A program made the position numbers and the translations under genes. A stretch of DNA of 64,000 bases from Candidatus Cloacimonadales bacterium (GTDB lineage: Bacteria; Cloacimonadota; Cloacimonadia; Cloacimonadales; JAFGVF01): positions 320,001-384,000 of the forward strand of contig CAXXJV010000002.1 of NCBI GenBank assembly GCA_963663475.2. The letters run 5' to 3'. The notes under the pieces are model-generated. The model made no database searches. It saw only the letters and a program-made list of their open reading frames with translations, and had not been told where the DNA came from. Positions 1 to 64,000 of the stretch are shown here, in pieces (the stretch's first letter is position 1; every line of letters begins with the position of its first letter).

Positions 1-15
1 TACAATATCACTAAA

Positions 16-543
16 ATGGTTAAAGTGGTTAAAACTGATCCTAAAGGGCTTATCTATGGAACTGTCTATGAAGCTGACACTAAGGATTCACAAGGTGACT
101 GGGCTGATATTGATACTATTAGAAAAGCTGCTCATGAATTTCTAATGAAAGGTAAAAATCTAAATGTTGATGAAGACCATAATGAAAAACCTTCAGGTGC
201 TGCTATTGTCGAATCTTATGTTGATGACAAAGCTTGGAAGGTAACTATTAAGGCCGACCCGGAAAGCGAAACCTTTAAAAAAGTTATGAAAGGTGATTAT
301 GAAGGACTTTCTCTCATGGGAGTTGCTAAGAAAGTTGAAGAAGAACCACCTGCTAAAGAAGATGCTTTAGCAAAATCTATGGAAGAAATTAAACAATTAA
401 AAGAACAGGTTGCTCAATTACAGAAAAGTATGGAAAGCCTACCTGGTACAAAGCAAATCGAATTCGATAAAGACGGTAATATCATAGCTAAAAAAAGCGA
501 TGATACCGAACTATTCTCTGAATTCAAAACCTTGGAGGTTTAA
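16..543 (+). CDS. XkdF-like prohead serine protease/scaffold (may begin upstream of window)
   Basis: Motifs YGTVYEADTKDSQGD, KAAHEF, VDEDH, IVESY, GDYEGLSLMG; frame is open back to base 1; directly precedes capsid-like gene. Confidence 0.8.
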   Translation: MVKVVKTDPKGLIYGTVYEADTKDSQGDWADIDTIRKAAHEFLMKGKNLNVDEDHNEKPSGAAIVESYVDDKAWKVTIKADPESETFKKVMKGDYEGLSLMGVAKKVEEEPPAKEDALAKSMEEIKQLKEQVAQLQKSMESLPGTKQIEFDKDGNIIAKKSDDTELFSEFKTLEV

Positions 544-545
544 GA

Positions 546-1379
546 ATGGCTAAACTTTTATCAAAAAAATCTGCTGACCGCTTCATTGAGATAATGGTAG
601 AAAACTCTCCAGTTCTCAAGAAGATTTCCTTCGCAACTCTCTCTATGCCTGTTTGTGAATATCCTCTTTTGGGAATTAGCAGATATAAGACTCGCGGGAT
701 TGCCCGTAACTCTGTCGCATCTCTCGTAAATCCTACTGATGTAACAATTTCTTTCAACTGTAAAGAAGTTGTTTTACCTTTAGTTATTCCTGATTCTTAT
801 GCTGAAGATATGAATACTTCACAAGAAAAAATAGCTAATTATGTTGCTCGCGTTTTTGGCCTGGATATGCAATACCTTTTCTTAGCAGGTGATACTGCTA
901 ATGAAGGAACTGCTGATAAAGACCTTCTTGCAAAAACTCTTGATGGTTTGGTTAAGCAAGTAACTGCCAGTGGAAACACTGTTGATTATCCTGCTGATGC
1001 TACACCTTTAGACAAGCTTAAGCTCTTAATCAAGGCACTTCCCGATAACGCTTTGGCTGATCCTAAACTGGAAATCTGGATGGGTTCCTCTGATTACACT
1101 GACCTCTGGGATTCCATTGCCAATAACTCTGCTGATAAAGCACTCTTGATGAAAGATAACAAAATCTATTATAGAACTAAAGAAGTTGTCGAAATTCCTG
1201 AACTCTCTAAGATTATTGTTCTCAATCCTGAGCATGTTGCAGCTGGTATTGTTAGAGATATGACTATCGAAACTCAGCGTTATCCTGAAGCTCGTGGTAA
1301 CAAAGTTGTTCTTTCTGCTCGTGTAGATATTCAACCTGTTACTGATCACATGGTTATTGAAGGTAGCCAATCAGCTTAA
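546..1379 (+). CDS. Major capsid protein (HK97-like, putative)
   Basis: Position after protease; GGAGG RBS; motifs FGLDMQYLFLAGD and GIVRDMTIETQR...LSARVD resemble XkdG-type capsids. Confidence 0.75.
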   Translation: MAKLLSKKSADRFIEIMVENSPVLKKISFATLSMPVCEYPLLGISRYKTRGIARNSVASLVNPTDVTISFNCKEVVLPLVIPDSYAEDMNTSQEKIANYVARVFGLDMQYLFLAGDTANEGTADKDLLAKTLDGLVKQVTASGNTVDYPADATPLDKLKLLIKALPDNALADPKLEIWMGSSDYTDLWDSIANNSADKALLMKDNKIYYRTKEVVEIPELSKIIVLNPEHVAAGIVRDMTIETQRYPEARGNKVVLSARVDIQPVTDHMVIEGSQSA

Positions 1380-1389
1380 GGAGTTGATT

Positions 1390-1587
1390 ATGCCTGTTTG
1401 TGAGCAACACGCACGACTTGAAGAAGATATTAAATATATCAAAAATAAACTTGATGGCAATGGTCGTCCAGGTGTCCTGGAACGGCTTAGCCGTCTGGAA
1501 ACGAAATTAACAATCATAATCTGGCTTAATGGTTTTATGGCTTCTGCTGTGATTGGAAGCATTATTAAGTCTATAATTGGAGGATAA
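1390..1587 (+). CDS. Small holin-like/XhlA-like membrane protein
   Basis: AAGGAG RBS before ATG 1390; coiled coil, GNGRPG motif, C-terminal TM helix; upstream of lysozyme. Confidence 0.6.
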   Translation: MPVCEQHARLEEDIKYIKNKLDGNGRPGVLERLSRLETKLTIIIWLNGFMASAVIGSIIKSIIGG

Positions 1588-1588
1588 T

Positions 1589-1999
1589 GTGGGCGAATTA
1601 TTTAATCATCCTGCTGTTGTATCTGCTATTAGTGTAATCTTTACACTTTTTATTATGGGGGCTTTCTGGATTATTAAAAAGCAAAAACTTAACTTTGACT
1701 TCTTACTTCCAACAGTCACCACTATTATTGAAGCTATCTTTGCTAATGCTAAGGCAACTAATCCTGCTTTAGCTGCAAGACAAGAAGTAGAGACGCGACT
1801 GTCTCAAGAGGAATTAGCTAGACTCTCTAAACGCTTAGCTACCAACGACCCCGTCCAAACTATATATAATACTATAACAAATCCGGCCAGAGAGTCCGGG
1901 GAAAAAGATGCTTCTTCCTGGATAAGACAAATTGCAAGTGGCTTAGGTGCTTCTGCTATCTCTGGACTCGCAAAAGGATTGGCAAAGAAGTTGTTTTAG
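1589..1999 (+). CDS. Phage membrane protein (possible holin)
   Basis: GGAGG at 1579-1583 before GTG 1589; N-terminal TM helix; adjacent to endolysin. Confidence 0.5.
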   Translation: MGELFNHPAVVSAISVIFTLFIMGAFWIIKKQKLNFDFLLPTVTTIIEAIFANAKATNPALAARQEVETRLSQEELARLSKRLATNDPVQTIYNTITNPARESGEKDASSWIRQIASGLGASAISGLAKGLAKKLF

Positions 2000-2007
2000 A
2001 GAAAATT

Positions 2008-2457
2008 ATGATGAGACACATTAAAATTCAATGTAAAGAAATCGCTCGTAAGATGCTGATGAAACACGAAGGTCTAAGACTTAAACCTTATTCTTGCTCA
2101 GCAGGAAAACTAACAATTGGTTTTGGGCGAAATTTGGAAGACAAGGGAATCACTGAAGTTGAAGCACATAATCTACTTGATAATGATATTGATTCTCTTG
2201 TCTCTCAACTGATTAAAACTTATCCCTGGTTTAGGGAACTCAATGATGTGAGAAAGGCTGTTGTTATTGATATGGCCTTTAACTTAGGACTAGCAGGCTT
2301 CTCTGCTTTTAAAAAGACTATTGCTTACCTTACTCAGCATGATTACTCTAATGCTTCTCGCGAAATGCTTAACAGCAAGTGGGCTATGCAAGTGGGTTAT
2401 CGTGCCAATGAGCTATCTAAGCTAATGGAGAATGGAGAATTGAGAAGTGAGAAATAA
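2008..2457 (+). CDS. Endolysin, T4-like lysozyme (GH24)
   Basis: HEGLRLKPYSCSAGKLTIGFGRNL, DMAFNLG, SKWAMQVGYRA motifs. Confidence 0.92.
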   Translation: MMRHIKIQCKEIARKMLMKHEGLRLKPYSCSAGKLTIGFGRNLEDKGITEVEAHNLLDNDIDSLVSQLIKTYPWFRELNDVRKAVVIDMAFNLGLAGFSAFKKTIAYLTQHDYSNASREMLNSKWAMQVGYRANELSKLMENGELRSEK

Positions 2458-2459
2458 CC

Positions 2460-2483
2460 GGGAACGCTGACATCTTGTCGGCA
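2460..2483 (+). repeat. REP-like hairpin GGGAACGCTGACATCTTGTCGGCA
   Basis: Identical 24-mer at 6128-6151; both follow a stop codon. Confidence 0.85.
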
Positions 2484-2504
2484 CACTAAATATAAGGAGA
2501 AAAT

Positions 2505-3026
2505 ATGTTAACTAAAATAACAACTCTTACTTATGACTTGCTAACATCAGTTAATTCTGTATTTAGCAAACAATGTAGAGTTTATGTAGCAAAAGGTTCA
2601 ATGGAAGAAGCTGATATACCTACAGACAAAGCATCACTTCAAGCACTCTATTCAGGTGTTGACGCTAAGTTTGTCTTTCTGGGTAACCTTTCTGAAAGTG
2701 GATCTAAAATTGGTTGGAAGCAAAACTCAATTGCAATTGACTTTGGTTCAATAAATACCAATACTGATATTACAGGAACACTAATTTCACTTATGTGCGA
2801 TAAAAATATGCTTGGTTTCATCGAAACTCAAGTAGGAGAACATTCATTTCTTTTTATACCTGATAAAGGTGATGATACTATTCTCTGTGCTCTTTCTGGA
2901 GTAACAATGTCTCATGAAGGTGAGATTCCTGTAGTAGGAAAGAATGAAACAGCCAAAATAACCTTAAATCTAACTGCAAACGTTAATAAGGTTACTGATG
3001 CTGTTAAATTTAGCAATCTAGCATAG
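2505..3026 (+). CDS. Putative tail tube/structural protein
   Basis: AAGGAG RBS; 173 aa, beta-rich pattern; position in virion module. Confidence 0.45.
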   Translation: MLTKITTLTYDLLTSVNSVFSKQCRVYVAKGSMEEADIPTDKASLQALYSGVDAKFVFLGNLSESGSKIGWKQNSIAIDFGSINTNTDITGTLISLMCDKNMLGFIETQVGEHSFLFIPDKGDDTILCALSGVTMSHEGEIPVVGKNETAKITLNLTANVNKVTDAVKFSNLA

Positions 3027-3036
3027 AGGTGAAATA

Positions 3037-3468
3037 ATGAAAATGATAAGAATAAAGACCGGTAGTGAACTCCATGAGTTTTACGGAACTATTGATGTTA
3101 CCCCTGAAATAAAGCATATGGTAGAAGAAGAATGTGTTTATAATACTGGTCTTTCTTATCGTTTTGGTAAGTATTTTGTTGATAAGATTCAGCTTAATCT
3201 GAGTATTTCAGCTGAGGACTACGAAAATCTCTACTATAAAGTTATGAACTTGAATGAGTGGATTATTGCCTGGGAAACCTTAAACGGCTACCAATGGAGA
3301 AAATCTCGTTCTCCTCTCCCATATCCCTCTAAAATTCGCTTTATTAACGATGCTGTTACCCTAAAAATTGAGTCTGAACCTTACACTATACCAATGCAAA
3401 ACATGACTAATATTACTATGAATACTATCTGGAATGAATCTACTCCGGATAATACTATATGGAACTAG
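3037..3468 (+). CDS. Phage hypothetical (tail-associated)
   Basis: GAGG RBS, operon context. Confidence 0.55.
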   Translation: MKMIRIKTGSELHEFYGTIDVTPEIKHMVEEECVYNTGLSYRFGKYFVDKIQLNLSISAEDYENLYYKVMNLNEWIIAWETLNGYQWRKSRSPLPYPSKIRFINDAVTLKIESEPYTIPMQNMTNITMNTIWNESTPDNTIWN

Positions 3469-3494
3469 GAGTGAGGAGTGAATAGAACACAATG

Positions 3495-3565
3495 ACACAG
3501 ATTAAACAGATTTACACAGATAAGAAAGATTTAATAATTTCGGTGTATTCGGTGTTTTCGGTGGC
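3495..3565. repeat. Short 9-mer tandem repeats (ACACAGATT-like x3; TTCGGTGT x3)
   Basis: Directly visible; the two tracts are roughly complementary. Confidence 0.7.
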
Positions 3566-3631
3566 TAATATTTTCTTATCTTAAGACTCTGTGTTAAGGA
3601 AATTTAAAAGAATATAAAAAAAGGAGAAAGT

Positions 3632-4459
3632 ATGATAAATTTACCCGGTCCTGATACTACAGATTGGGGCACTCTCTATAACAGTGCTATTAATCAACTC
3701 GAAACTATGATTAATGCCAAAACAACAGAAATTTCATCTCTACAAACTCTTGTTAGCCAACTTCAAGCAGCTTTAAGCGAAATAGAAATGGATACGCAAC
3801 ATATAGATCACAATGGTACACCACTTTCTGATGTTGTCCATAATTTGGAAGGATCTTTTAACAATCCAATAACCCCAGGAACTAAAACCAAAATAACTTA
3901 TGATGCTAAAGGTTTTGTGACAGGAGGTACTAACCTAACTGAAGGAGATATTCCTGCACTTTCAATATCTAAAATCATAGGGCTTGAGGATATAATTAAC
4001 ATGGTGTTAGTTGATATGGATAGAGTAGAAATATCTGCTTCTATTCGTAATACAAATGGTGGAATTAGAGTCTCATGTTTTACTAATCCTCCTGTACCAG
4101 TACAATCATGGTCTGTAATGTTGGAATGGAAAGGGTCAATTTTTTATGATGTCCGTTCTTCCTCAAGTGAAAGCTTTATCAATATGGGTAATTATCCAGA
4201 AATACCTGATGGCCAATTAGTTAATATTATGGTGGCAGCAATATCTGGAACCAGTATTAAAAAAAAGGACTATTCACATACTTATAATTATGTGGCAACT
4301 TCCATAGATTTAAGAGTAAAAGCTGTAGAACATGAACTCGCACCTCAAGCTCTCATGGACAGAATAGCTCAAGATGATAATATTCTGAATGAATTAGTTA
4401 ACAAGCTTCAACACTCTGGCACATTAGTACAGCGGCTTAGTGAGGTTCTTGCCCGATGA
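3632..4459 (+). CDS. Tail fibre-like protein
   Basis: Coiled coil plus the fibre-type motif GTKTKITYDAKGFVTGG...DIPALSISKIIGL. Confidence 0.65.
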   Translation: MINLPGPDTTDWGTLYNSAINQLETMINAKTTEISSLQTLVSQLQAALSEIEMDTQHIDHNGTPLSDVVHNLEGSFNNPITPGTKTKITYDAKGFVTGGTNLTEGDIPALSISKIIGLEDIINMVLVDMDRVEISASIRNTNGGIRVSCFTNPPVPVQSWSVMLEWKGSIFYDVRSSSSESFINMGNYPEIPDGQLVNIMVAAISGTSIKKKDYSHTYNYVATSIDLRVKAVEHELAPQALMDRIAQDDNILNELVNKLQHSGTLVQRLSEVLAR

Positions 4460-4701
4460 TAAAGACCTTAAGAGACCTCAATGTTTATGAGTGGATGCAA
4501 GGCAAAACTGTAGCCACTAAACGCATTGATATTAGCCTTGAATATAAAGCTCCTATCTACTCTCTTGTAGATAAAAAGGAAGAAATTAACATTTTCGATA
4601 AAAATATAATCACTGAATCTGATGACTTTCCTGCTACACCTGAACCAGGTCAAATTGTTAGAAAAAATGGAATAACATACATATATAGAGGAGAAGAATA
4701 A
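4456..4701 (+). CDS. Small phage protein
   Basis: ATGA overlap with upstream gene; C-terminus resembles that of 4901-5485. Confidence 0.55.
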   Translation: MIKTLRDLNVYEWMQGKTVATKRIDISLEYKAPIYSLVDKKEEINIFDKNIITESDDFPATPEPGQIVRKNGITYIYRGEE

Positions 4702-4901
4702 TGAATTTAACCGAATATCTCGAACAAAAAAGAAAAAGTTTAATAGCTACCAACAAGAACCTATCAGATGAAAAACTAAGAGTTGAAGGTGCTTGGTTAA
4801 TCTTACAAGAGATTGAAGAAATTGTAAGAGCCCCTAAATCCCCTAAAGGGGACTTTGAGGAAGAGAATCCCAAATCAAAAACAAAAAAGAGAGGTAAATA
4901 A
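4701..4901 (+). CDS. Small phage coiled-coil protein
   Basis: TAATG coupling at both ends. Confidence 0.55.
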   Translation: MNLTEYLEQKRKSLIATNKNLSDEKLRVEGAWLILQEIEEIVRAPKSPKGDFEEENPKSKTKKRGK

Positions 4902-5485
4902 TGGCTTGGAAGAAAATAGTAGATTCATCATTTACTATTAATGGTAAGGCACTAGACGGTCCAATTGATATAACAAAAGAAGATGTTGGACTTGGTAATG
5001 TAGATAACATTTCCAGAGAACAACTAATTGCTAGTCTAACAGCTGATGATATTCCTATAATTACTATCTCTAAAGTAACAGGTCTCCAAGGTGCCTTAGA
5101 TGCAAAGGTTCCTACTAGCAGGACTATTGCTGGTAAGTCCTTAACAGCTGATATATCTCTTGCTAAGGCTGATGTAGGACTGGCAAACGTAGAAAATAAA
5201 TCACCTGAAGAACTTTCATCACTTATCAGAAGTCAAATTGTGGCTGATGATGTACCACTGCTTGAAATAACAAAAATAAATGGATTAGCTGATTTCCATG
5301 TGGTTCTAGCCTCTGAAATTAGCTCTAAAGTGTCTAAAACCACTACCATTAATGGAAAAGCTTTAGATGCTAATATATCTCTTGGGGGACAAGACATCAT
5401 CAGACCAGAGTCTTCTCTCCCCGCATCTGGTTCCCCTGGTGAAATGATAAGATTCTCAGGTAATACTTATATTTGGAAGGCATAA
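4901..5485 (+). CDS. Tail fibre repeat protein
   Basis: Three TI(N/A)GKxL..DI repeats, DVGLGNVDN, ISKVTGLQGALDAKV. Confidence 0.7.
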   Translation: MAWKKIVDSSFTINGKALDGPIDITKEDVGLGNVDNISREQLIASLTADDIPIITISKVTGLQGALDAKVPTSRTIAGKSLTADISLAKADVGLANVENKSPEELSSLIRSQIVADDVPLLEITKINGLADFHVVLASEISSKVSKTTTINGKALDANISLGGQDIIRPESSLPASGSPGEMIRFSGNTYIWKA

Positions 5486-5486
5486 G

Positions 5487-6125
5487 ATGTGGGTGAAAGT
5501 AGCTGATAGAGAAGAAATAGCTAAGTTTGAGATTACGGCTGAAGCTAACAAAGTTACTAGTCTAATTGGTGAAACACCAGATAGTTTTATGGCCTCTGAA
5601 GATGATTTAGGCCTTATGCTTCTTTGCAAAGTTCCTCTTAAAATTTCCTCTTTGGATATCCAATTAGAAGATGATGCTGAAATTAACCTAGAATGTTGGC
5701 AATATGAGGGACAGAACTCTCATTTAATCTTTTCTAAATCAGGCTTTACTGGTATTCTAGGTCTTAATACTATTCCTTGTGATATTATGCTTAGTCCTGG
5801 TAAATACTTTCTAAGAGTGATTAGTAGAGGTATCTTGCTTAAAAATACTACAAAAATCTCTACAAGTCATCACTTCCTGTCAGTTGTTGGAGGCTCAAGT
5901 GTAACAAATGACCTTATTCCTGATTATAACGAACTTTTAAATCCTACTGTTTGGTTTGGTATTTATAATATCCAAATACAAGTAGCAAATAAATCCTTAT
6001 ATCTAGGTATAACTGATGATCTTCTAAATAATGATGATCTCATACTAGGAGCTTTTTATCACTGTATTAAAAGTGGCTCCTTAACTATGTATGTCTTTGA
6101 CGGTACTCAACAATATTCAAAATAA
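5487..6125 (+). CDS. Phage hypothetical (possible fibre tip/receptor-binding)
   Basis: Follows fibre-repeat gene by 1 nt; beta-rich pattern. Confidence 0.5.
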   Translation: MWVKVADREEIAKFEITAEANKVTSLIGETPDSFMASEDDLGLMLLCKVPLKISSLDIQLEDDAEINLECWQYEGQNSHLIFSKSGFTGILGLNTIPCDIMLSPGKYFLRVISRGILLKNTTKISTSHHFLSVVGGSSVTNDLIPDYNELLNPTVWFGIYNIQIQVANKSLYLGITDDLLNNDDLILGAFYHCIKSGSLTMYVFDGTQQYSK

Positions 6126-6195
6126 CTGGGAACGCTGACATCTTGTCGGCATCTTAAATAACTGGGAATGTGGGCATCCTTGCCCGCATCTTAAA
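6120..6195 (+). repeat. Two tandem REP-like hairpin units
   Basis: AAATAACTGGGAA-stem-CATC(C)TTG-stem-ATCTTAAA twice, with different stem sequences. Confidence 0.8.
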
Positions 6196-6204
6196 GGAGA
6201 AATA

Positions 6205-6546
6205 ATGCAATATAAAACTAATATCAAGACTCTTAAAAGAGTATATGCAATTGCCAAAGAAGTAGGATTGGAGAATATCTTAATGGGCTCCAATGAAAAC
6301 AAAGAAGTGAAATTTGACCTCAAAGTGCTTTTAGATGGTATCTTTGAAAAAGATTTAGTTAATGAATTCTGTCAAACCGTTACAGGAGAGACTAAGGACT
6401 TTGAAGAAAACTTAAAAATACCAGGACTGGAGAGTGTCATACTGGGTTTTTTCGATGCTATCAAAGAGGACTTGCAAGAATCAAGCATCTTAAAAGCAAT
6501 GATAGTAACGCAAGTCAAGAATCAGACAACCCCTTCTACGATATAA
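6205..6546 (+). CDS. Tail assembly chaperone (gpG-like); -1 frameshift form would end at 6626
   Basis: Upstream of tape measure; in-frame G GGT TTT TTC at 6444-6453; -1 frame open to TAA 6624-6626. Confidence 0.8.
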   Translation: MQYKTNIKTLKRVYAIAKEVGLENILMGSNENKEVKFDLKVLLDGIFEKDLVNEFCQTVTGETKDFEENLKIPGLESVILGFFDAIKEDLQESSILKAMIVTQVKNQTTPSTI

Positions 6547-6633
6547 GCTTTGTCTTATATCAAAATAATATTAACCCGGATAACTTAGAGATTGATGAAG
6601 CATTTCATTATTTGGAAAAGATTTAATTTACTT

Positions 6634-6657
6634 GTAGGGGCGTATTGCATACGCCCT
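6634..6657 (+). repeat. GTAG-type REP-like hairpin
   Basis: GTAG-GGGCGTAT-TGC-ATACGCCC-T, between two convergent stop codons. Confidence 0.7.
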
Positions 6658-6683
6658 TCCATTGGCGGTGTGGTTTCATTCCA

Positions 6684-6791
6684 TCACCTTAAATATTTAT
6701 CTATCGGATTACTTCCATCATCTGATAAGATAAACCAAATGATAAAAGCTATAGGTACTAAAAATACTAATATCGCGATTATAAGCCACAT
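6684..6791 (-). CDS. 35-aa single-TM peptide (moron-like), not in ORF track
   Basis: GAAAGGAG RBS 6 nt before ATG; MWLIIAILVFLVPIAFIIWFILSDDGSNPIDKYLR-TGA. Confidence 0.7.
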   Translation of the reverse strand: MWLIIAILVFLVPIAFIIWFILSDDGSNPIDKYLR

Positions 6792-6807
6792 GGGTAACTC
6801 CTTTCTT

Positions 6808-6866
6808 CTCTGTGTCCTCTGTGTCTCTGTGGTGAGTTCTTCATTCCTGACTCTTAACTCCTAACT
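6808..6866. repeat. Short tandem repeats (CTCTGTG x3; TCCTAAC-like x3)
   Basis: Directly visible. Confidence 0.65.
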
Positions 6867-6890
6867 AAATAATAACCAAGTAGGTATAAT

Positions 6891-9770
6891 ATGCAAGATT
6901 TAAAATTAATGATAAGATTTAACTTCGACGGTAAGAACGAATTAGAAAAGATTATCGATGAAGTTGCTAAGAAACATAACCTGGAAGTAAAGAGTAATCT
7001 GGGTCAAGTAAAGGTGGATGTAGATAGTATTGGTAAAGGTTTTACTAATATAACCAATAAAATAACTACTGCTGTTACTAAATTTGGTTTCTTTACTCAA
7101 GGTCTTTCTCAGGCAGGCGGTATATTAAGAATGCTGGCTGATGAAACTGTTAACTTAGGTAGAGAACAAATAAGATCTGATAAATTAGTTGAAGGTGCTG
7201 TTAAAGCTACTGGTGCGGCCGCTGGATTTACTACTGCTGAACTTAAACGCATGGCAAACCAACTTCAAGATGATACTAACTTCGGTGATGAAAAGCTTCT
7301 TGCTAAAGTTACCTCTGTTTTACTCACCTTTAAACAAGTTCAAGGTGATGTATTCCGGGAAGCTCAATCTCTTATCCTGGATATGTCAGAAGCTCTTGAC
7401 CAAGACCTCCAGCAAGCATCAATCCAAGTAGGTAAAGCCTTGCAAGACCCAATTCAAGGAGTTACTGCCCTTCGCCGTGTTGGTGTTCAACTATCTGAAC
7501 AACAAGAACAGCAAATTAAAGACTTCATGGCTGTCAATAAAGTAGCTAAAGCTCAAAAAATTATCCTACAAGAACTAAATTCTCAGTTTGGAGGACAAGC
7601 TAAGAATGTCGCAGACCCTTTTATTCAGCTCAAAAACACTTTTGGAGATATTAAAGAAATTATTGGTATTGCCTTACTTCCTGGTCTTAATGCTATTGCC
7701 TCCTCTACCAAAAATTGGCTTGAATCTCTTAAACCTGCTACTTCTGAACTAGAAAAAGTTACTGATGAATCCCAAAACCAACAAGCTGAATTCTTTAGCT
7801 TAACCTCTGCCTATGAAACACTTCGCTTTAAACAAGGCGAAACCCTTGAATCTAGCACTGCCCTTAAAGATATTATCGATACTCTTAATTCTAAATATGG
7901 TGATTACCTAGGTAATATTGACCTGGCCACTACTAAATACCAAGACTTTAAAACTGCTGTTAGTAATGCGACTCTTGAACTACAAAAAGAGGCAATGACT
8001 AAAGCCTTTCTTGCTAAAAGACAAGATATTACTGATAAAATAACTGATGTGTCTGCTGACCTTGTTAATGATATAATGAAGAAAAGAAAAAAATTAGAGA
8101 TTGCACAAAAACAACTCCAAAAAGCAATGGCAGAACAAAAAGTCGCAGAAACAAACTGGGAAGCAGACCAGGGTAATAATCCACAATTAGAAAGTGATCT
8201 AGAAGATGCAATATGGTGGACTGAACGAAAACAAAAACAATTAGAACAAGAACAAGAAGATTTTGACCAAGCTGTAGAAGATTTAAACAATAAAGCCAAA
8301 GCTAAACTAACCGGCTTAGAATTAGAACTTAGTTTATTCGATGACTCCTCAACTTCTTTATTAAAACAACTTCTCGGTGAAGAAGAAGATGATGATAAGG
8401 GCAAAGGTAAGGGTAAGGGAGGAAATACTGTTATTGCTAACCCAGATGAAATAGATAAACAACTACAAGCCCTTAAAGATAGCTTCAAAACCAAACAGCA
8501 ACTTCTTACTGATAACTACAATGCTCAAACAGAGCTTATCAATAAGAACGTCGCTGATGAAACAGAAAGGACTAACCTCTTAACAGCTTTAGATGAAAAA
8601 TATGCTAATGATTCCAAAGCTCTTAAACACCAGGAATTTCAAGAAGAGCTTGCTATTGCTGAGAATAAGAAACAACTGGGTATTCTTACCTACCAAGAAC
8701 TTAAAACTACTGTAGATGAATACTATAACTGGGTTAAAGCTAATTATGATAAAGATTCTAAAGAATATGTCCAAGCCCTTAATATGAAACATAATGCAGA
8801 CCTTCGTTATGGCCAAGAAACTAAAAAACTTAACGATAAGCTGCTTAAAGATACTAAAGATACCTGGCAAACTGCTCTGAAAATGTTTGACTTAGACTTA
8901 ATACCTTACCAACAGCTTCAAACTGCCTACCAGAACTATAAAAACATGCTTCAATCTACTTCTGAAGATGCTGATCTAACTGAAGACCAAATTAATAAGA
9001 TTACCATAGCTGTTAAAGAACTCGATAACCAAATGGAGAAAATATCTCAAAATCAGAACTGGCTCTCTAAATGGGTTAATAACACTAACGAAGCTTTTGA
9101 TGAAGTTAATGATCAGTCGTGGGGAGTTGCCGGCAATGTTGCCTCCTCCTGGGCTAATACCTTTACTAAAATACAAAAAGAAGGTATGGACTTTAAAAAA
9201 GATATGGAAGCCATCTGGAAAGGCTTAGCATATGCTGTTATAGAAGAGATAAACAGAATGATTGCCCGTTGGCTTGTGCTTATGGCTATTAAAGGGATTG
9301 GTAAGCTTTTTGGATTGGATTCAGTCTTCGGTATAGCAGTGAATAAAGCCGAAGGTGGTTATATCTCAGGACCAGGCGGACCAAAAGACGATGTTATCCC
9401 TGCCTGGCTATCTAACGGAGAGTTTGTAATCAATGCAGAAAAAACAGCCATTTTTAGACCTCTCTTAGAGTATCTTAACTATACTCCTATGGCTTCTCTT
9501 AAAACTAGCTTATCACTCCCTAAAGTTAATATGCCTGCTATTCCTAAAGTAGCTTACTCTTCAGGTGGATATGCTAATCACCCAGGATTTGACCTGTCTC
9601 GAATAGAAGAAAAATTAGATAAACTTGATAAATTAGAAAAAGTAATTAATGAACTGCAAGAACTTAAGAAAAAAGACTACACTGTCCAGGTTTCTACTAA
9701 ATTTAGAGGTGTAGAGTTCGCTAAAGAAGTAAATAAAGCCCAATCACAATACCAAAGGATTATGAGATGA
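6891..9770 (+). CDS. Tail tape measure protein
   Basis: 959 aa helical; DMSEAL..DLQQASIQVGKALQDPIQGVTALRRVGV and AEGGYISGPGGPKDDVIPAWLSNGEFVINA motifs. Confidence 0.93.
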   Translation: MQDLKLMIRFNFDGKNELEKIIDEVAKKHNLEVKSNLGQVKVDVDSIGKGFTNITNKITTAVTKFGFFTQGLSQAGGILRMLADETVNLGREQIRSDKLVEGAVKATGAAAGFTTAELKRMANQLQDDTNFGDEKLLAKVTSVLLTFKQVQGDVFREAQSLILDMSEALDQDLQQASIQVGKALQDPIQGVTALRRVGVQLSEQQEQQIKDFMAVNKVAKAQKIILQELNSQFGGQAKNVADPFIQLKNTFGDIKEIIGIALLPGLNAIASSTKNWLESLKPATSELEKVTDESQNQQAEFFSLTSAYETLRFKQGETLESSTALKDIIDTLNSKYGDYLGNIDLATTKYQDFKTAVSNATLELQKEAMTKAFLAKRQDITDKITDVSADLVNDIMKKRKKLEIAQKQLQKAMAEQKVAETNWEADQGNNPQLESDLEDAIWWTERKQKQLEQEQEDFDQAVEDLNNKAKAKLTGLELELSLFDDSSTSLLKQLLGEEEDDDKGKGKGKGGNTVIANPDEIDKQLQALKDSFKTKQQLLTDNYNAQTELINKNVADETERTNLLTALDEKYANDSKALKHQEFQEELAIAENKKQLGILTYQELKTTVDEYYNWVKANYDKDSKEYVQALNMKHNADLRYGQETKKLNDKLLKDTKDTWQTALKMFDLDLIPYQQLQTAYQNYKNMLQSTSEDADLTEDQINKITIAVKELDNQMEKISQNQNWLSKWVNNTNEAFDEVNDQSWGVAGNVASSWANTFTKIQKEGMDFKKDMEAIWKGLAYAVIEEINRMIARWLVLMAIKGIGKLFGLDSVFGIAVNKAEGGYISGPGGPKDDVIPAWLSNGEFVINAEKTAIFRPLLEYLNYTPMASLKTSLSLPKVNMPAIPKVAYSSGGYANHPGFDLSRIEEKLDKLDKLEKVINELQELKKKDYTVQVSTKFRGVEFAKEVNKAQSQYQRIMR

Positions 9771-10834
9771 GAATAGATTTTATAGATAATAATACCGTCG
9801 TTGCCTCTACTGATAAACTTATTGATATCGACTTATCTTACTACGATAATGTCCTGGTCTCTAAACCTGTTGCCCCTGAAGTAAGATTTACCATAGCTTA
9901 TAACCACCTCGATAACAACGACCCCTTTGTTACCTGGTGGAAAACTATCACTCAAGGCGAAATACCCGAAAATGTCTTTGCTGTTATCTACGACGGAAAT
10001 GGTTATGAAGTCGCTTCTGGAGACCTCTTTGAATACGATGAAGACCTACAAAACTTCGCTCTCGAAATCCTTATTGTGCCAGGGTTTACTCAAATTCTTG
10101 ATGAAGAGAAGAATAAATCTGGAGAAATTGTTAAGCCTATTACTCATGATGCATCTCTTAACTATATAACTGGCTTACTCAGAGAAGTATTTCTTAATAT
10201 GTGGAACAAATTGAATATTCCTTATTCTTGCATTTTAAATGATCCTACTCCAAACGGTGTCATCTGGATGGATTTTATTGATGTTGCTAACATTATTCAC
10301 TACTTTTGCCAATCCAGGCTATTATCTGGTAACGCGTACTTCCTGCGGATTAATTATGTATTAAATGGGACAAAAGCTAATTCTATCAATAGTTTGGGCT
10401 TCAGCAATCTCCTAAAATTATTTTATTCTAGAAAATCAAACTCTTTCTCTTCATGGAATCCTCAGCAAACTAAACAAGTTCAAGGTTTTGTTACTGGTAC
10501 TTCATATAATGAACTTGATACAGATGATTTCTCTCCTTTATATAGACTTCGTGTATATGATTATGGTGGTGATGATGAAATAGGTGATTTAGACTCTCTA
10601 TACAAAGCTAAGATACAACAAAAAGTTAATTCCTTAAAAGTAAGAAAAAATTATCATATCCAAGGAAATGTAGCTTTTACATGGCTTTACCCGGGAGACT
10701 CAATAAGCCTTAATGGACAAACTTATATCATCAAAGAAATTAATTACGATCCTGTATCATTAAATACTATATCTCACATGGGTTCAAATTTAAACCTAAA
10801 ATTCTTCAATGCTGTATGTGTCAAAGGTAGTTAA
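9767..10834 (+). CDS. Putative tail tip/hub protein
   Basis: ATGA overlap with tape measure; C-terminal LYPGDSISLNGQTYIIKEINY resembles tail-tip proteins. Confidence 0.55.
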   Translation: MRIDFIDNNTVVASTDKLIDIDLSYYDNVLVSKPVAPEVRFTIAYNHLDNNDPFVTWWKTITQGEIPENVFAVIYDGNGYEVASGDLFEYDEDLQNFALEILIVPGFTQILDEEKNKSGEIVKPITHDASLNYITGLLREVFLNMWNKLNIPYSCILNDPTPNGVIWMDFIDVANIIHYFCQSRLLSGNAYFLRINYVLNGTKANSINSLGFSNLLKLFYSRKSNSFSSWNPQQTKQVQGFVTGTSYNELDTDDFSPLYRLRVYDYGGDDEIGDLDSLYKAKIQQKVNSLKVRKNYHIQGNVAFTWLYPGDSISLNGQTYIIKEINYDPVSLNTISHMGSNLNLKFFNAVCVKGS

Positions 10835-10977
10835 ACTGCAAAATAATTTCTAAATCTTAGAACTAAACTGCAAAATAATTTCTCATTAAGTGATTTACCA
10901 CTGCAAAATAATTTCTAAATCTTAGAACTAAACTGCAAAATAATTTCTCATTCACTGCAATTTAATTTCAAAGTGCA
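10835..10977 (-). repeat. Five copies of ACTGCAAAATAATTTC plus 8-bp terminus; candidate transposon-type right end
   Basis: Copies start at 10835, 10867, 10900, 10932, 10954 (last has 2 mismatches); bottom strand starts TGCACTTT at 10977. Confidence 0.8.
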
Positions 10978-11085
10978 TAAAAACCAATGATAGATAATAT
11001 TATTATTAGATTATTTTATTGACTACTATATAAAAAATAAAATATTGTCTTAGATAAAGTATAAAATGATTTTCATGGAGGAAAT

Positions 11086-11652
11086 GTGAAAAAAATAATA
11101 TTATTAAGTGTACTGATACTAACTTTATCAGTCGTAATTGCCAATGCAACTAACCTTGCTTACGTAAACGTTGAAAGAATAATGGTTGAAGCAGACGATG
11201 TTCAGGAAGCTAAAAGAATTTTTGATTCTGAAAGCCAAGCTTGGAGAACCGAAATTGAAGCTATGCAACAAGAATTAGAAGGCATGGTTGCCCAATATGA
11301 GAATAAAAAACTAATCCTTAATGAACAAGGTAAGAAAGATGCAGAAGATAAAATTAAAGCTAAAGATCAAGCTTTAAATCGTAAAATGGAAGAGTACTTC
11401 GGCCAAGAAGGTACTGCTGCAGCTAGAAATGCTGAATTGTTAGAACCAATTCTTGATAGAATTAATGAAGTTATTCAATCAATAGCTATTGATGATAACT
11501 ATGACATGGTGCTTGATATTACTGCAGGAAATGTTCTATATGCTAAAGATTATATGGATATTACTGAGAAAGTTATTGCTAGATTAAATAGTGGTCAAGC
11601 AAGTGATAATAATGAAGATACACCTCAAACATCAAATCCAGATAAAAAATAA
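11086..11652 (+). CDS. skp: OmpH/Skp periplasmic chaperone
   Basis: Signal peptide, LAYVNVERI, coiled coil, YDMVLD, DITEKVI; upstream of lpxD. Confidence 0.92.
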   Translation: MKKIILLSVLILTLSVVIANATNLAYVNVERIMVEADDVQEAKRIFDSESQAWRTEIEAMQQELEGMVAQYENKKLILNEQGKKDAEDKIKAKDQALNRKMEEYFGQEGTAAARNAELLEPILDRINEVIQSIAIDDNYDMVLDITAGNVLYAKDYMDITEKVIARLNSGQASDNNEDTPQTSNPDKK

Positions 11653-11662
11653 GAAAGTATAA

Positions 11663-12709
11663 ATGAAGAAATTTAAGAATGAATTAAAAATTGAAGATAT
11701 AATCTCCCAAGCTAAGGGGGATTATGTCTCACGTTTTGAAACACTTCTTACTAGTGTTGCTGAACTAGAAGATGCAGACTCTAGTTCAGTTTGCTTTTAT
11801 GAAAATGAAGCTTATCTAAACAAATTAACCAAGAGCAAAGCAGGATTAATAATCGTAAATAAAGATTTTGATGATTCTCTAAATGAATTTTCTAATCTAT
11901 TAAAAGTTGAAAAACCATATTTTGTCTTTATGGTTCTTGTCAAATTATGGTTAGAAATTGATAAACAAACAAAAGCTACTAAAATCTCAGCTAATGCATC
12001 AATTTCGCCTAGTGCTTTAATTGGTGAGAATGTCTCCCTAGGAGATAATGTTGTAATTGAAGATAATGTTTCCATTGGTAATGATACCACCATTGAAGCT
12101 AATTGTGTAATTAAGGAAGGCACAGTGATTGGTAATAATTGCTATATCTTCCCTAACTGTACAATTTATGATAATATGGTTCTGGAAAATAATGTAATAC
12201 TTCATGCTGGTGTGGTAATTGGTGCCGATGGCTTCGGCTATATTTTATATAATGGACAACAGGAAAAAGTCCCCCAAATAGGAAATGTCATAATTAAAGA
12301 TAATGTGGAAATTGGAGCAAATACCTGCATTGATAGAGGTACAATTGGTTCAACAATTATAAGTAAGAATACCAAGCTTGATAATTTAGTACAGATTGGC
12401 CATAATGTAAAGATTGGCGAAAACACTATCATTTGTTCTCAAGTAGGTATTGCTGGCTCTACTCAGGTAGGAGATTTAGTTTATCTTGCTGGGCAAGTAG
12501 GTGTTGCAGATCATGTTAAGATAGGAAATAAAGTAATGGCTGGAGCTAAATCTGGTATCCATGGAACTCTTAAAGATGATGTAAAAGTTTTGGGTTACCC
12601 AGCTAGGGATGTTGCTCTGCAAAGAAGAATTATGGCTGCAGAAACTAAATTACCAGACATGTTTAAGAACTATTTAAAAAATATTAAAAAAGAAAATAAA
12701 GAGAAATAA
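11663..12709 (+). CDS. lpxD: UDP-3-O-acylglucosamine N-acyltransferase
   Basis: Hexapeptide repeats, [24 protein letters not shown]. Confidence 0.97.
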
Positions 12710-12711
12710 TT

Positions 12712-14103
12712 ATGAGTGATTTTAAAAAAACTATAGCAGGAACAATTTCTTATACTGGTATCGGCTTACATTCAGGTATAATTTCAACCATAACTTTCAA
12801 ACCCGCTGGCTCTGATGACGGCATCTGTTTTGTAAGAGTTGATATGCCTGGAAAACCAGTCATACCTGCTGATATTGACCATGTGATAGATATCTCAAGA
12901 GGCACAACTATCGGTATTAAAGATGCTTCTGTCGGAACAATAGAACATGTACTAGCTGCCGTTAAAGGTATGGATATAGATAACTTAATTATAGAAATTG
13001 ATGGTCCTGAAGCACCTGTTGCTGATGGTTCAGCATATCCTTTTATCCAGCTAATTAAGCAAGTTGGTGTAAAACAACAAGAATCTGTTAGAGAATATTT
13101 TGAATTTGATAAACCAATCAATTTCTCAGCTCCTGAAGATAATGTTGATATCGTTATCGTTCCTTCTAATGAGTTGAAAGTTACCTTCTTGATCGATTAT
13201 CACCACCCATATCTTGGTACTCAATATACTTGGCTACCTAATATGTCTTATTTTGAAGAAGAATTCTCTAAAGCTAGGACTTTCTGCTTTATTAATGAAA
13301 TTCTCTACTTAAAAGAAAAGAATCTGATTAAGGGTGGTTCTTTAGAAAATGCAGTTGTTATTGGTGAACCTAATATGACTGAAGCAGAACTAAGTAACTT
13401 AAAAGATACTTTTGATTATCATAAAGATATAGAAGTCACTTCAGAAGGTATCCTTAATACTAGCTCTCTAAGATATAATAATGAATTTGTGAGACATAAA
13501 GTCCTTGATGTTATTGGTGATATAGCTCTATTAGGTATGCCTATCAAAGGTCATATCTTAGCTGCTCGTTCTGGCCATAAAACAAATGTTGAACTTGTGA
13601 AAAAACTTCGTTCTATTCAAAGAAAGAATGAGCTTCAAAAAATGTTCCAAAAGAAAAGAACTGAAGATGTAGTCTTTGATATAAACGCTATTCAAAAGAT
13701 ACTTCCTCATAGATATCCTTTCTTATTTGTTGATAAAATTATTGAGTTTATCCCAGGTAAAATTATTGTAGGTATTAAGAATGTCACTATGAATGAACCA
13801 TTCTTCCAAGGACATTTCCCTGACCATCCTGTAATGCCAGGCGTTATTATTGTTGAAGCTATGGCTCAAACAGGTGGAATTATGTTACTTAATCAGTTAA
13901 ATGATCCTGAAAATTATGTAGCTTATTTTGCTTCTATAGATAATGTAAAGTTTAGGAAACCTGTTCTGCCTGGAGATATCTTAAGATTTGAAATGAAAGT
14001 AATCTCGCTAAAATCAACTATCACAAAGATGCATGGCGATGCGTATGTTGGCTCAACTAAAGTCTGTGAAGGTGATTTCTTAGCTAAATTAATGAAAAAG
14101 TAG
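12712..14103 (+). CDS. lpxC-fabZ: Bifunctional LpxC deacetylase/FabZ dehydratase
   Basis: GIGLHSG, TIEHVLAA, RHKVLDVIGD then LPHRYPFLFVD, FFQGHFP, EAMAQ. Confidence 0.96.
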   Translation: MSDFKKTIAGTISYTGIGLHSGIISTITFKPAGSDDGICFVRVDMPGKPVIPADIDHVIDISRGTTIGIKDASVGTIEHVLAAVKGMDIDNLIIEIDGPEAPVADGSAYPFIQLIKQVGVKQQESVREYFEFDKPINFSAPEDNVDIVIVPSNELKVTFLIDYHHPYLGTQYTWLPNMSYFEEEFSKARTFCFINEILYLKEKNLIKGGSLENAVVIGEPNMTEAELSNLKDTFDYHKDIEVTSEGILNTSSLRYNNEFVRHKVLDVIGDIALLGMPIKGHILAARSGHKTNVELVKKLRSIQRKNELQKMFQKKRTEDVVFDINAIQKILPHRYPFLFVDKIIEFIPGKIIVGIKNVTMNEPFFQGHFPDHPVMPGVIIVEAMAQTGGIMLLNQLNDPENYVAYFASIDNVKFRKPVLPGDILRFEMKVISLKSTITKMHGDAYVGSTKVCEGDFLAKLMKK

Positions 14104-14111
14104 GTGGAAAT

Positions 14112-14906
14112 ATGTCTAAGATACATCCTACAGCAATCATTAAAGAAGGGGCAAAAATAGGGGAGAATAATGTTATCGGACCCTATTGTCTTATTTCTGA
14201 GAACGTAGTAATTGGTGATAATAATATACTTCAATCTCATGTTGTACTTGATGGTCATACCACTATAGGTGATAATAATGAATTTTATCCTTTTGCTTGT
14301 ATTGGAACTAAACCTCAAGATTTAAAGTATAAAGGAGAACCTACTAGGGTAAATATTGGAGATAATAACACTATTAGAGAGTATGTTACCATAAATGCTT
14401 CTAACGGACTTGATGAAGATACTAATGTTGGTAGTCATAATCTAATAATGTCTTATGTCCATGTGGCTCATAATTGTCAAATAGGTTCTCATGTAATAAT
14501 ATCTTCAGCAACTACATTTGCAGGTCATGTGCATGTACTTGATCATGCTATTGTTAGTGGTATGTGTGCTGCTAATCAGTTTGTTAAAATCGGACGATAT
14601 GCTTTTGTTGGTGGTGCATCTCAGATTAAGAAAGATATACCTCCCTTTACACGAGGACAGGGAACTGACTATCATTTAGGTGGTATAAATAGTGTTGGTT
14701 TGCAACGTAGAGGTTTTTCTATGGAAGATATTGCTGAGATTAAGGAAATATTTCGGATCTTTTATAGGTCTGGTCTCAATGTTTCTCAAGCCATTGCAGC
14801 AGGAGAAAAATTGGATAACTTAACAGCTTATCAAAGAGAATTTATTGATTTTGCTAAGGCTTCTGAAAGGGGCATAGTTCTTAATAGCAGAGAATCTTCT
14901 GAATAA
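14112..14906 (+). CDS. lpxA: UDP-GlcNAc O-acyltransferase
   Basis: IHPTAII, PQDLKYKGE, IREYVTI, HVAHNC, NSVGLQRRGF. Confidence 0.97.
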   Translation: MSKIHPTAIIKEGAKIGENNVIGPYCLISENVVIGDNNILQSHVVLDGHTTIGDNNEFYPFACIGTKPQDLKYKGEPTRVNIGDNNTIREYVTINASNGLDEDTNVGSHNLIMSYVHVAHNCQIGSHVIISSATTFAGHVHVLDHAIVSGMCAANQFVKIGRYAFVGGASQIKKDIPPFTRGQGTDYHLGGINSVGLQRRGFSMEDIAEIKEIFRIFYRSGLNVSQAIAAGEKLDNLTAYQREFIDFAKASERGIVLNSRESSE

Positions 14907-14958
14907 ACTAAAAAAATATTGACAAAAATATCAGATGTGATTTTTTTTACTCGTATGT

Positions 14959-15034
14959 GGGGCATTAGCTCAGCTGGGAGAGCGCTACACTGGCAGTGTA
15001 GAGGTCAGCGGTTCGATCCCGCTATGCTCCACCA
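14959..15034 (+). tRNA. tRNA-Ala(GGC)
   Basis: GGGGCAT acceptor with G3:U70, anticodon loop CTGGCAG, GTTCGA T-loop, encoded CCA; TTGACA at 14919-14924. Confidence 0.97.
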
Positions 15035-15105
15035 TACTTGGCTTTTTATAGCTTAGCTTAAAAAAGCTTAGTATGGTGTATTATCTAGCAAGATTTTTTT
15101 TCTTT

Positions 15106-15693
15106 TTATTCCCCCAATAGCTTAACGATGTCTTCTTCCATACTCTCAGGTTTTTTAGTTGAAGCATATCTCTCAACTACTTTTCCCTTCCTATCAACCA
15201 AGAACTTGGTAAAATTCCACTTGATAGAATCCCCTGGGAAACCAGATTGTTGTGATTTTAAATAGACATAAAGTGGGTGAGCATTATCTCCATTAACATC
15301 TATTTTACTAAACATAGGGAAGGTAACTCCATAATTAAGAGTGCAGAATTCTTGTATATCTTCATTAGAAGCTGGTTCTTGATTAGCAAATTGATTAGAA
15401 GGGAAGCCAAGTATTACTAAGCCTTCTTTCTCATATTTTTCATAAAGGGCTTGTAAGCCTTCATACTGAGGAGTGAATCCGCATTTGCTCGCTACATTTA
15501 CGATAACAATAACTTTTCCTTTGTATTCAGACATTGAAATATCCTTGCCATCTATACTAGTAGCAGAATAATCATAGAAAGTTTTGCTATTTAATTCTTC
15601 CTTGATATTATCAATTTCCCTTTTATTATGGTCTTTAGCGAATAAAGCCATAGTAGCAAGTAGCATTATAGTAATAATTATGATATATTTCAT
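15106..15693 (-). CDS. Glutathione peroxidase family (Cys type) with signal peptide
   Basis: [23 protein letters not shown]. Confidence 0.95.
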
Positions 15694-15826
15694 TTTTCTT
15701 TACCTCTTATTATTTTTAAATAGTATAAGCTAAAGATATCTTAATGCTAGAAATATTTTCTTATTGTCTCAGCTAGACTGGACCTTAGATTTTCTATTTC
15801 TTCTACTGCATTCTTATTGGCTTAAT

Positions 15827-16738
15827 CTAGAAAATAGAAACTTCAGTAATGCTAGTAAATTCCTCGAGAAACTTCATCCCAAATGCTGAATTTCCCTTAT
15901 TGTTAAGTCTAGGACTATAGACAGTTATGACATAATTACCAGGATGTACAGCAACAATACCACCACCAACTCCACTTTTACCAGGTAAGCCAATTTTATA
16001 AGAGAAGAGTCCAGCTTGATCATAGAAACCACAAGTTTGCATAATAGCATTAATTCTTTTTGATTGACTCAAGGTAATTACTCTTTCTCCTGAGAGAAGT
16101 TTACCTCTATTAGCAAAAAGAATAAAGGCATTGCAAGCATCTTTGCAGGAAAGTTCAAGAGAGCAGATAGTGAAGTAGAAGTTCATAACATCATCAATAT
16201 TATGTTTAATATTATTATGAGCTTTCATGAAATTAGCAAGGGCATAGTTACGAAAGCCAGTAGCTTTTTCTGATTCTGCTATTTTGTTATTATATTGCAC
16301 TTCTTTATTGTTGGTTAATCTTCTAACAAAACCTAAAAAATTTTCTGCAGGATTTTTTAAATGATCCATTAAGATATCACAGACTACAATTGCACCTGCA
16401 TTAATAAAGGGATTTCTAGGAATGCCATTCTCATATTCAAGTTGGACAACAGAATTAAAGGGATTACCAGAAGGTTCCATATTTACCCTTTGCCATAACT
16501 TATCTTTCTCAAACTCTAGGGCTAAGGTAAGAGTTAGAACTTTTACTATACTTTGTACAGAAAAAATATGTTCATTTTTACCAATATGGTAGTTTTGACC
16601 ATCAACTGTTAATAGATGTACTCCAAACAAGTCTGCATCAACCTTAGCTAACTCAGGAATATAGCTAGCTACTTTACCTTCTCTAGGAATATCTTTAATC
16701 ATTTCATATACTTTATTCAATGCTTCTTGATAGCTCAT
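15827..16738 (-). CDS. glsA: Glutaminase
   Basis: YIPEL, SVQSIVK, NPFINAGAI, PGKSGVGGG; ATG 16738 follows GAGG. Confidence 0.95.
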   Translation of the reverse strand: MSYQEALNKVYEMIKDIPREGKVASYIPELAKVDADLFGVHLLTVDGQNYHIGKNEHIFSVQSIVKVLTLTLALEFEKDKLWQRVNMEPSGNPFNSVVQLEYENGIPRNPFINAGAIVVCDILMDHLKNPAENFLGFVRRLTNNKEVQYNNKIAESEKATGFRNYALANFMKAHNNIKHNIDDVMNFYFTICSLELSCKDACNAFILFANRGKLLSGERVITLSQSKRINAIMQTCGFYDQAGLFSYKIGLPGKSGVGGGIVAVHPGNYVITVYSPRLNNKGNSAFGMKFLEEFTSITEVSIF

Positions 16739-16901
16739 AATCACCTCTTTAATAATTGATTGACATTAAATAATAAACTGAAAGCTTGACAAGATAATTT
16801 TAATATTGGTTAAATCATGCAAAATGGCTTATATTTTGCATATTATTATAGTAATTATAATTTAGAGGAAAAAAGATAAATATAAAAAGGAAGGATGATA
16901 T

Positions 16902-19550
16902 ATGAAGAGGACTATATTTATAGGCTTGGTGATGCTGGTTTGTTATGGCTTGTTAGCTGTGCCAGCAGCACCTTTTTTAACAACTTACACGCAAGAAGAT
17001 GGCTCAACATTAGAAATCTATGTTAGAGGAGATGAAAGACTTAATTGGACAGAAACATCAGATGGATATACCTTGTTGACCAAAAACAAAAGTAAATACT
17101 ATGCTGTAAAAGATAGAGATGGCGATTTAGTGGTCTCTGATATTTTAGCAAATGACCCAGCTAATAGAAGTGCAGAAGAAGTCGAGTTTCTCAGGTCTAT
17201 TCCTAAAAAACTAGCTTATAGTAGAGCTCAGATTAATATTGCTAAAGAAATTAGAACTAACAGATTAGGTGGCTTTCCTACATCTGGTGAAAACAATATG
17301 ATCTTAATTTTAGCAAATTTTGCAGATACTAATCCAACCTATTCACAAGCTAATTTTATTAATATGATGAACCAAAATAATTATAGTGGAATTGGCTCTT
17401 TCAAACAATACTATCTTGAAGTATCTTATGGTCAGCTTACTGTTAATACTACAGTTGTTGGTTGGGTAGATGTACCTCATAACCATGATTATTATGGACC
17501 TCAAGATAGATGGTCTGAGTTTGCTCGTGATGCAGTTGAAGCTGCTGACCCACTAGTTGATTATTCTCAGTTTGATAATGATGGTGATGGAAGAGTTGAT
17601 GGTGTAGCTATTTATCATCAAGGAAGGGGACAGGAAACTACAGGTGATACTTCTGATATTTGGTCTCATTCTTTCTCACTTACCTCTGCTGGTTATTATC
17701 TTAATCTTGATGGTGTACAAATAGCTGATTATACTATGCAAGCTGAAAAGCAATACTGGTCAATGGCTGGTATAGGTGTTATTGCTCATGAATTTGGTCA
17801 TAATCTGGGAACTCCTGATTTCTATGATACAGATTATCAAGTAGGTGGAAATCAAGATGGCACAGGTGAATGGGATATCATGGGTTCAGGTGCTTACAAT
17901 GGTGGGGGAGATAGACCTGCTCATCATAACATGTGGACCAAGAAATATTTTGGTTGGGTGCAACCACAAGAGCTTTATTTTGATGCAAGTGTTACAGTGG
18001 CAAGTTCAACTACCTACCCTGTTGCTTATTACTTTACTACACCAGTTAATGGCGAGTATATGCTTATGGAAAATGTTCAACAGACAGGTTTTAATGCTTC
18101 TGTTCCTGGAAATGGACTTCTCATCTGTCATGTTGATGAAAACTGGATTATGTCCCATCTTAACCAAAACAATTTAAATGCAACCTCTCATCAAGGTTTT
18201 TATGTAGTTGCTGCTTCAGGTGGAACAAACTCTTCTACTGCTACTTTCCCAAGTTATTCAGCAACTTCATTTACTGATACTAGTTTCCCTGCTATCCCAT
18301 CATGGGGCAACTATGATGTCTCTAAGGGATTAACAGGAATTACTAAGACAGGTGGGGTTGTGAACTTCAGCTTCTTTGATGATTCTGCATACACCCCGCA
18401 AGTTACCTTTACTAACTTAATGAATAATCAATACTTTAATATCGGAGATGAGATTAATCTTGACCTTGAAATTGCAATGTCTATTGAAGAGATGAATATT
18501 GATATGGTTGAAATTTTTGTTAATGGAACTACTCAACAGGTCCACCTTTCCCAACCCTACAACTATAGTCTAATTCCAACAAGTGAACATTTTGGTCAGA
18601 ATGAAGTCATGGTAAGAGTTTATACAAACTTCCAAACTTATGATACTTACTATTACTTCAATGTCAGTGATGGACAAGAGCGTTTCCTAGACCAATTTGA
18701 GGATTATGAAGATTTCTCATTAAACATGGGAGAATGGCAAAATATTGATAATGATAATCAAGAAACTATTTCTCTTCCTAATTATGATTACTCAAACCAA
18801 ACAGACCCTAAAGCTTTCATGATTTTTAATCCAAATACAACCTTTCCATATATCAGAGAAATTGATGCTTATTCAGGCAATAAAATGGCTGTGGCCTTTA
18901 CTAATTCTACTGAAGTGGCTAATGATGACTGGATGATAAGTCCTGAAATAAATCTATCTGTAGTACTACCTGAAGAAGAAGAATCGCAGATGATGCTTAA
19001 CTTAAATGTCTTGGGAACAGGGGAAGAGGGTGAGCTATTTAATGTACTCTATTCAGAATCTTATCCAGATTATGAAGATTTCATAGCCCTTAATGATAGT
19101 CCTCTTGAAGCTGGTCCAGAATGGACTCAACTCTCTTATAATTTACCAGCTGGACCTATGGTTAAAGTCGCTATCCAAGTTCTTTCAACTGGTGGAAGCT
19201 TTGTTATGGTTGATGATATTTCTCTTATAGAAGTTTTCCCAGTTTCCAATAATGAAAATGAAATAGCAGACCTTACTCCACTTAAAACTTATAATTATCC
19301 AAATCCATTTAATCCTGAAACTACTATTAGTTTTGCTATGAGTGAGGCTGGAAATGCTAAAGTGCAAGTCTTTAATCTTCGTGGTCAATTAGTAAATACT
19401 CTGCTTAATGATCAAGTAGTTGCTGGAAATCAAAGTGTAGTTTGGAATGGTAAAGATTATAATAACAAAGATGTAGCTTCTGGTATTTATTTCTATAGAA
19501 TAAAAACTTCAAAAGCTACAGTTCAAAGAAAAATGATTTTGCAAAAGTAA
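16902..19550 (+). CDS. Secreted M6-family metalloprotease with FlgD-Ig/T9SS-like C-terminal domain
   Basis: Signal peptide, GDE propeptide, AHEFGHNLGTPDFYD, WDIMGSG, NYPNPFNPET tail. Confidence 0.9.
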   Translation: MKRTIFIGLVMLVCYGLLAVPAAPFLTTYTQEDGSTLEIYVRGDERLNWTETSDGYTLLTKNKSKYYAVKDRDGDLVVSDILANDPANRSAEEVEFLRSIPKKLAYSRAQINIAKEIRTNRLGGFPTSGENNMILILANFADTNPTYSQANFINMMNQNNYSGIGSFKQYYLEVSYGQLTVNTTVVGWVDVPHNHDYYGPQDRWSEFARDAVEAADPLVDYSQFDNDGDGRVDGVAIYHQGRGQETTGDTSDIWSHSFSLTSAGYYLNLDGVQIADYTMQAEKQYWSMAGIGVIAHEFGHNLGTPDFYDTDYQVGGNQDGTGEWDIMGSGAYNGGGDRPAHHNMWTKKYFGWVQPQELYFDASVTVASSTTYPVAYYFTTPVNGEYMLMENVQQTGFNASVPGNGLLICHVDENWIMSHLNQNNLNATSHQGFYVVAASGGTNSSTATFPSYSATSFTDTSFPAIPSWGNYDVSKGLTGITKTGGVVNFSFFDDSAYTPQVTFTNLMNNQYFNIGDEINLDLEIAMSIEEMNIDMVEIFVNGTTQQVHLSQPYNYSLIPTSEHFGQNEVMVRVYTNFQTYDTYYYFNVSDGQERFLDQFEDYEDFSLNMGEWQNIDNDNQETISLPNYDYSNQTDPKAFMIFNPNTTFPYIREIDAYSGNKMAVAFTNSTEVANDDWMISPEINLSVVLPEEEESQMMLNLNVLGTGEEGELFNVLYSESYPDYEDFIALNDSPLEAGPEWTQLSYNLPAGPMVKVAIQVLSTGGSFVMVDDISLIEVFPVSNNENEIADLTPLKTYNYPNPFNPETTISFAMSEAGNAKVQVFNLRGQLVNTLLNDQVVAGNQSVVWNGKDYNNKDVASGIYFYRIKTSKATVQRKMILQK

Positions 19551-19569
19551 TAATCAGATTAACTTCTGG

Positions 19570-19600
19570 AATCCCTGCTCAAATTGAGCAGGGATTTTTC
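19570..19600 (+). terminator. Intrinsic terminator
   Basis: AATCCCTGCTCAA-A-TTGAGCAGGGATT followed by T-run. Confidence 0.8.
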
Positions 19601-19846
19601 TATATTATGGATAAATAAGACTCTATATTCTTGTGATTAACAGATGGTTATTACTTTTTCATTAGGGAAAAGAAGCAGAAAAATCTGGGTATGATATATA
19701 AGGTAAATTTGCCTGATATATCTTGTCGATTGGGGGACTATTATTCCTAGAGCTAATAGATGCCTAATCTAGGCCTAATAGCCCCCAATAGACCGTAAAG
19801 TAAATGATTACAATAAATCTTGTGGACCACTTGGAATAAAATGAAA

Positions 19847-20998
19847 TTAATCTACTAAAAGCCTTGGTATTTCTCTAGGTATTCTACTTAAAATTTCATA
19901 ATTTACCTGCTGACTAATCTCACTAAAGGAATCAACTGTTATAGTATGATTTTTTTGATCTCCCACTATCACAACTTCATCACCAACTGAGGCAGAAAAT
20001 AATTGCGTAATATCAGCAATAATCATATTCATGTTAACTAAGCCAATCACAGGACAAGGAATACCATTTATTAGTACTCGACCATGATTGCTCAATGATC
20101 TGCTATAACCATTAGAATAGCCAATAGGAACAATGGCAATTGTCTTTGGCTCAAAAGCAACATAGGAAGTTCCATAACTAATAAATTCACCAATTTTTAC
20201 TTCTTTTATAGCCATAATCTGAGATTTCCAACAAATAACTCTCTTAAGTGGATCTTGCTTGTTTACCCGAGAACTCATAAAACGAAGAAAGGTCTCCTTA
20301 CTAGACCAAAAACCATACTGCATGATACCTACTCTTACCATGTCAAATCTGGCTTCAGGGTAAGATATTGCTCCTGCTGAACAAGCAATATGACAATATT
20401 CTGGGACCATCCCCAACTTAATCATATCAGCCTTATAGCATTTAAGTTTCTTAATCTGACTCTTTACTCTGACATGATTTGCTATACTTTCTGGTCCTGC
20501 TAAATGAGAACATAAGCCCTTAATCTGCAAATAATCAAGATTATTTCTTATTAATTTTAAAGCTTGTTGGAAATCATTATTACTAAAGCCAGTCCTGTTT
20601 AAACCTGTCTCAACCTCAAGATGAATTTTGGCCTTAATCTTGATTTGTTTGGCTATTTCAATTGCCTGCTTTAATCTAGTTGATTCAAAGACAAAAAACT
20701 CATATCCACCCTCAATTGCTTCACTTAAATCTTCTGGAGAAATCCAACCCATTACCATTATATCTGTTTCAGCTTTAACTATCTTTCGTATCCTCTGGGC
20801 TTCTTCAAAATTAAAGGTGGCAAAATGATTAATACCACATTTTTCTACTTCTGGAACAAATTGCTCAATTCCATGACCATAAGCATTGGCCTTTACTACA
20901 GATGATATTCTTACCTTATTTCTAAAATGTTTCTTCAAAAAGTTAATGTTGTTTCTTATTGCACTTGCACTTAAATATATCTTTGTTGAGTAAGTCAT
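19847..20998 (-). CDS. alr: Alanine racemase
   Basis: VVKANAYGHG, ETGLNRTG, VRVGI, PIGYSNGY. Confidence 0.95.
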   Translation of the reverse strand: MTYSTKIYLSASAIRNNINFLKKHFRNKVRISSVVKANAYGHGIEQFVPEVEKCGINHFATFNFEEAQRIRKIVKAETDIMVMGWISPEDLSEAIEGGYEFFVFESTRLKQAIEIAKQIKIKAKIHLEVETGLNRTGFSNNDFQQALKLIRNNLDYLQIKGLCSHLAGPESIANHVRVKSQIKKLKCYKADMIKLGMVPEYCHIACSAGAISYPEARFDMVRVGIMQYGFWSSKETFLRFMSSRVNKQDPLKRVICWKSQIMAIKEVKIGEFISYGTSYVAFEPKTIAIVPIGYSNGYSRSLSNHGRVLINGIPCPVIGLVNMNMIIADITQLFSASVGDEVVIVGDQKNHTITVDSFSEISQQVNYEILSRIPREIPRLLVD

Positions 20999-21285
20999 AT
21001 TTCCTTTAAAATTTTTAGGTTAAATCTTTTTCTAGATATTTCTGTAAAATTATTAATGTGATAAGGCTATTATTGAATTATTGATAATAGCACCTAGCTG
21101 TTATTTACTTTATATATGTAATTTTTAATTTATCTAATAAATGAAATACTTTAAAAAAAGACGTCAAGTAATTATTTAATTTTTTTCTCGAAAAACAAAG
21201 AAAGTAAAATTAATCCTTGACATATAACTATAATTAGAAAATATTATACCTAGAGTTTATTAAAAAGACTAACAAAGGAGTAAAT

Positions 21286-22656
21286 ATGAACTTAAATGAA
21301 CTAAAATCTCTCCTAAATGGATATGGCGAGTTAAGGTACCAAGTTAATAATAATGCAGCCCTAATGCTTTCAAATGGAACATTAGTGCATAATGCCAGCA
21401 GTGAAAATAAAGGTTTCTCTGCTCGTACCTTAAATGGAAGTGGTTGGGGATTTGCCTCTACTTCTCAACTGAATCCTGATAAGATTAAAGAAACTATCAA
21501 ACAAGCACAAAGAAATGCAGATTTTCTTAATTTCAAGCAAAAACGTAAAGATTTACTTATCCCATCAAGGCCAATATCCTTACATAGAGATTTATCTACA
21601 AGTAACAATAAATTATCTTCAAGAGAAAAAATTGATTACATAAGTGAACTCTCCAACTACATTAGAGGTAAGTATAAGGATATTCCTACTGTTAGAATTA
21701 TCGTAAATGAAGAGAAGGTTGAAAAGATGGTTTCGACCACTGATAATTCAGATTTTCATACTATCATACCTAGAGCACATATTATATGTTCCTTTATAAT
21801 GCCTAGTGATGGTGGGATGATAACAGAAACATGCCGTATAGGTGGTCTAGGAGAATTTGAAGATTATTATCAAAACTTAGAGCAACTATACAAGGAGATC
21901 GATGAAGCTTATGGTCATTTAATTAATAAAAAAACAGCTGTTTTTGCCAAAGCTGGACTACAAGATGTTATCTTAGATTCACAGTTAGCAGGTATTTTAG
22001 CTCATGAGGCCATAGGCCATACAACAGAGGCTGATATTGTGCGTGGTGGCTCAATAATGGAAGACTTGATGGATCAACCAGTAGCTTCAGAACTCGTTAA
22101 TTTAATAGATGTTGCTCATACTTATGATGGAAAGCTTTGTCCAAGACCTGTATTTGTTGATGATGAAGGTGTAGATCCAATTACTGCCAATATCATAGAA
22201 AATGGTATTTTAAAGGGCTTCATGCATAATAAGGCTTCAGCAGCAGCTTATGGTCATCAAGTTACAGGTAATGCTAGAGCAAGTCAATATAGTGATGAAC
22301 CAATTATTAGAATGAGAAATACTATGATTGTACCAGGGAAAGATAAGCTAGATGATATGATAAGATCCATTAAAGATGGTTATTATTTAATCAATCCAAA
22401 TAATGGACAAGCTGATAAAACTTCTGAGTTTATGTTTGGTGTTGTTCGTGGTTATGAAATCAAGAATGGAAAACTTGCTAAGGCAATAAAAGAAACAACT
22501 ATTTCTGGTATTGCAGTAGAACTTTTAAAAAGTATAACTGCTATTTCAGATGATTTAACCTGGTCTGGTGGTGGTACATGTGGAAAGAAACAAGGAATTG
22601 CTGTCGGAATGGGCGGACCTGCTATCAAGTGTAAAGTTAATATTGGAGGTAAATAA
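21286..22656 (+). CDS. tldD: TldD-family metalloprotease
   Basis: HEAIGHTTEAD, DDEG, PIIRMRNT, CGKKQ. Confidence 0.92.
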   Translation: MNLNELKSLLNGYGELRYQVNNNAALMLSNGTLVHNASSENKGFSARTLNGSGWGFASTSQLNPDKIKETIKQAQRNADFLNFKQKRKDLLIPSRPISLHRDLSTSNNKLSSREKIDYISELSNYIRGKYKDIPTVRIIVNEEKVEKMVSTTDNSDFHTIIPRAHIICSFIMPSDGGMITETCRIGGLGEFEDYYQNLEQLYKEIDEAYGHLINKKTAVFAKAGLQDVILDSQLAGILAHEAIGHTTEADIVRGGSIMEDLMDQPVASELVNLIDVAHTYDGKLCPRPVFVDDEGVDPITANIIENGILKGFMHNKASAAAYGHQVTGNARASQYSDEPIIRMRNTMIVPGKDKLDDMIRSIKDGYYLINPNNGQADKTSEFMFGVVRGYEIKNGKLAKAIKETTISGIAVELLKSITAISDDLTWSGGGTCGKKQGIAVGMGGPAIKCKVNIGGK

Positions 22657-23945
22657 TGAAGATTAGAGATATTGCTAAACTTAGCTTAGATAAATTACTA
22701 GCTCTTGGGGCTGATAAGGCTTCAGTACAAGTTAAGAGAGACTTTTCTTCGGAACTACAAAAAGAATTTAATGGTATTGACCTGTTCAGAGATGTAGATG
22801 CAATTGAAGTGGAAATGAAGGTTATTAAAGATGATAGAAGAGGAGTGCATACTTTTACTTTTTCATCTGAAGAGGATATTGATAAAAATGCTAACAAGAC
22901 CTTTAAATCAGCCTCTGAATCAAATCAAGATAAAGCTTATGGAATGGCTAAAGGAGTTAAGTATAGCCAGAAGTTTGGTATAGAAAATCCTGATACAGAT
23001 TCTATGTATAAGCTTCTTGCAGACTTTGAACAAGAAAAAGAGGATAAATTTCCACAAATAACAGACACAACGTCTGTAGTTTTTCATAAAGAAGAAATAT
23101 GTTATATGAACAATTATGATTCAGAAATAACTTACAGTAATGGCTACTATCACATTCTTTCTCTATTTTCAGCTGCAGAAAAAGATAAACACTCTTCTAT
23201 GAATTACACTTACCAACCATGTCTTCAGTTACCTGAATCTATTCTAGCTCTTAACAAGTTTAACCAAGATTATCAAGATACTATCAAACAACTCAATCCT
23301 CACTCTCTAGCTGACAAATTTACAGGTGAAGTAATTCTTACACCTCAAGTTTTTTGCCAGTTAGCTGGTCATATACTTGGAGAAGTGCAAGGCTTGAGTC
23401 TGGTAGATAAAAATTCTCTCTTCCAGGAAAAAATACAAGATAAAATCTTTGATTCCAAACTAAGTCTCAGAACTTTAGCTAACCATCCAGACCTTGTAAA
23501 TAAAGATATTTTCACTGCTGAAGGTTATCTTAATAGAGATGATTTCATAATTGAAAATGGAATACTAAAAAACTTTATTGTTTCAGAATATGTAGCTAAT
23601 CGTAGTGAGTTTGCAATGAATAATATTGCTTCAGAAGCTTTTGAAGTTCAAGCAGGTTCTGATAATTTACAAGATATGATTAAATCAGTCAAAAAAGGTG
23701 TCATAGTTCATGGAATATCTTCTGGTAATCCCAATAAAAATAAGGATTTCTCAGGTGTTATTAAAAACTCTTATTATGTTGAAGATGGTCAAATCAAATA
23801 CCCTATAAATGAAGCTATGATAACAGCTAATATTGTAGAAATGTTCAATAATATTGTCTCAATATCTCAAGAAAGAGAAAGTGTATTCGGTTCCTGTATT
23901 GTTCCTTGGATGAAAATATCTGGAGTTAATATCGCAGGTAAATAA
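22656..23945 (+). CDS. pmbA: PmbA/TldE family protein
   Basis: Coupled to tldD; IIENGILK, DFSG, VEDGQI; lacks HExxH. Confidence 0.82.
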   Translation: MKIRDIAKLSLDKLLALGADKASVQVKRDFSSELQKEFNGIDLFRDVDAIEVEMKVIKDDRRGVHTFTFSSEEDIDKNANKTFKSASESNQDKAYGMAKGVKYSQKFGIENPDTDSMYKLLADFEQEKEDKFPQITDTTSVVFHKEEICYMNNYDSEITYSNGYYHILSLFSAAEKDKHSSMNYTYQPCLQLPESILALNKFNQDYQDTIKQLNPHSLADKFTGEVILTPQVFCQLAGHILGEVQGLSLVDKNSLFQEKIQDKIFDSKLSLRTLANHPDLVNKDIFTAEGYLNRDDFIIENGILKNFIVSEYVANRSEFAMNNIASEAFEVQAGSDNLQDMIKSVKKGVIVHGISSGNPNKNKDFSGVIKNSYYVEDGQIKYPINEAMITANIVEMFNNIVSISQERESVFGSCIVPWMKISGVNIAGK

Positions 23946-23959
23946 ATTATCATAAAAAC

Positions 23960-23984
23960 TAAGCCCATGATTTGCATGGGCTTA
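23960..23984. terminator. Hairpin between convergent genes
   Basis: TAAGCCCATG-ATTTG-CATGGGCTTA. Confidence 0.65.
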
Positions 23985-23997
23985 ATCTACTTTAAGT

Positions 23998-25956
23998 CTA
24001 TGGTAGAGAATTATTACATGCCTTTACTCGGAAAAACTTGTACTTTTCAGGAAGATCATAAATATAACCTTGATAAGGGGTAATGATAATAGGTTCCCAA
24101 GCATTATTAGATAGATCACTTGATGCTCGAATTTCATAGAATTCTGCATAAGGAATATGTTCCCAGCGTAGGACATTGTGAGAGTTTTCCCTGCTTATAC
24201 TTAGCTGGGGATTCGCTAGGTTAACATAAACATCTTGAGGAGAAGTGTAAATTGTAAAGTCAGTTATTCTTGGTCTAGCTAACTGACTATGTGCCACAAA
24301 ATTGAATTGTAATTTAAAGTTTACACCAAGATACTGTTGAGGTATATCAATATTCCTAATAACATATTGATTTATTAATACACCCTCATCATCTTGAAAA
24401 GTAATATTGTCATCTGTGTTAATTGAAGAAATAGTTGTCCAGTTAATTGAATGATAAGGAGAACTATCTTGTCCAATTTGTATTAGAAGAGGATTAAAAG
24501 TCATAGTAGAACTTGGAATCATTAGTTTGAATTGTACTGTCAAATGCGAATCTGAATAAAAACTAGGTGTTACTAAACTCATGATATGAGCAGTTGTATC
24601 AAAAGAAGGAGAACGTGCCCATGATTTATTGTTTGAATCAAATACCTGTGTCCAAGCAGCAGATACCCAGTTTAAAGGAGGCCATTCGCTAAAATCTTGT
24701 TGATAGGGGAAACTACTAATGCTAGGATTTGGACAATCAGCAGATAAAGTCATCAGAATTTGAGTTGGTTCACCAGGAGAAACTCCTCCATCCTCAGAAA
24801 ATTCATAGGTTACGGCAGAGTTCATATAACCATATTCGTAAGCATAAAAGTCTATAGAAAATGAATATGAATATCCCTCAGGCAAAGTTATATCAGATTG
24901 GGAACTATTTAAGAAAAAGTTATTCGGTGAAATTGGGTTTACAGCAATTGCTAAGTTTTCTATTGATAGTTCATAAGTAGAGTAATTGGTAATAACAACA
25001 TCTTGGTTGTAAGTTAAATTGATTAATCCATTTTCAATATCCCAGGTTTCTGGAGAAACATTTAAGTGAGGTTGGCTAATATTCTCTCTAATAAAGAAGT
25101 TATCAAGATATAGTTTAGGATTATTACTAGTACCAAAAAAAGAATAATAGAAATGGTATAAATTATAAGTAAATTTTACATAGAAAGTTCCAGGATAGTT
25201 AGCTAAGTCAATTGTTACTTTATTATATTGATCATTTAAGTTATCATCGTAGCAGGACAATAGGTTTATTTCTTGAAAATTAATATTATCATATGAAATA
25301 TAGCTTGTCAAGAAGCTTGGATCTTGACTAGCACTATCACCTAATTGAAAGTCACTTAATCTATAATAAAATACCACTTGGTTACTAGACAAGTTTGCTC
25401 CAATAGCATTGCTTGTCTGGAAACTACCTGATAAAGCACTTGTGGCGATGCCAGAAGAATTCTGGATACCTTGATCATTAGACATGAGAATATTACCAGT
25501 AAATCCATTAATATCATTAATAAAGTTTCTATATGGTATGCTATCAGAAGCACTAGATTTAGTCTGAAAACTCCAAATAGGGCAATTAAGGGCATCACCA
25601 TTATCAACATGATATGGGACTACCTGCCAATAATAAGTCTGATTTAACTCTAAATTTATATCTGGATAGAAACTTAAAACATTGCCTAAATCCACTCCAT
25701 TTACTAAATTACTTGGACTTGTCTCCCCTTGCCCATCGCTTCCTAAATAGAATCTATAACCTGTTAGACTACCACTAGCTTCTTGCCAGGCAAAAACTGG
25801 AGACTCTGTAACTTGATTTGCATTAAGTCCTGGGTAGCGCAGACTAGTAGGAGAGGGAGGATTTTCTCTAAATTGTCCGTGAAGTGAGGTAAAAGGAAGT
25901 GAAAATATGCTTATAAGAGAATAGAAAACAATAAAAGTAATAGTTAATTTTTTCAT
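23998..25956 (-). CDS. Secreted multi-domain (Fn3/Ig-like) protein
   Basis: Signal peptide; GYRFYLG..YYWQVVPY..CPIWSF; C-terminal KFFRVKA module. Confidence 0.7.
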   Translation of the reverse strand: MKKLTITFIVFYSLISIFSLPFTSLHGQFRENPPSPTSLRYPGLNANQVTESPVFAWQEASGSLTGYRFYLGSDGQGETSPSNLVNGVDLGNVLSFYPDINLELNQTYYWQVVPYHVDNGDALNCPIWSFQTKSSASDSIPYRNFINDINGFTGNILMSNDQGIQNSSGIATSALSGSFQTSNAIGANLSSNQVVFYYRLSDFQLGDSASQDPSFLTSYISYDNINFQEINLLSCYDDNLNDQYNKVTIDLANYPGTFYVKFTYNLYHFYYSFFGTSNNPKLYLDNFFIRENISQPHLNVSPETWDIENGLINLTYNQDVVITNYSTYELSIENLAIAVNPISPNNFFLNSSQSDITLPEGYSYSFSIDFYAYEYGYMNSAVTYEFSEDGGVSPGEPTQILMTLSADCPNPSISSFPYQQDFSEWPPLNWVSAAWTQVFDSNNKSWARSPSFDTTAHIMSLVTPSFYSDSHLTVQFKLMIPSSTMTFNPLLIQIGQDSSPYHSINWTTISSINTDDNITFQDDEGVLINQYVIRNIDIPQQYLGVNFKLQFNFVAHSQLARPRITDFTIYTSPQDVYVNLANPQLSISRENSHNVLRWEHIPYAEFYEIRASSDLSNNAWEPIIITPYQGYIYDLPEKYKFFRVKACNNSLP

Positions 25957-26013
25957 AAAACCTTCTTTTTATTTTAATTACGTACTAAATCATTTATATA
26001 AGGAAGTAATTAA

Positions 26014-26040
26014 ACTGTCAAGAAAAATAAACTTGACAGT
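26014..26040. promoter_or_regulatory. Back-to-back TTGACA -35 boxes of divergent promoters
   Basis: ACTGTCAAG-N9-CTTGACAGT between divergent genes. Confidence 0.55.
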
Positions 26041-26070
26041 ATTTATCAGTAAAAAATATTTGATTTAAGA

Positions 26071-26105
26071 ACATACCAAGAGTATGTAAAATACCGTGAG
26101 TATGT
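26071..26105. promoter_or_regulatory. Two tandem candidate TetR operators
   Basis: ACATAC-CAAGA-GTATGT (26071-26087) and AAATAC-CGTGA-GTATGT (26089-26105). Confidence 0.7.
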
Positions 26106-26145
26106 TAATAAGTTATTGAAAAATAATATTATAAAAGAGGATAGT

Positions 26146-26850
26146 ATGAATAGAAGAGAAAAACAAACAGCTAAGACAATTGCTGATATTATTAAGGTGG
26201 CTGAGAAATTGTTTATCCAGAAAGGTTTTGAAGAGACTTCAGTTCAAGAGATTGCTGAAAAGTGTGGCATGACTAAAGGTGCCTTTTATCATCATTTTAA
26301 ATCAAAGGATCATGTCTTAGAGAAAATGCTTACTGATCATCACCAAGAGATTATAAAAGCAGTTCAACCAATTCTGCAAAATACCCAAGCAGACTTAGTT
26401 AGTAGGGTTAATATGGTTATCAAAATTATGAGAAAAGTAGGAAAACAAAAGTCATCTTTTTTAGCTGAATATCTTAGGATAAGAAGGAGTGATGGTAATA
26501 TAGTTTTAAAAGAAAGATTAAAGAAATATGATAAGAAAGTCTATCTTGAAGTAATTGCTCCTATTCTGGAAGAAGGACGAAACAAAGGCGAATGTAGTTT
26601 TACAGGACCAGCCCAAGTAATAGCTATATTAATCTTTCAACTAGATAAAGGAATAACAGAAGAATTAAACTTCATTTTTGCTCAAGAAGATAAAGAGAAA
26701 GCTCAAGAATATTCAAAGTCTATAATGGAGAATTTTGTTATGATACTAGCTAAATTACTTGGTACAAGCCAAGAAGATATGAAGAAAATGATTGATTATG
26801 ATAATGCAATTCTTTTCTTTAAAGAAATATTAAAGTCTGAGGATAAATAA
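26146..26850 (+). CDS. TetR/AcrR family regulator
   Basis: LFIQKGFEETSVQEIAEKCGMTKGAFYHHFKSK HTH; GAGG before ATG 26146. Confidence 0.93.
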   Translation: MNRREKQTAKTIADIIKVAEKLFIQKGFEETSVQEIAEKCGMTKGAFYHHFKSKDHVLEKMLTDHHQEIIKAVQPILQNTQADLVSRVNMVIKIMRKVGKQKSSFLAEYLRIRRSDGNIVLKERLKKYDKKVYLEVIAPILEEGRNKGECSFTGPAQVIAILIFQLDKGITEELNFIFAQEDKEKAQEYSKSIMENFVMILAKLLGTSQEDMKKMIDYDNAILFFKEILKSEDK

Positions 26851-27765
26851 ATGAAAAGATACCTAATTATTACTTTAATATTTTGTCTTTTTCTGTCTCT
26901 TTTTGGAAACACTAATAAAGTAAACTTCATTCCATTAATGCAATATGAACACTTAAATTATGGTGGCCAGACTGTTTATTCACCTGCAGGGGGACTGCTA
27001 GTTACGGGGTCTAATTTTCAGGTGATAGGTATTTACTCAAATTACCATTTTAAAAATGATTTATCAAATAGTTACCCTGATCAATTCCACACACTAGATT
27101 TCTTAGCTGAGTCCTTTAGGGGAAGACACCACTTTGTAAGTCTCTTAAAGAGTGAATCTGATAAGCCTATCAGTGGTGGACTTCACACTTTTCAGTTGGC
27201 TTCTGTATGGGGTTATGAAATAGTAAGTAGGGAAAATTTCCAGTTTGTTTTAGGTAGCGGTATAGGCATTAGTGATTTTGGAATTGACATGTCTAATGGT
27301 AAACCTTTACCTCTAATTCCCTTACCTTTAATCAGAATGAAATCAAACTCTAAATGGTTGAATACTAAATTAGATTTTATAACAGGACCTAACTTTGAGT
27401 TTATTATTACTCCTCAAAAACAGACTAGATTAAAAGGAGATTTTAGAATTGATAATTTAAGAGATGAAAGGGATATAATCTTTGATTTATCAGGTCATTA
27501 TCGTTTCTTCTCATCAACTAGCTCAATGGGAGATTTTGCTGGTTTAGCCATAGGACTAGCCAATAATAATATTGCTTTTGATTTAGCTGAAAAGGATGAG
27601 ATTTTTGATTATCATTACTACAGCTTATATTCAGAATTAGATTTAAGTTTTTTGAAGATTAGTGGAGCTTATACTTTCAAAAATAGAGAAATGTATCGTG
27701 AAGAAGAAAAGATTAACTTTGATGATGGCTTTACTTTTTCTATTCAGGCTCTTTATCAATTCTAA
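26851..27765 (+). CDS. Putative outer-membrane beta-barrel protein
   Basis: Signal peptide, amphipathic strands, terminal ALYQF. Confidence 0.6.
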   Translation: MKRYLIITLIFCLFLSLFGNTNKVNFIPLMQYEHLNYGGQTVYSPAGGLLVTGSNFQVIGIYSNYHFKNDLSNSYPDQFHTLDFLAESFRGRHHFVSLLKSESDKPISGGLHTFQLASVWGYEIVSRENFQFVLGSGIGISDFGIDMSNGKPLPLIPLPLIRMKSNSKWLNTKLDFITGPNFEFIITPQKQTRLKGDFRIDNLRDERDIIFDLSGHYRFFSSTSSMGDFAGLAIGLANNNIAFDLAEKDEIFDYHYYSLYSELDLSFLKISGAYTFKNREMYREEEKINFDDGFTFSIQALYQF

Positions 27766-27776
27766 GGAAAGCAAAA

Positions 27777-29048
27777 ATGAAATCACCGTTAAGTAATTTT
27801 CTTATTATCTGGATTGGTCAGCTTATTTCCAACATAGGCAATGGAATGACAGCTTTTGCACTAGGTATTTATGTTTACCAAAAAAGTGGAAGTTTAGTCA
27901 ATTTCTCCTTTATATTACTATGTCAGTTTTTGCCTGCAATTCTCCTCAGACCTCTTGGAGGAGTCTTTGCTGATAGATACAGTCGCAAATTCATGATAAT
28001 GTTAGGTGATTTAGGTTCTGCTATAGGAGTCTTCTTAATTTTATTTGCAATCACAGGAGGGGAAATAAATTTAGGTAGAATTTATCTAGGACTAGTCATA
28101 TCCTCATGTTTTATAGCTATTCAGAATCCAGCTTACAAGGCAATAATTTCAGATATAGTAGTAGCCAAAGATTTTGCAAGAGTTAGTGGATTAGTTCAAC
28201 TTTCAGCAAGTTCTCAGCATCTTATATCACCTTTATTGGCTGGCTTCATCTTAGCTATAAGTGGTATTAAGGTAATCTTATATATTGATATTTCCTCCTT
28301 TGTCTTTGCTATAGTTAGTTTAGCCTTACTAGGGAAAACAATTACTTCTCAAAGCAGGAAATTAACAAGTAATATTTGGTATGACTTAAGAGAGGGCTGG
28401 AAATATTTATTAGCAAGTAAACTTGTTATTACAATTGTGATTATCATATCTTGGGTGACCTTTTTTGTTGGTATGATCCAGAGTTTGCTTACACCAATGC
28501 TACTAACAATAACAGATGCCAAAAACATAGGAATCATTCAATCCGTAAGTGCTTCAGGTATGTTATTAAGTAGTTTATATATAGGTTTAAAGTCATTTAA
28601 AATTCACTTATCAAAGCTACTTGTTTGGTCAATGTTTTTTGCTGGCATATTAATGTCTCTTTTAGGCATTTTCACAAATTTAATAGTCATTACTCTTCTC
28701 TTCTTTCTCTTTTTTGGGCTACTACCCTTCATTAACACAGGAGCGGAAGTCATTATCAGGCAGAACATAGTCAATGAAGGTCAGGGGAGAGTATGGGGTA
28801 TGATAGGATTTATATCACAGATAGGTTATTTGCTGGCATATTTAGCTTCAGGCTGGTTAGCTGAGGAGGTTTTTAATCCTCTAATGGCAAGCAATAGCAA
28901 ATTTATAGAATATTTAGGAAGTATTACAGATTTTAATCAAGCCCAAGGAATAGCTATAATGTTTCTGTTAGCAGGCTTATTCTGGCTAGGATTAACTATA
29001 ATTAGCAGATTTAGAATTAAGGAAGGGGAAAAGAATGTTAATGTTTAA
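27777..29048 (+). CDS. MFS transporter (DHA3/Mef-like)
   Basis: WIGQLISNIG, GGVFADRYSRK, QGRVWG; about 12 TM segments. Confidence 0.9.
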   Translation: MKSPLSNFLIIWIGQLISNIGNGMTAFALGIYVYQKSGSLVNFSFILLCQFLPAILLRPLGGVFADRYSRKFMIMLGDLGSAIGVFLILFAITGGEINLGRIYLGLVISSCFIAIQNPAYKAIISDIVVAKDFARVSGLVQLSASSQHLISPLLAGFILAISGIKVILYIDISSFVFAIVSLALLGKTITSQSRKLTSNIWYDLREGWKYLLASKLVITIVIIISWVTFFVGMIQSLLTPMLLTITDAKNIGIIQSVSASGMLLSSLYIGLKSFKIHLSKLLVWSMFFAGILMSLLGIFTNLIVITLLFFLFFGLLPFINTGAEVIIRQNIVNEGQGRVWGMIGFISQIGYLLAYLASGWLAEEVFNPLMASNSKFIEYLGSITDFNQAQGIAIMFLLAGLFWLGLTIISRFRIKEGEKNVNV

Positions 29049-31377
29049 GATGTTAAAGAAAGATTTTCTGCGTAAGCCAAGTATCTTTATAGTAATCTTT
29101 ATTTTTATAACACTATCAGGTTTACTAATGTCTAATGGCGCATCATTGATAGTTCAGTTAACTTCGTCGTTAGATATATTTTTTGCGAAAGCTAAAACAC
29201 CTCACTTTGTTCAAATGCATTCAGGTGCTTTATCTAAGAGTAAGCTAGAGTTTTGGAGCCAAAACAATTCTAAGGTTGAAGAATATCAACTACTGGAGAT
29301 GATATCTATACCTGGAAATAAACTTTTTTGGGGAGACAAACACGAAGTTTTAGAAAATAGTGTTATGGATATCAGTTTTGTTGAACAGAATGAAAAGTTT
29401 GATTATCTTCTAAACTTGAATAATCAGGTGATTAAAGTATCTGCAGGGCAGATTGCTATCCCTATATATTTTAAAGAAAAATTTGCTCTAAAGAAGGGTG
29501 ATAGACTAACTTTACATTCTGAAAATCAGAATATAGACTTTGAAATTGTTTCTTTTATCAGAGATTCACAAATGAATCCAGCAATAATACATTCTAAAAG
29601 ATTTCTAATCAGTAATGAAGACAAAGAAATAGTCAGTAAAATCTTTCCCGAGAAAGAGTATTTGATAGAATATAGATTAAAGAATCTTGCTGATTTAGGA
29701 GATTTTGAAGGAGAATACCAAGCTTCAGGACTGCCTATGAATGGTCCAAGTCTAAATATCAATCTATTCAAACTCTTAAATTCACTTTCAGATGGTATTG
29801 TTGCAGGTCTTGTGATAATATTAAGTCTTTTAATTATGCTAGTAGCCATTCTTTGTCTCAGATTCGTAATTCTATCTTCACTTGAAGAAGATTTACGAGA
29901 AATAGGGGTTATGAAGGCAATAGGATTACCTTTAAGGAGAATTAAAAACATCTATAACTATAAATATCTAGGAATGAGTTATTTAGCCTTGTTAACAGGT
30001 TATGGTCTTTCCTTAATTACCAATGATTTCTTATTAGATAATATCCTCCTTTATACTGGTCAGGTTCCTACAAATTGGCAGACAATCTTTCTACCCTTCC
30101 TTGCTGCAAATCTAATTATTTTCTTCATTGCCTTATCACTCAGAATTATTATCAGAAAGATTGGTAAAATAAGCTCGGTTGAGGCTATAAATATGAGCAG
30201 AAAAAGTGGTAAAGTATCCTCTTTTTCTTTTTTATCACTACAAGCTAATAAGTTGTGGAACTTAGATCTTTTTTTAGCTTTAAGAGAAATTCTAATCAAA
30301 TTTAAACTCTACTGGTTATTACTAGTAATATTTATTTTTGCAGTATTTATTATTCTAGTTCCTTATAACATATACTATACAGTTAGTTCTCCAAATTTTA
30401 TCACCTATATGGGGATAGGTCAAAGTGATCTTCGCATAGATTTACGTAATTCATTAACTGTAAAAGATCAATTTTCTAATCTAGGACAAGCACTTGCTTC
30501 TGATGATGATATTGCTGAATATAGTAAATTGGTTACCAGTAAATATGAACTTATACTTGCCGATGAAAGCAGGGAGAGTGTGGCTATTGAAAGCGGAAAT
30601 AGTAAAGATTTTCCTTTAAGCTATCTTCAAGGCCAGGCCCCAAGTAAAGACTCAGAAATATCACTTTCTTTCTTGAATTCCCAAGAACTTAACAAGGGTC
30701 TTAATGATAGTCTCAGACTTGTCATTAATGACCAAGAAAAGCTTTTAAAAATCACTGGTATTTATCAGGATATAACCAATGGAGGTAAATCTGCTAAAGC
30801 ACTGTTCGATTACGATAGCGAAAATGTCTTATGGTACACAATTTTGCTAAATGTTAAAGCTGGTGTTAATATCCAAGACAAGCTTAAAGAATATAAAACT
30901 CTAGTCCCTTCTGCCCGAGTTACCGATATTTCAGGTTATCTGCAACAAACTTTTGGAAGCACTATAAGAGCTATTAAGCAAGTAGCAATTATTGCAGGCA
31001 TGGCAGGATTATTCATAAGTCTCTTTATCAGTCTTCTCTTCCTTAAAATGATGATTAACAAAGATATGGCATCTCTTGCAATCATGATGAGCCAAGGATT
31101 TAGTAAGAGGTCTATTCAAATGCAATATATCTACAGGACTTTCTTTCTCTTAGTATCTGGCTTATTATTTGGTATTTTATTAACTTATTCTCTGGGACAA
31201 AGAATTATTTCTCTTTTTTCTGCTATGTTAGGAATTGCTAAATTCTCTTTTGAATATAACCCTCTTTTCCTATTTGTTATCCTACCACTTACCCTTATTA
31301 TCGCAGTGGTATTGACCACTATCATAAGTCTTAAATCACTATCAAATGAAAATTTAATAAATAGAATTACCCAATAG
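29035..31377 (+). CDS. ABC transporter permease (duplicated FtsX/MacB type)
   Basis: REIGVMKAIG motif; two TM clusters with extracytoplasmic domains. Confidence 0.88.
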   Translation: MLMFKMLKKDFLRKPSIFIVIFIFITLSGLLMSNGASLIVQLTSSLDIFFAKAKTPHFVQMHSGALSKSKLEFWSQNNSKVEEYQLLEMISIPGNKLFWGDKHEVLENSVMDISFVEQNEKFDYLLNLNNQVIKVSAGQIAIPIYFKEKFALKKGDRLTLHSENQNIDFEIVSFIRDSQMNPAIIHSKRFLISNEDKEIVSKIFPEKEYLIEYRLKNLADLGDFEGEYQASGLPMNGPSLNINLFKLLNSLSDGIVAGLVIILSLLIMLVAILCLRFVILSSLEEDLREIGVMKAIGLPLRRIKNIYNYKYLGMSYLALLTGYGLSLITNDFLLDNILLYTGQVPTNWQTIFLPFLAANLIIFFIALSLRIIIRKIGKISSVEAINMSRKSGKVSSFSFLSLQANKLWNLDLFLALREILIKFKLYWLLLVIFIFAVFIILVPYNIYYTVSSPNFITYMGIGQSDLRIDLRNSLTVKDQFSNLGQALASDDDIAEYSKLVTSKYELILADESRESVAIESGNSKDFPLSYLQGQAPSKDSEISLSFLNSQELNKGLNDSLRLVINDQEKLLKITGIYQDITNGGKSAKALFDYDSENVLWYTILLNVKAGVNIQDKLKEYKTLVPSARVTDISGYLQQTFGSTIRAIKQVAIIAGMAGLFISLFISLLFLKMMINKDMASLAIMMSQGFSKRSIQMQYIYRTFFLLVSGLLFGILLTYSLGQRIISLFSAMLGIAKFSFEYNPLFLFVILPLTLIIAVVLTTIISLKSLSNENLINRITQ

Positions 31378-31385
31378 GAGGAAGT

Positions 31386-32150
31386 ATGAATACTGTTTTA
31401 AGTGCACAAAATCTAAATAAGATTTTTAACCAACATAAAGAAAATGAACTTCACATTCTAAAAGATATAAAGCTTGAATTAAAAGAAGGAGAATTTGTAA
31501 CTATTATGGGACCTTCTGGTTCAGGAAAATCTACCCTACTCTATAATATCAGCGGTATGGATAGACCTTCCTCTGGCAAAGTAGAATTCTTAGGTCAAGA
31601 TATCTCCTTGCTTAAAGAAAAAGAACTAGCTCAGCTTAGACTTACTAAAATGGGCTTTATTTTCCAACATATTAACCTTTTAAAGAATTTGTCTTTATTT
31701 GATAATATCATTCTGACAGCTTATCATGCTGCTAAAAAAAATAGAAAGCTGATTGATCAAAGAGCTAGAGATCTTATGGCTAAAACTGCAATTAGCCACT
31801 TAGCTGACAAGGATTTAACCCAAGCTTCTGGAGGAGAACTTCAACGTGTAGGTATCTGCCGTGCCTTAATAAATAATCCCCAAATTATTTTCGGTGATGA
31901 ACCTACTGGTGCCCTCAACTCTAAATCTACTGAAAATATTATGGATATTCTGATTGATATTAATAAAGAGGGTAAAAGTCTCTTTATTGCCACACATGAT
32001 ATTAAAGTAGCTAATAGATCTGATAGAGTCATTTTTATGCTTGATGGGAAAATTCTGGCAGAAAAATATCTTGGTAAATATGATCAATGTTCAGATAAAA
32101 AACTTAGAGAAAGAGAGCTAAGTAAATGGCTGATTGATAATGGTTTCTAA
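31386..32150 (+). CDS. ABC transporter ATP-binding protein (LolD/MacB-like)
   Basis: GPSGSGKS, SGGELQR, DEPTGAL, ATHD. Confidence 0.95.
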   Translation: MNTVLSAQNLNKIFNQHKENELHILKDIKLELKEGEFVTIMGPSGSGKSTLLYNISGMDRPSSGKVEFLGQDISLLKEKELAQLRLTKMGFIFQHINLLKNLSLFDNIILTAYHAAKKNRKLIDQRARDLMAKTAISHLADKDLTQASGGELQRVGICRALINNPQIIFGDEPTGALNSKSTENIMDILIDINKEGKSLFIATHDIKVANRSDRVIFMLDGKILAEKYLGKYDQCSDKKLRERELSKWLIDNGF

Positions 32151-32271
32151 TTGAGTAAACTTACTTGTAATCACAAGTGGTAATGGTTAAGATAAGAGCT
32201 ATCTTAACTGACAGACAACTGGGGTAATTGCTATTCTTTCTTGCTTAAGCAGGAAGTAGCATACCCCTTAT

Positions 32272-32332
32272 TCCTTCCTTTACAGTATCTCGATGAAAAG
32301 CGGACTTTCATCTAGATGCCGTAAAGGACGGA
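32272..32332. repeat. Palindromic element family A, diverged copy
   Basis: 27-bp imperfect arms, 7-nt loop AGCGGAC; homologous to 33386-33464 and 57871-57931. Confidence 0.85.
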
Positions 32333-32606
32333 TAAAGGATGAAAGCAGGGAAATCCTAGAAAATGACAAAGGATAATTACTTTATAAATGCTAGAAAATT
32401 CTCTTTCTTAACTAATGATCTTCAAAAATCTTTGCATGAATATTATTGGATAGATCTCTAGTTAATTTAGACCTGGCAATCTACTATAGAAAAGTTAGTC
32501 TTTATTCTTTAATAAGAGCTTTAAGACAGGTTATAATTAGTATTATGAAGTAAATCTTATTATATACTAAATCTTTAAAAGGGGAGTCCAAATGCACTTT
32601 TCTGCC

Positions 32607-33146
32607 TTAACTAACCTCTCCCATTAACATCTCTAAATTATCTAGCAAGTATTTTTGTCCTTGGCGATTGGCCTTGACTTGGTCAAATTCTTTTCCATTC
32701 ATCTCTCTGTGAACTGAAACAAAACCATAGTCTGCTGAATTAGCTAGCACTGTAGTTTCTTTCTTATTTCTACTGTTGATAAATTCTCCTAGGATTCCAA
32801 GCGTTTTTAAACTTTGAATAATAGTACGGGCCGAGGCTTTCTTGCTGATAGATTCATCGATAACTTCATTAACTAGATTAGTAAATTGAGTAAAGCCAAT
32901 AGTCTCAGAATCAATTAAGATTTTAGCCTTCTGTTGGGGAGTGATTATAAAATGAGGATTTGTATTCTTGGGTAATACTTTTGCTTTCTCTAATTGGTCA
33001 GCACAAAACAAAAAACACCTTATCATTTTAGGGTTATTTACAAAGTTACTTTCCTCAATTGTCTCTTTCGTTAAGGGGTTTATACCTCGGGCAATCTCTC
33101 TTAAAATCTCTTGGGCTCGAGTAACCAATTCGATATCTTTATGCAT
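32607..33146 (-). CDS. Hypothetical protein
   Basis: 179-aa ORF with AAGGAG RBS; GINPLT motif. Confidence 0.7.
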   Translation of the reverse strand: MHKDIELVTRAQEILREIARGINPLTKETIEESNFVNNPKMIRCFLFCADQLEKAKVLPKNTNPHFIITPQQKAKILIDSETIGFTQFTNLVNEVIDESISKKASARTIIQSLKTLGILGEFINSRNKKETTVLANSADYGFVSVHREMNGKEFDQVKANRQGQKYLLDNLEMLMGEVS

Positions 33147-33385
33147 GATTATTTACTCCTTTTAAATTAATTTATTTATAGATATTAAAAATGAGATTAA
33201 TTGTCAAGTAAAATATGGTGTATTAAGTTGGACCAAACAAAGAGACTGGCATCCCAGGACCCAAAAAGGGGTATGATTTTAGCAAAGTAGGGATTTGGCA
33301 GTCTGGATGTCACTATGAAAGAAAGAAGATGACGGCCTTCTATTATCCCTCAGTCAAGAGAAATAGGCACTAATCTTACTCTTTC

Positions 33386-33464
33386 CATCCATTATCCTTC
33401 CTTTACAGTCTTTCGATGAAACACGGACTTTCATCGAAAGACTGTAAAGGAAGGATAATGGATG
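33386..33464. repeat. Palindromic element family A
   Basis: Perfect 36-bp arms, loop CACGGAC. Confidence 0.95.
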
Positions 33465-33539
33465 ATAAGGGTATTAATAAGACCAGTCTTCCTCAACCCT
33501 AGGTAAGGGACTTCTGGCGAATTTCTCTTGACTGAGGGA

Positions 33540-33708
33540 TAATCCCAAATAATGCAGTAGACCTTTGTGAATAGCACTATATTCTTCTGCAAAAGTAGCT
33601 TCCATAATTTCTCCGAATATATAAAATATATGCGTCAAAATTCTGTAAGCTATTTTGCTAGAATAATCTGCACTCTTCACTAAAGCTCTACTACACTATC
33701 TGGGATAA
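33540..33708. repeat. Palindromic element family B (169 bp, MITE-like)
   Basis: Colinear homologue at 60828-60996; whole element is an imperfect inverted repeat. Confidence 0.88.
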
Positions 33709-33769
33709 TAGAAGGCAGTCTTCTTCTTTTTCTGAGACCTTTTATATGGAGTGGAAGCCATACCCGTCT

Positions 33770-33981
33770 TTGGGTCGCGGGATTCCAGCCCGCGGTGACG
33801 CAGATGCCAAGTGGTAATGGGCTTGGGTCGCGGGATTCCAGCCCGCGTTTACGCAGAAATCAAGTGCTTACGGGCTTGGATCGCGGGATTCCAGCCCGCG
33901 GTTACGCAGATGCCAAGTGGTTACGGGATTGGGTCGCGGGATTCCAGCCCGCGGTTACGCAGATGCCAAGTGGTTACGGGG
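33770..33981 (+). repeat. 4 x 53-bp GC-rich tandem repeat with REP-like hairpin
   Basis: Units start at 33770, 33823, 33876, 33929; core CGCGGGATTCCAGCCCGCG. Confidence 0.95.
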
Positions 33982-33983
33982 AC

Positions 33984-34090
33984 TATGGAATGTAAGCACC
34001 CTTGCTTACACAGTCTTTTTTTTATAGAAGTAAGCATCCTTGCTTACATAGTCTTTTTTTATGGAATGTAAGCATCCCTGCTTACATAGT
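33984..34090 (+). repeat. 3 tandem REP-like hairpins
   Basis: GAA(T)GTAAGCA-N4-TGCTTACA-YAGT three times. Confidence 0.9.
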
Positions 34091-34277
34091 ATTTCTGTTT
34101 CCCAAAGCCCTAGCATTTCTGGCATTTCCCTCTGAACAAAACTATTTCATCAACTTAGAAAGTAGGGTCTAATAAAAGATTATTGACATAATTCATTTAT
34201 AAATATAAATTGAGTAATTAAATAAATAAAAGATTATGAAACTTCAAAGCAAGCTGCTAAGTAAAAAGGAGATAAGA

Positions 34278-35582
34278 ATGAATCCTGTTGAGTTAATAAT
34301 AAAAAAGAGAGATGGAAAAGAGTTAAGTAAAGAAGAAATGAAGTATTTTGTTAACTCTTATATAGATGGTAAAATACCTGACTACCAAATGTCAGCAATG
34401 CTGATGGCAATCTTTTTCCAAGGAATGGCTACAGATGAGATAGTCTCCTTAACAGATGTCTATATTAATAGTGGTGTAAGAGTTAATTTCCCTGCTCAAA
34501 TGAATACTGTTGATAAACACTCAACAGGTGGAGTAGGAGACAAGATTACTCTAATGCTTGCTCCCTTAGTTGCTTCTTTAGGTGTAAAGATACCAATGAT
34601 TTCTGGTAGAGGCTTAGGTCATACAGGTGGAACTCTAGATAAACTAGAATCTATTCCTGGTTTCAGAACTGATTATAAGAGTGAGCAATTTAAAAAAATG
34701 GTTAATGATACTAATCTGTCCATAATTCAACAGAGTAAGGAATTAGTTCCTGCTGATAAGATTATCTATGCTATGCGAGATGTAAGCGGAACTGTTGAAA
34801 GTTATCCCCTCATTACTGCTAGTATTATGAGTAAGAAGATTGCTGAAGGCGCTCAGAATCTAGCAGTTGACCTCAAGGTAGGCAGTGGAGCCTTTATGAA
34901 GAATCTCGAGCAAGCTAAAGAACTAGCCAAATATCTTAAACTAACAGGGCAAGCTTTCGGACAAAAAGTTTCTATAACTTTTACTAACATGAACTCACCC
35001 TTAGGATATGCCATAGGTAATGCCCTAGAAATTAAAGAAACTATTGATTACTTAAAAGGGGCTGATTTACCTGATATTGATGCTATTACAAAAGCTTTAG
35101 CTGTTAATATGGTTTTAATGGGCAAAAAAGCAGACAGTAGGGAAGAGGCTCTTGGTTTAGTAGAAGACTCTTTAAAATCTGGTAAAGCACTTGCTTATTT
35201 CAAAGATTTTATCCGAGAACAGGGTGGCGATCCTAGAGTAATAGATGATTATTCTCTGCTCCCACATACTAATAACAAAATTGAAATTATTTCAGATAAG
35301 ACTGGTTATGTTAAGTCTATTGATAGCAAGAGTATTGGTTATGCTCTAGTTGGCATCGGAGCTGGTAGAAAGAAGCTTGAAGATAAACTAAACTATGCTA
35401 GTGGAGCCGAACTCTTCAAAAAGATAGGGGATAAGGTGGAAAAAGATCAGGTAATTGGTTATTTGTATTGTGATGACCAATCCTTAATCAAAGAAAGCAT
35501 AAACAGAATAAAAAGTTCCTATCAAATTGTAGATGAGCAAGTGGCAAAAGAAGACATTATTTTAGAGGAATGGGAAATATAA
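34278..35582 (+). CDS. pdp: Pyrimidine-nucleoside/thymidine phosphorylase
   Basis: KKRDG, DKHSTGGVGDK, SGRGLGHTGGTLDKLESIPG, SIMSKK. Confidence 0.95.
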   Translation: MNPVELIIKKRDGKELSKEEMKYFVNSYIDGKIPDYQMSAMLMAIFFQGMATDEIVSLTDVYINSGVRVNFPAQMNTVDKHSTGGVGDKITLMLAPLVASLGVKIPMISGRGLGHTGGTLDKLESIPGFRTDYKSEQFKKMVNDTNLSIIQQSKELVPADKIIYAMRDVSGTVESYPLITASIMSKKIAEGAQNLAVDLKVGSGAFMKNLEQAKELAKYLKLTGQAFGQKVSITFTNMNSPLGYAIGNALEIKETIDYLKGADLPDIDAITKALAVNMVLMGKKADSREEALGLVEDSLKSGKALAYFKDFIREQGGDPRVIDDYSLLPHTNNKIEIISDKTGYVKSIDSKSIGYALVGIGAGRKKLEDKLNYASGAELFKKIGDKVEKDQVIGYLYCDDQSLIKESINRIKSSYQIVDEQVAKEDIILEEWEI

Positions 35583-35766
35583 TTTGACAAGTATTTATAT
35601 TCCTATAATATGACAAGAAGGTTAAGCTTAGACAAATATTGAATTAAAAGCTCTTTAGTAGAGTATTTAAGAATATGCTTGACACTATGATAAATGAAAA
35701 TAATTTGTCATTTCGTATAGAAAAATTATAATAAATAAATAAAAATTAATAGATAAGGAGCTGAAA

Positions 35767-35943
35767 ATGCCTGTACCTAAACGAAAAACATCTAAGTGTA
35801 ATAGAGATAAAAGAAGAACTCATTACAAAGCTACAATGCCGACTTGGACTACTTGCTCAAGCTGTGGCGAACCTACAAGACCACATCATATTTGTAAAAA
35901 CTGTGGAAACTATAATAAAAGAGAAGTAATAGTAGCTGAATAA
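35767..35943 (+). CDS. rpmF: 50S ribosomal protein L32 (Zn-ribbon type), not in ORF track
   Basis: MPVPKRKTSK...CSSCGEPTRPHHICKNCGNY; AAGGAG RBS; precedes plsX. Confidence 0.96.
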   Translation: MPVPKRKTSKCNRDKRRTHYKATMPTWTTCSSCGEPTRPHHICKNCGNYNKREVIVAE

Positions 35944-36951
35944 ATGAAAATAGCTTTAGACGCTTTTGGTAGTGACAAAGCACCTTTCCCTGAAGTGGAA
36001 GGTGCTGTCTTAGCTATCAAAGAAAATCTTTGTGAAAAAGTATTTCTTGTTGGTGATGAAAATATTCTTAACAAAGAACTTTCTAAATACTATTACGATA
36101 AGAAAAGAATTGAAATCGTTCATGCAACTGAAGTAATCGAAATGACAGACTCTCCTTCTGAAGCTGCTCGAAAGAAGAAAGACTCTTCTATGGTTAGAGC
36201 TATGAAACTTCATAAGGAAGGTCTGGCAGACGGTGTCGTTTCTGCTGGAAACTCAGGTGCCATGATGGCTACTTCTCTATTTGTTTTAGGTCGTATCAAA
36301 GGGGTTCTTAGACCTGCCATTGCTATTACCTTCCCAACTAAATCAGGTAGTGAAATTATCCTTGATGTTGGAGCTAATACTGATTGCGATGCTAAACATT
36401 TAGTCCAATTTGCTGAATTAGGAAGCATGTATTCTCAATTTATTGACAAAATAGATAATCCACGTGTTTCCCTTCTCAACATTGGTGAAGAAGACAAAAA
36501 AGGTAACGAACTTACTAAAGAAGTTCATAAGCTTTTAAGCTCTGATGCTGATGTTAATTTTATCGGAAATATTGAAGGCAAAGACGTTCTAAAAGGTGTT
36601 ACAGACGTGATAGTCTGTGATGGCTTTACTGGAAATGTTATGCTAAAAACTGTCGAAGGAGCTGCTCTAGCTATCTTCGAGATTTTAAAAGAACAATTCG
36701 CTAAAGACTGGGTTGCTAAAATCGGAGCTCTCCTCTCTCTTCCTGTATTTAACTATCTCAAGAAGAAATTAGACCATACTGAATATGGCGGAGCTTTATT
36801 AATCGGTTTGAAAGGTATCCCTATTGTCTCCCATGGGAGGTCAAACAGTAAGGCTATCAAAAATGCAATTAAACTAGCTAGTAAACTTGCAGCAACTGAT
36901 TTTATCCAAAGGTCAAGTGAATATTTTGAGAGGAAAAAAGATGAAGTATAA
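35944..36951 (+). CDS. plsX: Phosphate acyltransferase
   Basis: IALDAFGSD, SAGNSGA, LDVGAN, NIGEE, VCDGFTGN. Confidence 0.96.
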   Translation: MKIALDAFGSDKAPFPEVEGAVLAIKENLCEKVFLVGDENILNKELSKYYYDKKRIEIVHATEVIEMTDSPSEAARKKKDSSMVRAMKLHKEGLADGVVSAGNSGAMMATSLFVLGRIKGVLRPAIAITFPTKSGSEIILDVGANTDCDAKHLVQFAELGSMYSQFIDKIDNPRVSLLNIGEEDKKGNELTKEVHKLLSSDADVNFIGNIEGKDVLKGVTDVIVCDGFTGNVMLKTVEGAALAIFEILKEQFAKDWVAKIGALLSLPVFNYLKKKLDHTEYGGALLIGLKGIPIVSHGRSNSKAIKNAIKLASKLAATDFIQRSSEYFERKKDEV

Positions 36952-37930
36952 AGCTAAAATTAGTTCTTTTGGACATTATGTTCCTGAGAAAATAGTTAAC
37001 AACTTTGATTTAGAAAAGATTGTTGATACTTCTGATGAATGGATCAGAACTAGAACAGGTATGTTCGAAAGAAGAGTCGCTGCTAAAAATGAAAATACTA
37101 GTGATTTAGCATATAACGCAGCTATGAACGCTATTGAAAAATCTTCTGTCAAGTATAAAGATATCGAATTAATTATTGTTGCTACAATTTCAGGAGACCA
37201 TTCCTACCCTTCTACCTCATGCTTAGTCCAGAAAAAACTCGGACTTAAAGGCATTCCTGCTTTTGATGTATCTGCAGGCTGTACAGGTTTTATCTATGGT
37301 ATTAATATAGCTAAACAGTTTATCGAAAATGGTAGCTATCAACATATTCTTGTTGTGGGAGTTGAATTACTTTCCCGCTTCCTTAATTGGGAAGATAGAA
37401 ATACCTGTGTTCTCTTTGGAGATGGTGCTGGCTCTGCTATTGTTTCTCGTAATGATAGAGGAGATATTTCAGAATTTATCGATGGTGACTTAGAAGCTGA
37501 TGGTTCTCACGATGATATTCTTATCCAACCAGCTGGTGGTTCTGCTATGCCTGCCTCTGAAGAAACAGTTAAACAAAACTTGCACACTGTTCATATGAAT
37601 GGTAATAAAGTTTTTAAATTAGCTGTAAAATCAATGCAATCTTCATGTGAAAAATTAATTAAAAGAAATGATATAAGAATTTCTGAAATAGACTGGCTTA
37701 TATCCCATCAAGCTAATATGAGAATCATAGAAGCTCTAGGTAAAAAGCTCAAAATAGATAAAGATCATGTTATTGTTAATATTGAAAAGTATGCTAATAC
37801 TTCTGCAGCTACAATTCCTATCGCTATTTCTGAAGCTATTGAAATGGGGAAGATTAAACGTGGTGATCTGCTTTTGATGGTTTCATTTGGTGCTGGTCTT
37901 ACTTGGGGTTCTGCCTTAATTAGGTATTAG
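36941..37930 (+). CDS. fabH: 3-oxoacyl-ACP synthase III
   Basis: DTSDEWI, AGCTGF, LFGDGAG, HQAN, NTS. Confidence 0.96.
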   Translation: MKYKAKISSFGHYVPEKIVNNFDLEKIVDTSDEWIRTRTGMFERRVAAKNENTSDLAYNAAMNAIEKSSVKYKDIELIIVATISGDHSYPSTSCLVQKKLGLKGIPAFDVSAGCTGFIYGINIAKQFIENGSYQHILVVGVELLSRFLNWEDRNTCVLFGDGAGSAIVSRNDRGDISEFIDGDLEADGSHDDILIQPAGGSAMPASEETVKQNLHTVHMNGNKVFKLAVKSMQSSCEKLIKRNDIRISEIDWLISHQANMRIIEALGKKLKIDKDHVIVNIEKYANTSAATIPIAISEAIEMGKIKRGDLLLMVSFGAGLTWGSALIRY

Positions 37931-38008
37931 TTAGCTATTTTTTTTAATTAAAAATGAATTGTATTCATTTATTAAGATAAGTTAATTCTATTCCATAAGG
38001 AGATAATT

Positions 38009-38956
38009 ATGAATAATAAAATTGCTTTTGTTTTTCCAGGACAAGGAGCCCAATATGTCGGTATGGCTATGGACTTTCTGGAAGCAAATCCAGAACTTAA
38101 AGAAATTATAAATAAATTTGATAAAGATAATAAAGTTGAATTATATAGAATTATGTCTCAAGGTCCAGATAGTGACTTAACTGATACTAAATTCACCCAA
38201 CCTGCTATTCTTTTCCATTCTATCGCAGCCTGGAAAACACTTACCAGTAAACTAGAGATTAGTCCAAAGTTTGTTGCTGGTCATTCATTAGGGGAATTCA
38301 CTTCTTTGGTTGCAAATGGTGTTCTTTCGCTCAGTGATGCTATGTATTTAGTTCATCGTAGAGGACAGTTCATGATCGAAGCTAATGAAGGTAAACCTTT
38401 TGCTATGGCTGCTATTATGGGTATTGATAGTCAAGCAGTTACACAAGTATGTCAGCAAGCTCAAGATGCTGGCATCGTAATACCAGCTAACTTCAATTCT
38501 CCTGTCCAAACTGTTATCTCAGGTAGCAAGGAAGGAGTAGAAAAAGCTATGAAAATAGCTAAAGAAAATGGAGCTAAAAGAGCAATTCCTTTAAATGTAG
38601 GAGGACCTTTCCATTCACCTTTAATTGAGAAAGCTGGATTTTGGTTAAAAGAAGAAATGGAAAAACTTTCTTTCAATGATGCAAAAGTTCCTCTTATCTC
38701 TAATGTGGATGCTCTAGCTCATACTTCAGCAGACAATATAAAAGAGAATTTAGCAAAACAAGTGACATCATCTGTTCGCTGGATTGAATCAGTTGAATAC
38801 ATGATAGACAAGGGTGTAGAGCTCTTTGTTGAGTTTGGTCCTCAAAAAGTTCTTAGTGGAATGATAAAGAAGATTGACAAAAATGTATCTGTTGTAAATA
38901 TTGATAAACTTGATGATATTGATAATGCTATCGAGGTAATTAAAAATTATGTATGA
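38009..38956 (+). CDS. fabD: Malonyl-CoA:ACP transacylase
   Basis: FPGQGAQ, TQPA, GHSLGE, FHS. Confidence 0.97.
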   Translation: MNNKIAFVFPGQGAQYVGMAMDFLEANPELKEIINKFDKDNKVELYRIMSQGPDSDLTDTKFTQPAILFHSIAAWKTLTSKLEISPKFVAGHSLGEFTSLVANGVLSLSDAMYLVHRRGQFMIEANEGKPFAMAAIMGIDSQAVTQVCQQAQDAGIVIPANFNSPVQTVISGSKEGVEKAMKIAKENGAKRAIPLNVGGPFHSPLIEKAGFWLKEEMEKLSFNDAKVPLISNVDALAHTSADNIKENLAKQVTSSVRWIESVEYMIDKGVELFVEFGPQKVLSGMIKKIDKNVSVVNIDKLDDIDNAIEVIKNYV

Positions 38957-39692
38957 TATGAAAAATAAAGTAGTTTTAGTAACTGGATCAGGTCGAGGAA
39001 TCGGATTTGGCATTGCTAAGAAGTTTGCTCAAATGCAAGCAAAAACAGTCATCTTAGATATAAATCAAGAGATTGTTGATAATGCTGTTAATGAACTAAA
39101 AAAAGAAAATTATGATGTCTATGGCTATACTTTAGATGTTACTAATAGTGAATTAGTCGCTAGTGTTTTTAAAGAAATTAATAAAGATTTAGGTTCTTTA
39201 GATGTTTTAATTAATAATGCAGGCATTACTAAAGATAATTTACTCATGCGAATGAAAGAATCAGAATGGGATGCAGTAATTAATGTTAATTTAAAAGGAA
39301 CATATAATTGCACTCAAAAGATTTGTCGTTACATGATGAAACAGAAAAGTGGAGTTATTATTAATATAGCTTCAGTTATTGGTATAATGGGTAATGCTGG
39401 CCAAGCTAATTACGCTGCCTCAAAAGGCGGTATTATAGCCTTTACAAAGTCTACTGCTAAAGAGCTTGCTTCTCGTAATATAAGAGCAAATGCAATAGCT
39501 CCAGGCTTTATTGAAACTGACATGACTGCTTCTCTCAGTGAAGAAGTAGTAGAAAGCTATGCTCAAGCAATCCCACTTGGAAAAATGGGACAGACTGAAG
39601 ACATAGCTAATGTATGCATATTCTTAGCTTCTGATGGAGCTAAATATATAACTGGTCAAACCATCAATGTTGATGGTGGACTTATCATGTAA
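38949..39692 (+). CDS. fabG: 3-oxoacyl-ACP reductase
   Basis: TGSGRGIG, NNAGITKD, YAASK. Confidence 0.96.
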   Translation: MYDMKNKVVLVTGSGRGIGFGIAKKFAQMQAKTVILDINQEIVDNAVNELKKENYDVYGYTLDVTNSELVASVFKEINKDLGSLDVLINNAGITKDNLLMRMKESEWDAVINVNLKGTYNCTQKICRYMMKQKSGVIINIASVIGIMGNAGQANYAASKGGIIAFTKSTAKELASRNIRANAIAPGFIETDMTASLSEEVVESYAQAIPLGKMGQTEDIANVCIFLASDGAKYITGQTINVDGGLIM

Positions 39693-39730
39693 ATTGATAT
39701 CTGAAAAGAAAAATAACCATGGAGGAAATA

Positions 39731-39964
39731 ATGGATATTGAAGCAAAAGTAAAACAAATTATTGTTGACGAATTGAGTGTTGAAGAGAGTCAAGTTACTA
39801 ATGACGCTAAATTTATTGAAGATTTAGGTGCTGATTCATTAGACACAGTAGAACTTGTAATGAAGTTTGAAGAAGAATTCGATATCGAAATTCCAGACGA
39901 AGATCAAGAGAAATTGAGATCAGTTGGTGCAGCTATTAATTATCTAAAAGAAAGATTAGCTTAA
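39731..39964 (+). CDS. acpP: Acyl carrier protein
   Basis: [19 protein letters not shown] before ATG 39731. Confidence 0.97.
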
Positions 39965-40049
39965 TTATAGCATGATTAATTTGAGTTAAGGCTTTTCTTT
40001 AGAGAGAAGGCTTAACTCAAAATTGTTTAATAAAATCTAAGGAAAATAT

Positions 40050-41291
40050 ATGAAAAGAAGAGTTGTAATTACGGGACTGGGTGCAGTTACTCCTGTAGGG
40101 TTAAATGTAACAAGTTTATGGGAAAGCTTGTTAGCAGGTAAGTCAGGAATCTCTTTGATCGAAAAATTCGATACAACCGATTTTACATCTAAAATTGCTG
40201 GTGAAATAAAAGACTTTAATGCTGAAGATTATTTTGAGAAGAAAGAAATTAAGAAATTAGACTTATATACCCAATTTGCTCTTGTGGCTGCAAGAGAAGC
40301 TATGAAAGATGCAGGTTTAACACCTGGTTCTTTCGATCCTGAAAGAGCTGGTTGTGTTATGGGAGCTGGTATTGGTGGTATTTGGACTTTCCAAGAAGAA
40401 ACAGAAAAATACTTCAAGAAAGGTGCAAGACGTGTTGGACCTTTTTTCATTCCTAAAATGATTTCAAACATTGCTGCAGGACATATCGCTATTGAGAATA
40501 ATTTGAAAGCGATTAACTTCAATGTCGTAAGTGCCTGTGCTAGTGCAAATCATGCTATCGGAACTTCCTTCAGATCAATTCAATATGGGGATGCAGATAT
40601 TATCGTAAGTGGTGGTGCTGAAGGAGCAGTTAATCCAATGGCTATGGCTGGATTCTGTGCAATGAAAGCTCTATCTACTAGAAATGACCAACCAACTAAA
40701 GCTAGTAGGCCTTTTGATAAGGAACGTGATGGTTTCGTTATGTCTGAAGGTTCTGGAATGCTAGTCTTAGAAGAGTTAGAGCATGCTCTTGCTCGTGGAG
40801 CTAAAATTTATGGAGAGCTAGTAGGCTACGGTGCTACTTGTGATGCCTTCCATGTTACAGCTCCTGCTGAAGGTGGTGAAGGTTCTGCAAGAGCAATTGA
40901 CTTTGCTCTTAAAGATGGTGGCCTTAAGCCTGAGGATATAGATTATATCAATGCACATGGTACATCAACTCCTTTGAATGATAAAAATGAAACTTCAGCT
41001 ATCAAAAGTGTATTCGGTGCTCATAGTGCAAACTTAGCTATTAATTCAACTAAATCTATGGTTGGACATATGCTAGGAGCTGCTGCTGGTATTGAAGCAA
41101 TAGTATGTTGTCTTTCAATTCGCGATAGTAAAGTTCATGCAACTTTAAACTATGAGAATGAAGACCCTGATTGTGATCTTACTTATACACCAGGAAATTC
41201 TATTGATAGAGAAGTTAGGGCTGCAGTGAGTAATTCACTTGGTTTTGGAGGCCATAACTCTGCCATTGTAATTAAGAAATTTGTAAAATAA
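40050..41291 (+). CDS. fabF: 3-oxoacyl-ACP synthase II
   Basis: SACAS, NAHGTST, KSMVGH, SNSLGFGGHN. Confidence 0.97.
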   Translation: MKRRVVITGLGAVTPVGLNVTSLWESLLAGKSGISLIEKFDTTDFTSKIAGEIKDFNAEDYFEKKEIKKLDLYTQFALVAAREAMKDAGLTPGSFDPERAGCVMGAGIGGIWTFQEETEKYFKKGARRVGPFFIPKMISNIAAGHIAIENNLKAINFNVVSACASANHAIGTSFRSIQYGDADIIVSGGAEGAVNPMAMAGFCAMKALSTRNDQPTKASRPFDKERDGFVMSEGSGMLVLEELEHALARGAKIYGELVGYGATCDAFHVTAPAEGGEGSARAIDFALKDGGLKPEDIDYINAHGTSTPLNDKNETSAIKSVFGAHSANLAINSTKSMVGHMLGAAAGIEAIVCCLSIRDSKVHATLNYENEDPDCDLTYTPGNSIDREVRAAVSNSLGFGGHNSAIVIKKFVK

Positions 41292-41301
41292 AAGATAAAT
41301 T

Positions 41302-41323
41302 AAGGGGGATATATTCCCCCTTT
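41302..41323 (+). terminator. Terminator-like hairpin after fabF
   Basis: AAGGGGGA-TATAT-TCCCCCTTT. Confidence 0.6.
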
Positions 41324-41391
41324 CATTTAGATACTGTGAAAAAAGTAGTTAAACTGCTTTTTTCAGAGTTTCTTATGAACTAAGGAGCTTT

Positions 41392-42159
41392 ATGAAACAA
41401 CTTATTAAGTCTTTAATTGACCACTTTGTTAAAGTTGATAAGAGATGTGTTGCAGGATGGGATACCAAGTTAGAAGAACTTCAAAATATTATTCAATATA
41501 AGTTTAAAAATATCATACTATTAAGGAATGCCCTCACTCATGATTCTTATTATAAGAAAGAAGAAAGGGTGAATACTGAGCTTTCTCCTTTTGAAAGGAT
41601 GGAGTTTCTTGGGGATTCAGTTTTAGGACTAGTTATTGCCCAAGAATTATTTGTTCTTTTTCCTCAAAAGCAGGAGGGTAATCTTTCAAAGTTAAAATCG
41701 AAGATTGTCTCAGAAAAATTCTTAACTATGCGATCTAACGAGATTAATTTAGGAGATTTTCTTTTATTGTCAGCAGAGGAAGCAAGAAGTGGGGGAAGAT
41801 TAAAACCCTCAATTGTATCTGATTCAATGGAATCATTAATTTGTGCAATTTATTTAGATGGTGGTATGAATGCAGCTCGTAAATTTATAAAGAAGTTTAT
41901 TCTTCATAAATTTGAAAACTATGTAAATAGGGAAGAGTTAGTTAACTATAAGAGTATTTTACAGGAATATACACAAGGTAAGTTTCAGAAACCACCTATT
42001 TATAGAGTTATATCTGAGAAGGGTCCTGACCACCAGAAGGTCTTTACGGTAGAGGTATTTATTAATGATGTATCATATGGCAAGGGTAGTGGAGCTAATA
42101 AGAAAGGAGCGCAACAGAAAGCTGCTCAACTAGCTTGTTCACAACTCAAGATTAAGTAA
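41392..42159 (+). CDS. rnc: Ribonuclease III
   Basis: ERMEFLGDSVL, EGNLSK, NYKSILQE, GPDH (dsRBD). Confidence 0.96.
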   Translation: MKQLIKSLIDHFVKVDKRCVAGWDTKLEELQNIIQYKFKNIILLRNALTHDSYYKKEERVNTELSPFERMEFLGDSVLGLVIAQELFVLFPQKQEGNLSKLKSKIVSEKFLTMRSNEINLGDFLLLSAEEARSGGRLKPSIVSDSMESLICAIYLDGGMNAARKFIKKFILHKFENYVNREELVNYKSILQEYTQGKFQKPPIYRVISEKGPDHQKVFTVEVFINDVSYGKGSGANKKGAQQKAAQLACSQLKIK

Positions 42160-43139
42160 TGCAAGTTTATCCTGTTTTTCTACCTCTCAAGGGCTGTCCT
42201 TTTAGGTGTATATATTGTGATCAATACTTGATTACTGCCTCTGATCATTTTGATTTAGATATCCATTTAGCTGATATAGCTAATTTTTGTAAAAAGTATA
42301 GTAGTGAAGCTAAAGAAATAGCTTTCTTTGGAGGAACTTTTACAGCGCTAGATAAAGATTGGCAAGAAGAGCAATTCCGAAAGCTGTCTCCTTTTATCAA
42401 CAAGAATACAGGAATAAGATATTCTACTAGGCCTGATTGTCTAAGTCAGGCTGATCTTGATCTTGCTAGACAATATGGAGTTACCACTATTGAACTTGGG
42501 ATTCAAGATTTTTCAGATTTAGTTTTAAAGCATAGTAGGAGGGGTTATAATCAAGCTAGGGCTATTTCTGCCTGCCAACTAGTAAAAACTAACAACTTCA
42601 AGTTAGGTATTCAACTTATGCCAGGATTACCTGCTTTCTCTCAGACTAGTCTGGAGGAAAACAAGCAAATAGTTAGGAACTTAAAGCCTGAATATCTTAG
42701 AATCTATCCTACAGTTGTTTTACGAGGGACAAAGCTGGAAGAGCTTTATAGGCAAGGGAAGTATAGTCCTTTAGACTTAGAAGAGGCCATAACTATATGT
42801 GTAGATCTCTATGAAGATTTTACTAGTAAAGCAATAAGAGTTATTAAAATGGGAGTGCAGATTGATAGTATAGATGCTAGTGCTATTGTTGCTGGACCTT
42901 ACCACAAGGCATTTGGAGAACTAGTACAGTCTCATTTGCTTGCTAAAAAGGTAATTAATGCGATCAAGAATAACCCCCAACTTGATCAGCTAATCTTAGC
43001 AAAAAAAGATATCTCTAAGTTTACAGGGCATGCCTTTTACGGATTAAAAATCTTAGAAAATTACTTTCCTAATAAAATTTTTAAATTAAGTATTGACATT
43101 GATACAAAGTCCTTTATTATTAGAATAAAGACAAAATAA
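42159..43139 (+). CDS. Radical SAM protein (Elp3/YhcC-like)
   Basis: CPFRCIYC, FFGGTFT, STRPD, IELGIQ, RIYPT. Confidence 0.88.
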   Translation: MQVYPVFLPLKGCPFRCIYCDQYLITASDHFDLDIHLADIANFCKKYSSEAKEIAFFGGTFTALDKDWQEEQFRKLSPFINKNTGIRYSTRPDCLSQADLDLARQYGVTTIELGIQDFSDLVLKHSRRGYNQARAISACQLVKTNNFKLGIQLMPGLPAFSQTSLEENKQIVRNLKPEYLRIYPTVVLRGTKLEELYRQGKYSPLDLEEAITICVDLYEDFTSKAIRVIKMGVQIDSIDASAIVAGPYHKAFGELVQSHLLAKKVINAIKNNPQLDQLILAKKDISKFTGHAFYGLKILENYFPNKIFKLSIDIDTKSFIIRIKTK

Positions 43140-43149
43140 GAGAGGCAAG

Positions 43150-44658
43150 ATGAAACAGATAACTTTAATAGTTCTTTTAGCATTACTTTTGATTTCTTGC
43201 GGTATTACAGATTTTGAAATGCCTTCTTGGGATGTAGAATTAACCAGTATCCCTTTAATGAATGAAGATTTTCCTGCTGCAGATTTAGAAGGAGAAAATA
43301 TTCTCATTGAGAATGATAGCCTTTATGCTGTTGTTGAAGATCAACTTGAGGAGACTACTCCTGAGCTATTTAAAACAATTGTTGATTCAACTCCTGATGT
43401 TACTGTTTTAAGTGATACTCCAGTCGATATTAGATTCGAAATCCAGTCTGTAAACACAAATACAACCTTCAGGATTGTAGATGGGGTATTTGATTCTGGT
43501 GAGATGGAAGTAATTTTTACAGGTAATCTTGACAACTTTGAGATCTTATATATAAATTTTAATCAATTAATAGCTGAAAATGGACAAGCCTTGTCTTTAG
43601 CTTTAGAACCATCTGATTTTACAAATAATACTTACATAATAGATTTAGCTGGTTTAAGTTTGCAAGACCAAGATATTAATGGTGAATTTTGGTTAATTGA
43701 TATTGAAGTAAACGCTGAATCAAGTCAAGGACCAGGAGCAAATCTTGGTTTGGTAAAACTAGTTATTGATGATGATATCTATTTTAGATCTTTTACTGGC
43801 TTTATAGATGATGTTCATACTCTTGATACACAAACTGATGTTGATATTGATTATCCTTCAGACATTGAAAATGCTGTTATTTTAGAAGAAATCTCACTCT
43901 ATTTTGAAGTCTATAACAAAATTGGTTTTGAATTTGAATTAATGGGTGATTTAATTGCTTATCGTGATGGACAAGAGGTAGATCGCATTCTTTTACAAGA
44001 ATTAGAAGGTGTTGATTTTGTAATCCAAGCTTCGCCAAGTGATGGGCAAGTAGCTGAAAGCCATTTCGAAATAATTGATAATGAAAGAGTTAATCAGATG
44101 CTTCGTTTAATGCCAGATAACATAGCTTTTATAAATCCTACATATAAGGTATCAAATATAGATGATTTAGTACCTGGTTTTGTCTCTAACCAACATACAA
44201 TAAGAAGTGATTATCGCATTAAAATTCCTTTTAAAGCCACTTTTAATGATGATTTCATAATTTATCCTGATAAGTTATATGAAATAGAAATCAGTGAGGA
44301 TAACCAAGATTTGATTGATGAAAGAGTTAATGAAGGCAGTATTGATATAATAGTTGAAAATTCTTACCCAATTGGTGGGATATTGGATATTTATCTATCA
44401 TCTCAGGAACTGACTGCAGATTCTGAATCTTTAGCTTTAGCTGAATTACAGTTTACTGATTATGATATACTAGCAAATGCTGATTCATTAGACTATGTGA
44501 TTTCATTAAGTGAATCAGATCTTGACCTTTTTCTTCATGATAAAGTTTTTATGAGAACTAGGGTTAAGTTCCATAACAGTAATGGAGTAGTAACAATTCT
44601 GCCTACAGATAATTTACGTGTCAAAGGTAGTTTAAATATTTCTGTGAGGGTAGATTAA
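43150..44658 (+). CDS. Acidic lipoprotein of unknown function
   Basis: Lipobox LISC after hydrophobic signal; D/E rich. Confidence 0.75.
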   Translation: MKQITLIVLLALLLISCGITDFEMPSWDVELTSIPLMNEDFPAADLEGENILIENDSLYAVVEDQLEETTPELFKTIVDSTPDVTVLSDTPVDIRFEIQSVNTNTTFRIVDGVFDSGEMEVIFTGNLDNFEILYINFNQLIAENGQALSLALEPSDFTNNTYIIDLAGLSLQDQDINGEFWLIDIEVNAESSQGPGANLGLVKLVIDDDIYFRSFTGFIDDVHTLDTQTDVDIDYPSDIENAVILEEISLYFEVYNKIGFEFELMGDLIAYRDGQEVDRILLQELEGVDFVIQASPSDGQVAESHFEIIDNERVNQMLRLMPDNIAFINPTYKVSNIDDLVPGFVSNQHTIRSDYRIKIPFKATFNDDFIIYPDKLYEIEISEDNQDLIDERVNEGSIDIIVENSYPIGGILDIYLSSQELTADSESLALAELQFTDYDILANADSLDYVISLSESDLDLFLHDKVFMRTRVKFHNSNGVVTILPTDNLRVKGSLNISVRVD

Positions 44659-45929
44659 TGACATATACAAGAAAAAAAATATCATTTATTATTAGCCTTC
44701 TACTAGTCTTAACTGCTAATTTATTTAGTTTATCAGACTCCTATTCCTTAAGCTTTGCTGACAGTTATTTCTCCAGAGCTAGAGCTTCCCAAGCTTTAAA
44801 TTGGAATCCTGCTAATATTGGGGAAGAATCTTATTTAGATTTACCTTTCCTGAATACAAATATTTCTCTAACTAATAACTTATTTGATTTAGATATGAAT
44901 GGTATTTCAGGAAAGTATTTAACTGATAAGGACAAGGAAGATATTTTAGCTGAAATAGATGGATCTTTTGTAGTTGATGGATCATTTAGAACACTTATTT
45001 TTGGAGTATCTGATAATAATTTAGCTTTCAGTATTGGTCTTAATGTTTTATCAAGCTCAAAGATATCTGAAGAATTTATTAGAATTAGTCTCTATGGTAA
45101 TGAAACAGATAATTATCATTTCAATAATAGTGATTTAGCATATAACTTACTGTCATACACAGATATATCGGCTGGTATGGGAGGGTTAAAGCTAGATAAA
45201 ATTATCCCAAGTTTAGCTAATAGTGATTTACCAGAAATTGAGTATGGTATATCTGCAAGTCTGTTAACAGGTATTGCAAATGTAAAATCTTCATCTTTCA
45301 CAGCTGATTATTTAGCTGACATTGAAAGTGGACTTCAGACTCAAGCATATCTTAAACAGAAGGAAGCCTTTGGTGGATTCGGTTTAAAATTTAATTTATC
45401 TTTTAATTCTCAGGTTAATGAAAACTTATCTTTAGGGATGGGTTTTGATAACCTACTTGGTTTTATTACCTGGACAGGAAAGACTAGGATAAGGGAAAAG
45501 AGATATTGGATTGAAGATGTTTATATATCAGATTTAGAAGAGGATATTTTATCTGATGAAGATGGTGTAAGCGATATTGATAAATATACTACTTCTCTAC
45601 CAGTAATCTACAGATTTGGTAGTTTGTATGATTTTGGTAAAGTTGACCTCTCTATTGATTACAGCCATACATTTAATGATAATAATTATAATTTAGGCCG
45701 GAATAGTATATCTCTAGCCACAGAATTAAAATGGATATCAAAGTTTCCTTTCCAGATAGGAATTAAGCTAGGTGATGGAGATAATGTAGTTTCAACTGCC
45801 TATGGGGTAACCTATAAAGGTAGTTATTTCCAGACTGGTATTGGTCTTCAGGTAGCTGATACTATTTTGCCAGGAAAGTCTTCTAAAGCTCTTTCCTTTG
45901 GTATTCATACCCAATTAAGTTTGAACTAA
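44658..45929 (+). CDS. Putative outer-membrane barrel (DUF5723-like)
   Basis: Signal peptide, WNPAN motif, DNLLGFITW, amphipathic strands. Confidence 0.6.
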   Translation: MTYTRKKISFIISLLLVLTANLFSLSDSYSLSFADSYFSRARASQALNWNPANIGEESYLDLPFLNTNISLTNNLFDLDMNGISGKYLTDKDKEDILAEIDGSFVVDGSFRTLIFGVSDNNLAFSIGLNVLSSSKISEEFIRISLYGNETDNYHFNNSDLAYNLLSYTDISAGMGGLKLDKIIPSLANSDLPEIEYGISASLLTGIANVKSSSFTADYLADIESGLQTQAYLKQKEAFGGFGLKFNLSFNSQVNENLSLGMGFDNLLGFITWTGKTRIREKRYWIEDVYISDLEEDILSDEDGVSDIDKYTTSLPVIYRFGSLYDFGKVDLSIDYSHTFNDNNYNLGRNSISLATELKWISKFPFQIGIKLGDGDNVVSTAYGVTYKGSYFQTGIGLQVADTILPGKSSKALSFGIHTQLSLN

Positions 45930-45948
45930 AGTAATAAGTATATTAATA

Positions 45949-47928
45949 ATGATCTTAATCAGTTTATTAATTTCAGCCCTTTACTCTTATATTCTATATA
46001 GGAAAACAAAACCAGAAATATCATTAGCCAGAGCAAGTTTTCTTTTTTCTTTGAGATTGATAACTTTATGGATAGTTCTCATGTTTCTCTTGCTACCTGT
46101 CTATAAGGTTACCAGAGACTTATTAGTTAAACCAAAAGCTCTTGTCTTAATAGATAATTCAGCTAGTATGGATTTATTACAAGAGGGAGAATCTAAAGCA
46201 GAGCAAGTTTCTAACTTGTTAGATGGAATCAAGGGTAGCTTAGAGACTAATTTTGAAGTGGAATACTTTAATTTTGCTTCCTCAATCTCAGGAAACAAGA
46301 ATAATACAGATTTACTTGCAAGTATTGAAGACTTATACCAAAGAGAGTCACAAACTCCCCATGAGATATTCTTATTATCTGATGGCTATTTCTCTGATAA
46401 TAGATTCTCTTTGTTGAAAGATTATCCCTTTAAAATTAATACTTTTGAGTTTTCCAACCCACAAAAAGAATTACAAGCTAAAATTGTAAATATTAGATCT
46501 AACAGAAATGCTTATTTAAATGAAGATACACCTATTGAAATTTCTGTAAATAATCAAGGTAAAGACAAGCTCAGTCTTGAGATATCTAATGATAACCAGC
46601 TCCTTAAGAGAAAAATAATTGAATCATCAGAAGCTAACATCACGAAAGAACTGACTAATATTAGCTTTGAAAAAGTAGGTTTATATAATCTAAATATTAA
46701 ATTACTTGATAATGGTGAACAAGTAGATTCTTCTAGATTAGTTATCAAAGTAAGTGATAATAAGAAGAAGCTAGTCATGATAACGGATTCAGCTGATTGG
46801 GATTTAAAATTCATTAAAGATGCAATCAAACTTGATAATCGCTTTTCCTATAGATATATTATTCTGAAAGATAGGGTCTTATGGGAAGGCAAAAAAGAAG
46901 TTTCTTTACCTGATTTGCTAGCTGATTGCCAACTATTGATACTCAATAACAAGAATAGACTTATCTTTAATCAAAATCAAAATTCTTTCCTAGCTAACAA
47001 AATAAAGCAAGGACTTAATCTCTTTTTGATTGGAGATATTATTAATGGTTTAGAAGAATACTATCCTGTAGCAAAAAGTAATATAGATAGGTTGTATGAA
47101 GCAAGAATAATTCCTGGTTATGCTAGTAAAGATTATACTACTTTTGCCGAATATTTACAGGAAGCTGATGATTTACCTCCTGTTAAATATTACTATTACA
47201 GACTCAAGAATACCAGCCAAGAGATAGCTACTTTTGATAATATGGATAGGTCTCCTGCTATAACAAGTTTCAGACTTAATACAACTAAGGTTCTTCATTT
47301 TGCTTTTCAAGATTTCTGGCGATTCTCAACTAGGGTTAGTAGTAATGACTTTAATACAATGATAAGAAATATTCTCCAATGGCTTAGCTCCCAAAGTGGT
47401 CAGAATTTCCTTGTCGCAACAGATAAGGATGGCTATTATTTTGGAGAAACAGTAAACTTCACTGCCTCGATATTAGATGAAAAAGGTGATTTTATCTCGC
47501 AAAAGAATCTAGAACTAATTGTAAAGAATAGTGAGGGACAGAGTGTGAAATCAGATTTCTTACTTTGGAAAAGCCAAGAATATACTTATAAATTAGCTGA
47601 TTTACCTGCAGGAAAATATACTTATCAAGTTACAGATCTTGCTTCTGAACAAGTTAGAAATGGCCAGTTTCTAGTCTATGACAACTCCCTTGAAATGTCT
47701 CATCTAGACTTTAATAATGTAGCTCTAAATGAAATTTCAAAGGCTAGTGGGGGATACCATTATAAATCTTGGCAAAGTGAAACTTTTAAACAAGCTCTAG
47801 AAAGAGAGAAAATTCCTACACAATTATATAGAGAATTTAAAATATTATTTAATAATTACTTATTATTTATCGTGATTTTATCTTTCTCCATTGAGTTATT
47901 CTTTAGACGGAGATGGGGTTTAATCTAA
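45949..47928 (+). CDS. Membrane-anchored vWA-domain protein
   Basis: IDNSASM, LLSDG, C-terminal ELFFRRRWGLI. Confidence 0.75.
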   Translation: MILISLLISALYSYILYRKTKPEISLARASFLFSLRLITLWIVLMFLLLPVYKVTRDLLVKPKALVLIDNSASMDLLQEGESKAEQVSNLLDGIKGSLETNFEVEYFNFASSISGNKNNTDLLASIEDLYQRESQTPHEIFLLSDGYFSDNRFSLLKDYPFKINTFEFSNPQKELQAKIVNIRSNRNAYLNEDTPIEISVNNQGKDKLSLEISNDNQLLKRKIIESSEANITKELTNISFEKVGLYNLNIKLLDNGEQVDSSRLVIKVSDNKKKLVMITDSADWDLKFIKDAIKLDNRFSYRYIILKDRVLWEGKKEVSLPDLLADCQLLILNNKNRLIFNQNQNSFLANKIKQGLNLFLIGDIINGLEEYYPVAKSNIDRLYEARIIPGYASKDYTTFAEYLQEADDLPPVKYYYYRLKNTSQEIATFDNMDRSPAITSFRLNTTKVLHFAFQDFWRFSTRVSSNDFNTMIRNILQWLSSQSGQNFLVATDKDGYYFGETVNFTASILDEKGDFISQKNLELIVKNSEGQSVKSDFLLWKSQEYTYKLADLPAGKYTYQVTDLASEQVRNGQFLVYDNSLEMSHLDFNNVALNEISKASGGYHYKSWQSETFKQALEREKIPTQLYREFKILFNNYLLFIVILSFSIELFFRRRWGLI

Positions 47929-47961
47929 AGTTAATAGAAGATAAAAGTAGCTGGAGGAAAA

Positions 47962-49023
47962 GTGAATATTAGAAAAAAGACTAAACAAATAAAACTCGGA
48001 AATATGCTCATTGGTGGTAATGCTCCTATTTCTATTCAATCAATGACTAATACAAATACTGCTGATGCTAAGGCTACACTTGCTCAGATTAAAGACTTAG
48101 AGAAAATTGGCTGTCAGATTATCAGACTTGCCGTACCAGATCTCGAATCAGCTCATGCTTTAAAAGATATTCTTCCTCAGGTTAATATTCCTACTATTGC
48201 AGATATTCATTTTGATTATAAATTAGCTTTAGCTTCTATTAAGAATGGTATAGATGGTCTTAGACTTAATCCAGGGAACATTGGTGAAAAATGGAAGGTT
48301 AAAGAGGTAATCTCTGCTGCAAAAGATAAAAGAATTCCTATAAGAATAGGGGTAAATGGTGGTTCATTATCAAAAAAGATTATTGAAAAATATGGTTTTG
48401 GTCAAGAAGCTATCGTAGAGTCAGCTTTAGAGCATGTTCGAATTCTAGAAGATAGCAATTTTACAGACATTAAGATATCAGTTAAATCTTCCAACTTAGA
48501 TTTGATGGTTAAATGTTATCAAGCCCTGAGTGATAAAGTTGATTACCCTCTTCATCTAGGAGTAACTGAAGCAGGAACTTATACCAGGGGTACCGTAAAG
48601 TCTGCTATGGGAATTGGCATGCTTCTTTATCAAGGTATTGGTGATACTATTAGGGTTTCTCTCACTTCCTCACCGCTTGATGAAGTAATTGTTGCTAGAG
48701 AAATACTCTTAGCTTTAGGACTGAAAAAGGGAATGGAAATTATCTCATGTCCTACATGTGGAAGAACTAAGATTGACTTGATTTCCTTAGCTGACAAGGT
48801 AGAAAAGAGACTTGAAGAATTTAAAGATCAAGCTATAACAGTGGCTGTAATGGGCTGTGTAGTGAATGGACCTGGTGAAGCTAGAGAAGCTGATTATGGT
48901 ATTGCAGGGGGAACAAATGAGGGCCTAATCTTCAAAAAAGGTGAGATAATCAAGAAGGTGGCTGAGTGTGATCTAGTAGATCATCTTTATCAGTTGATAA
49001 AAGCTGATTTCTCAAATGAATAG
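47962..49023 (+). CDS. ispG: HMBPP synthase
   Basis: IQSMTNT, ADIHF, RLNPGN, HLGVTEAG, SCPTCGR, MGCVVNGPGE. Confidence 0.97.
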   Translation: MNIRKKTKQIKLGNMLIGGNAPISIQSMTNTNTADAKATLAQIKDLEKIGCQIIRLAVPDLESAHALKDILPQVNIPTIADIHFDYKLALASIKNGIDGLRLNPGNIGEKWKVKEVISAAKDKRIPIRIGVNGGSLSKKIIEKYGFGQEAIVESALEHVRILEDSNFTDIKISVKSSNLDLMVKCYQALSDKVDYPLHLGVTEAGTYTRGTVKSAMGIGMLLYQGIGDTIRVSLTSSPLDEVIVAREILLALGLKKGMEIISCPTCGRTKIDLISLADKVEKRLEEFKDQAITVAVMGCVVNGPGEAREADYGIAGGTNEGLIFKKGEIIKKVAECDLVDHLYQLIKADFSNE

Positions 49024-50683
49024 ACCTGCCTGTTATCTTGTTATAATTTTATTTACCCTACTAAGTACTAGCTTATTTTGTGTTACTATAGTTGAGACTC
49101 AAATTAATGGTAATAAACTTGTAAGTGATAAAGAATTATATAATCTGTTAACTTTTCGTAATGGAAGTGAATTCAACTATCAAATAGCCAATCAATCTAT
49201 CAAGGCTATTGAAGATTATTACAAGAGTAAAGGTTATAGATTTGTTAATATAAAAGCAGTTGAAGCTATTCCTGTTGAATCAGACCAAGTTAAAGTAATT
49301 ATTAGTATTCAAGAATCATCACTTAATAAGATTTCTGATATAACTTTTACAGGTAATTATGCTATTAAAGACCTTGTTTTTCAAGAAATCCTAGCTCAAA
49401 AAGACCTAACAATTGATGATATTGGCATGATTAAGCAAATGATTATTGACCAATATTCAGTCAGATCATATTTCTTTACCCAAGTAGCTGTCGATAGCAT
49501 TAAGGAAACAGAGACTGGGGCACAAATAAACTTTAAAATTACTGAGAATAAACCTTTCAAACATAAATTTTTTAAATTTAAGGGTAATGCAGTAAGTAAA
49601 GATTATTCCTTGATTAAGATTTCACGACTTAATAGAAGTCAAAGCCTAACTCCCCAACTCATAAGTCAGGCAGAGAATAGATTGCTTGCTAAAAGCTACA
49701 TAAGAAAGGTTTCTATTGATCCTATAGATTTTGAAAGCTTGCTTATCGATATAACCGAAGGGAAGATGACTACTATCTCAGGTATTGCAGGCTATAATAG
49801 TAAGAATTCAGATTATCCTTTTAGTGGTTTTCTAAATTTTTCTTTCAATAACCTCTTTGGTAGTGATAGAAGATTGGATTTTAAATGGAATAAACTTACT
49901 GCAGATAGAACAGACCTTGCCCTTGCTTATCATGATTCTGGTTTGAAAGACTACTATTTCTCAGCTGATATAGATGTTAAAAGAACTGAATATGATACTT
50001 TAGCTACTCTTTCAGAGCTAGGACTTTCCCTTAATTATGACTTTACTTACCATGAGGTAGGACTTTATACTAAATATATAAATTACGATGTTATAGCCTC
50101 TAGCAGTCTAGAATCATCAGAAAAAATATCAGGTATTGGTGTTTTCTGGCAACAAAACTTCTTAGATAATCAAGTAAATCCTAGGTCTGGCTATCAAGCA
50201 AGATTTTCTATAGATTATAACATGAGCTCTCTTATAGAGGAAAACTATAATATCAGTCAGGGTTTTTTAACTTACGCTTTTTCACTTAATCCAAAATTAG
50301 TACTATTCAATAAGTTTTCTGCAAAATACTCAACAAAAAAAGATTTATCTTCCTATAATAGCTTTAAATTAGGTGGTTTTAATTCTCTAAGAGGTTTTCA
50401 GGAAGAACAATTTTCCGGATATTTCATTAGCTGGAATAATCTAGAAATTAGGTATTTATTTGGCAATACTAACAGTCTATTTGTCTTTGGAGATCTAGCT
50501 TATTTAGAAAGCTCTGAATTAGGGCAGATAAGAAAAATGGGTAATCTCTACTCTTTAGGTTTAGGCATGAGAATTGCTACTCGCCTAGGTAATCTAACCT
50601 TTGAATATGGTCTAGGATATAATGATGGATGGAACTCACTATACGACGGCTTAATCCATTTCGGTCTAGAAACAAGTTTTTAA
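49016..50683 (+). CDS. Omp85 (BamA/TamA-like) protein
   Basis: POTRA-like repeats, NLFG, GGFNSLRGF, terminal F. Confidence 0.85.
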   Translation: MNRPACYLVIILFTLLSTSLFCVTIVETQINGNKLVSDKELYNLLTFRNGSEFNYQIANQSIKAIEDYYKSKGYRFVNIKAVEAIPVESDQVKVIISIQESSLNKISDITFTGNYAIKDLVFQEILAQKDLTIDDIGMIKQMIIDQYSVRSYFFTQVAVDSIKETETGAQINFKITENKPFKHKFFKFKGNAVSKDYSLIKISRLNRSQSLTPQLISQAENRLLAKSYIRKVSIDPIDFESLLIDITEGKMTTISGIAGYNSKNSDYPFSGFLNFSFNNLFGSDRRLDFKWNKLTADRTDLALAYHDSGLKDYYFSADIDVKRTEYDTLATLSELGLSLNYDFTYHEVGLYTKYINYDVIASSSLESSEKISGIGVFWQQNFLDNQVNPRSGYQARFSIDYNMSSLIEENYNISQGFLTYAFSLNPKLVLFNKFSAKYSTKKDLSSYNSFKLGGFNSLRGFQEEQFSGYFISWNNLEIRYLFGNTNSLFVFGDLAYLESSELGQIRKMGNLYSLGLGMRIATRLGNLTFEYGLGYNDGWNSLYDGLIHFGLETSF

Positions 50684-50697
50684 ATCAAAATAAGTTA

Positions 50698-50987
50698 TTC
50701 TTCTCTAAAGCTCTACTGCACCATTCGGATTAAACTTGAACCATTTTTTTTCATTCAACTTTTATAATCTGGGATAATGATTGACAAGTAGTCTGCTTTA
50801 GTAATACTTGATATATTAATCCAATTAAGGACTAAGAGCTTTGATAAGAGCTTATTGAGATTAAACCCAATAAAGCAGTAGGTTTTTGTGAACAGAAGAA
50901 TCTGCACTTATTTCAAAATCCTACTACACTACTTGGTTAAATCAATCTGCACTCTTCAGCAAAGTTCTACTACACTATCTGGATTAA
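50698..50987. repeat. Partial copies of family B arms upstream of dpaL
   Basis: Right-arm matches near 50698-50733, 50899-50940, 50944-50987; left-arm-like near 50864-50895. Confidence 0.7.
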
Positions 50988-51010
50988 AAAGATAATTTGT
51001 GGAGGAAACT

Positions 51011-52228
51011 ATGAATGAAATTAAATGGGTAGAAAACACTAATCCTAACTACAATAAAACTTACTTTTCTAATAGATTATTTCCTAGAGATATAAGTAGT
51101 AAAACAAGAAGTTTTCATGATTCTATTCCTGCTTTTGAGATTACCCCGCTAAAATGTCTTAGAAAGATGGCATCTTATATTGGTGTAGGGGGAATCTGGG
51201 TAAAAGATGAATCTTGTCGTTTACATCTTAATTCTTTTAAAGTATTAGGTGGGTCTTATGCTATCTATCGCTTTTTAAAGAAACGTTTAGCTATGAAGGA
51301 AGATTTTACCTATGAGCAACTTATTTCTCCAGAGTTTAAGAAACAAACAGGACAAATCACTTTTGCGACTGCTACTGATGGTAATCACGGGCGGGGAGTA
51401 GCTTGGGCTGCTAGTAAGTTAGGCCATAAATCGGTAATTTATGTTCATAAAAACACTTCTCAGCCTAGAATAGATGCGATTAAATCTTATGGTGCTGTAG
51501 TTAAAGTAGTAGATGGTAATTACGATGATGCAGTGGAACAAGTAAGTATTGATGCTAAGAAAAATGCTTGGGAGATAATATCTGATACTTCCTGGCCAGG
51601 ATATGAGGAAATACCAAGCTGGATTATGCAAGGCTACACTACCATTGTTTCTGAAGTTCAGGAGCAGTTGGGAGCTCAAGGAATACTATACCCTAGCCAT
51701 ATCTTTGTCCAGGCTGGAGTTGGAGCTTTAGCTGCAGCAATACTTGGTCATTATCATGCTATACTAGGTGAAAATTCACCTACCTGCATTGTGGTTGAAC
51801 CTGATAAAGCAGCTTGCTTATATGAGAGTATGAGAATTGGAGATGGTAAAGCCCATAATTTCCCAGGAGACTTAGATTCAATCATGGCTGGTTTAGCTTG
51901 TGGAGATCCCAGTCCTATAGCTTGGGATGTCTTAGTAGAATCTGCTGATGTTTTTATCTCTGCCAAAGATTATATTGCGGCTGAAGGTATGAGAATGTAT
52001 GCAGTTCCTCTTAAAAGTGATCCCTTTGTTGTAAGTGGAGAATCTGGAGCTGTTACTCTGGCGACCTTAAAACATATTATGCTTGACCCTGATTTAGAAG
52101 ATTTAAGAAAGAAACTGAAATTAGATTCTAAGTCTAAGGTTCTCTTGATAAATTCAGAAGGAAATACTGATCCAATCAACTTCAGAAGAGTGGTCTGGGA
52201 AGGTTCTAAACCTCTTCCTCATAGATAA
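51011..52228 (+). CDS. dpaL: Diaminopropionate ammonia-lyase
   Basis: KDES..SFKVLGGSYA, ATDGNHGRG, SDTSW, QAGVG, MAGLACG. Confidence 0.92.
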   Translation: MNEIKWVENTNPNYNKTYFSNRLFPRDISSKTRSFHDSIPAFEITPLKCLRKMASYIGVGGIWVKDESCRLHLNSFKVLGGSYAIYRFLKKRLAMKEDFTYEQLISPEFKKQTGQITFATATDGNHGRGVAWAASKLGHKSVIYVHKNTSQPRIDAIKSYGAVVKVVDGNYDDAVEQVSIDAKKNAWEIISDTSWPGYEEIPSWIMQGYTTIVSEVQEQLGAQGILYPSHIFVQAGVGALAAAILGHYHAILGENSPTCIVVEPDKAACLYESMRIGDGKAHNFPGDLDSIMAGLACGDPSPIAWDVLVESADVFISAKDYIAAEGMRMYAVPLKSDPFVVSGESGAVTLATLKHIMLDPDLEDLRKKLKLDSKSKVLLINSEGNTDPINFRRVVWEGSKPLPHR

Positions 52229-52518
52229 GTATAGAGGATTTATGTATGTGTAAATGCACAAGAGTGACCATTTGTCAGCAAGGGGTGCAAACCCCTTGTA
52301 TGATGAGAAGGGATGTAAATAGCCCTAGGTGGTCGATATTAATTTCTCTCAATTCACAATGAGTAAAAATCAAGAAAAATTAACAATTGCTTACCTATCT
52401 ATAAATTTATACTTTAAGCACCATTTGACATAGAAAATAATTTATAAATAAAAATTTATTTGACAGTAAATATAAAATGTCTCATTATTGCCTCAAAATT
52501 ATGAGAGGAGTTTTTTTA

Positions 52519-55500
52519 ATGAGAAATACTAAGTACTTTTTATTGATAATAATGATAAGCCTGTTTGGATTTATGAATCTGAATGGACAAGCTACAGACC
52601 TATTTATTTCTGAATATATCGAAGGTAGTGGAACTTATAACAAGGCTCTCGAATTATTCAACGGTACAGGTAGCTCTGTGAATTTAGATACTTATTCAAT
52701 TTCTATTTATACAAATGGATCGTCAAGTGCTAGTTATACATTAGCTTTATCTGGGGACTTAGCGAATAATGATGTTCTTGTGATATCTAGAGCTTCCGCA
52801 GATGCCCAAATTCAAGAAGTTACCGATATTGAAGATGCTTCACTAAACAACTTCAATGGAGATGATGCAATTGCTTTACTAAATAATGGTATTGTTATCG
52901 ATGTTTTTGGTACAATTGGGGTTGATCCTGGTTCATCTTGGCCTCTTCCAGGGATAGGTAATAATACTAAAGATCATACATTAGTAAGGAAATCTTCTGT
53001 TTCTTCTCCTAATTCGACTAATTCAGCTTCCTTTGGAACTACAACAGAGAATTCAGAGTGGGATGTTTATGAGCAAAATACCTTTTCTTTTATTGGTTCT
53101 CATACTTTTGGTGCAACAGGAAATTTAGCTCCAGTAATTTCTAATATAGTTATAGATCCAGAAACAAATATTGATTATTTAGAAACAGTTTCAGTTTCAG
53201 CAGATGTTACAGATGATGATACAGTATCAAGTGTTGTATTAAACTGGGGAACTACTAGTGGTAGTTTAACTAATCAAATTACTATGAATAATAGTGGTTC
53301 AACTTATACTACTCTATCTGATATTCCTGCACAAGCAAAGAGTACAACAGTTTATTATCAAATTACCGCAACTGATAATGACTCAGCAACAAGCACTTCA
53401 ACTGAAGCAAGTTATACTGTATTAAGCAATGTTCTCCCAATCATAACAAACATTGGTCAAACTCCTACTGCAAATATTACTTCATCTACAGCAGTTTCAA
53501 TTTCAGCAGATATTACAGATAATGATGGCACAATAATTGGTGCTGAATTACACTGGGGAACATCTACAGGTACTTTATCAAACACTATTGATATGTCTCC
53601 TTCTTCAGGAGATACTTATGTAACCGATTCAGAAATTCCTGTTCAACTTAATGGTACAACAGTTTATTATGAAATTTATGCCTTAGATAATGATAGCGGA
53701 GAGACTACTTCTTCAGAACAAAGCTATGAAGTTCTCGACCCTTTACCTTTAGATGCCGATTTCTCTGCTAATTCAACAAATGTTTATGTTGACCAAGAGG
53801 TAACTTTTACAAATGCAACAAGCGGTGGTTCAATACCATATTCATTCAGTTGGAATTTCGGGGACTCTAACACTTCAACAACAGAAAATCCTACCCATAC
53901 TTATGGTTCAACAGGCACATATACGGTTGAACTTACTGTAACTGATGCCAACTCAGCAAGTGATACTGAAACAAAATTAGGATATATCACAGTTGAAGAA
54001 GCTCCTGAAGGTGCTACTGATTTGTTCTTCTCAGAATATATTGAAGGCTCTTCAAATAATAAAGCTATTGAAATTTTCAATGGTACAGGTGCTCCTGTAT
54101 CTCTTTCTGATTATTCCTTAAAACAATATAATAATGGTGCTACAGACTTAAGCGGGACAACCTATGAAGTAACTTTAAGTGGCACTTTAGCTAATAATGA
54201 TGTTTATGTTGTCTATAATTCAAATGCGGGAAGTAATATAACTTCAGTCGGAGATCAGTCAGGAGCTAGTGTCACAAACTTTAATGGTGATGATGCTATT
54301 GCATTAATTAAAAATGATGTAGTGATAGATGTTATTGGTGAAATTGGGAATGACCCAGGTACTGCTTGGCCTGTTGCTGGAACTTCTAATGCTACTGCAG
54401 AACATACTTTAGTTCGAAAATCTTCTATTGCTTCCCCTACAGCTGATTGGGCTGTTTCAGCAGGAACTACAGCTGAAAATTCTCAATGGATTGTTTACGA
54501 TCAAGACGAAACATCTTATCTTGGTGCTCATGTATTTACTTATGATGTACCTACCGAATTTTCGGTTAATTTTGAAGCAGACCTTACTTCAGGCGACCAA
54601 CCTTTAACAGTAAATTTCACTAGTTCAGTTTCTGGAGGAACTTCACCATATCTTTATAGCTGGGATTTCGACGGTGATGAAGAAGAAGATTCAACTTCTG
54701 ATAATCCTTCTTATACTTTTACAGAGGCAGGAACATATACAGTATCACTTTATGTGATAGATGATGAAGCAAGAGATTCACTTCATGTTAAAACAGGGTA
54801 TATTACAGTAAACAGTACTAGTATAGAGTCCTATTATGCTTCGATTACTGAAACTTCCGGACAAGCCTTGAAAACACAGCTTCATAATTTAATTGCGACT
54901 AATACTTTAACAAATTATGATGCTTCTCGAGAAGCTATGTATAGCACAATAGATAATATTAATGGTAAGGTAACAGGAGTATACTCTGGACTTGAGGTTG
55001 CCCATACTTATGGAACAACTTCCACTCCCGCGGGTATAGATTGTGAACATTCTTATCCTCAAAGTTGGTTAGAGGCGTATGAATCTGCAAGTGATTATGC
55101 GATAGCAAGAACAGATATACACCATTTATTCCCAACTAAATCTGAAGTAAATTCTTCAAGAGGAAATCTTCCTTTTGATAATGTTAACTCCGTATTAAAC
55201 AGCTGGTCTGAAGCAAGTGGTTATGTATCTTATCGAGGAACAAATATTGATGGTGAGACAGTTTTTGAAGTTGCAGATCAACACAAGGGAAATACAGCAA
55301 GGGCTATGTTATATATGAATACTCGTTGGAATTTGCCATTATCAGATGATGGTTCAACAACAGGCTTAAATATCGACATGTTGCCTACCCTTCTTCAGTG
55401 GCATGAAGCAGATCCAGTGGACCAAGCTGAAATTGATAGAAATGAAGGTATTTATGATTATCAAGGTAATAGAAATCCATTTGTTAATCATCCTGAATGG

Positions 55501-57765
55501 GTAACAGCCATATATGGCTCAGCAACAAATCCACAAGTGGCTACTCCTACTATTTCTCCAGCTTCAGGTAGTTTTGTTAATTCAGTGGAAGTAGCAATAT
55601 CTTGTCTAACAAATGGTGCTTCTATCTATTATACAACTAATGGAGATACTCCTACTACAAGCTCAACGCTTTATGAAAATCCTTTCGCCATTACTGAATC
55701 AGCAACTATCAAAGCTATTGCTTCCAAAGTGGGTTTTGATGATAGCGGGATTGCTACAGCAACATATACTTTATCAGAAAATCAATCCGTAGCAAGTGAC
55801 CTCTTTATTTCTGAATACATAGAAGGTGCTTCAGGTAGTAACAAAGCCCTGGAAATCTTCAATGGTACAGGTTCTGATGTTGATTTAAGTGCTTATTCAG
55901 TTAAATTAGGAAATAATGGTACAAGTTGGGACTCTCCGATAAGCTTGACAGGTACTCTCACTAACAACTCAGTATATGTTATTGCTAATTCTTCTGCTGA
56001 AGATACAGGCATTATAGAAGCAGCTAACCTTTCAAATGGATCTTTATCCTTTAATGGTAATGATGCAGTTGGTTTATTTAAAAATGATGTTCTAATTGAT
56101 ATTATTGGTATTTATGAAAATGACCCTGGTGCTGCTTGGGACGTTGCAGGTACTACAGAAGCTACAGAAGATCATGTCTTAGTCAGAAAATCTTATGTAA
56201 GTCAAGGAAATACTGATTGGACTACTTCTGCTGGAACAGATGCAAGTGATTCAGAATGGCTTGTATATGCAAATGCTACTTATGACTATCTTGGAAATCA
56301 TAGTTTTACACCTCTAACTGTAGATTTTTCAGCAGATCTAACTTCGACAACAGCAGGTACTACAATTCAATTTACTGCGAATGTAAGTGGTGGCTCAAGC
56401 CCTTATGTTTATGAGTGGGACTTTAATAATGATGGAGTTGCTGAATCAATGTCAGCTAATCCTAATCATATCTACAATGTAGCTGGAACTTATTCAGTTT
56501 CTCTCTATGTTCTTGATAACAATTTTGATGAAAGAACCTTGGTTAAGAATGATTATATAACCATAGCATCAAATATTGTTTATGCAGATGATTTAATAAT
56601 CTCTGAATATGTTGCAGGTAGTGGAAATAATAAGTCTCTGGAAGTCTATAATGGAACAGGTCAAACAGTAGACTTATCTAACTACTCTATCAGAATTTCT
56701 AACCCAGGAGGGTCTTGGGCTCAAACACTAAATTTATCTGGGAATTTAGAAAATGATGCTGTTTATGTCTTAGCTCATCCTAGTGCAAGCGCTAGTGTCT
56801 TAAACTTGGCTTCAACTACCAATGCAAGCCTTGCATTTAATGGAAAAAATGCAATTGGCTTGTTCAAGAGTGATAGTCCAATAGATATAATTGGAGTAGC
56901 TAATGCTTCTCCAGCTGGTAATGCAGATGGGTGGACTGTTGCCAATATTGCTAATGCTACAGCTTCAAGAACTCTTGTTAGGAAAAGTAGTATAAGAGCT
57001 GGTAATACTAATTCTGAAACATGGACTAGTGGTGGTACAAAAAATGGAACAACAACTCCAGATTCAGAGTGGACAGTCTTTGAACAGGATTCTTTTGGCG
57101 ATTTAGGAAACCATGATTTCGATTTTGGAGATGAAACTCTTCCTGTAACATTAACCTCATTTACATCATCAATGACATATAGTGGTTTAGGTCAAGCTAT
57201 GGTGTCTATTCAATGGAAAACTGAAGCTGAAAGTGGGCTTATTGGCTATAATGTTCTTAGGAGTATGAATCCATTCTATGAGAGTGCAATAAGGGTTAAT
57301 CAAGAAATTGTTTCAGCCAATAACAGTCTTGTGGGAAATAGCTATTCTTACATTGATCAAAATGTTCAACTTCATAACAACTACTATTATTGGTTGGAAT
57401 CAGTTGAGCTATCCAATGAAAATGAGACTTTTGGACCTATCCATATCAAAGTTGTGGGATATAACTCAGATAGTGTTACTGTTCCTTATAAAACTAGTTT
57501 GAGAAGTATTTACCCAAATCCATTTAATCCTTCCACTACTGTTAGATTTTATGTTAATACAACTGATAGAGTTAACATAAAAGTCTATAACATCAGAGGA
57601 CAGGAAATTAAACAATTGACTCAGGAAGTTTACCAGCCTGGATTTTATAAGGTAATTTGGAATGGTAAAGATGAAAATGAAAATAGATGTGCATCTGGTA
57701 TTTATCTTTTCAAGATGGAAACAACAAGAGAGAGTCAGTTAATCAAAGGTATTTTAGTAAAATAG
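52519..57765 (+). CDS. Large secreted endonuclease I-type protein with lamin-tail, PKD and FlgD-Ig domains
   Basis: Four DLxxSEY..NK.(L/I)E domains, three PKD-like units, CEHSYPQS/DIHHLFP/NSSRGN/QGNRNPF nuclease, YPNPFNP tail. Confidence 0.88.
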   Translation: MRNTKYFLLIIMISLFGFMNLNGQATDLFISEYIEGSGTYNKALELFNGTGSSVNLDTYSISIYTNGSSSASYTLALSGDLANNDVLVISRASADAQIQEVTDIEDASLNNFNGDDAIALLNNGIVIDVFGTIGVDPGSSWPLPGIGNNTKDHTLVRKSSVSSPNSTNSASFGTTTENSEWDVYEQNTFSFIGSHTFGATGNLAPVISNIVIDPETNIDYLETVSVSADVTDDDTVSSVVLNWGTTSGSLTNQITMNNSGSTYTTLSDIPAQAKSTTVYYQITATDNDSATSTSTEASYTVLSNVLPIITNIGQTPTANITSSTAVSISADITDNDGTIIGAELHWGTSTGTLSNTIDMSPSSGDTYVTDSEIPVQLNGTTVYYEIYALDNDSGETTSSEQSYEVLDPLPLDADFSANSTNVYVDQEVTFTNATSGGSIPYSFSWNFGDSNTSTTENPTHTYGSTGTYTVELTVTDANSASDTETKLGYITVEEAPEGATDLFFSEYIEGSSNNKAIEIFNGTGAPVSLSDYSLKQYNNGATDLSGTTYEVTLSGTLANNDVYVVYNSNAGSNITSVGDQSGASVTNFNGDDAIALIKNDVVIDVIGEIGNDPGTAWPVAGTSNATAEHTLVRKSSIASPTADWAVSAGTTAENSQWIVYDQDETSYLGAHVFTYDVPTEFSVNFEADLTSGDQPLTVNFTSSVSGGTSPYLYSWDFDGDEEEDSTSDNPSYTFTEAGTYTVSLYVIDDEARDSLHVKTGYITVNSTSIESYYASITETSGQALKTQLHNLIATNTLTNYDASREAMYSTIDNINGKVTGVYSGLEVAHTYGTTSTPAGIDCEHSYPQSWLEAYESASDYAIARTDIHHLFPTKSEVNSSRGNLPFDNVNSVLNSWSEASGYVSYRGTNIDGETVFEVADQHKGNTARAMLYMNTRWNLPLSDDGSTTGLNIDMLPTLLQWHEADPVDQAEIDRNEGIYDYQGNRNPFVNHPEWVTAIYGSATNPQVATPTISPASGSFVNSVEVAISCLTNGASIYYTTNGDTPTTSSTLYENPFAITESATIKAIASKVGFDDSGIATATYTLSENQSVASDLFISEYIEGASGSNKALEIFNGTGSDVDLSAYSVKLGNNGTSWDSPISLTGTLTNNSVYVIANSSAEDTGIIEAANLSNGSLSFNGNDAVGLFKNDVLIDIIGIYENDPGAAWDVAGTTEATEDHVLVRKSYVSQGNTDWTTSAGTDASDSEWLVYANATYDYLGNHSFTPLTVDFSADLTSTTAGTTIQFTANVSGGSSPYVYEWDFNNDGVAESMSANPNHIYNVAGTYSVSLYVLDNNFDERTLVKNDYITIASNIVYADDLIISEYVAGSGNNKSLEVYNGTGQTVDLSNYSIRISNPGGSWAQTLNLSGNLENDAVYVLAHPSASASVLNLASTTNASLAFNGKNAIGLFKSDSPIDIIGVANASPAGNADGWTVANIANATASRTLVRKSSIRAGNTNSETWTSGGTKNGTTTPDSEWTVFEQDSFGDLGNHDFDFGDETLPVTLTSFTSSMTYSGLGQAMVSIQWKTEAESGLIGYNVLRSMNPFYESAIRVNQEIVSANNSLVGNSYSYIDQNVQLHNNYYYWLESVELSNENETFGPIHIKVVGYNSDSVTVPYKTSLRSIYPNPFNPSTTVRFYVNTTDRVNIKVYNIRGQEIKQLTQEVYQPGFYKVIWNGKDENENRCASGIYLFKMETTRESQLIKGILVK

Positions 57766-57792
57766 ATATCATGTTAGCTTTAATAAATTATA

Positions 57793-57819
57793 TAAGCCCT
57801 GTCATTTGTACAGGGCTTA
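57793..57819. terminator. Hairpin after nuclease gene
   Basis: TAAGCCCTGT-CATTTGT-ACAGGGCTTA. Confidence 0.6.
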
Positions 57820-57870
57820 CATACCTTGCTGGCAAATAAGAAAATAATTTTCTTCCCTATCCATCCCTAA

Positions 57871-57931
57871 TCCTTCCTTTACAGTCTTTCGATGAAAGTC
57901 CCAGTTTCATCGAAAGACTGTAAAGGAAGGA
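57871..57931. repeat. Palindromic element family A (opposite orientation)
   Basis: Perfect 27-bp arms identical to the 33386 copy; loop GTCCCAG. Confidence 0.93.
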
Positions 57932-58003
57932 ATAAGGAAGGAATAAGAAAGAAAGATGGTTTTTTAACCCAGTAGAACTTGCTTTAATAATCAACAATTT
58001 TAC

Positions 58004-58969
58004 TTATTCAAACATGTCTATCATCCTTAACTGCTGATTAAATCCATTAACTTTAACCATGATAGGCTTATTATTAGGTCTATACATAAGTTTATTATAA
58101 ATTTCATTCACTTTATTAATTGAGTTCATATCAATTCCGCTTAACTCAATTTCATCTCCAACTTGAAGATTATTAGGGCAATTCTCTCGAATATGTTCAA
58201 CAAAAATCTTGTTATCAATAATTTTGATTTGGATTCCAGGACTATAACTGTCTTCAATATTAAGAAGGGGAGTGGAAAGAGAATCTTTAAATTTTAATTT
58301 TGAATTAGCTACATCAATAAGAACTTTATACTTAGAAGCAAAATTCATACCCAAGATATATCTGAAAGGGATTACTGGCATATCAGAAGTTTCTCCGAAG
58401 AGATGCTTACCTCTGAAAGTTCCATCAAGATAAAGTTCAATATCTTTAGAGAAATTCATGGACTTTGTTCCCATAAAAGAGACAAATCTCCAATTTAATG
58501 AAGTGGGGTAATCTGAGAAGATCGGCTTAAATGACATGCATTGGAAGGCTCCAGTATCAAAAACGGTTAATGCCTCATAATCTTCCTGTATTGGAGCCAT
58601 TGATGTTATTATAAACTGAGAGAAATGACATTTTAACTCAAAATCAGCGTAAAAATCTGATCTATTAAACTCAATAGTTTCATCTCTCACATCAATAAGA
58701 ACATTATCAAAAGCCATGATAAAATCAAGACCCAAGATGCCTGCTACTTCAATGCCTACTAGGTGAGAAAGTTCTTGCAAAACTTCCGAAAATTCAAGGT
58801 CTCCCAGAGAGAGAGTGAAGGGAAAATTAAGCTCTAAATCATCAGAAGTAATCTCATCAATTTCTTTAGAGAAAGAAAAAGGACAACCAGAATCTAAAAA
58901 CATGTAGTAAGTTTCACCATTTCGTTGAACAGGTATAAAAATAGTGTTTAACAAAGATATAATTTTCAT
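58004..58969 (-). CDS. Two-domain retropepsin-like aspartyl protease with PDZ-like tail
   Basis: FLDSG..GILGLDF, FDTGA..ILGMNF, LQVGDEI; GGAGG before ATG 58969. Confidence 0.75.
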   Translation of the reverse strand: MKIISLLNTIFIPVQRNGETYYMFLDSGCPFSFSKEIDEITSDDLELNFPFTLSLGDLEFSEVLQELSHLVGIEVAGILGLDFIMAFDNVLIDVRDETIEFNRSDFYADFELKCHFSQFIITSMAPIQEDYEALTVFDTGAFQCMSFKPIFSDYPTSLNWRFVSFMGTKSMNFSKDIELYLDGTFRGKHLFGETSDMPVIPFRYILGMNFASKYKVLIDVANSKLKFKDSLSTPLLNIEDSYSPGIQIKIIDNKIFVEHIRENCPNNLQVGDEIELSGIDMNSINKVNEIYNKLMYRPNNKPIMVKVNGFNQQLRMIDMFE

Positions 58970-59050
58970 TTTTACCTCCAAGTAATCATTTAAAAATTAT
59001 AAAACAATGAAAATGATCATTAGCTAATTTGTCAAATAAAATATTTAAAT

Positions 59051-59839
59051 TTATGTAATCTTATAGAAGTTTTTATTCCTTTTATAAAAAGATAAAAATC
59101 CATCATAACTAATTCTTTTCCTATCTTCATAAGGAAAGATAAATCTATTTTGTTTATCAATGAGTTTATCATAACCTTCCCATTTTTGAGAATTACTAAC
59201 AAAGTAAGTTGGAAGTAGGTTCTCATCTTTAGGATAATGAACCGATCTATAAAGTATGGAATTAGCATGATAGAAGCAAGTCCAATTGCCACCAAAGCCA
59301 GTTCCTGGTTGAATAACAGCCATGATTAAGGGTGTCATTTTATGATATAAATATAGTGCCTGATAGGCAAAAGCACCTTCAAATTTGAGAAAGAGTATTG
59401 ATAATCTATGGGGACCATGTTCTTCTGTAAAATCTGCCTTTCTTTCAAATATATTCCAAATAGCAAAAGGTCTATTTCTCATAAGTTGCTTAGTGATACC
59501 ATTAAATTTTTCCTCTCTTTCACTAGGGTCAATAAAATCTGGTTCTACAAATCTGGATAAGTCAGCTGGTGTTAGCCTATCTTCACTAATCTCTTCTTGA
59601 TAAATTAACTTATAACCTCTTAGCCCCAGTCTGGTTTCTCTATGAATATCGTCTCTTGTATATCTATAATCAACATAGATGAAAGAATATACATTACCTG
59701 CTAAATATCTAACAGGATTTCCGTCAAACCAATTGGCTGGGTAGTAACATGAATCTTTTAGCAGATTCTTAATATTAAAAGTAAAATTGTCATATCTTAA
59801 CCAGTCTGGATATGGTGCTTTCTCAATTGAATTTAACAT
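59051..59839 (-). CDS. Hypothetical protein, paralogue of 61393-62289
   Basis: Shared YYP..WFDG.PVRYLAGNVYSFIYVDY and IQPGTGFGGNW. Confidence 0.85.
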   Translation of the reverse strand: MLNSIEKAPYPDWLRYDNFTFNIKNLLKDSCYYPANWFDGNPVRYLAGNVYSFIYVDYRYTRDDIHRETRLGLRGYKLIYQEEISEDRLTPADLSRFVEPDFIDPSEREEKFNGITKQLMRNRPFAIWNIFERKADFTEEHGPHRLSILFLKFEGAFAYQALYLYHKMTPLIMAVIQPGTGFGGNWTCFYHANSILYRSVHYPKDENLLPTYFVSNSQKWEGYDKLIDKQNRFIFPYEDRKRISYDGFLSFYKRNKNFYKIT

Positions 59840-59840
59840 A

Positions 59841-60107
59841 TTAACTCCTTGATATATTGCTTTTCTTGTCTTGGATACTTTTATCTAATTCCCAGATTTT
59901 GAGTCTATTTTTACTGTTAATTTTCTTTAGTAAATTTTGGTGTTTATTCCAATCGTGAAACATGGTGTTTGTTACGAATATATCGGGAAAATACTTGGCT
60001 TCATCTTTGTATATTACAGATCTATAAAATAATTTTTCATTATCATAGTAATTAGTATAATTTCCTCCAAATCCATGACCAGGCTGAATAACTGCTAAAA
60101 TATCTAG
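59841..60107 (-). pseudogene. 3' fragment of a third paralogue of the same family
   Basis: Translates LDILAVIQPGHGFGGNYTNYYDNEKLFYRSV...SRS*, with an in-frame TGA just upstream and no N-terminal part. Confidence 0.85.
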
Positions 60108-60149
60108 TCATGCCATTATGTCCAATACAACAGTAACGGTTATGGGGAG

Positions 60150-60618
60150 TATAAGTAAGGAAATATTTGAAAAAATATATTCCGAAATGATGGGAATATA
60201 TTGAATTTTATAAACAAAGTAAAAGAAGAATATGAAAAATTTATAAAACTGGAATTAATGATAGAGACTCCATAAAAAAAATAGCCAACATTGTAGTTCA
60301 ATATGAAAATGATATTAAAAATTCTATTTCTAAAGATAACTTTTTAAGTAAACAAGATGTAATAGATATTAAAGATATTATAGATAGAATAATTTCTTCG
60401 TATGGTAATTCAACAGGTGTTATTAAAGGATTATCAGATGCAGAAAGAAAAAAATTAATTGGAGTCGTTAATCATCAAATTTTAAAAAATAAAACAAATA
60501 ATTATGCAAACTCAAATAAAATACATCAAACTCAAAGAATAAAAATTTCAATAGATGATGTTAATAATAGCATAAAAACAAAAGAATTATTTGCCAATTT
60601 ATCTTTATAACTCACTAA
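60150..60618 (+). pseudogene. Frameshifted AT-rich gene remnant
   Basis: Start-less open frame of >100 codons (..DRDSIKKIANIVVQYENDIK..) ending TAA 60616-60618; upstream part in another frame. Confidence 0.5.
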
Positions 60619-60827
60619 TCATCTAACTTATCTAACTCTAATAAAAACATTTCATCATCATATTTAATTCCAACAAAATACCAATAAGTTCTTCCCATAT
60701 CTGCAAGCATACTTTTTATTTTTTCAGTAATTTTATTCATAATATCTACCTTTGATTATTAATCATAGTCTACAAAGAAATTCTTTAATATAGTTCGAAT
60801 TGCTATGAATTTTATTGCTGTCTTCTT

Positions 60828-60996
60828 TAATCCCAAATAATGCAATAGATCTTTGAGAATAGCACTATATTCTTTTGCAAAAGTAACTTCCATTATTTCT
60901 CCGAATATATAAAATATATGCGTCAAAATTCTGTAAGCTATTTTGCTAAAAGAATTTGCACTCTTCTCTAAAGCTCTATTGCACCATTCGGGTTAA
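60828..60996. repeat. Palindromic element family B, second full copy
   Basis: Colinear with 33540-33708. Confidence 0.88.
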
Positions 60997-61392
60997 TCTT
61001 AGCACTCAAAAATTTTAATTTTTATGTTTCACACTTGCTCACACTATTTGCTGTTCAATTATCGTTTGATGCTTAACACATCGTTCGATTTCCAACTTAT
61101 AGAAAGCTGTAATCTTGTCAAGATAAATATTGTAATATCTATATATGACATTCTATTTGTGCAAAAAGTCAAAGAACAAATGATTGCTAATTTTGAATTG
61201 GGGATAAAAGTTAATAGATTTTGAATAATTACCTGTTGTATTGATTATCGACAAGCTTCTTGGATAACAACATCAATTTTAGTTAAGTGCTAATTCGTGG
61301 TTCTTATAGCTTATAGTTTTACATTACTCAATTCCGTTGTGTAACGTAAAGAGTGGAGAAATAGAATTTGACTAATTTTAAAATTCATTTGT

Positions 61393-62289
61393 TTAATCCT
61401 GTTCTTCTAAAAGCTTTAGAATGTCTTCAATTTCGTAAATCTCTTCTTCTTCACTTTTTTTATCTTTTTTATAATAAACTTCTTCTTGAGGCTTACCATC
61501 TTCATGGTAATAAATTTCTACACCATTTCTTAAATAAAAAGATAAAAATCCATCATAGTCCATTCTTACTCTGTCGTCATAAGCGAAATTAAACCTATTT
61601 TGAACATCGACTAAAGTATTATAGTTTTTCCAATGGCTAGAGTTTGTTACAAAATAGCGTGGTAGCATAGTCTCTTCCTTATAGAAGTTTACTGATCTAT
61701 AAAAGAAGCAATTTTCATCATAGAAGCTTGTCCAGTTGCCTCCAAATCCTGTACCAGGTTGAATTACAACAATAATAAAAGGAGCAATGTTATGATAAAG
61801 GTAAAGAGCTTGATAATTATAGACTCCTTCATTACGAATAAATAGGAGAGAAATTCTTTTAGCCCCGTGTTTTTCATCAAAGTAGGCTTTCCTTTCAAAG
61901 ATAGCCCAAATAGCAAAAACTTTATTCTTAGTTAATTTCTTAGTAATACCAGCTAATCTCTCTTTTCTTTCATTAGGATCTTCAAAGTCAGGCTCCACAA
62001 AGAGAGTTAAATTTTGGGGAAGTAATTCATCTTCGCTAATATATTGTTGATGAATTAAGTTATAGCCTCTTAAGCCTAAAGCAGTTTCCTCCTCTATCTT
62101 CTCTTCTGTAAAACGATAATCTACATAGATAAAGCTATAAACATTTCCGGCTAAATATCTTACAGGATCACCATCAAACCAACTTGAAGGGTAGTAACAT
62201 GAATCTTTTAAGATATCTTTTAGATTAAATTGGAAATCATCACCCTTGAGCCATTCTGGGAAGGAAAGTTTTTCAATAGTTTCTAACAT
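61393..62289 (-). CDS. Hypothetical protein with C-terminal MORN-variant-like repeat
   Basis: Paralogue of 59051-59839; tail RNGVEIYYHEDGKPQEEVYYKKDKK. Confidence 0.85.
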   Translation of the reverse strand: MLETIEKLSFPEWLKGDDFQFNLKDILKDSCYYPSSWFDGDPVRYLAGNVYSFIYVDYRFTEEKIEEETALGLRGYNLIHQQYISEDELLPQNLTLFVEPDFEDPNERKERLAGITKKLTKNKVFAIWAIFERKAYFDEKHGAKRISLLFIRNEGVYNYQALYLYHNIAPFIIVVIQPGTGFGGNWTSFYDENCFFYRSVNFYKEETMLPRYFVTNSSHWKNYNTLVDVQNRFNFAYDDRVRMDYDGFLSFYLRNGVEIYYHEDGKPQEEVYYKKDKKSEEEEIYEIEDILKLLEEQD

Positions 62290-62331
62290 AATTGCTCCTT
62301 TTTATTATCAGTTATAATCCAGTTATTATTG

Positions 62332-64000
62332 TTATCTAATTAATTTTCCCTTTAAAAAGTTCCTTTTAGAAATGAGTTTCCCCTTTTCATCATACTTAGT
62401 ATATTCACCATCTCTCTTATCATGTGTGTAGTTTGCTATTATTTTAATTTCACCATTCGCGTGATACCATTTGCATTCACCATCCTTTCTGTCGAAGTGG
62501 TAATTAATTTCTGACTCTTTTTTGCCATCATAATTGTACAATACCTGCTTCCCTTCTTTTCTGCCACAATCATAATTACCCTGTTCAATAAGGTCTCCAA
62601 GAAATGAGTATTCTAAATATTCTCCATCCCTGCGACCATACTTATAATTTCCCTTAATTCTTATTGCTGAATCCCAGGAATACTCTAAATATTCACCATG
62701 TTTTTCCCCATTTTGGTAATGAGCTTTGATTTCTATATTACCATTTTCATAATATCTAAGATAATCACCATCTCTTCTATCACTCTTATAATGAGCCTTT
62801 AGCCTTATATTTCCATTTTCAAAGTATGTTATATAGTCTCCGTCTCTTTCAAGCTCTTCAATGCAATGTTCAACCTGTAGCTCACCTTTCTCATAGTACT
62901 CTACTTTATTGCTGTCATCTTGGTAAATCTTATAATTTGCTTGAAGTTTCAAGTTACCATTCTTATAATAAGATAGATATTCACCACACTTTCTGTTATT
63001 TTCAAAATTAGCAGTTAAACTTTTAGTCCCATCTTTATAATACTCATTATACTCACCTTTTTTCAGACCATTTTGATAATTAACCTTAAGTCTTACATTG
63101 CCATTATAATGGTAATCTATCCGTTCACCATTCTTCTTCCCATTTATATAATTTGCCTTACTGGAAACCTCACCATTAGGATAATACCAGGTTAGTTCCC
63201 CATTGAGTAATCCTACCTGAAAATTAGCTCTATTATGAAGATACCCGTCTTTATGATACTTTAAAGACTCTCCATTTTTCTTGTCATCTTGGTAAAAAGT
63301 TATACTACTAGGTTTGCCATTAGCATAATACTCTTTCCACTCTCCAATCTTTTTACCTGCCTGATACTGAGCTTCAGACATTATATTTCCATTAGAATGA
63401 TACCAAGTAAGCTTTCCATCTAATAAACCATTATTATAAGAAGCTATACTACGCAGATTTCCATTGGAATAATATTCCCTAAGCTCGCCTTCTTCATTTC
63501 CAGTGGAATAGTAAGTATAAGCTTCCAGAATACCATTTTTAGTGTATTTAAGATACCAACCCAAAGGATTATCATCTTTGAACTTGGCTTGAACTTTTAA
63601 GTTCCCACCTTGATAATACTCATAATAATCTCCATCTTTCTTATCATCTCGGTAATTACTCCTAAGTTTCAACTCTCCATTTCGGTAATATTCTAAGTAG
63701 TTTCCACTTTTTTTACCTTTTTTATATTGGGCTTCAAATTTTTTGTTTCCATTATCATAATATTGAATCTCTTTACCATGCTTTGTATCATTTCGAAATT
63801 GAGTTTTAAGGCAGGTATTGCCATTATAATAATATTCTATGAACATCCCTTCTAACTTATCACAAATGAAGGACTCTTTGGATTTAATCTTACCTTTTTT
63901 ATAAAAGCAAATACGCTCACCACTTTTCATTCCCCGTTCATAATCCGCTTTACTGCGAAGCTTTCCCTTATCAGAGAAATATAAAAGCTCACCATCTAAT
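62332..64000 (-). CDS. MORN-variant (YwqK-like) repeat protein, 5' end beyond window
   Basis: About 20 repeats of G.Y..YY.NG.L.....Y..G; frame stays open past ATG 63930 to the window edge (LDGELLYFSDKGKLRSKADYERG). Confidence 0.9.
   Translation of the reverse strand, partial: LDGELLYFSDKGKLRSKADYERGMKSGERICFYKKGKIKSKESFICDKLEGMFIEYYYNGNTCLKTQFRNDTKHGKEIQYYDNGNKKFEAQYKKGKKSGNYLEYYRNGELKLRSNYRDDKKDGDYYEYYQGGNLKVQAKFKDDNPLGWYLKYTKNGILEAYTYYSTGNEEGELREYYSNGNLRSIASYNNGLLDGKLTWYHSNGNIMSEAQYQAGKKIGEWKEYYANGKPSSITFYQDDKKNGESLKYHKDGYLHNRANFQVGLLNGELTWYYPNGEVSSKANYINGKKNGERIDYHYNGNVRLKVNYQNGLKKGEYNEYYKDGTKSLTANFENNRKCGEYLSYYKNGNLKLQANYKIYQDDSNKVEYYEKGELQVEHCIEELERDGDYITYFENGNIRLKAHYKSDRRDGDYLRYYENGNIEIKAHYQNGEKHGEYLEYSWDSAIRIKGNYKYGRRDGEYLEYSFLGDLIEQGNYDCGRKEGKQVLYNYDGKKESEINYHFDRKDGECKWYHANGEIKIIANYTHDKRDGEYTKYDEKGKLISKRNFLKGKLIR

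Follow-up and report, generated by a model that had tools for sequence, protein, structure and literature searches.

The window, by which we mean the whole 64,000-nucleotide stretch analysed from a Candidatus Cloacimonadales bacterium, opens inside a prophage, copy A, whose right 10,979 bp (positions 1–10979, plus strand) were delimited by script and by alignment of three copies. This part encodes, all on the plus strand, a 175-residue prohead protease of the XkdF type (16–543; Pfam Peptidase_S78_2, E 1.7e-20), a 277-residue candidate major capsid or virion structural protein (546–1379), which matches phrog_1623 (head and packaging, E 5.4e-32) and has no Pfam match, a 149-residue endolysin (phage lysozyme; 2008–2457; Pfam Phage_lysozyme, E 5.3e-14) and a 959-residue tape measure protein (6891–9770), whose Pfam match to TMP_2 (E 2.1e-6) is just under the curated cut-off and whose size and position fit this role. 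The last ORF, of 355 residues (9767–10834), presumably encodes a distal tail protein, with a weak match to Prophage_tailD1 (E 0.0054) and none in PHROGs; as no other ORF lies beyond the tape measure gene, the tail may be incomplete. The element also encodes a portal of the PF04860 type and a MuF-domain head protein (both by Pfam), and its terminase-portal-neck block runs opposite in transcription to the capsid-tail block. The virion genes are largely non-Mu, as the sequence-only reading had proposed; the protease, the portal and the capsid protein are of this kind, and the MuF-domain protein is present beside them.

Immediately after the stop codon of the last ORF (10832–10834) lie five direct 16-bp repeats (10835–10969, plus strand), found by a repeat search; their successive starts are 32, 33, 32 and 22 bp apart. 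Four of the five are exact copies of ACTGCAAAATAATTTC, namely R5, the innermost (10835–10850), R4 (10867–10882), R3 (10900–10915) and R2 (10932–10947), and the outermost, R1 (10954–10969), is the variant ACTGCAATTTAATTTC, with two positions changed. The first and second copies form, with the third and fourth, a 65-bp tandem duplication of 97% identity. Both the repeat search and the ORF list agree with the earlier description of the array. The exact motif occurs four times in the window, and 100 dinucleotide-preserving shuffles gave a mean of 0.00, whereas the count of five reached with up to three mismatches is unremarkable (12 of 100 shuffles also reach five); the signal therefore lies in exactness and clustering.

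Ends and insertion sites of the element

Copy A measures 26,881 bp (genome C2:304099–330979, termini located by script), its right end falling at window position 10979 and its left 15,902 bp upstream of the window (L001:2099–18000), which places the left end 15.9 kb upstream. The repeat recurs there in four inverted copies, as GAAATTAWWTTGCAGT, and the two ends share a 53-bp terminal inverted repeat: the reverse complement of the right end (10927–10979, ending in GTGCATA) is 100% identical to the first 53 bp of the element, as seen by blastn of the copies and in the printed sequence. The element reads 5'-TATGCACTTTGAAATT...AATTTCAAAGTGCATA-3'; the 118 bp at its left end contain four of the 16-bp sites and the 145 bp at its right end five, and every site points inward in the same sense. 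The two outermost match in sequence and position at both ends, at 11–26 and 33–48 from each terminus (R1 thus starting 11 bp from the terminus, like L1 at the left), and further sites follow at 32–38-bp steps. All three copies of the element have 5'-TA...TA-3' termini. TG...CA termini and an end at 10977 had been proposed from the letters alone; the 8 bp AAAGTGCA do come directly after the outermost repeat, as written, and the element continues for two more bases to the TA at 10978–10979. At the left end the predicted inverted array exists, with its four copies and the perfect inverted repeat, and the predicted TG start and preceding TAAAA do not.

From their position, and by analogy, the 16-mers would be what the transposase binds, and the array very probably marks the right end (attR) of a temperate, Mu-like transposable phage resident in this Cloacimonadales bacterium and comprises the sites there that the phage transposase recognises. 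One solitary extra copy of the repeat lies within the element, distant from both ends (L001:13759–13774), so that the motif is not strictly terminal. This copy is what speaks for another end-proximal function of the repeats, as repressor operators, a pac site or partition sites, with a transposase that recognises the terminal bases only. Such a role seems very improbable, since operators would be expected in the intergenic region between the repressor and HTH genes, further in than the end sites (about L001:2717–2750), since the motif is inverted at both ends with the first two sites identically placed before the regular steps begin, and since elements of the MuA/TnsB family have multi-site ends laid out in this way, the end complexes of that family being the best structural matches of the transposase (see below). 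The solitary site is found in all three copies of the element and is missing from the first 10 kb of a relative, L004, for which reason it was dropped as a conserved feature.

The genome carries three diverged copies of the element. Besides copy A, these are copy B (C1:1362917–1391188) and copy C, which is divided between contigs C2 and C1, each of which begins with one piece; over the 10.6 kb that the pieces share there are 0 mismatches and one 26-bp indel. The TA termini are abutted by 5-bp direct duplications that differ from copy to copy (AAAAC, ATTAA and TAATG), and three such matches have a chance of about 5e-9 at this base composition. For copy A, the flanks give AAAAC (right copy 10980–10984, left copy C2:304094–304098), in place of the TAAAA at 10978–10982 suggested earlier. 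The empty-site contigs give the same pentamer: among metagenome runs examined as assembled contigs (Logan), X3, X1 and X7 contain contigs of near-identical strains that carry a single AAAAC and join the right flank at window position 10979 directly to the last 30 bases of the left flank of copy A, with 6 differences across about 1 kb in the contig from X3. In run X1 this phage end also adjoins an unrelated flank, which is a fourth site. The anticipated empty site was likewise found in all six same-genus genomes (6/6), with the two flanks 37–787 bp apart; the intergenic region is too diverged in the sister species (77–83% identity) for the exact pentamer to be aligned, and the metagenome contigs settled this point. 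There are, in sum, three independent insertions with 5-bp duplications and a precise empty site. In run X20, which is source-like, contig depth is 262 for the phage part and 81 for the flank, as expected from three collapsed copies. In run X1 the depths are about 373–431 in the phage contigs and 49.5 in the empty-site contig. As the depth of a contig adds up all the organisms that contribute to it and does not give a copy number, this excess was not counted as evidence of many copies or free phage.

The flanks do not resemble those of an integrase-type prophage, being repeats of 5 bp that differ between copies. A Pfam scan of 38 ORFs gave no match to an integrase, resolvase or recombinase family, and no tRNA lies within 4 kb of either end of the element, which extends to both ends what had been noted for the right one. 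Integration by DDE transposition, as first proposed, is borne out by the inverted ends, the MuA/TnsB-family transposase, the 5-bp duplications and the empty site; most of the checks suggested with that proposal favoured it, and none of the outcomes named as refuting it was seen.

The three copies are 90–100% identical mosaics that carry different repressors, and the terminal 53 bp are the same at all six ends. The transposase gene is intact in copies A and C (681 and 678 residues) and split by an IS3-family insertion in copy B. This interruption, the small genome and the sparse look of the tail gene set might point to remnants, defective or domesticated (a cryptic prophage, for instance, or a producer of gene-transfer-agent-like particles), that were once mobile and are now inactive. 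We regard this as improbable in view of the two intact transposases and the identical terminal repeats. In addition, the variable occupancy of the same site among near-identical strains, together with the other site in X1, indicates recent mobility, and the gene order is kept in relatives whose transposases are only 46–48% identical, which implies selection on the whole phage. Relatives on two other MAG contigs (L003 and L004) have the same end architecture, start with TAT and lie in different flanking DNA. The transposase family is rare, with eight representatives at E<1e-30 among 1.84 billion proteins, and is present in 2 of 232 genomes of the phylum.

The early region and the transposase

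At the left end, a divergent switch of repressor and Ner-like genes is followed by the transposase gene. The repressor, on the opposite strand (L001:2226–2717, minus), is of the CI/XRE type (matches to HTH_19, HTH_3 and Phage_CI_repr), and a Ner/Cro-like HTH protein (L001:2684–2965, plus; HTH_3 match) lies between it and the transposase. A promoter scan of the switch region gave matches no more frequent than in shuffles. The element also encodes a DUF3164 protein (Pfam, E 7.5e-49), a domain reported beside the transposase and ATPase genes of transposable prophages in the available portion of PMC7761591 and described as frequent in Mu-like elements in that of PMC5488378. A 236-residue early protein gives a weak lead to DUF3102 (score 0.91, ESM Atlas).

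The transposase, 681 residues long, is encoded just inside the left end (L001:2949–4994, plus), near which an enzyme of the MuA/TnsB type had been expected, and it matches phrog_310 'transposase' (E 3.6e-37). Pfam recognises only HTH domains in it, the rve, DDE_2 and Mu-transpos_C models not being reached, and phmmer found no match among PDB sequences; taken alone, these results would read as no DDE enzyme, a reading overturned by profile and fold comparison. A profile search yielded 132 hits, of which 37 were scanned, with matches to rve in 33, Mu-transpos_C in 32 and DDE_2 in 14, and hhalign of the transposase family against proteins with these domains gave a probability of 100% (E 1.2e-58); the alignment spans 495 columns and brings the catalytic columns together. 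The AlphaFold model has a mean pLDDT of 77, with means of 81–97 for 10-residue blocks over residues 281–560, and among its best PDB matches by Foldseek are the ShCAST TnsB strand-transfer complex (7svw, E 7e-20), Tn7 TnsB (9bw1), further TnsB strand-transfer complexes (8rdu and 8aa5) and the Mu transpososome (4fcy, E 8.5e-15). In its fold and family, the protein is a divergent DDE enzyme of the MuA/TnsB family, which contains an N-terminal HTH, an RNase H-like core and a beta-barrel region resembling Mu-transpos_C. The candidate catalytic triad consists of D292, either E363 or D365, and E398; hhalign aligns E363, and not an aspartate, with the second catalytic residue.

Regarding the mechanism, the transposase would bind the 16-bp end sites, pairing both ends of the element, and would then nick at the terminal A-3'. 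The 3' ends would be joined to target phosphates staggered by 5 bp, and repair would produce the 5-bp duplication.

The missing ATPase and the mode of replication

A MuB/TnsC gene had been predicted beside the transposase and is absent. The frames of more than 30 codons in the 26.9 kb contain no P-loop motif ([AG]xxxxGK[ST]), no ORF scanned matches an AAA or ATPase family in Pfam or PHROGs, and permissive Pfam searches gave nothing ATPase-like either. The ESM Atlas provided no ATPase lead for the 236- and 213-residue early proteins, which are the two largest unknowns, and a hidden partner ATPase was rejected on these combined grounds. Relatives, including distant ones, are alike in this respect, with no Walker A ORF found in L003–L006 and L020. 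Since no AAA+ target-capture ATPase is encoded, the transposase presumably works without such a partner. This would be unusual: the available portion of PMC8705779 presents TnpA and its ATPase TnpB as the signature pair of proteins by which transposable phages are known, the definition of Mu-like phages in a 2026 preprint rests on MuA and MuB lying side by side, and MuB is given in the available portion of PMC7350765 as the source of Mu's high transposition efficiency, in vivo transposition being about 100-fold lower without it. Our literature search found no described transposable phage without a B-type ATPase, with the proviso that the supplementary tables of the papers could list cases, and none from Cloacimon- organisms.

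Other Mu markers were also searched for. The name 'Saltoviridae' was reportedly applied to the Mu-like and B3-like transposable phages by Hulo et al. in 2015. GemA, Mor/C and the Mu-type DUF935 portal are listed among the conserved proteins of this group in the available portion of PMC7761591. The element gave no match to Mor/C, which divergence could hide, and a DUF935 portal was not found in it. For a 143-residue protein, only the homologue in L006 matches GemA (E 0.0027, below the cut-off), and this identity is not established, divergence being again able to hide it.

Lytic replication by replicative transposition, with headful packaging, is what we infer for this phage. The DDE transposase might instead serve conservative integration only, with replication proceeding in a manner other than that of Mu, for example as an episome through the DnaD-like Phg_2220_C protein. 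This proposal draws on a 224-residue protein that matches Phg_2220_C (E 1.2e-26) and phrog_428 'replication initiation protein' (E 2.2e-33), on the lack of MuB, Mu's transposition-efficiency protein (PMC7350765, available portion), and on the mosaic copies with their different repressors, which resemble separate infections and not a replicative burst. However, the Phg_2220_C gene is missing from the early regions of two distant relatives, L005 and L006, where a MuF-like gene comes after DUF3164, either directly or past one 134-residue ORF, and so does not belong to the family's core genes. Furthermore, Pfam and PHROGs searches of the element gave no helicase, primase or polymerase, and the layout of the early region and the DUF3164 protein are Mu-like. 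A transposase confined to integration is, on balance, unlikely.

Our verdict is that the element is a new compact transposable phage without MuB in Cloacimonadales. It is quite possible, and we tentatively propose, that its lineage represents the first recognised transposable phages to dispense with an ATPase of the MuB/TnpB/TnsC type, that is, a minimal, self-sufficient 'MuA-only' phage of 27 kb. The transposase of such a phage may have a D-E-E active site rather than D-D-E, and may cleave at TA ends and capture its targets unaided or through a non-ATPase or host factor. The presence of three heteroimmune relatives in one chromosome would fit a lack of MuB-dependent target immunity. If it is ATPase-free, the phage would offer a simple natural system of the MuA/TnsB family for asking what the ATPase does in target capture, immunity and transpososome activation. 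We know of no established genetic tools for Cloacimonadota; the defined 150-bp ends, the single transposase gene and the varied sites could be a start for a mutagenesis tool.

Comparison with known transposable elements

The element resembles the Mu-like and B3-like phages in being temperate and in having inverted ends, several spaced subterminal sites and varied insertion sites. It shares with Mu an early operon of repressor, Ner-like and transposase genes at the left end, a MuA-family DDE transposase, DUF3164, a MuF-domain head protein and a 5-bp target duplication, which in B3 is 6 bp (PMC8705779, available portion). Unlike these phages, it has no MuB/TnpB ATPase, and it is also smaller, 26.9 kb against about 32–39 kb for the transposable phages described in the available portions of PMC7761591 and PMC8705779. 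Further differences from Mu are the TA...TA ends (TG...CA in Mu), the PF04860 portal in place of DUF935, the XkdF-type protease, the lack of a Mor/C match, a GemA that is not demonstrable, the opposite orientation of the terminase-portal-neck and capsid-tail blocks, and a transposase below Pfam's models. Transposable phages are currently found and defined through the MuA and MuB pair and Mu-type head genes. This family, with neither the ATPase nor the Mu portal and with such a transposase, therefore escapes the usual screens, and transposable phages are probably more diverse than is now recognised.

With Tn7 and the CRISPR-associated Tn7-like elements, the phage shares a transposase whose best structural matches are TnsB complexes, and, as in Tn7, its ends are asymmetric, with unequal numbers of repeated sites. 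The target duplication of Tn7 is 5 bp, as in the element. Unlike Tn7-like elements, it has no fixed attachment site, TnsA, TnsC and TnsD/TniQ were not detected in any of its ORFs, and its cargo is a complete phage gene set.

TA at both termini is also found in the Leptospira WETA1 group of predicted transposable prophages, as described in the available portion of PMC8705779. What revealed these 'TA-TA' prophages was their presence in several copies and a short duplication at their flanks, of which strains with an empty site have only one copy. They measure 38–40 kb and make a 6-bp duplication, against 27 kb and 5 bp here, and they have a B3/Tn552-related transposase with a TnpB ATPase, which the element is without (PMC8705779).

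Finally, Flavobacterium columnare fF4 is a myovirus with orthologues of Mu H, F, G and gp36, according to the available portion of PMC7761591, and encodes an ATPase (the Mu B orthologue) and a DUF935 portal, both missing from the element. Like the element, fF4 is a small (32 kb), transposable-like phage; its genes are poorly conserved, and it comes from a phylum other than the proteobacteria. It and the fF4-like prophages of Bacteroidetes were missed by standard prophage finders, and they carry DUF3164 near the transposase, as the element does (PMC7761591).

Element ends, target duplications and empty sites

The prophage that ends in the window (C2:320001-384000), mostly encoded upstream of it, is one of three copies in the source genome. 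Copy A (C2:304099-330979; 26,881 bp) has its right end at window position 10979, copy B (C1:1362917-1391188) spans 28,272 bp and copy C (~26.8 kb) is split across the starts of both contigs (C2:1-14149 and C1:1-23265). The two pieces of copy C share a 10.6-kb overlap (0 mismatches, one 26-bp indel), so they represent a single copy, the assembly having broken inside the repeated prophage. A matching TAATG duplication also ties the pieces together, so that C1 and C2 adjoin in the actual genome.

A repeat search of the window confirmed the array described in the sequence-only reading: five direct copies of a 16-bp repeat, the presumed transposase-binding end site, at spacings of 32, 33, 32 and 22 bp. 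The last tail gene, a 355-aa ORF (window 9767-10834), has its TAA stop at 10832-10834 and the first repeat starts at 10835. Four of the five copies read exactly ACTGCAAAATAATTTC, and the outermost (10954-10969) differs from them at two positions; the exact motif occurs four times in the window versus 0.00 expected (100 shuffles). In a genome-wide motif scan the five-copy array was found at three places, all in one orientation, and a reverse-complement array of four copies likewise at three places. Comparison of the end sequences showed that each such pair bounds one element, which provides the inverted array anticipated at the left end. The element starts with TATGCACTTTGAAATT and ends with the exact reverse complement of this start, the terminal 53 bp forming a perfect inverted repeat. 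Counted from either terminus, end sites 1 and 2 lie at 11-26 and 33-48, with further sites at 71-86 and 103-118 on the left and at 65-80, 98-113 and 130-145 on the right. The TG...CA termini proposed earlier sit two bases inside the true TA...TA ends, the terminal TA being assigned to the element because it is missing from the empty site.

Directly outside the TA termini, each copy is flanked by its own 5-bp direct repeat, AAAAC (A), ATTAA (B) or TAATG (C); the chance of three such matches is ~5e-9 at the base composition of the genome. In 6/6 same-genus genomes no element separates the genes that flank copy A, which are 37-787 bp apart; the spacer (77-83% identity) is too diverged to reveal the pentamer. 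Assembled contigs of public sequencing runs from a microbial mat (X3) and from wastewater (X1 and X7) show the exact empty site, which has only one AAAAC: they cover the right flank from window position 10979 onward (6 differences per kb in X3) and reach leftward into the last 30 bases of the copy A left flank. In another X1 contig the phage end (10923-10979) adjoins unrelated DNA, a different insertion site, and in the source-like run X20 the loose ends correspond to the flanks already known for copies A and B. The word depth of the X1 contigs was about 373-431 for the phage (window 9800-10979), 49.5 for the empty-site contig and 60.7 for the contig joining the phage end to the other flank; the phage value could reflect many copies or free phage, contig depth being an unreliable measure.

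No integrase was found among the 38 ORFs scanned with Pfam and no tRNA at either prophage boundary, in keeping with the sequence-only reading. A tRNA-Ala gene (GGC; window 14959-15034, plus strand), ~4 kb downstream of the prophage, has no connection with the insertion. The central idea of that reading, a phage integrating by DDE transposition, was right: each copy has its own 5-bp duplication, an exact empty site exists and the element encodes a MuA/TnsB-type transposase.

Gene content and the transposase

In coordinates of the prophage locus (L001), the element begins with a CI/XRE repressor (2226-2717, minus strand) and an HTH protein in the Ner/Cro position (2684-2965), both assigned by family matches. 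They are followed by the 681-aa transposase (2949-4994), small ORFs without assigned function (5186-9093), a DUF3164 protein (9150-9761; E 7.5e-49), a Phg_2220_C protein (10679-11353; family match), a MuF-domain head protein (11534-13018; domain match) and a 181-aa ORF without match in family searches (13029-13574). The minus strand then carries a neck protein (13831-14328; phrog_5), two small ORFs (14511-15250), the portal (15250-16305; PF04860) and the large terminase (16338-17606). The part inside the window, on the plus strand, encodes an XkdF-type protease, a capsid candidate (phrog_1623), a lysozyme, fibre-like proteins, a 959-aa tape measure protein and, last, the 355-aa ORF. The portal, protease and capsid genes are non-Mu, as had been suggested.

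Where gene orientation flips, a visually identified terminator-like hairpin with a T run (about 13700-13740) is directly followed by a solitary end-type site detected in the motif scan (13759-13774; C2:315759-315774), in right-end orientation and 11.66 kb from the left end. This site is found in all three copies (also C1:1376065 and, in copy C, C1:8198 = C2:2420) and is absent from the first 10 kb of L004, a contig with a phage relative.

The only Pfam matches of the transposase are HTH_17 and HTH_32 and nothing matched it among PDB sequences, while in PHROGs it matches phrog_310 'transposase' (E 3.6e-37). Its identity comes from distant relatives: among 37 long matches, out of 132 listed, rve was found in 33/37, Mu-transpos_C in 32/37 and DDE_2 in 14/37, and hhalign aligned the family with these relatives over 495 columns (probability 100%, E 1.2e-58). 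A model predicted by AlphaFold from an alignment of 50 sequences has a mean pLDDT of 77, with 10-residue block means of 81-97 over residues 281-560; among PDB structures it best matches TnsB strand-transfer complexes, Tn7 TnsB, the Mu transpososome and IstA. The expected MuA/TnsB-type enzyme is thus present at the left end. The alignment places the catalytic positions at D292, E363 and E398; D365 is invariant too, and E363 and D365 are both candidates for the second carboxylate. The linker after the N-terminal HTH (L001:~3100-3290, residues ~55-111) contains about four tandem units of the 11-aa sequence QMDTSKKSDGH and is disordered in the model (pLDDT about 32); the short repeat found at this position differs in each homologue. 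A 90-aa early ORF upstream of the window (L001:7531-7803, plus strand), found in copies A and B, duplicates part of the transposase core: it matches residues 360-397 (58% identity over 38 aa, E 1e-13), the match ending just before E398. The ORF may be a remnant or have a regulatory role.

The family is rare. It comprises 10 proteins among candidates scored from 5.8 billion, including that of copy C, and 8 representatives at E<1e-30 among 1.84 billion proteins. Within the phylum it occurs in 2/232 genomes, both of one genus, and 50,697 deposited phage genomes gave two weak matches (23-24% identity).

Absence of a partner ATPase

The MuB/TnsC gene expected beside the transposase was not found: none of the ORFs of the element has a P-loop, no ATPase family matched in any Pfam or PHROGs scan of them, and the ESM Atlas gave no ATPase lead for the 236-aa and 213-aa early proteins. 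Two contigs with more distant relatives, L005 and L006 (GC 42-46%), encode transposases that are 46-48% identical and share the order of the element, namely transposase, ~140-aa protein, DUF3164, MuF-like protein and then an inverted neck-portal(-terminase) block. Neither contains a Walker A ORF, so that lacking a MuB/TnpB/TnsC partner is a trait of the family. Passages of PMC8705779 and of a preprint (10.64898/2026.05.11.724261) treat the ATPase as a signature of transposable phages; a passage of PMC7350765 states that Mu lacking MuB retains transposition in vivo, at an efficiency reduced about 100-fold.

Prophage copies, relatives and known systems

Compared by segment, the three copies are 90-100% identical and have a mosaic structure. 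The repressor genes differ in all of them (163, 152 and 152 aa, with unrelated N-terminal sequences), and between copies the switch and the 5' region of the transposase gene either match at only about 90% identity or cannot be aligned. The different repressors suggest that the copies are heteroimmune relatives, which appear to have arrived separately. In copy B the transposase gene is split into pieces of 318 and 367 aa by a 1.45-kb IS3-family insertion sequence (C1:~1364721-1366172; ~2440-3890 of its locus L023) with two ORFs, one of 140 aa (HTH_Tnp_1) and one of 261 aa (rve); copies A and C are intact.

A relative is carried by contig 113 of another Candidatus Cloacimonadales MAG of the same genus (L003; G005:C113). 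L004 (JAVEPM010000094.1), binned as the archaeon Methanolobus, has the same phage left end beside another flank, with repressor, transposase (79% identity), DUF3164 and MuF genes, and probably reflects a binning error rather than an archaeal host.

The element is a Mu-like transposable phage in mechanism and layout, presumably binding its transposase at the 16-mers and probably transposing replicatively. The literature searched contained no described transposable phage from the host phylum. As far as the passages of PMC8705779 describe them, Leptospira prophages offer a precedent for TA-TA ends, but they make 6-bp duplications and keep the ATPase, whereas this element makes 5-bp duplications and lacks it. 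What is new is the combination of a 27-kb genome, no partner ATPase, portal, protease and capsid genes of non-Mu type, a transposase that standard models fail to detect and the host phylum.
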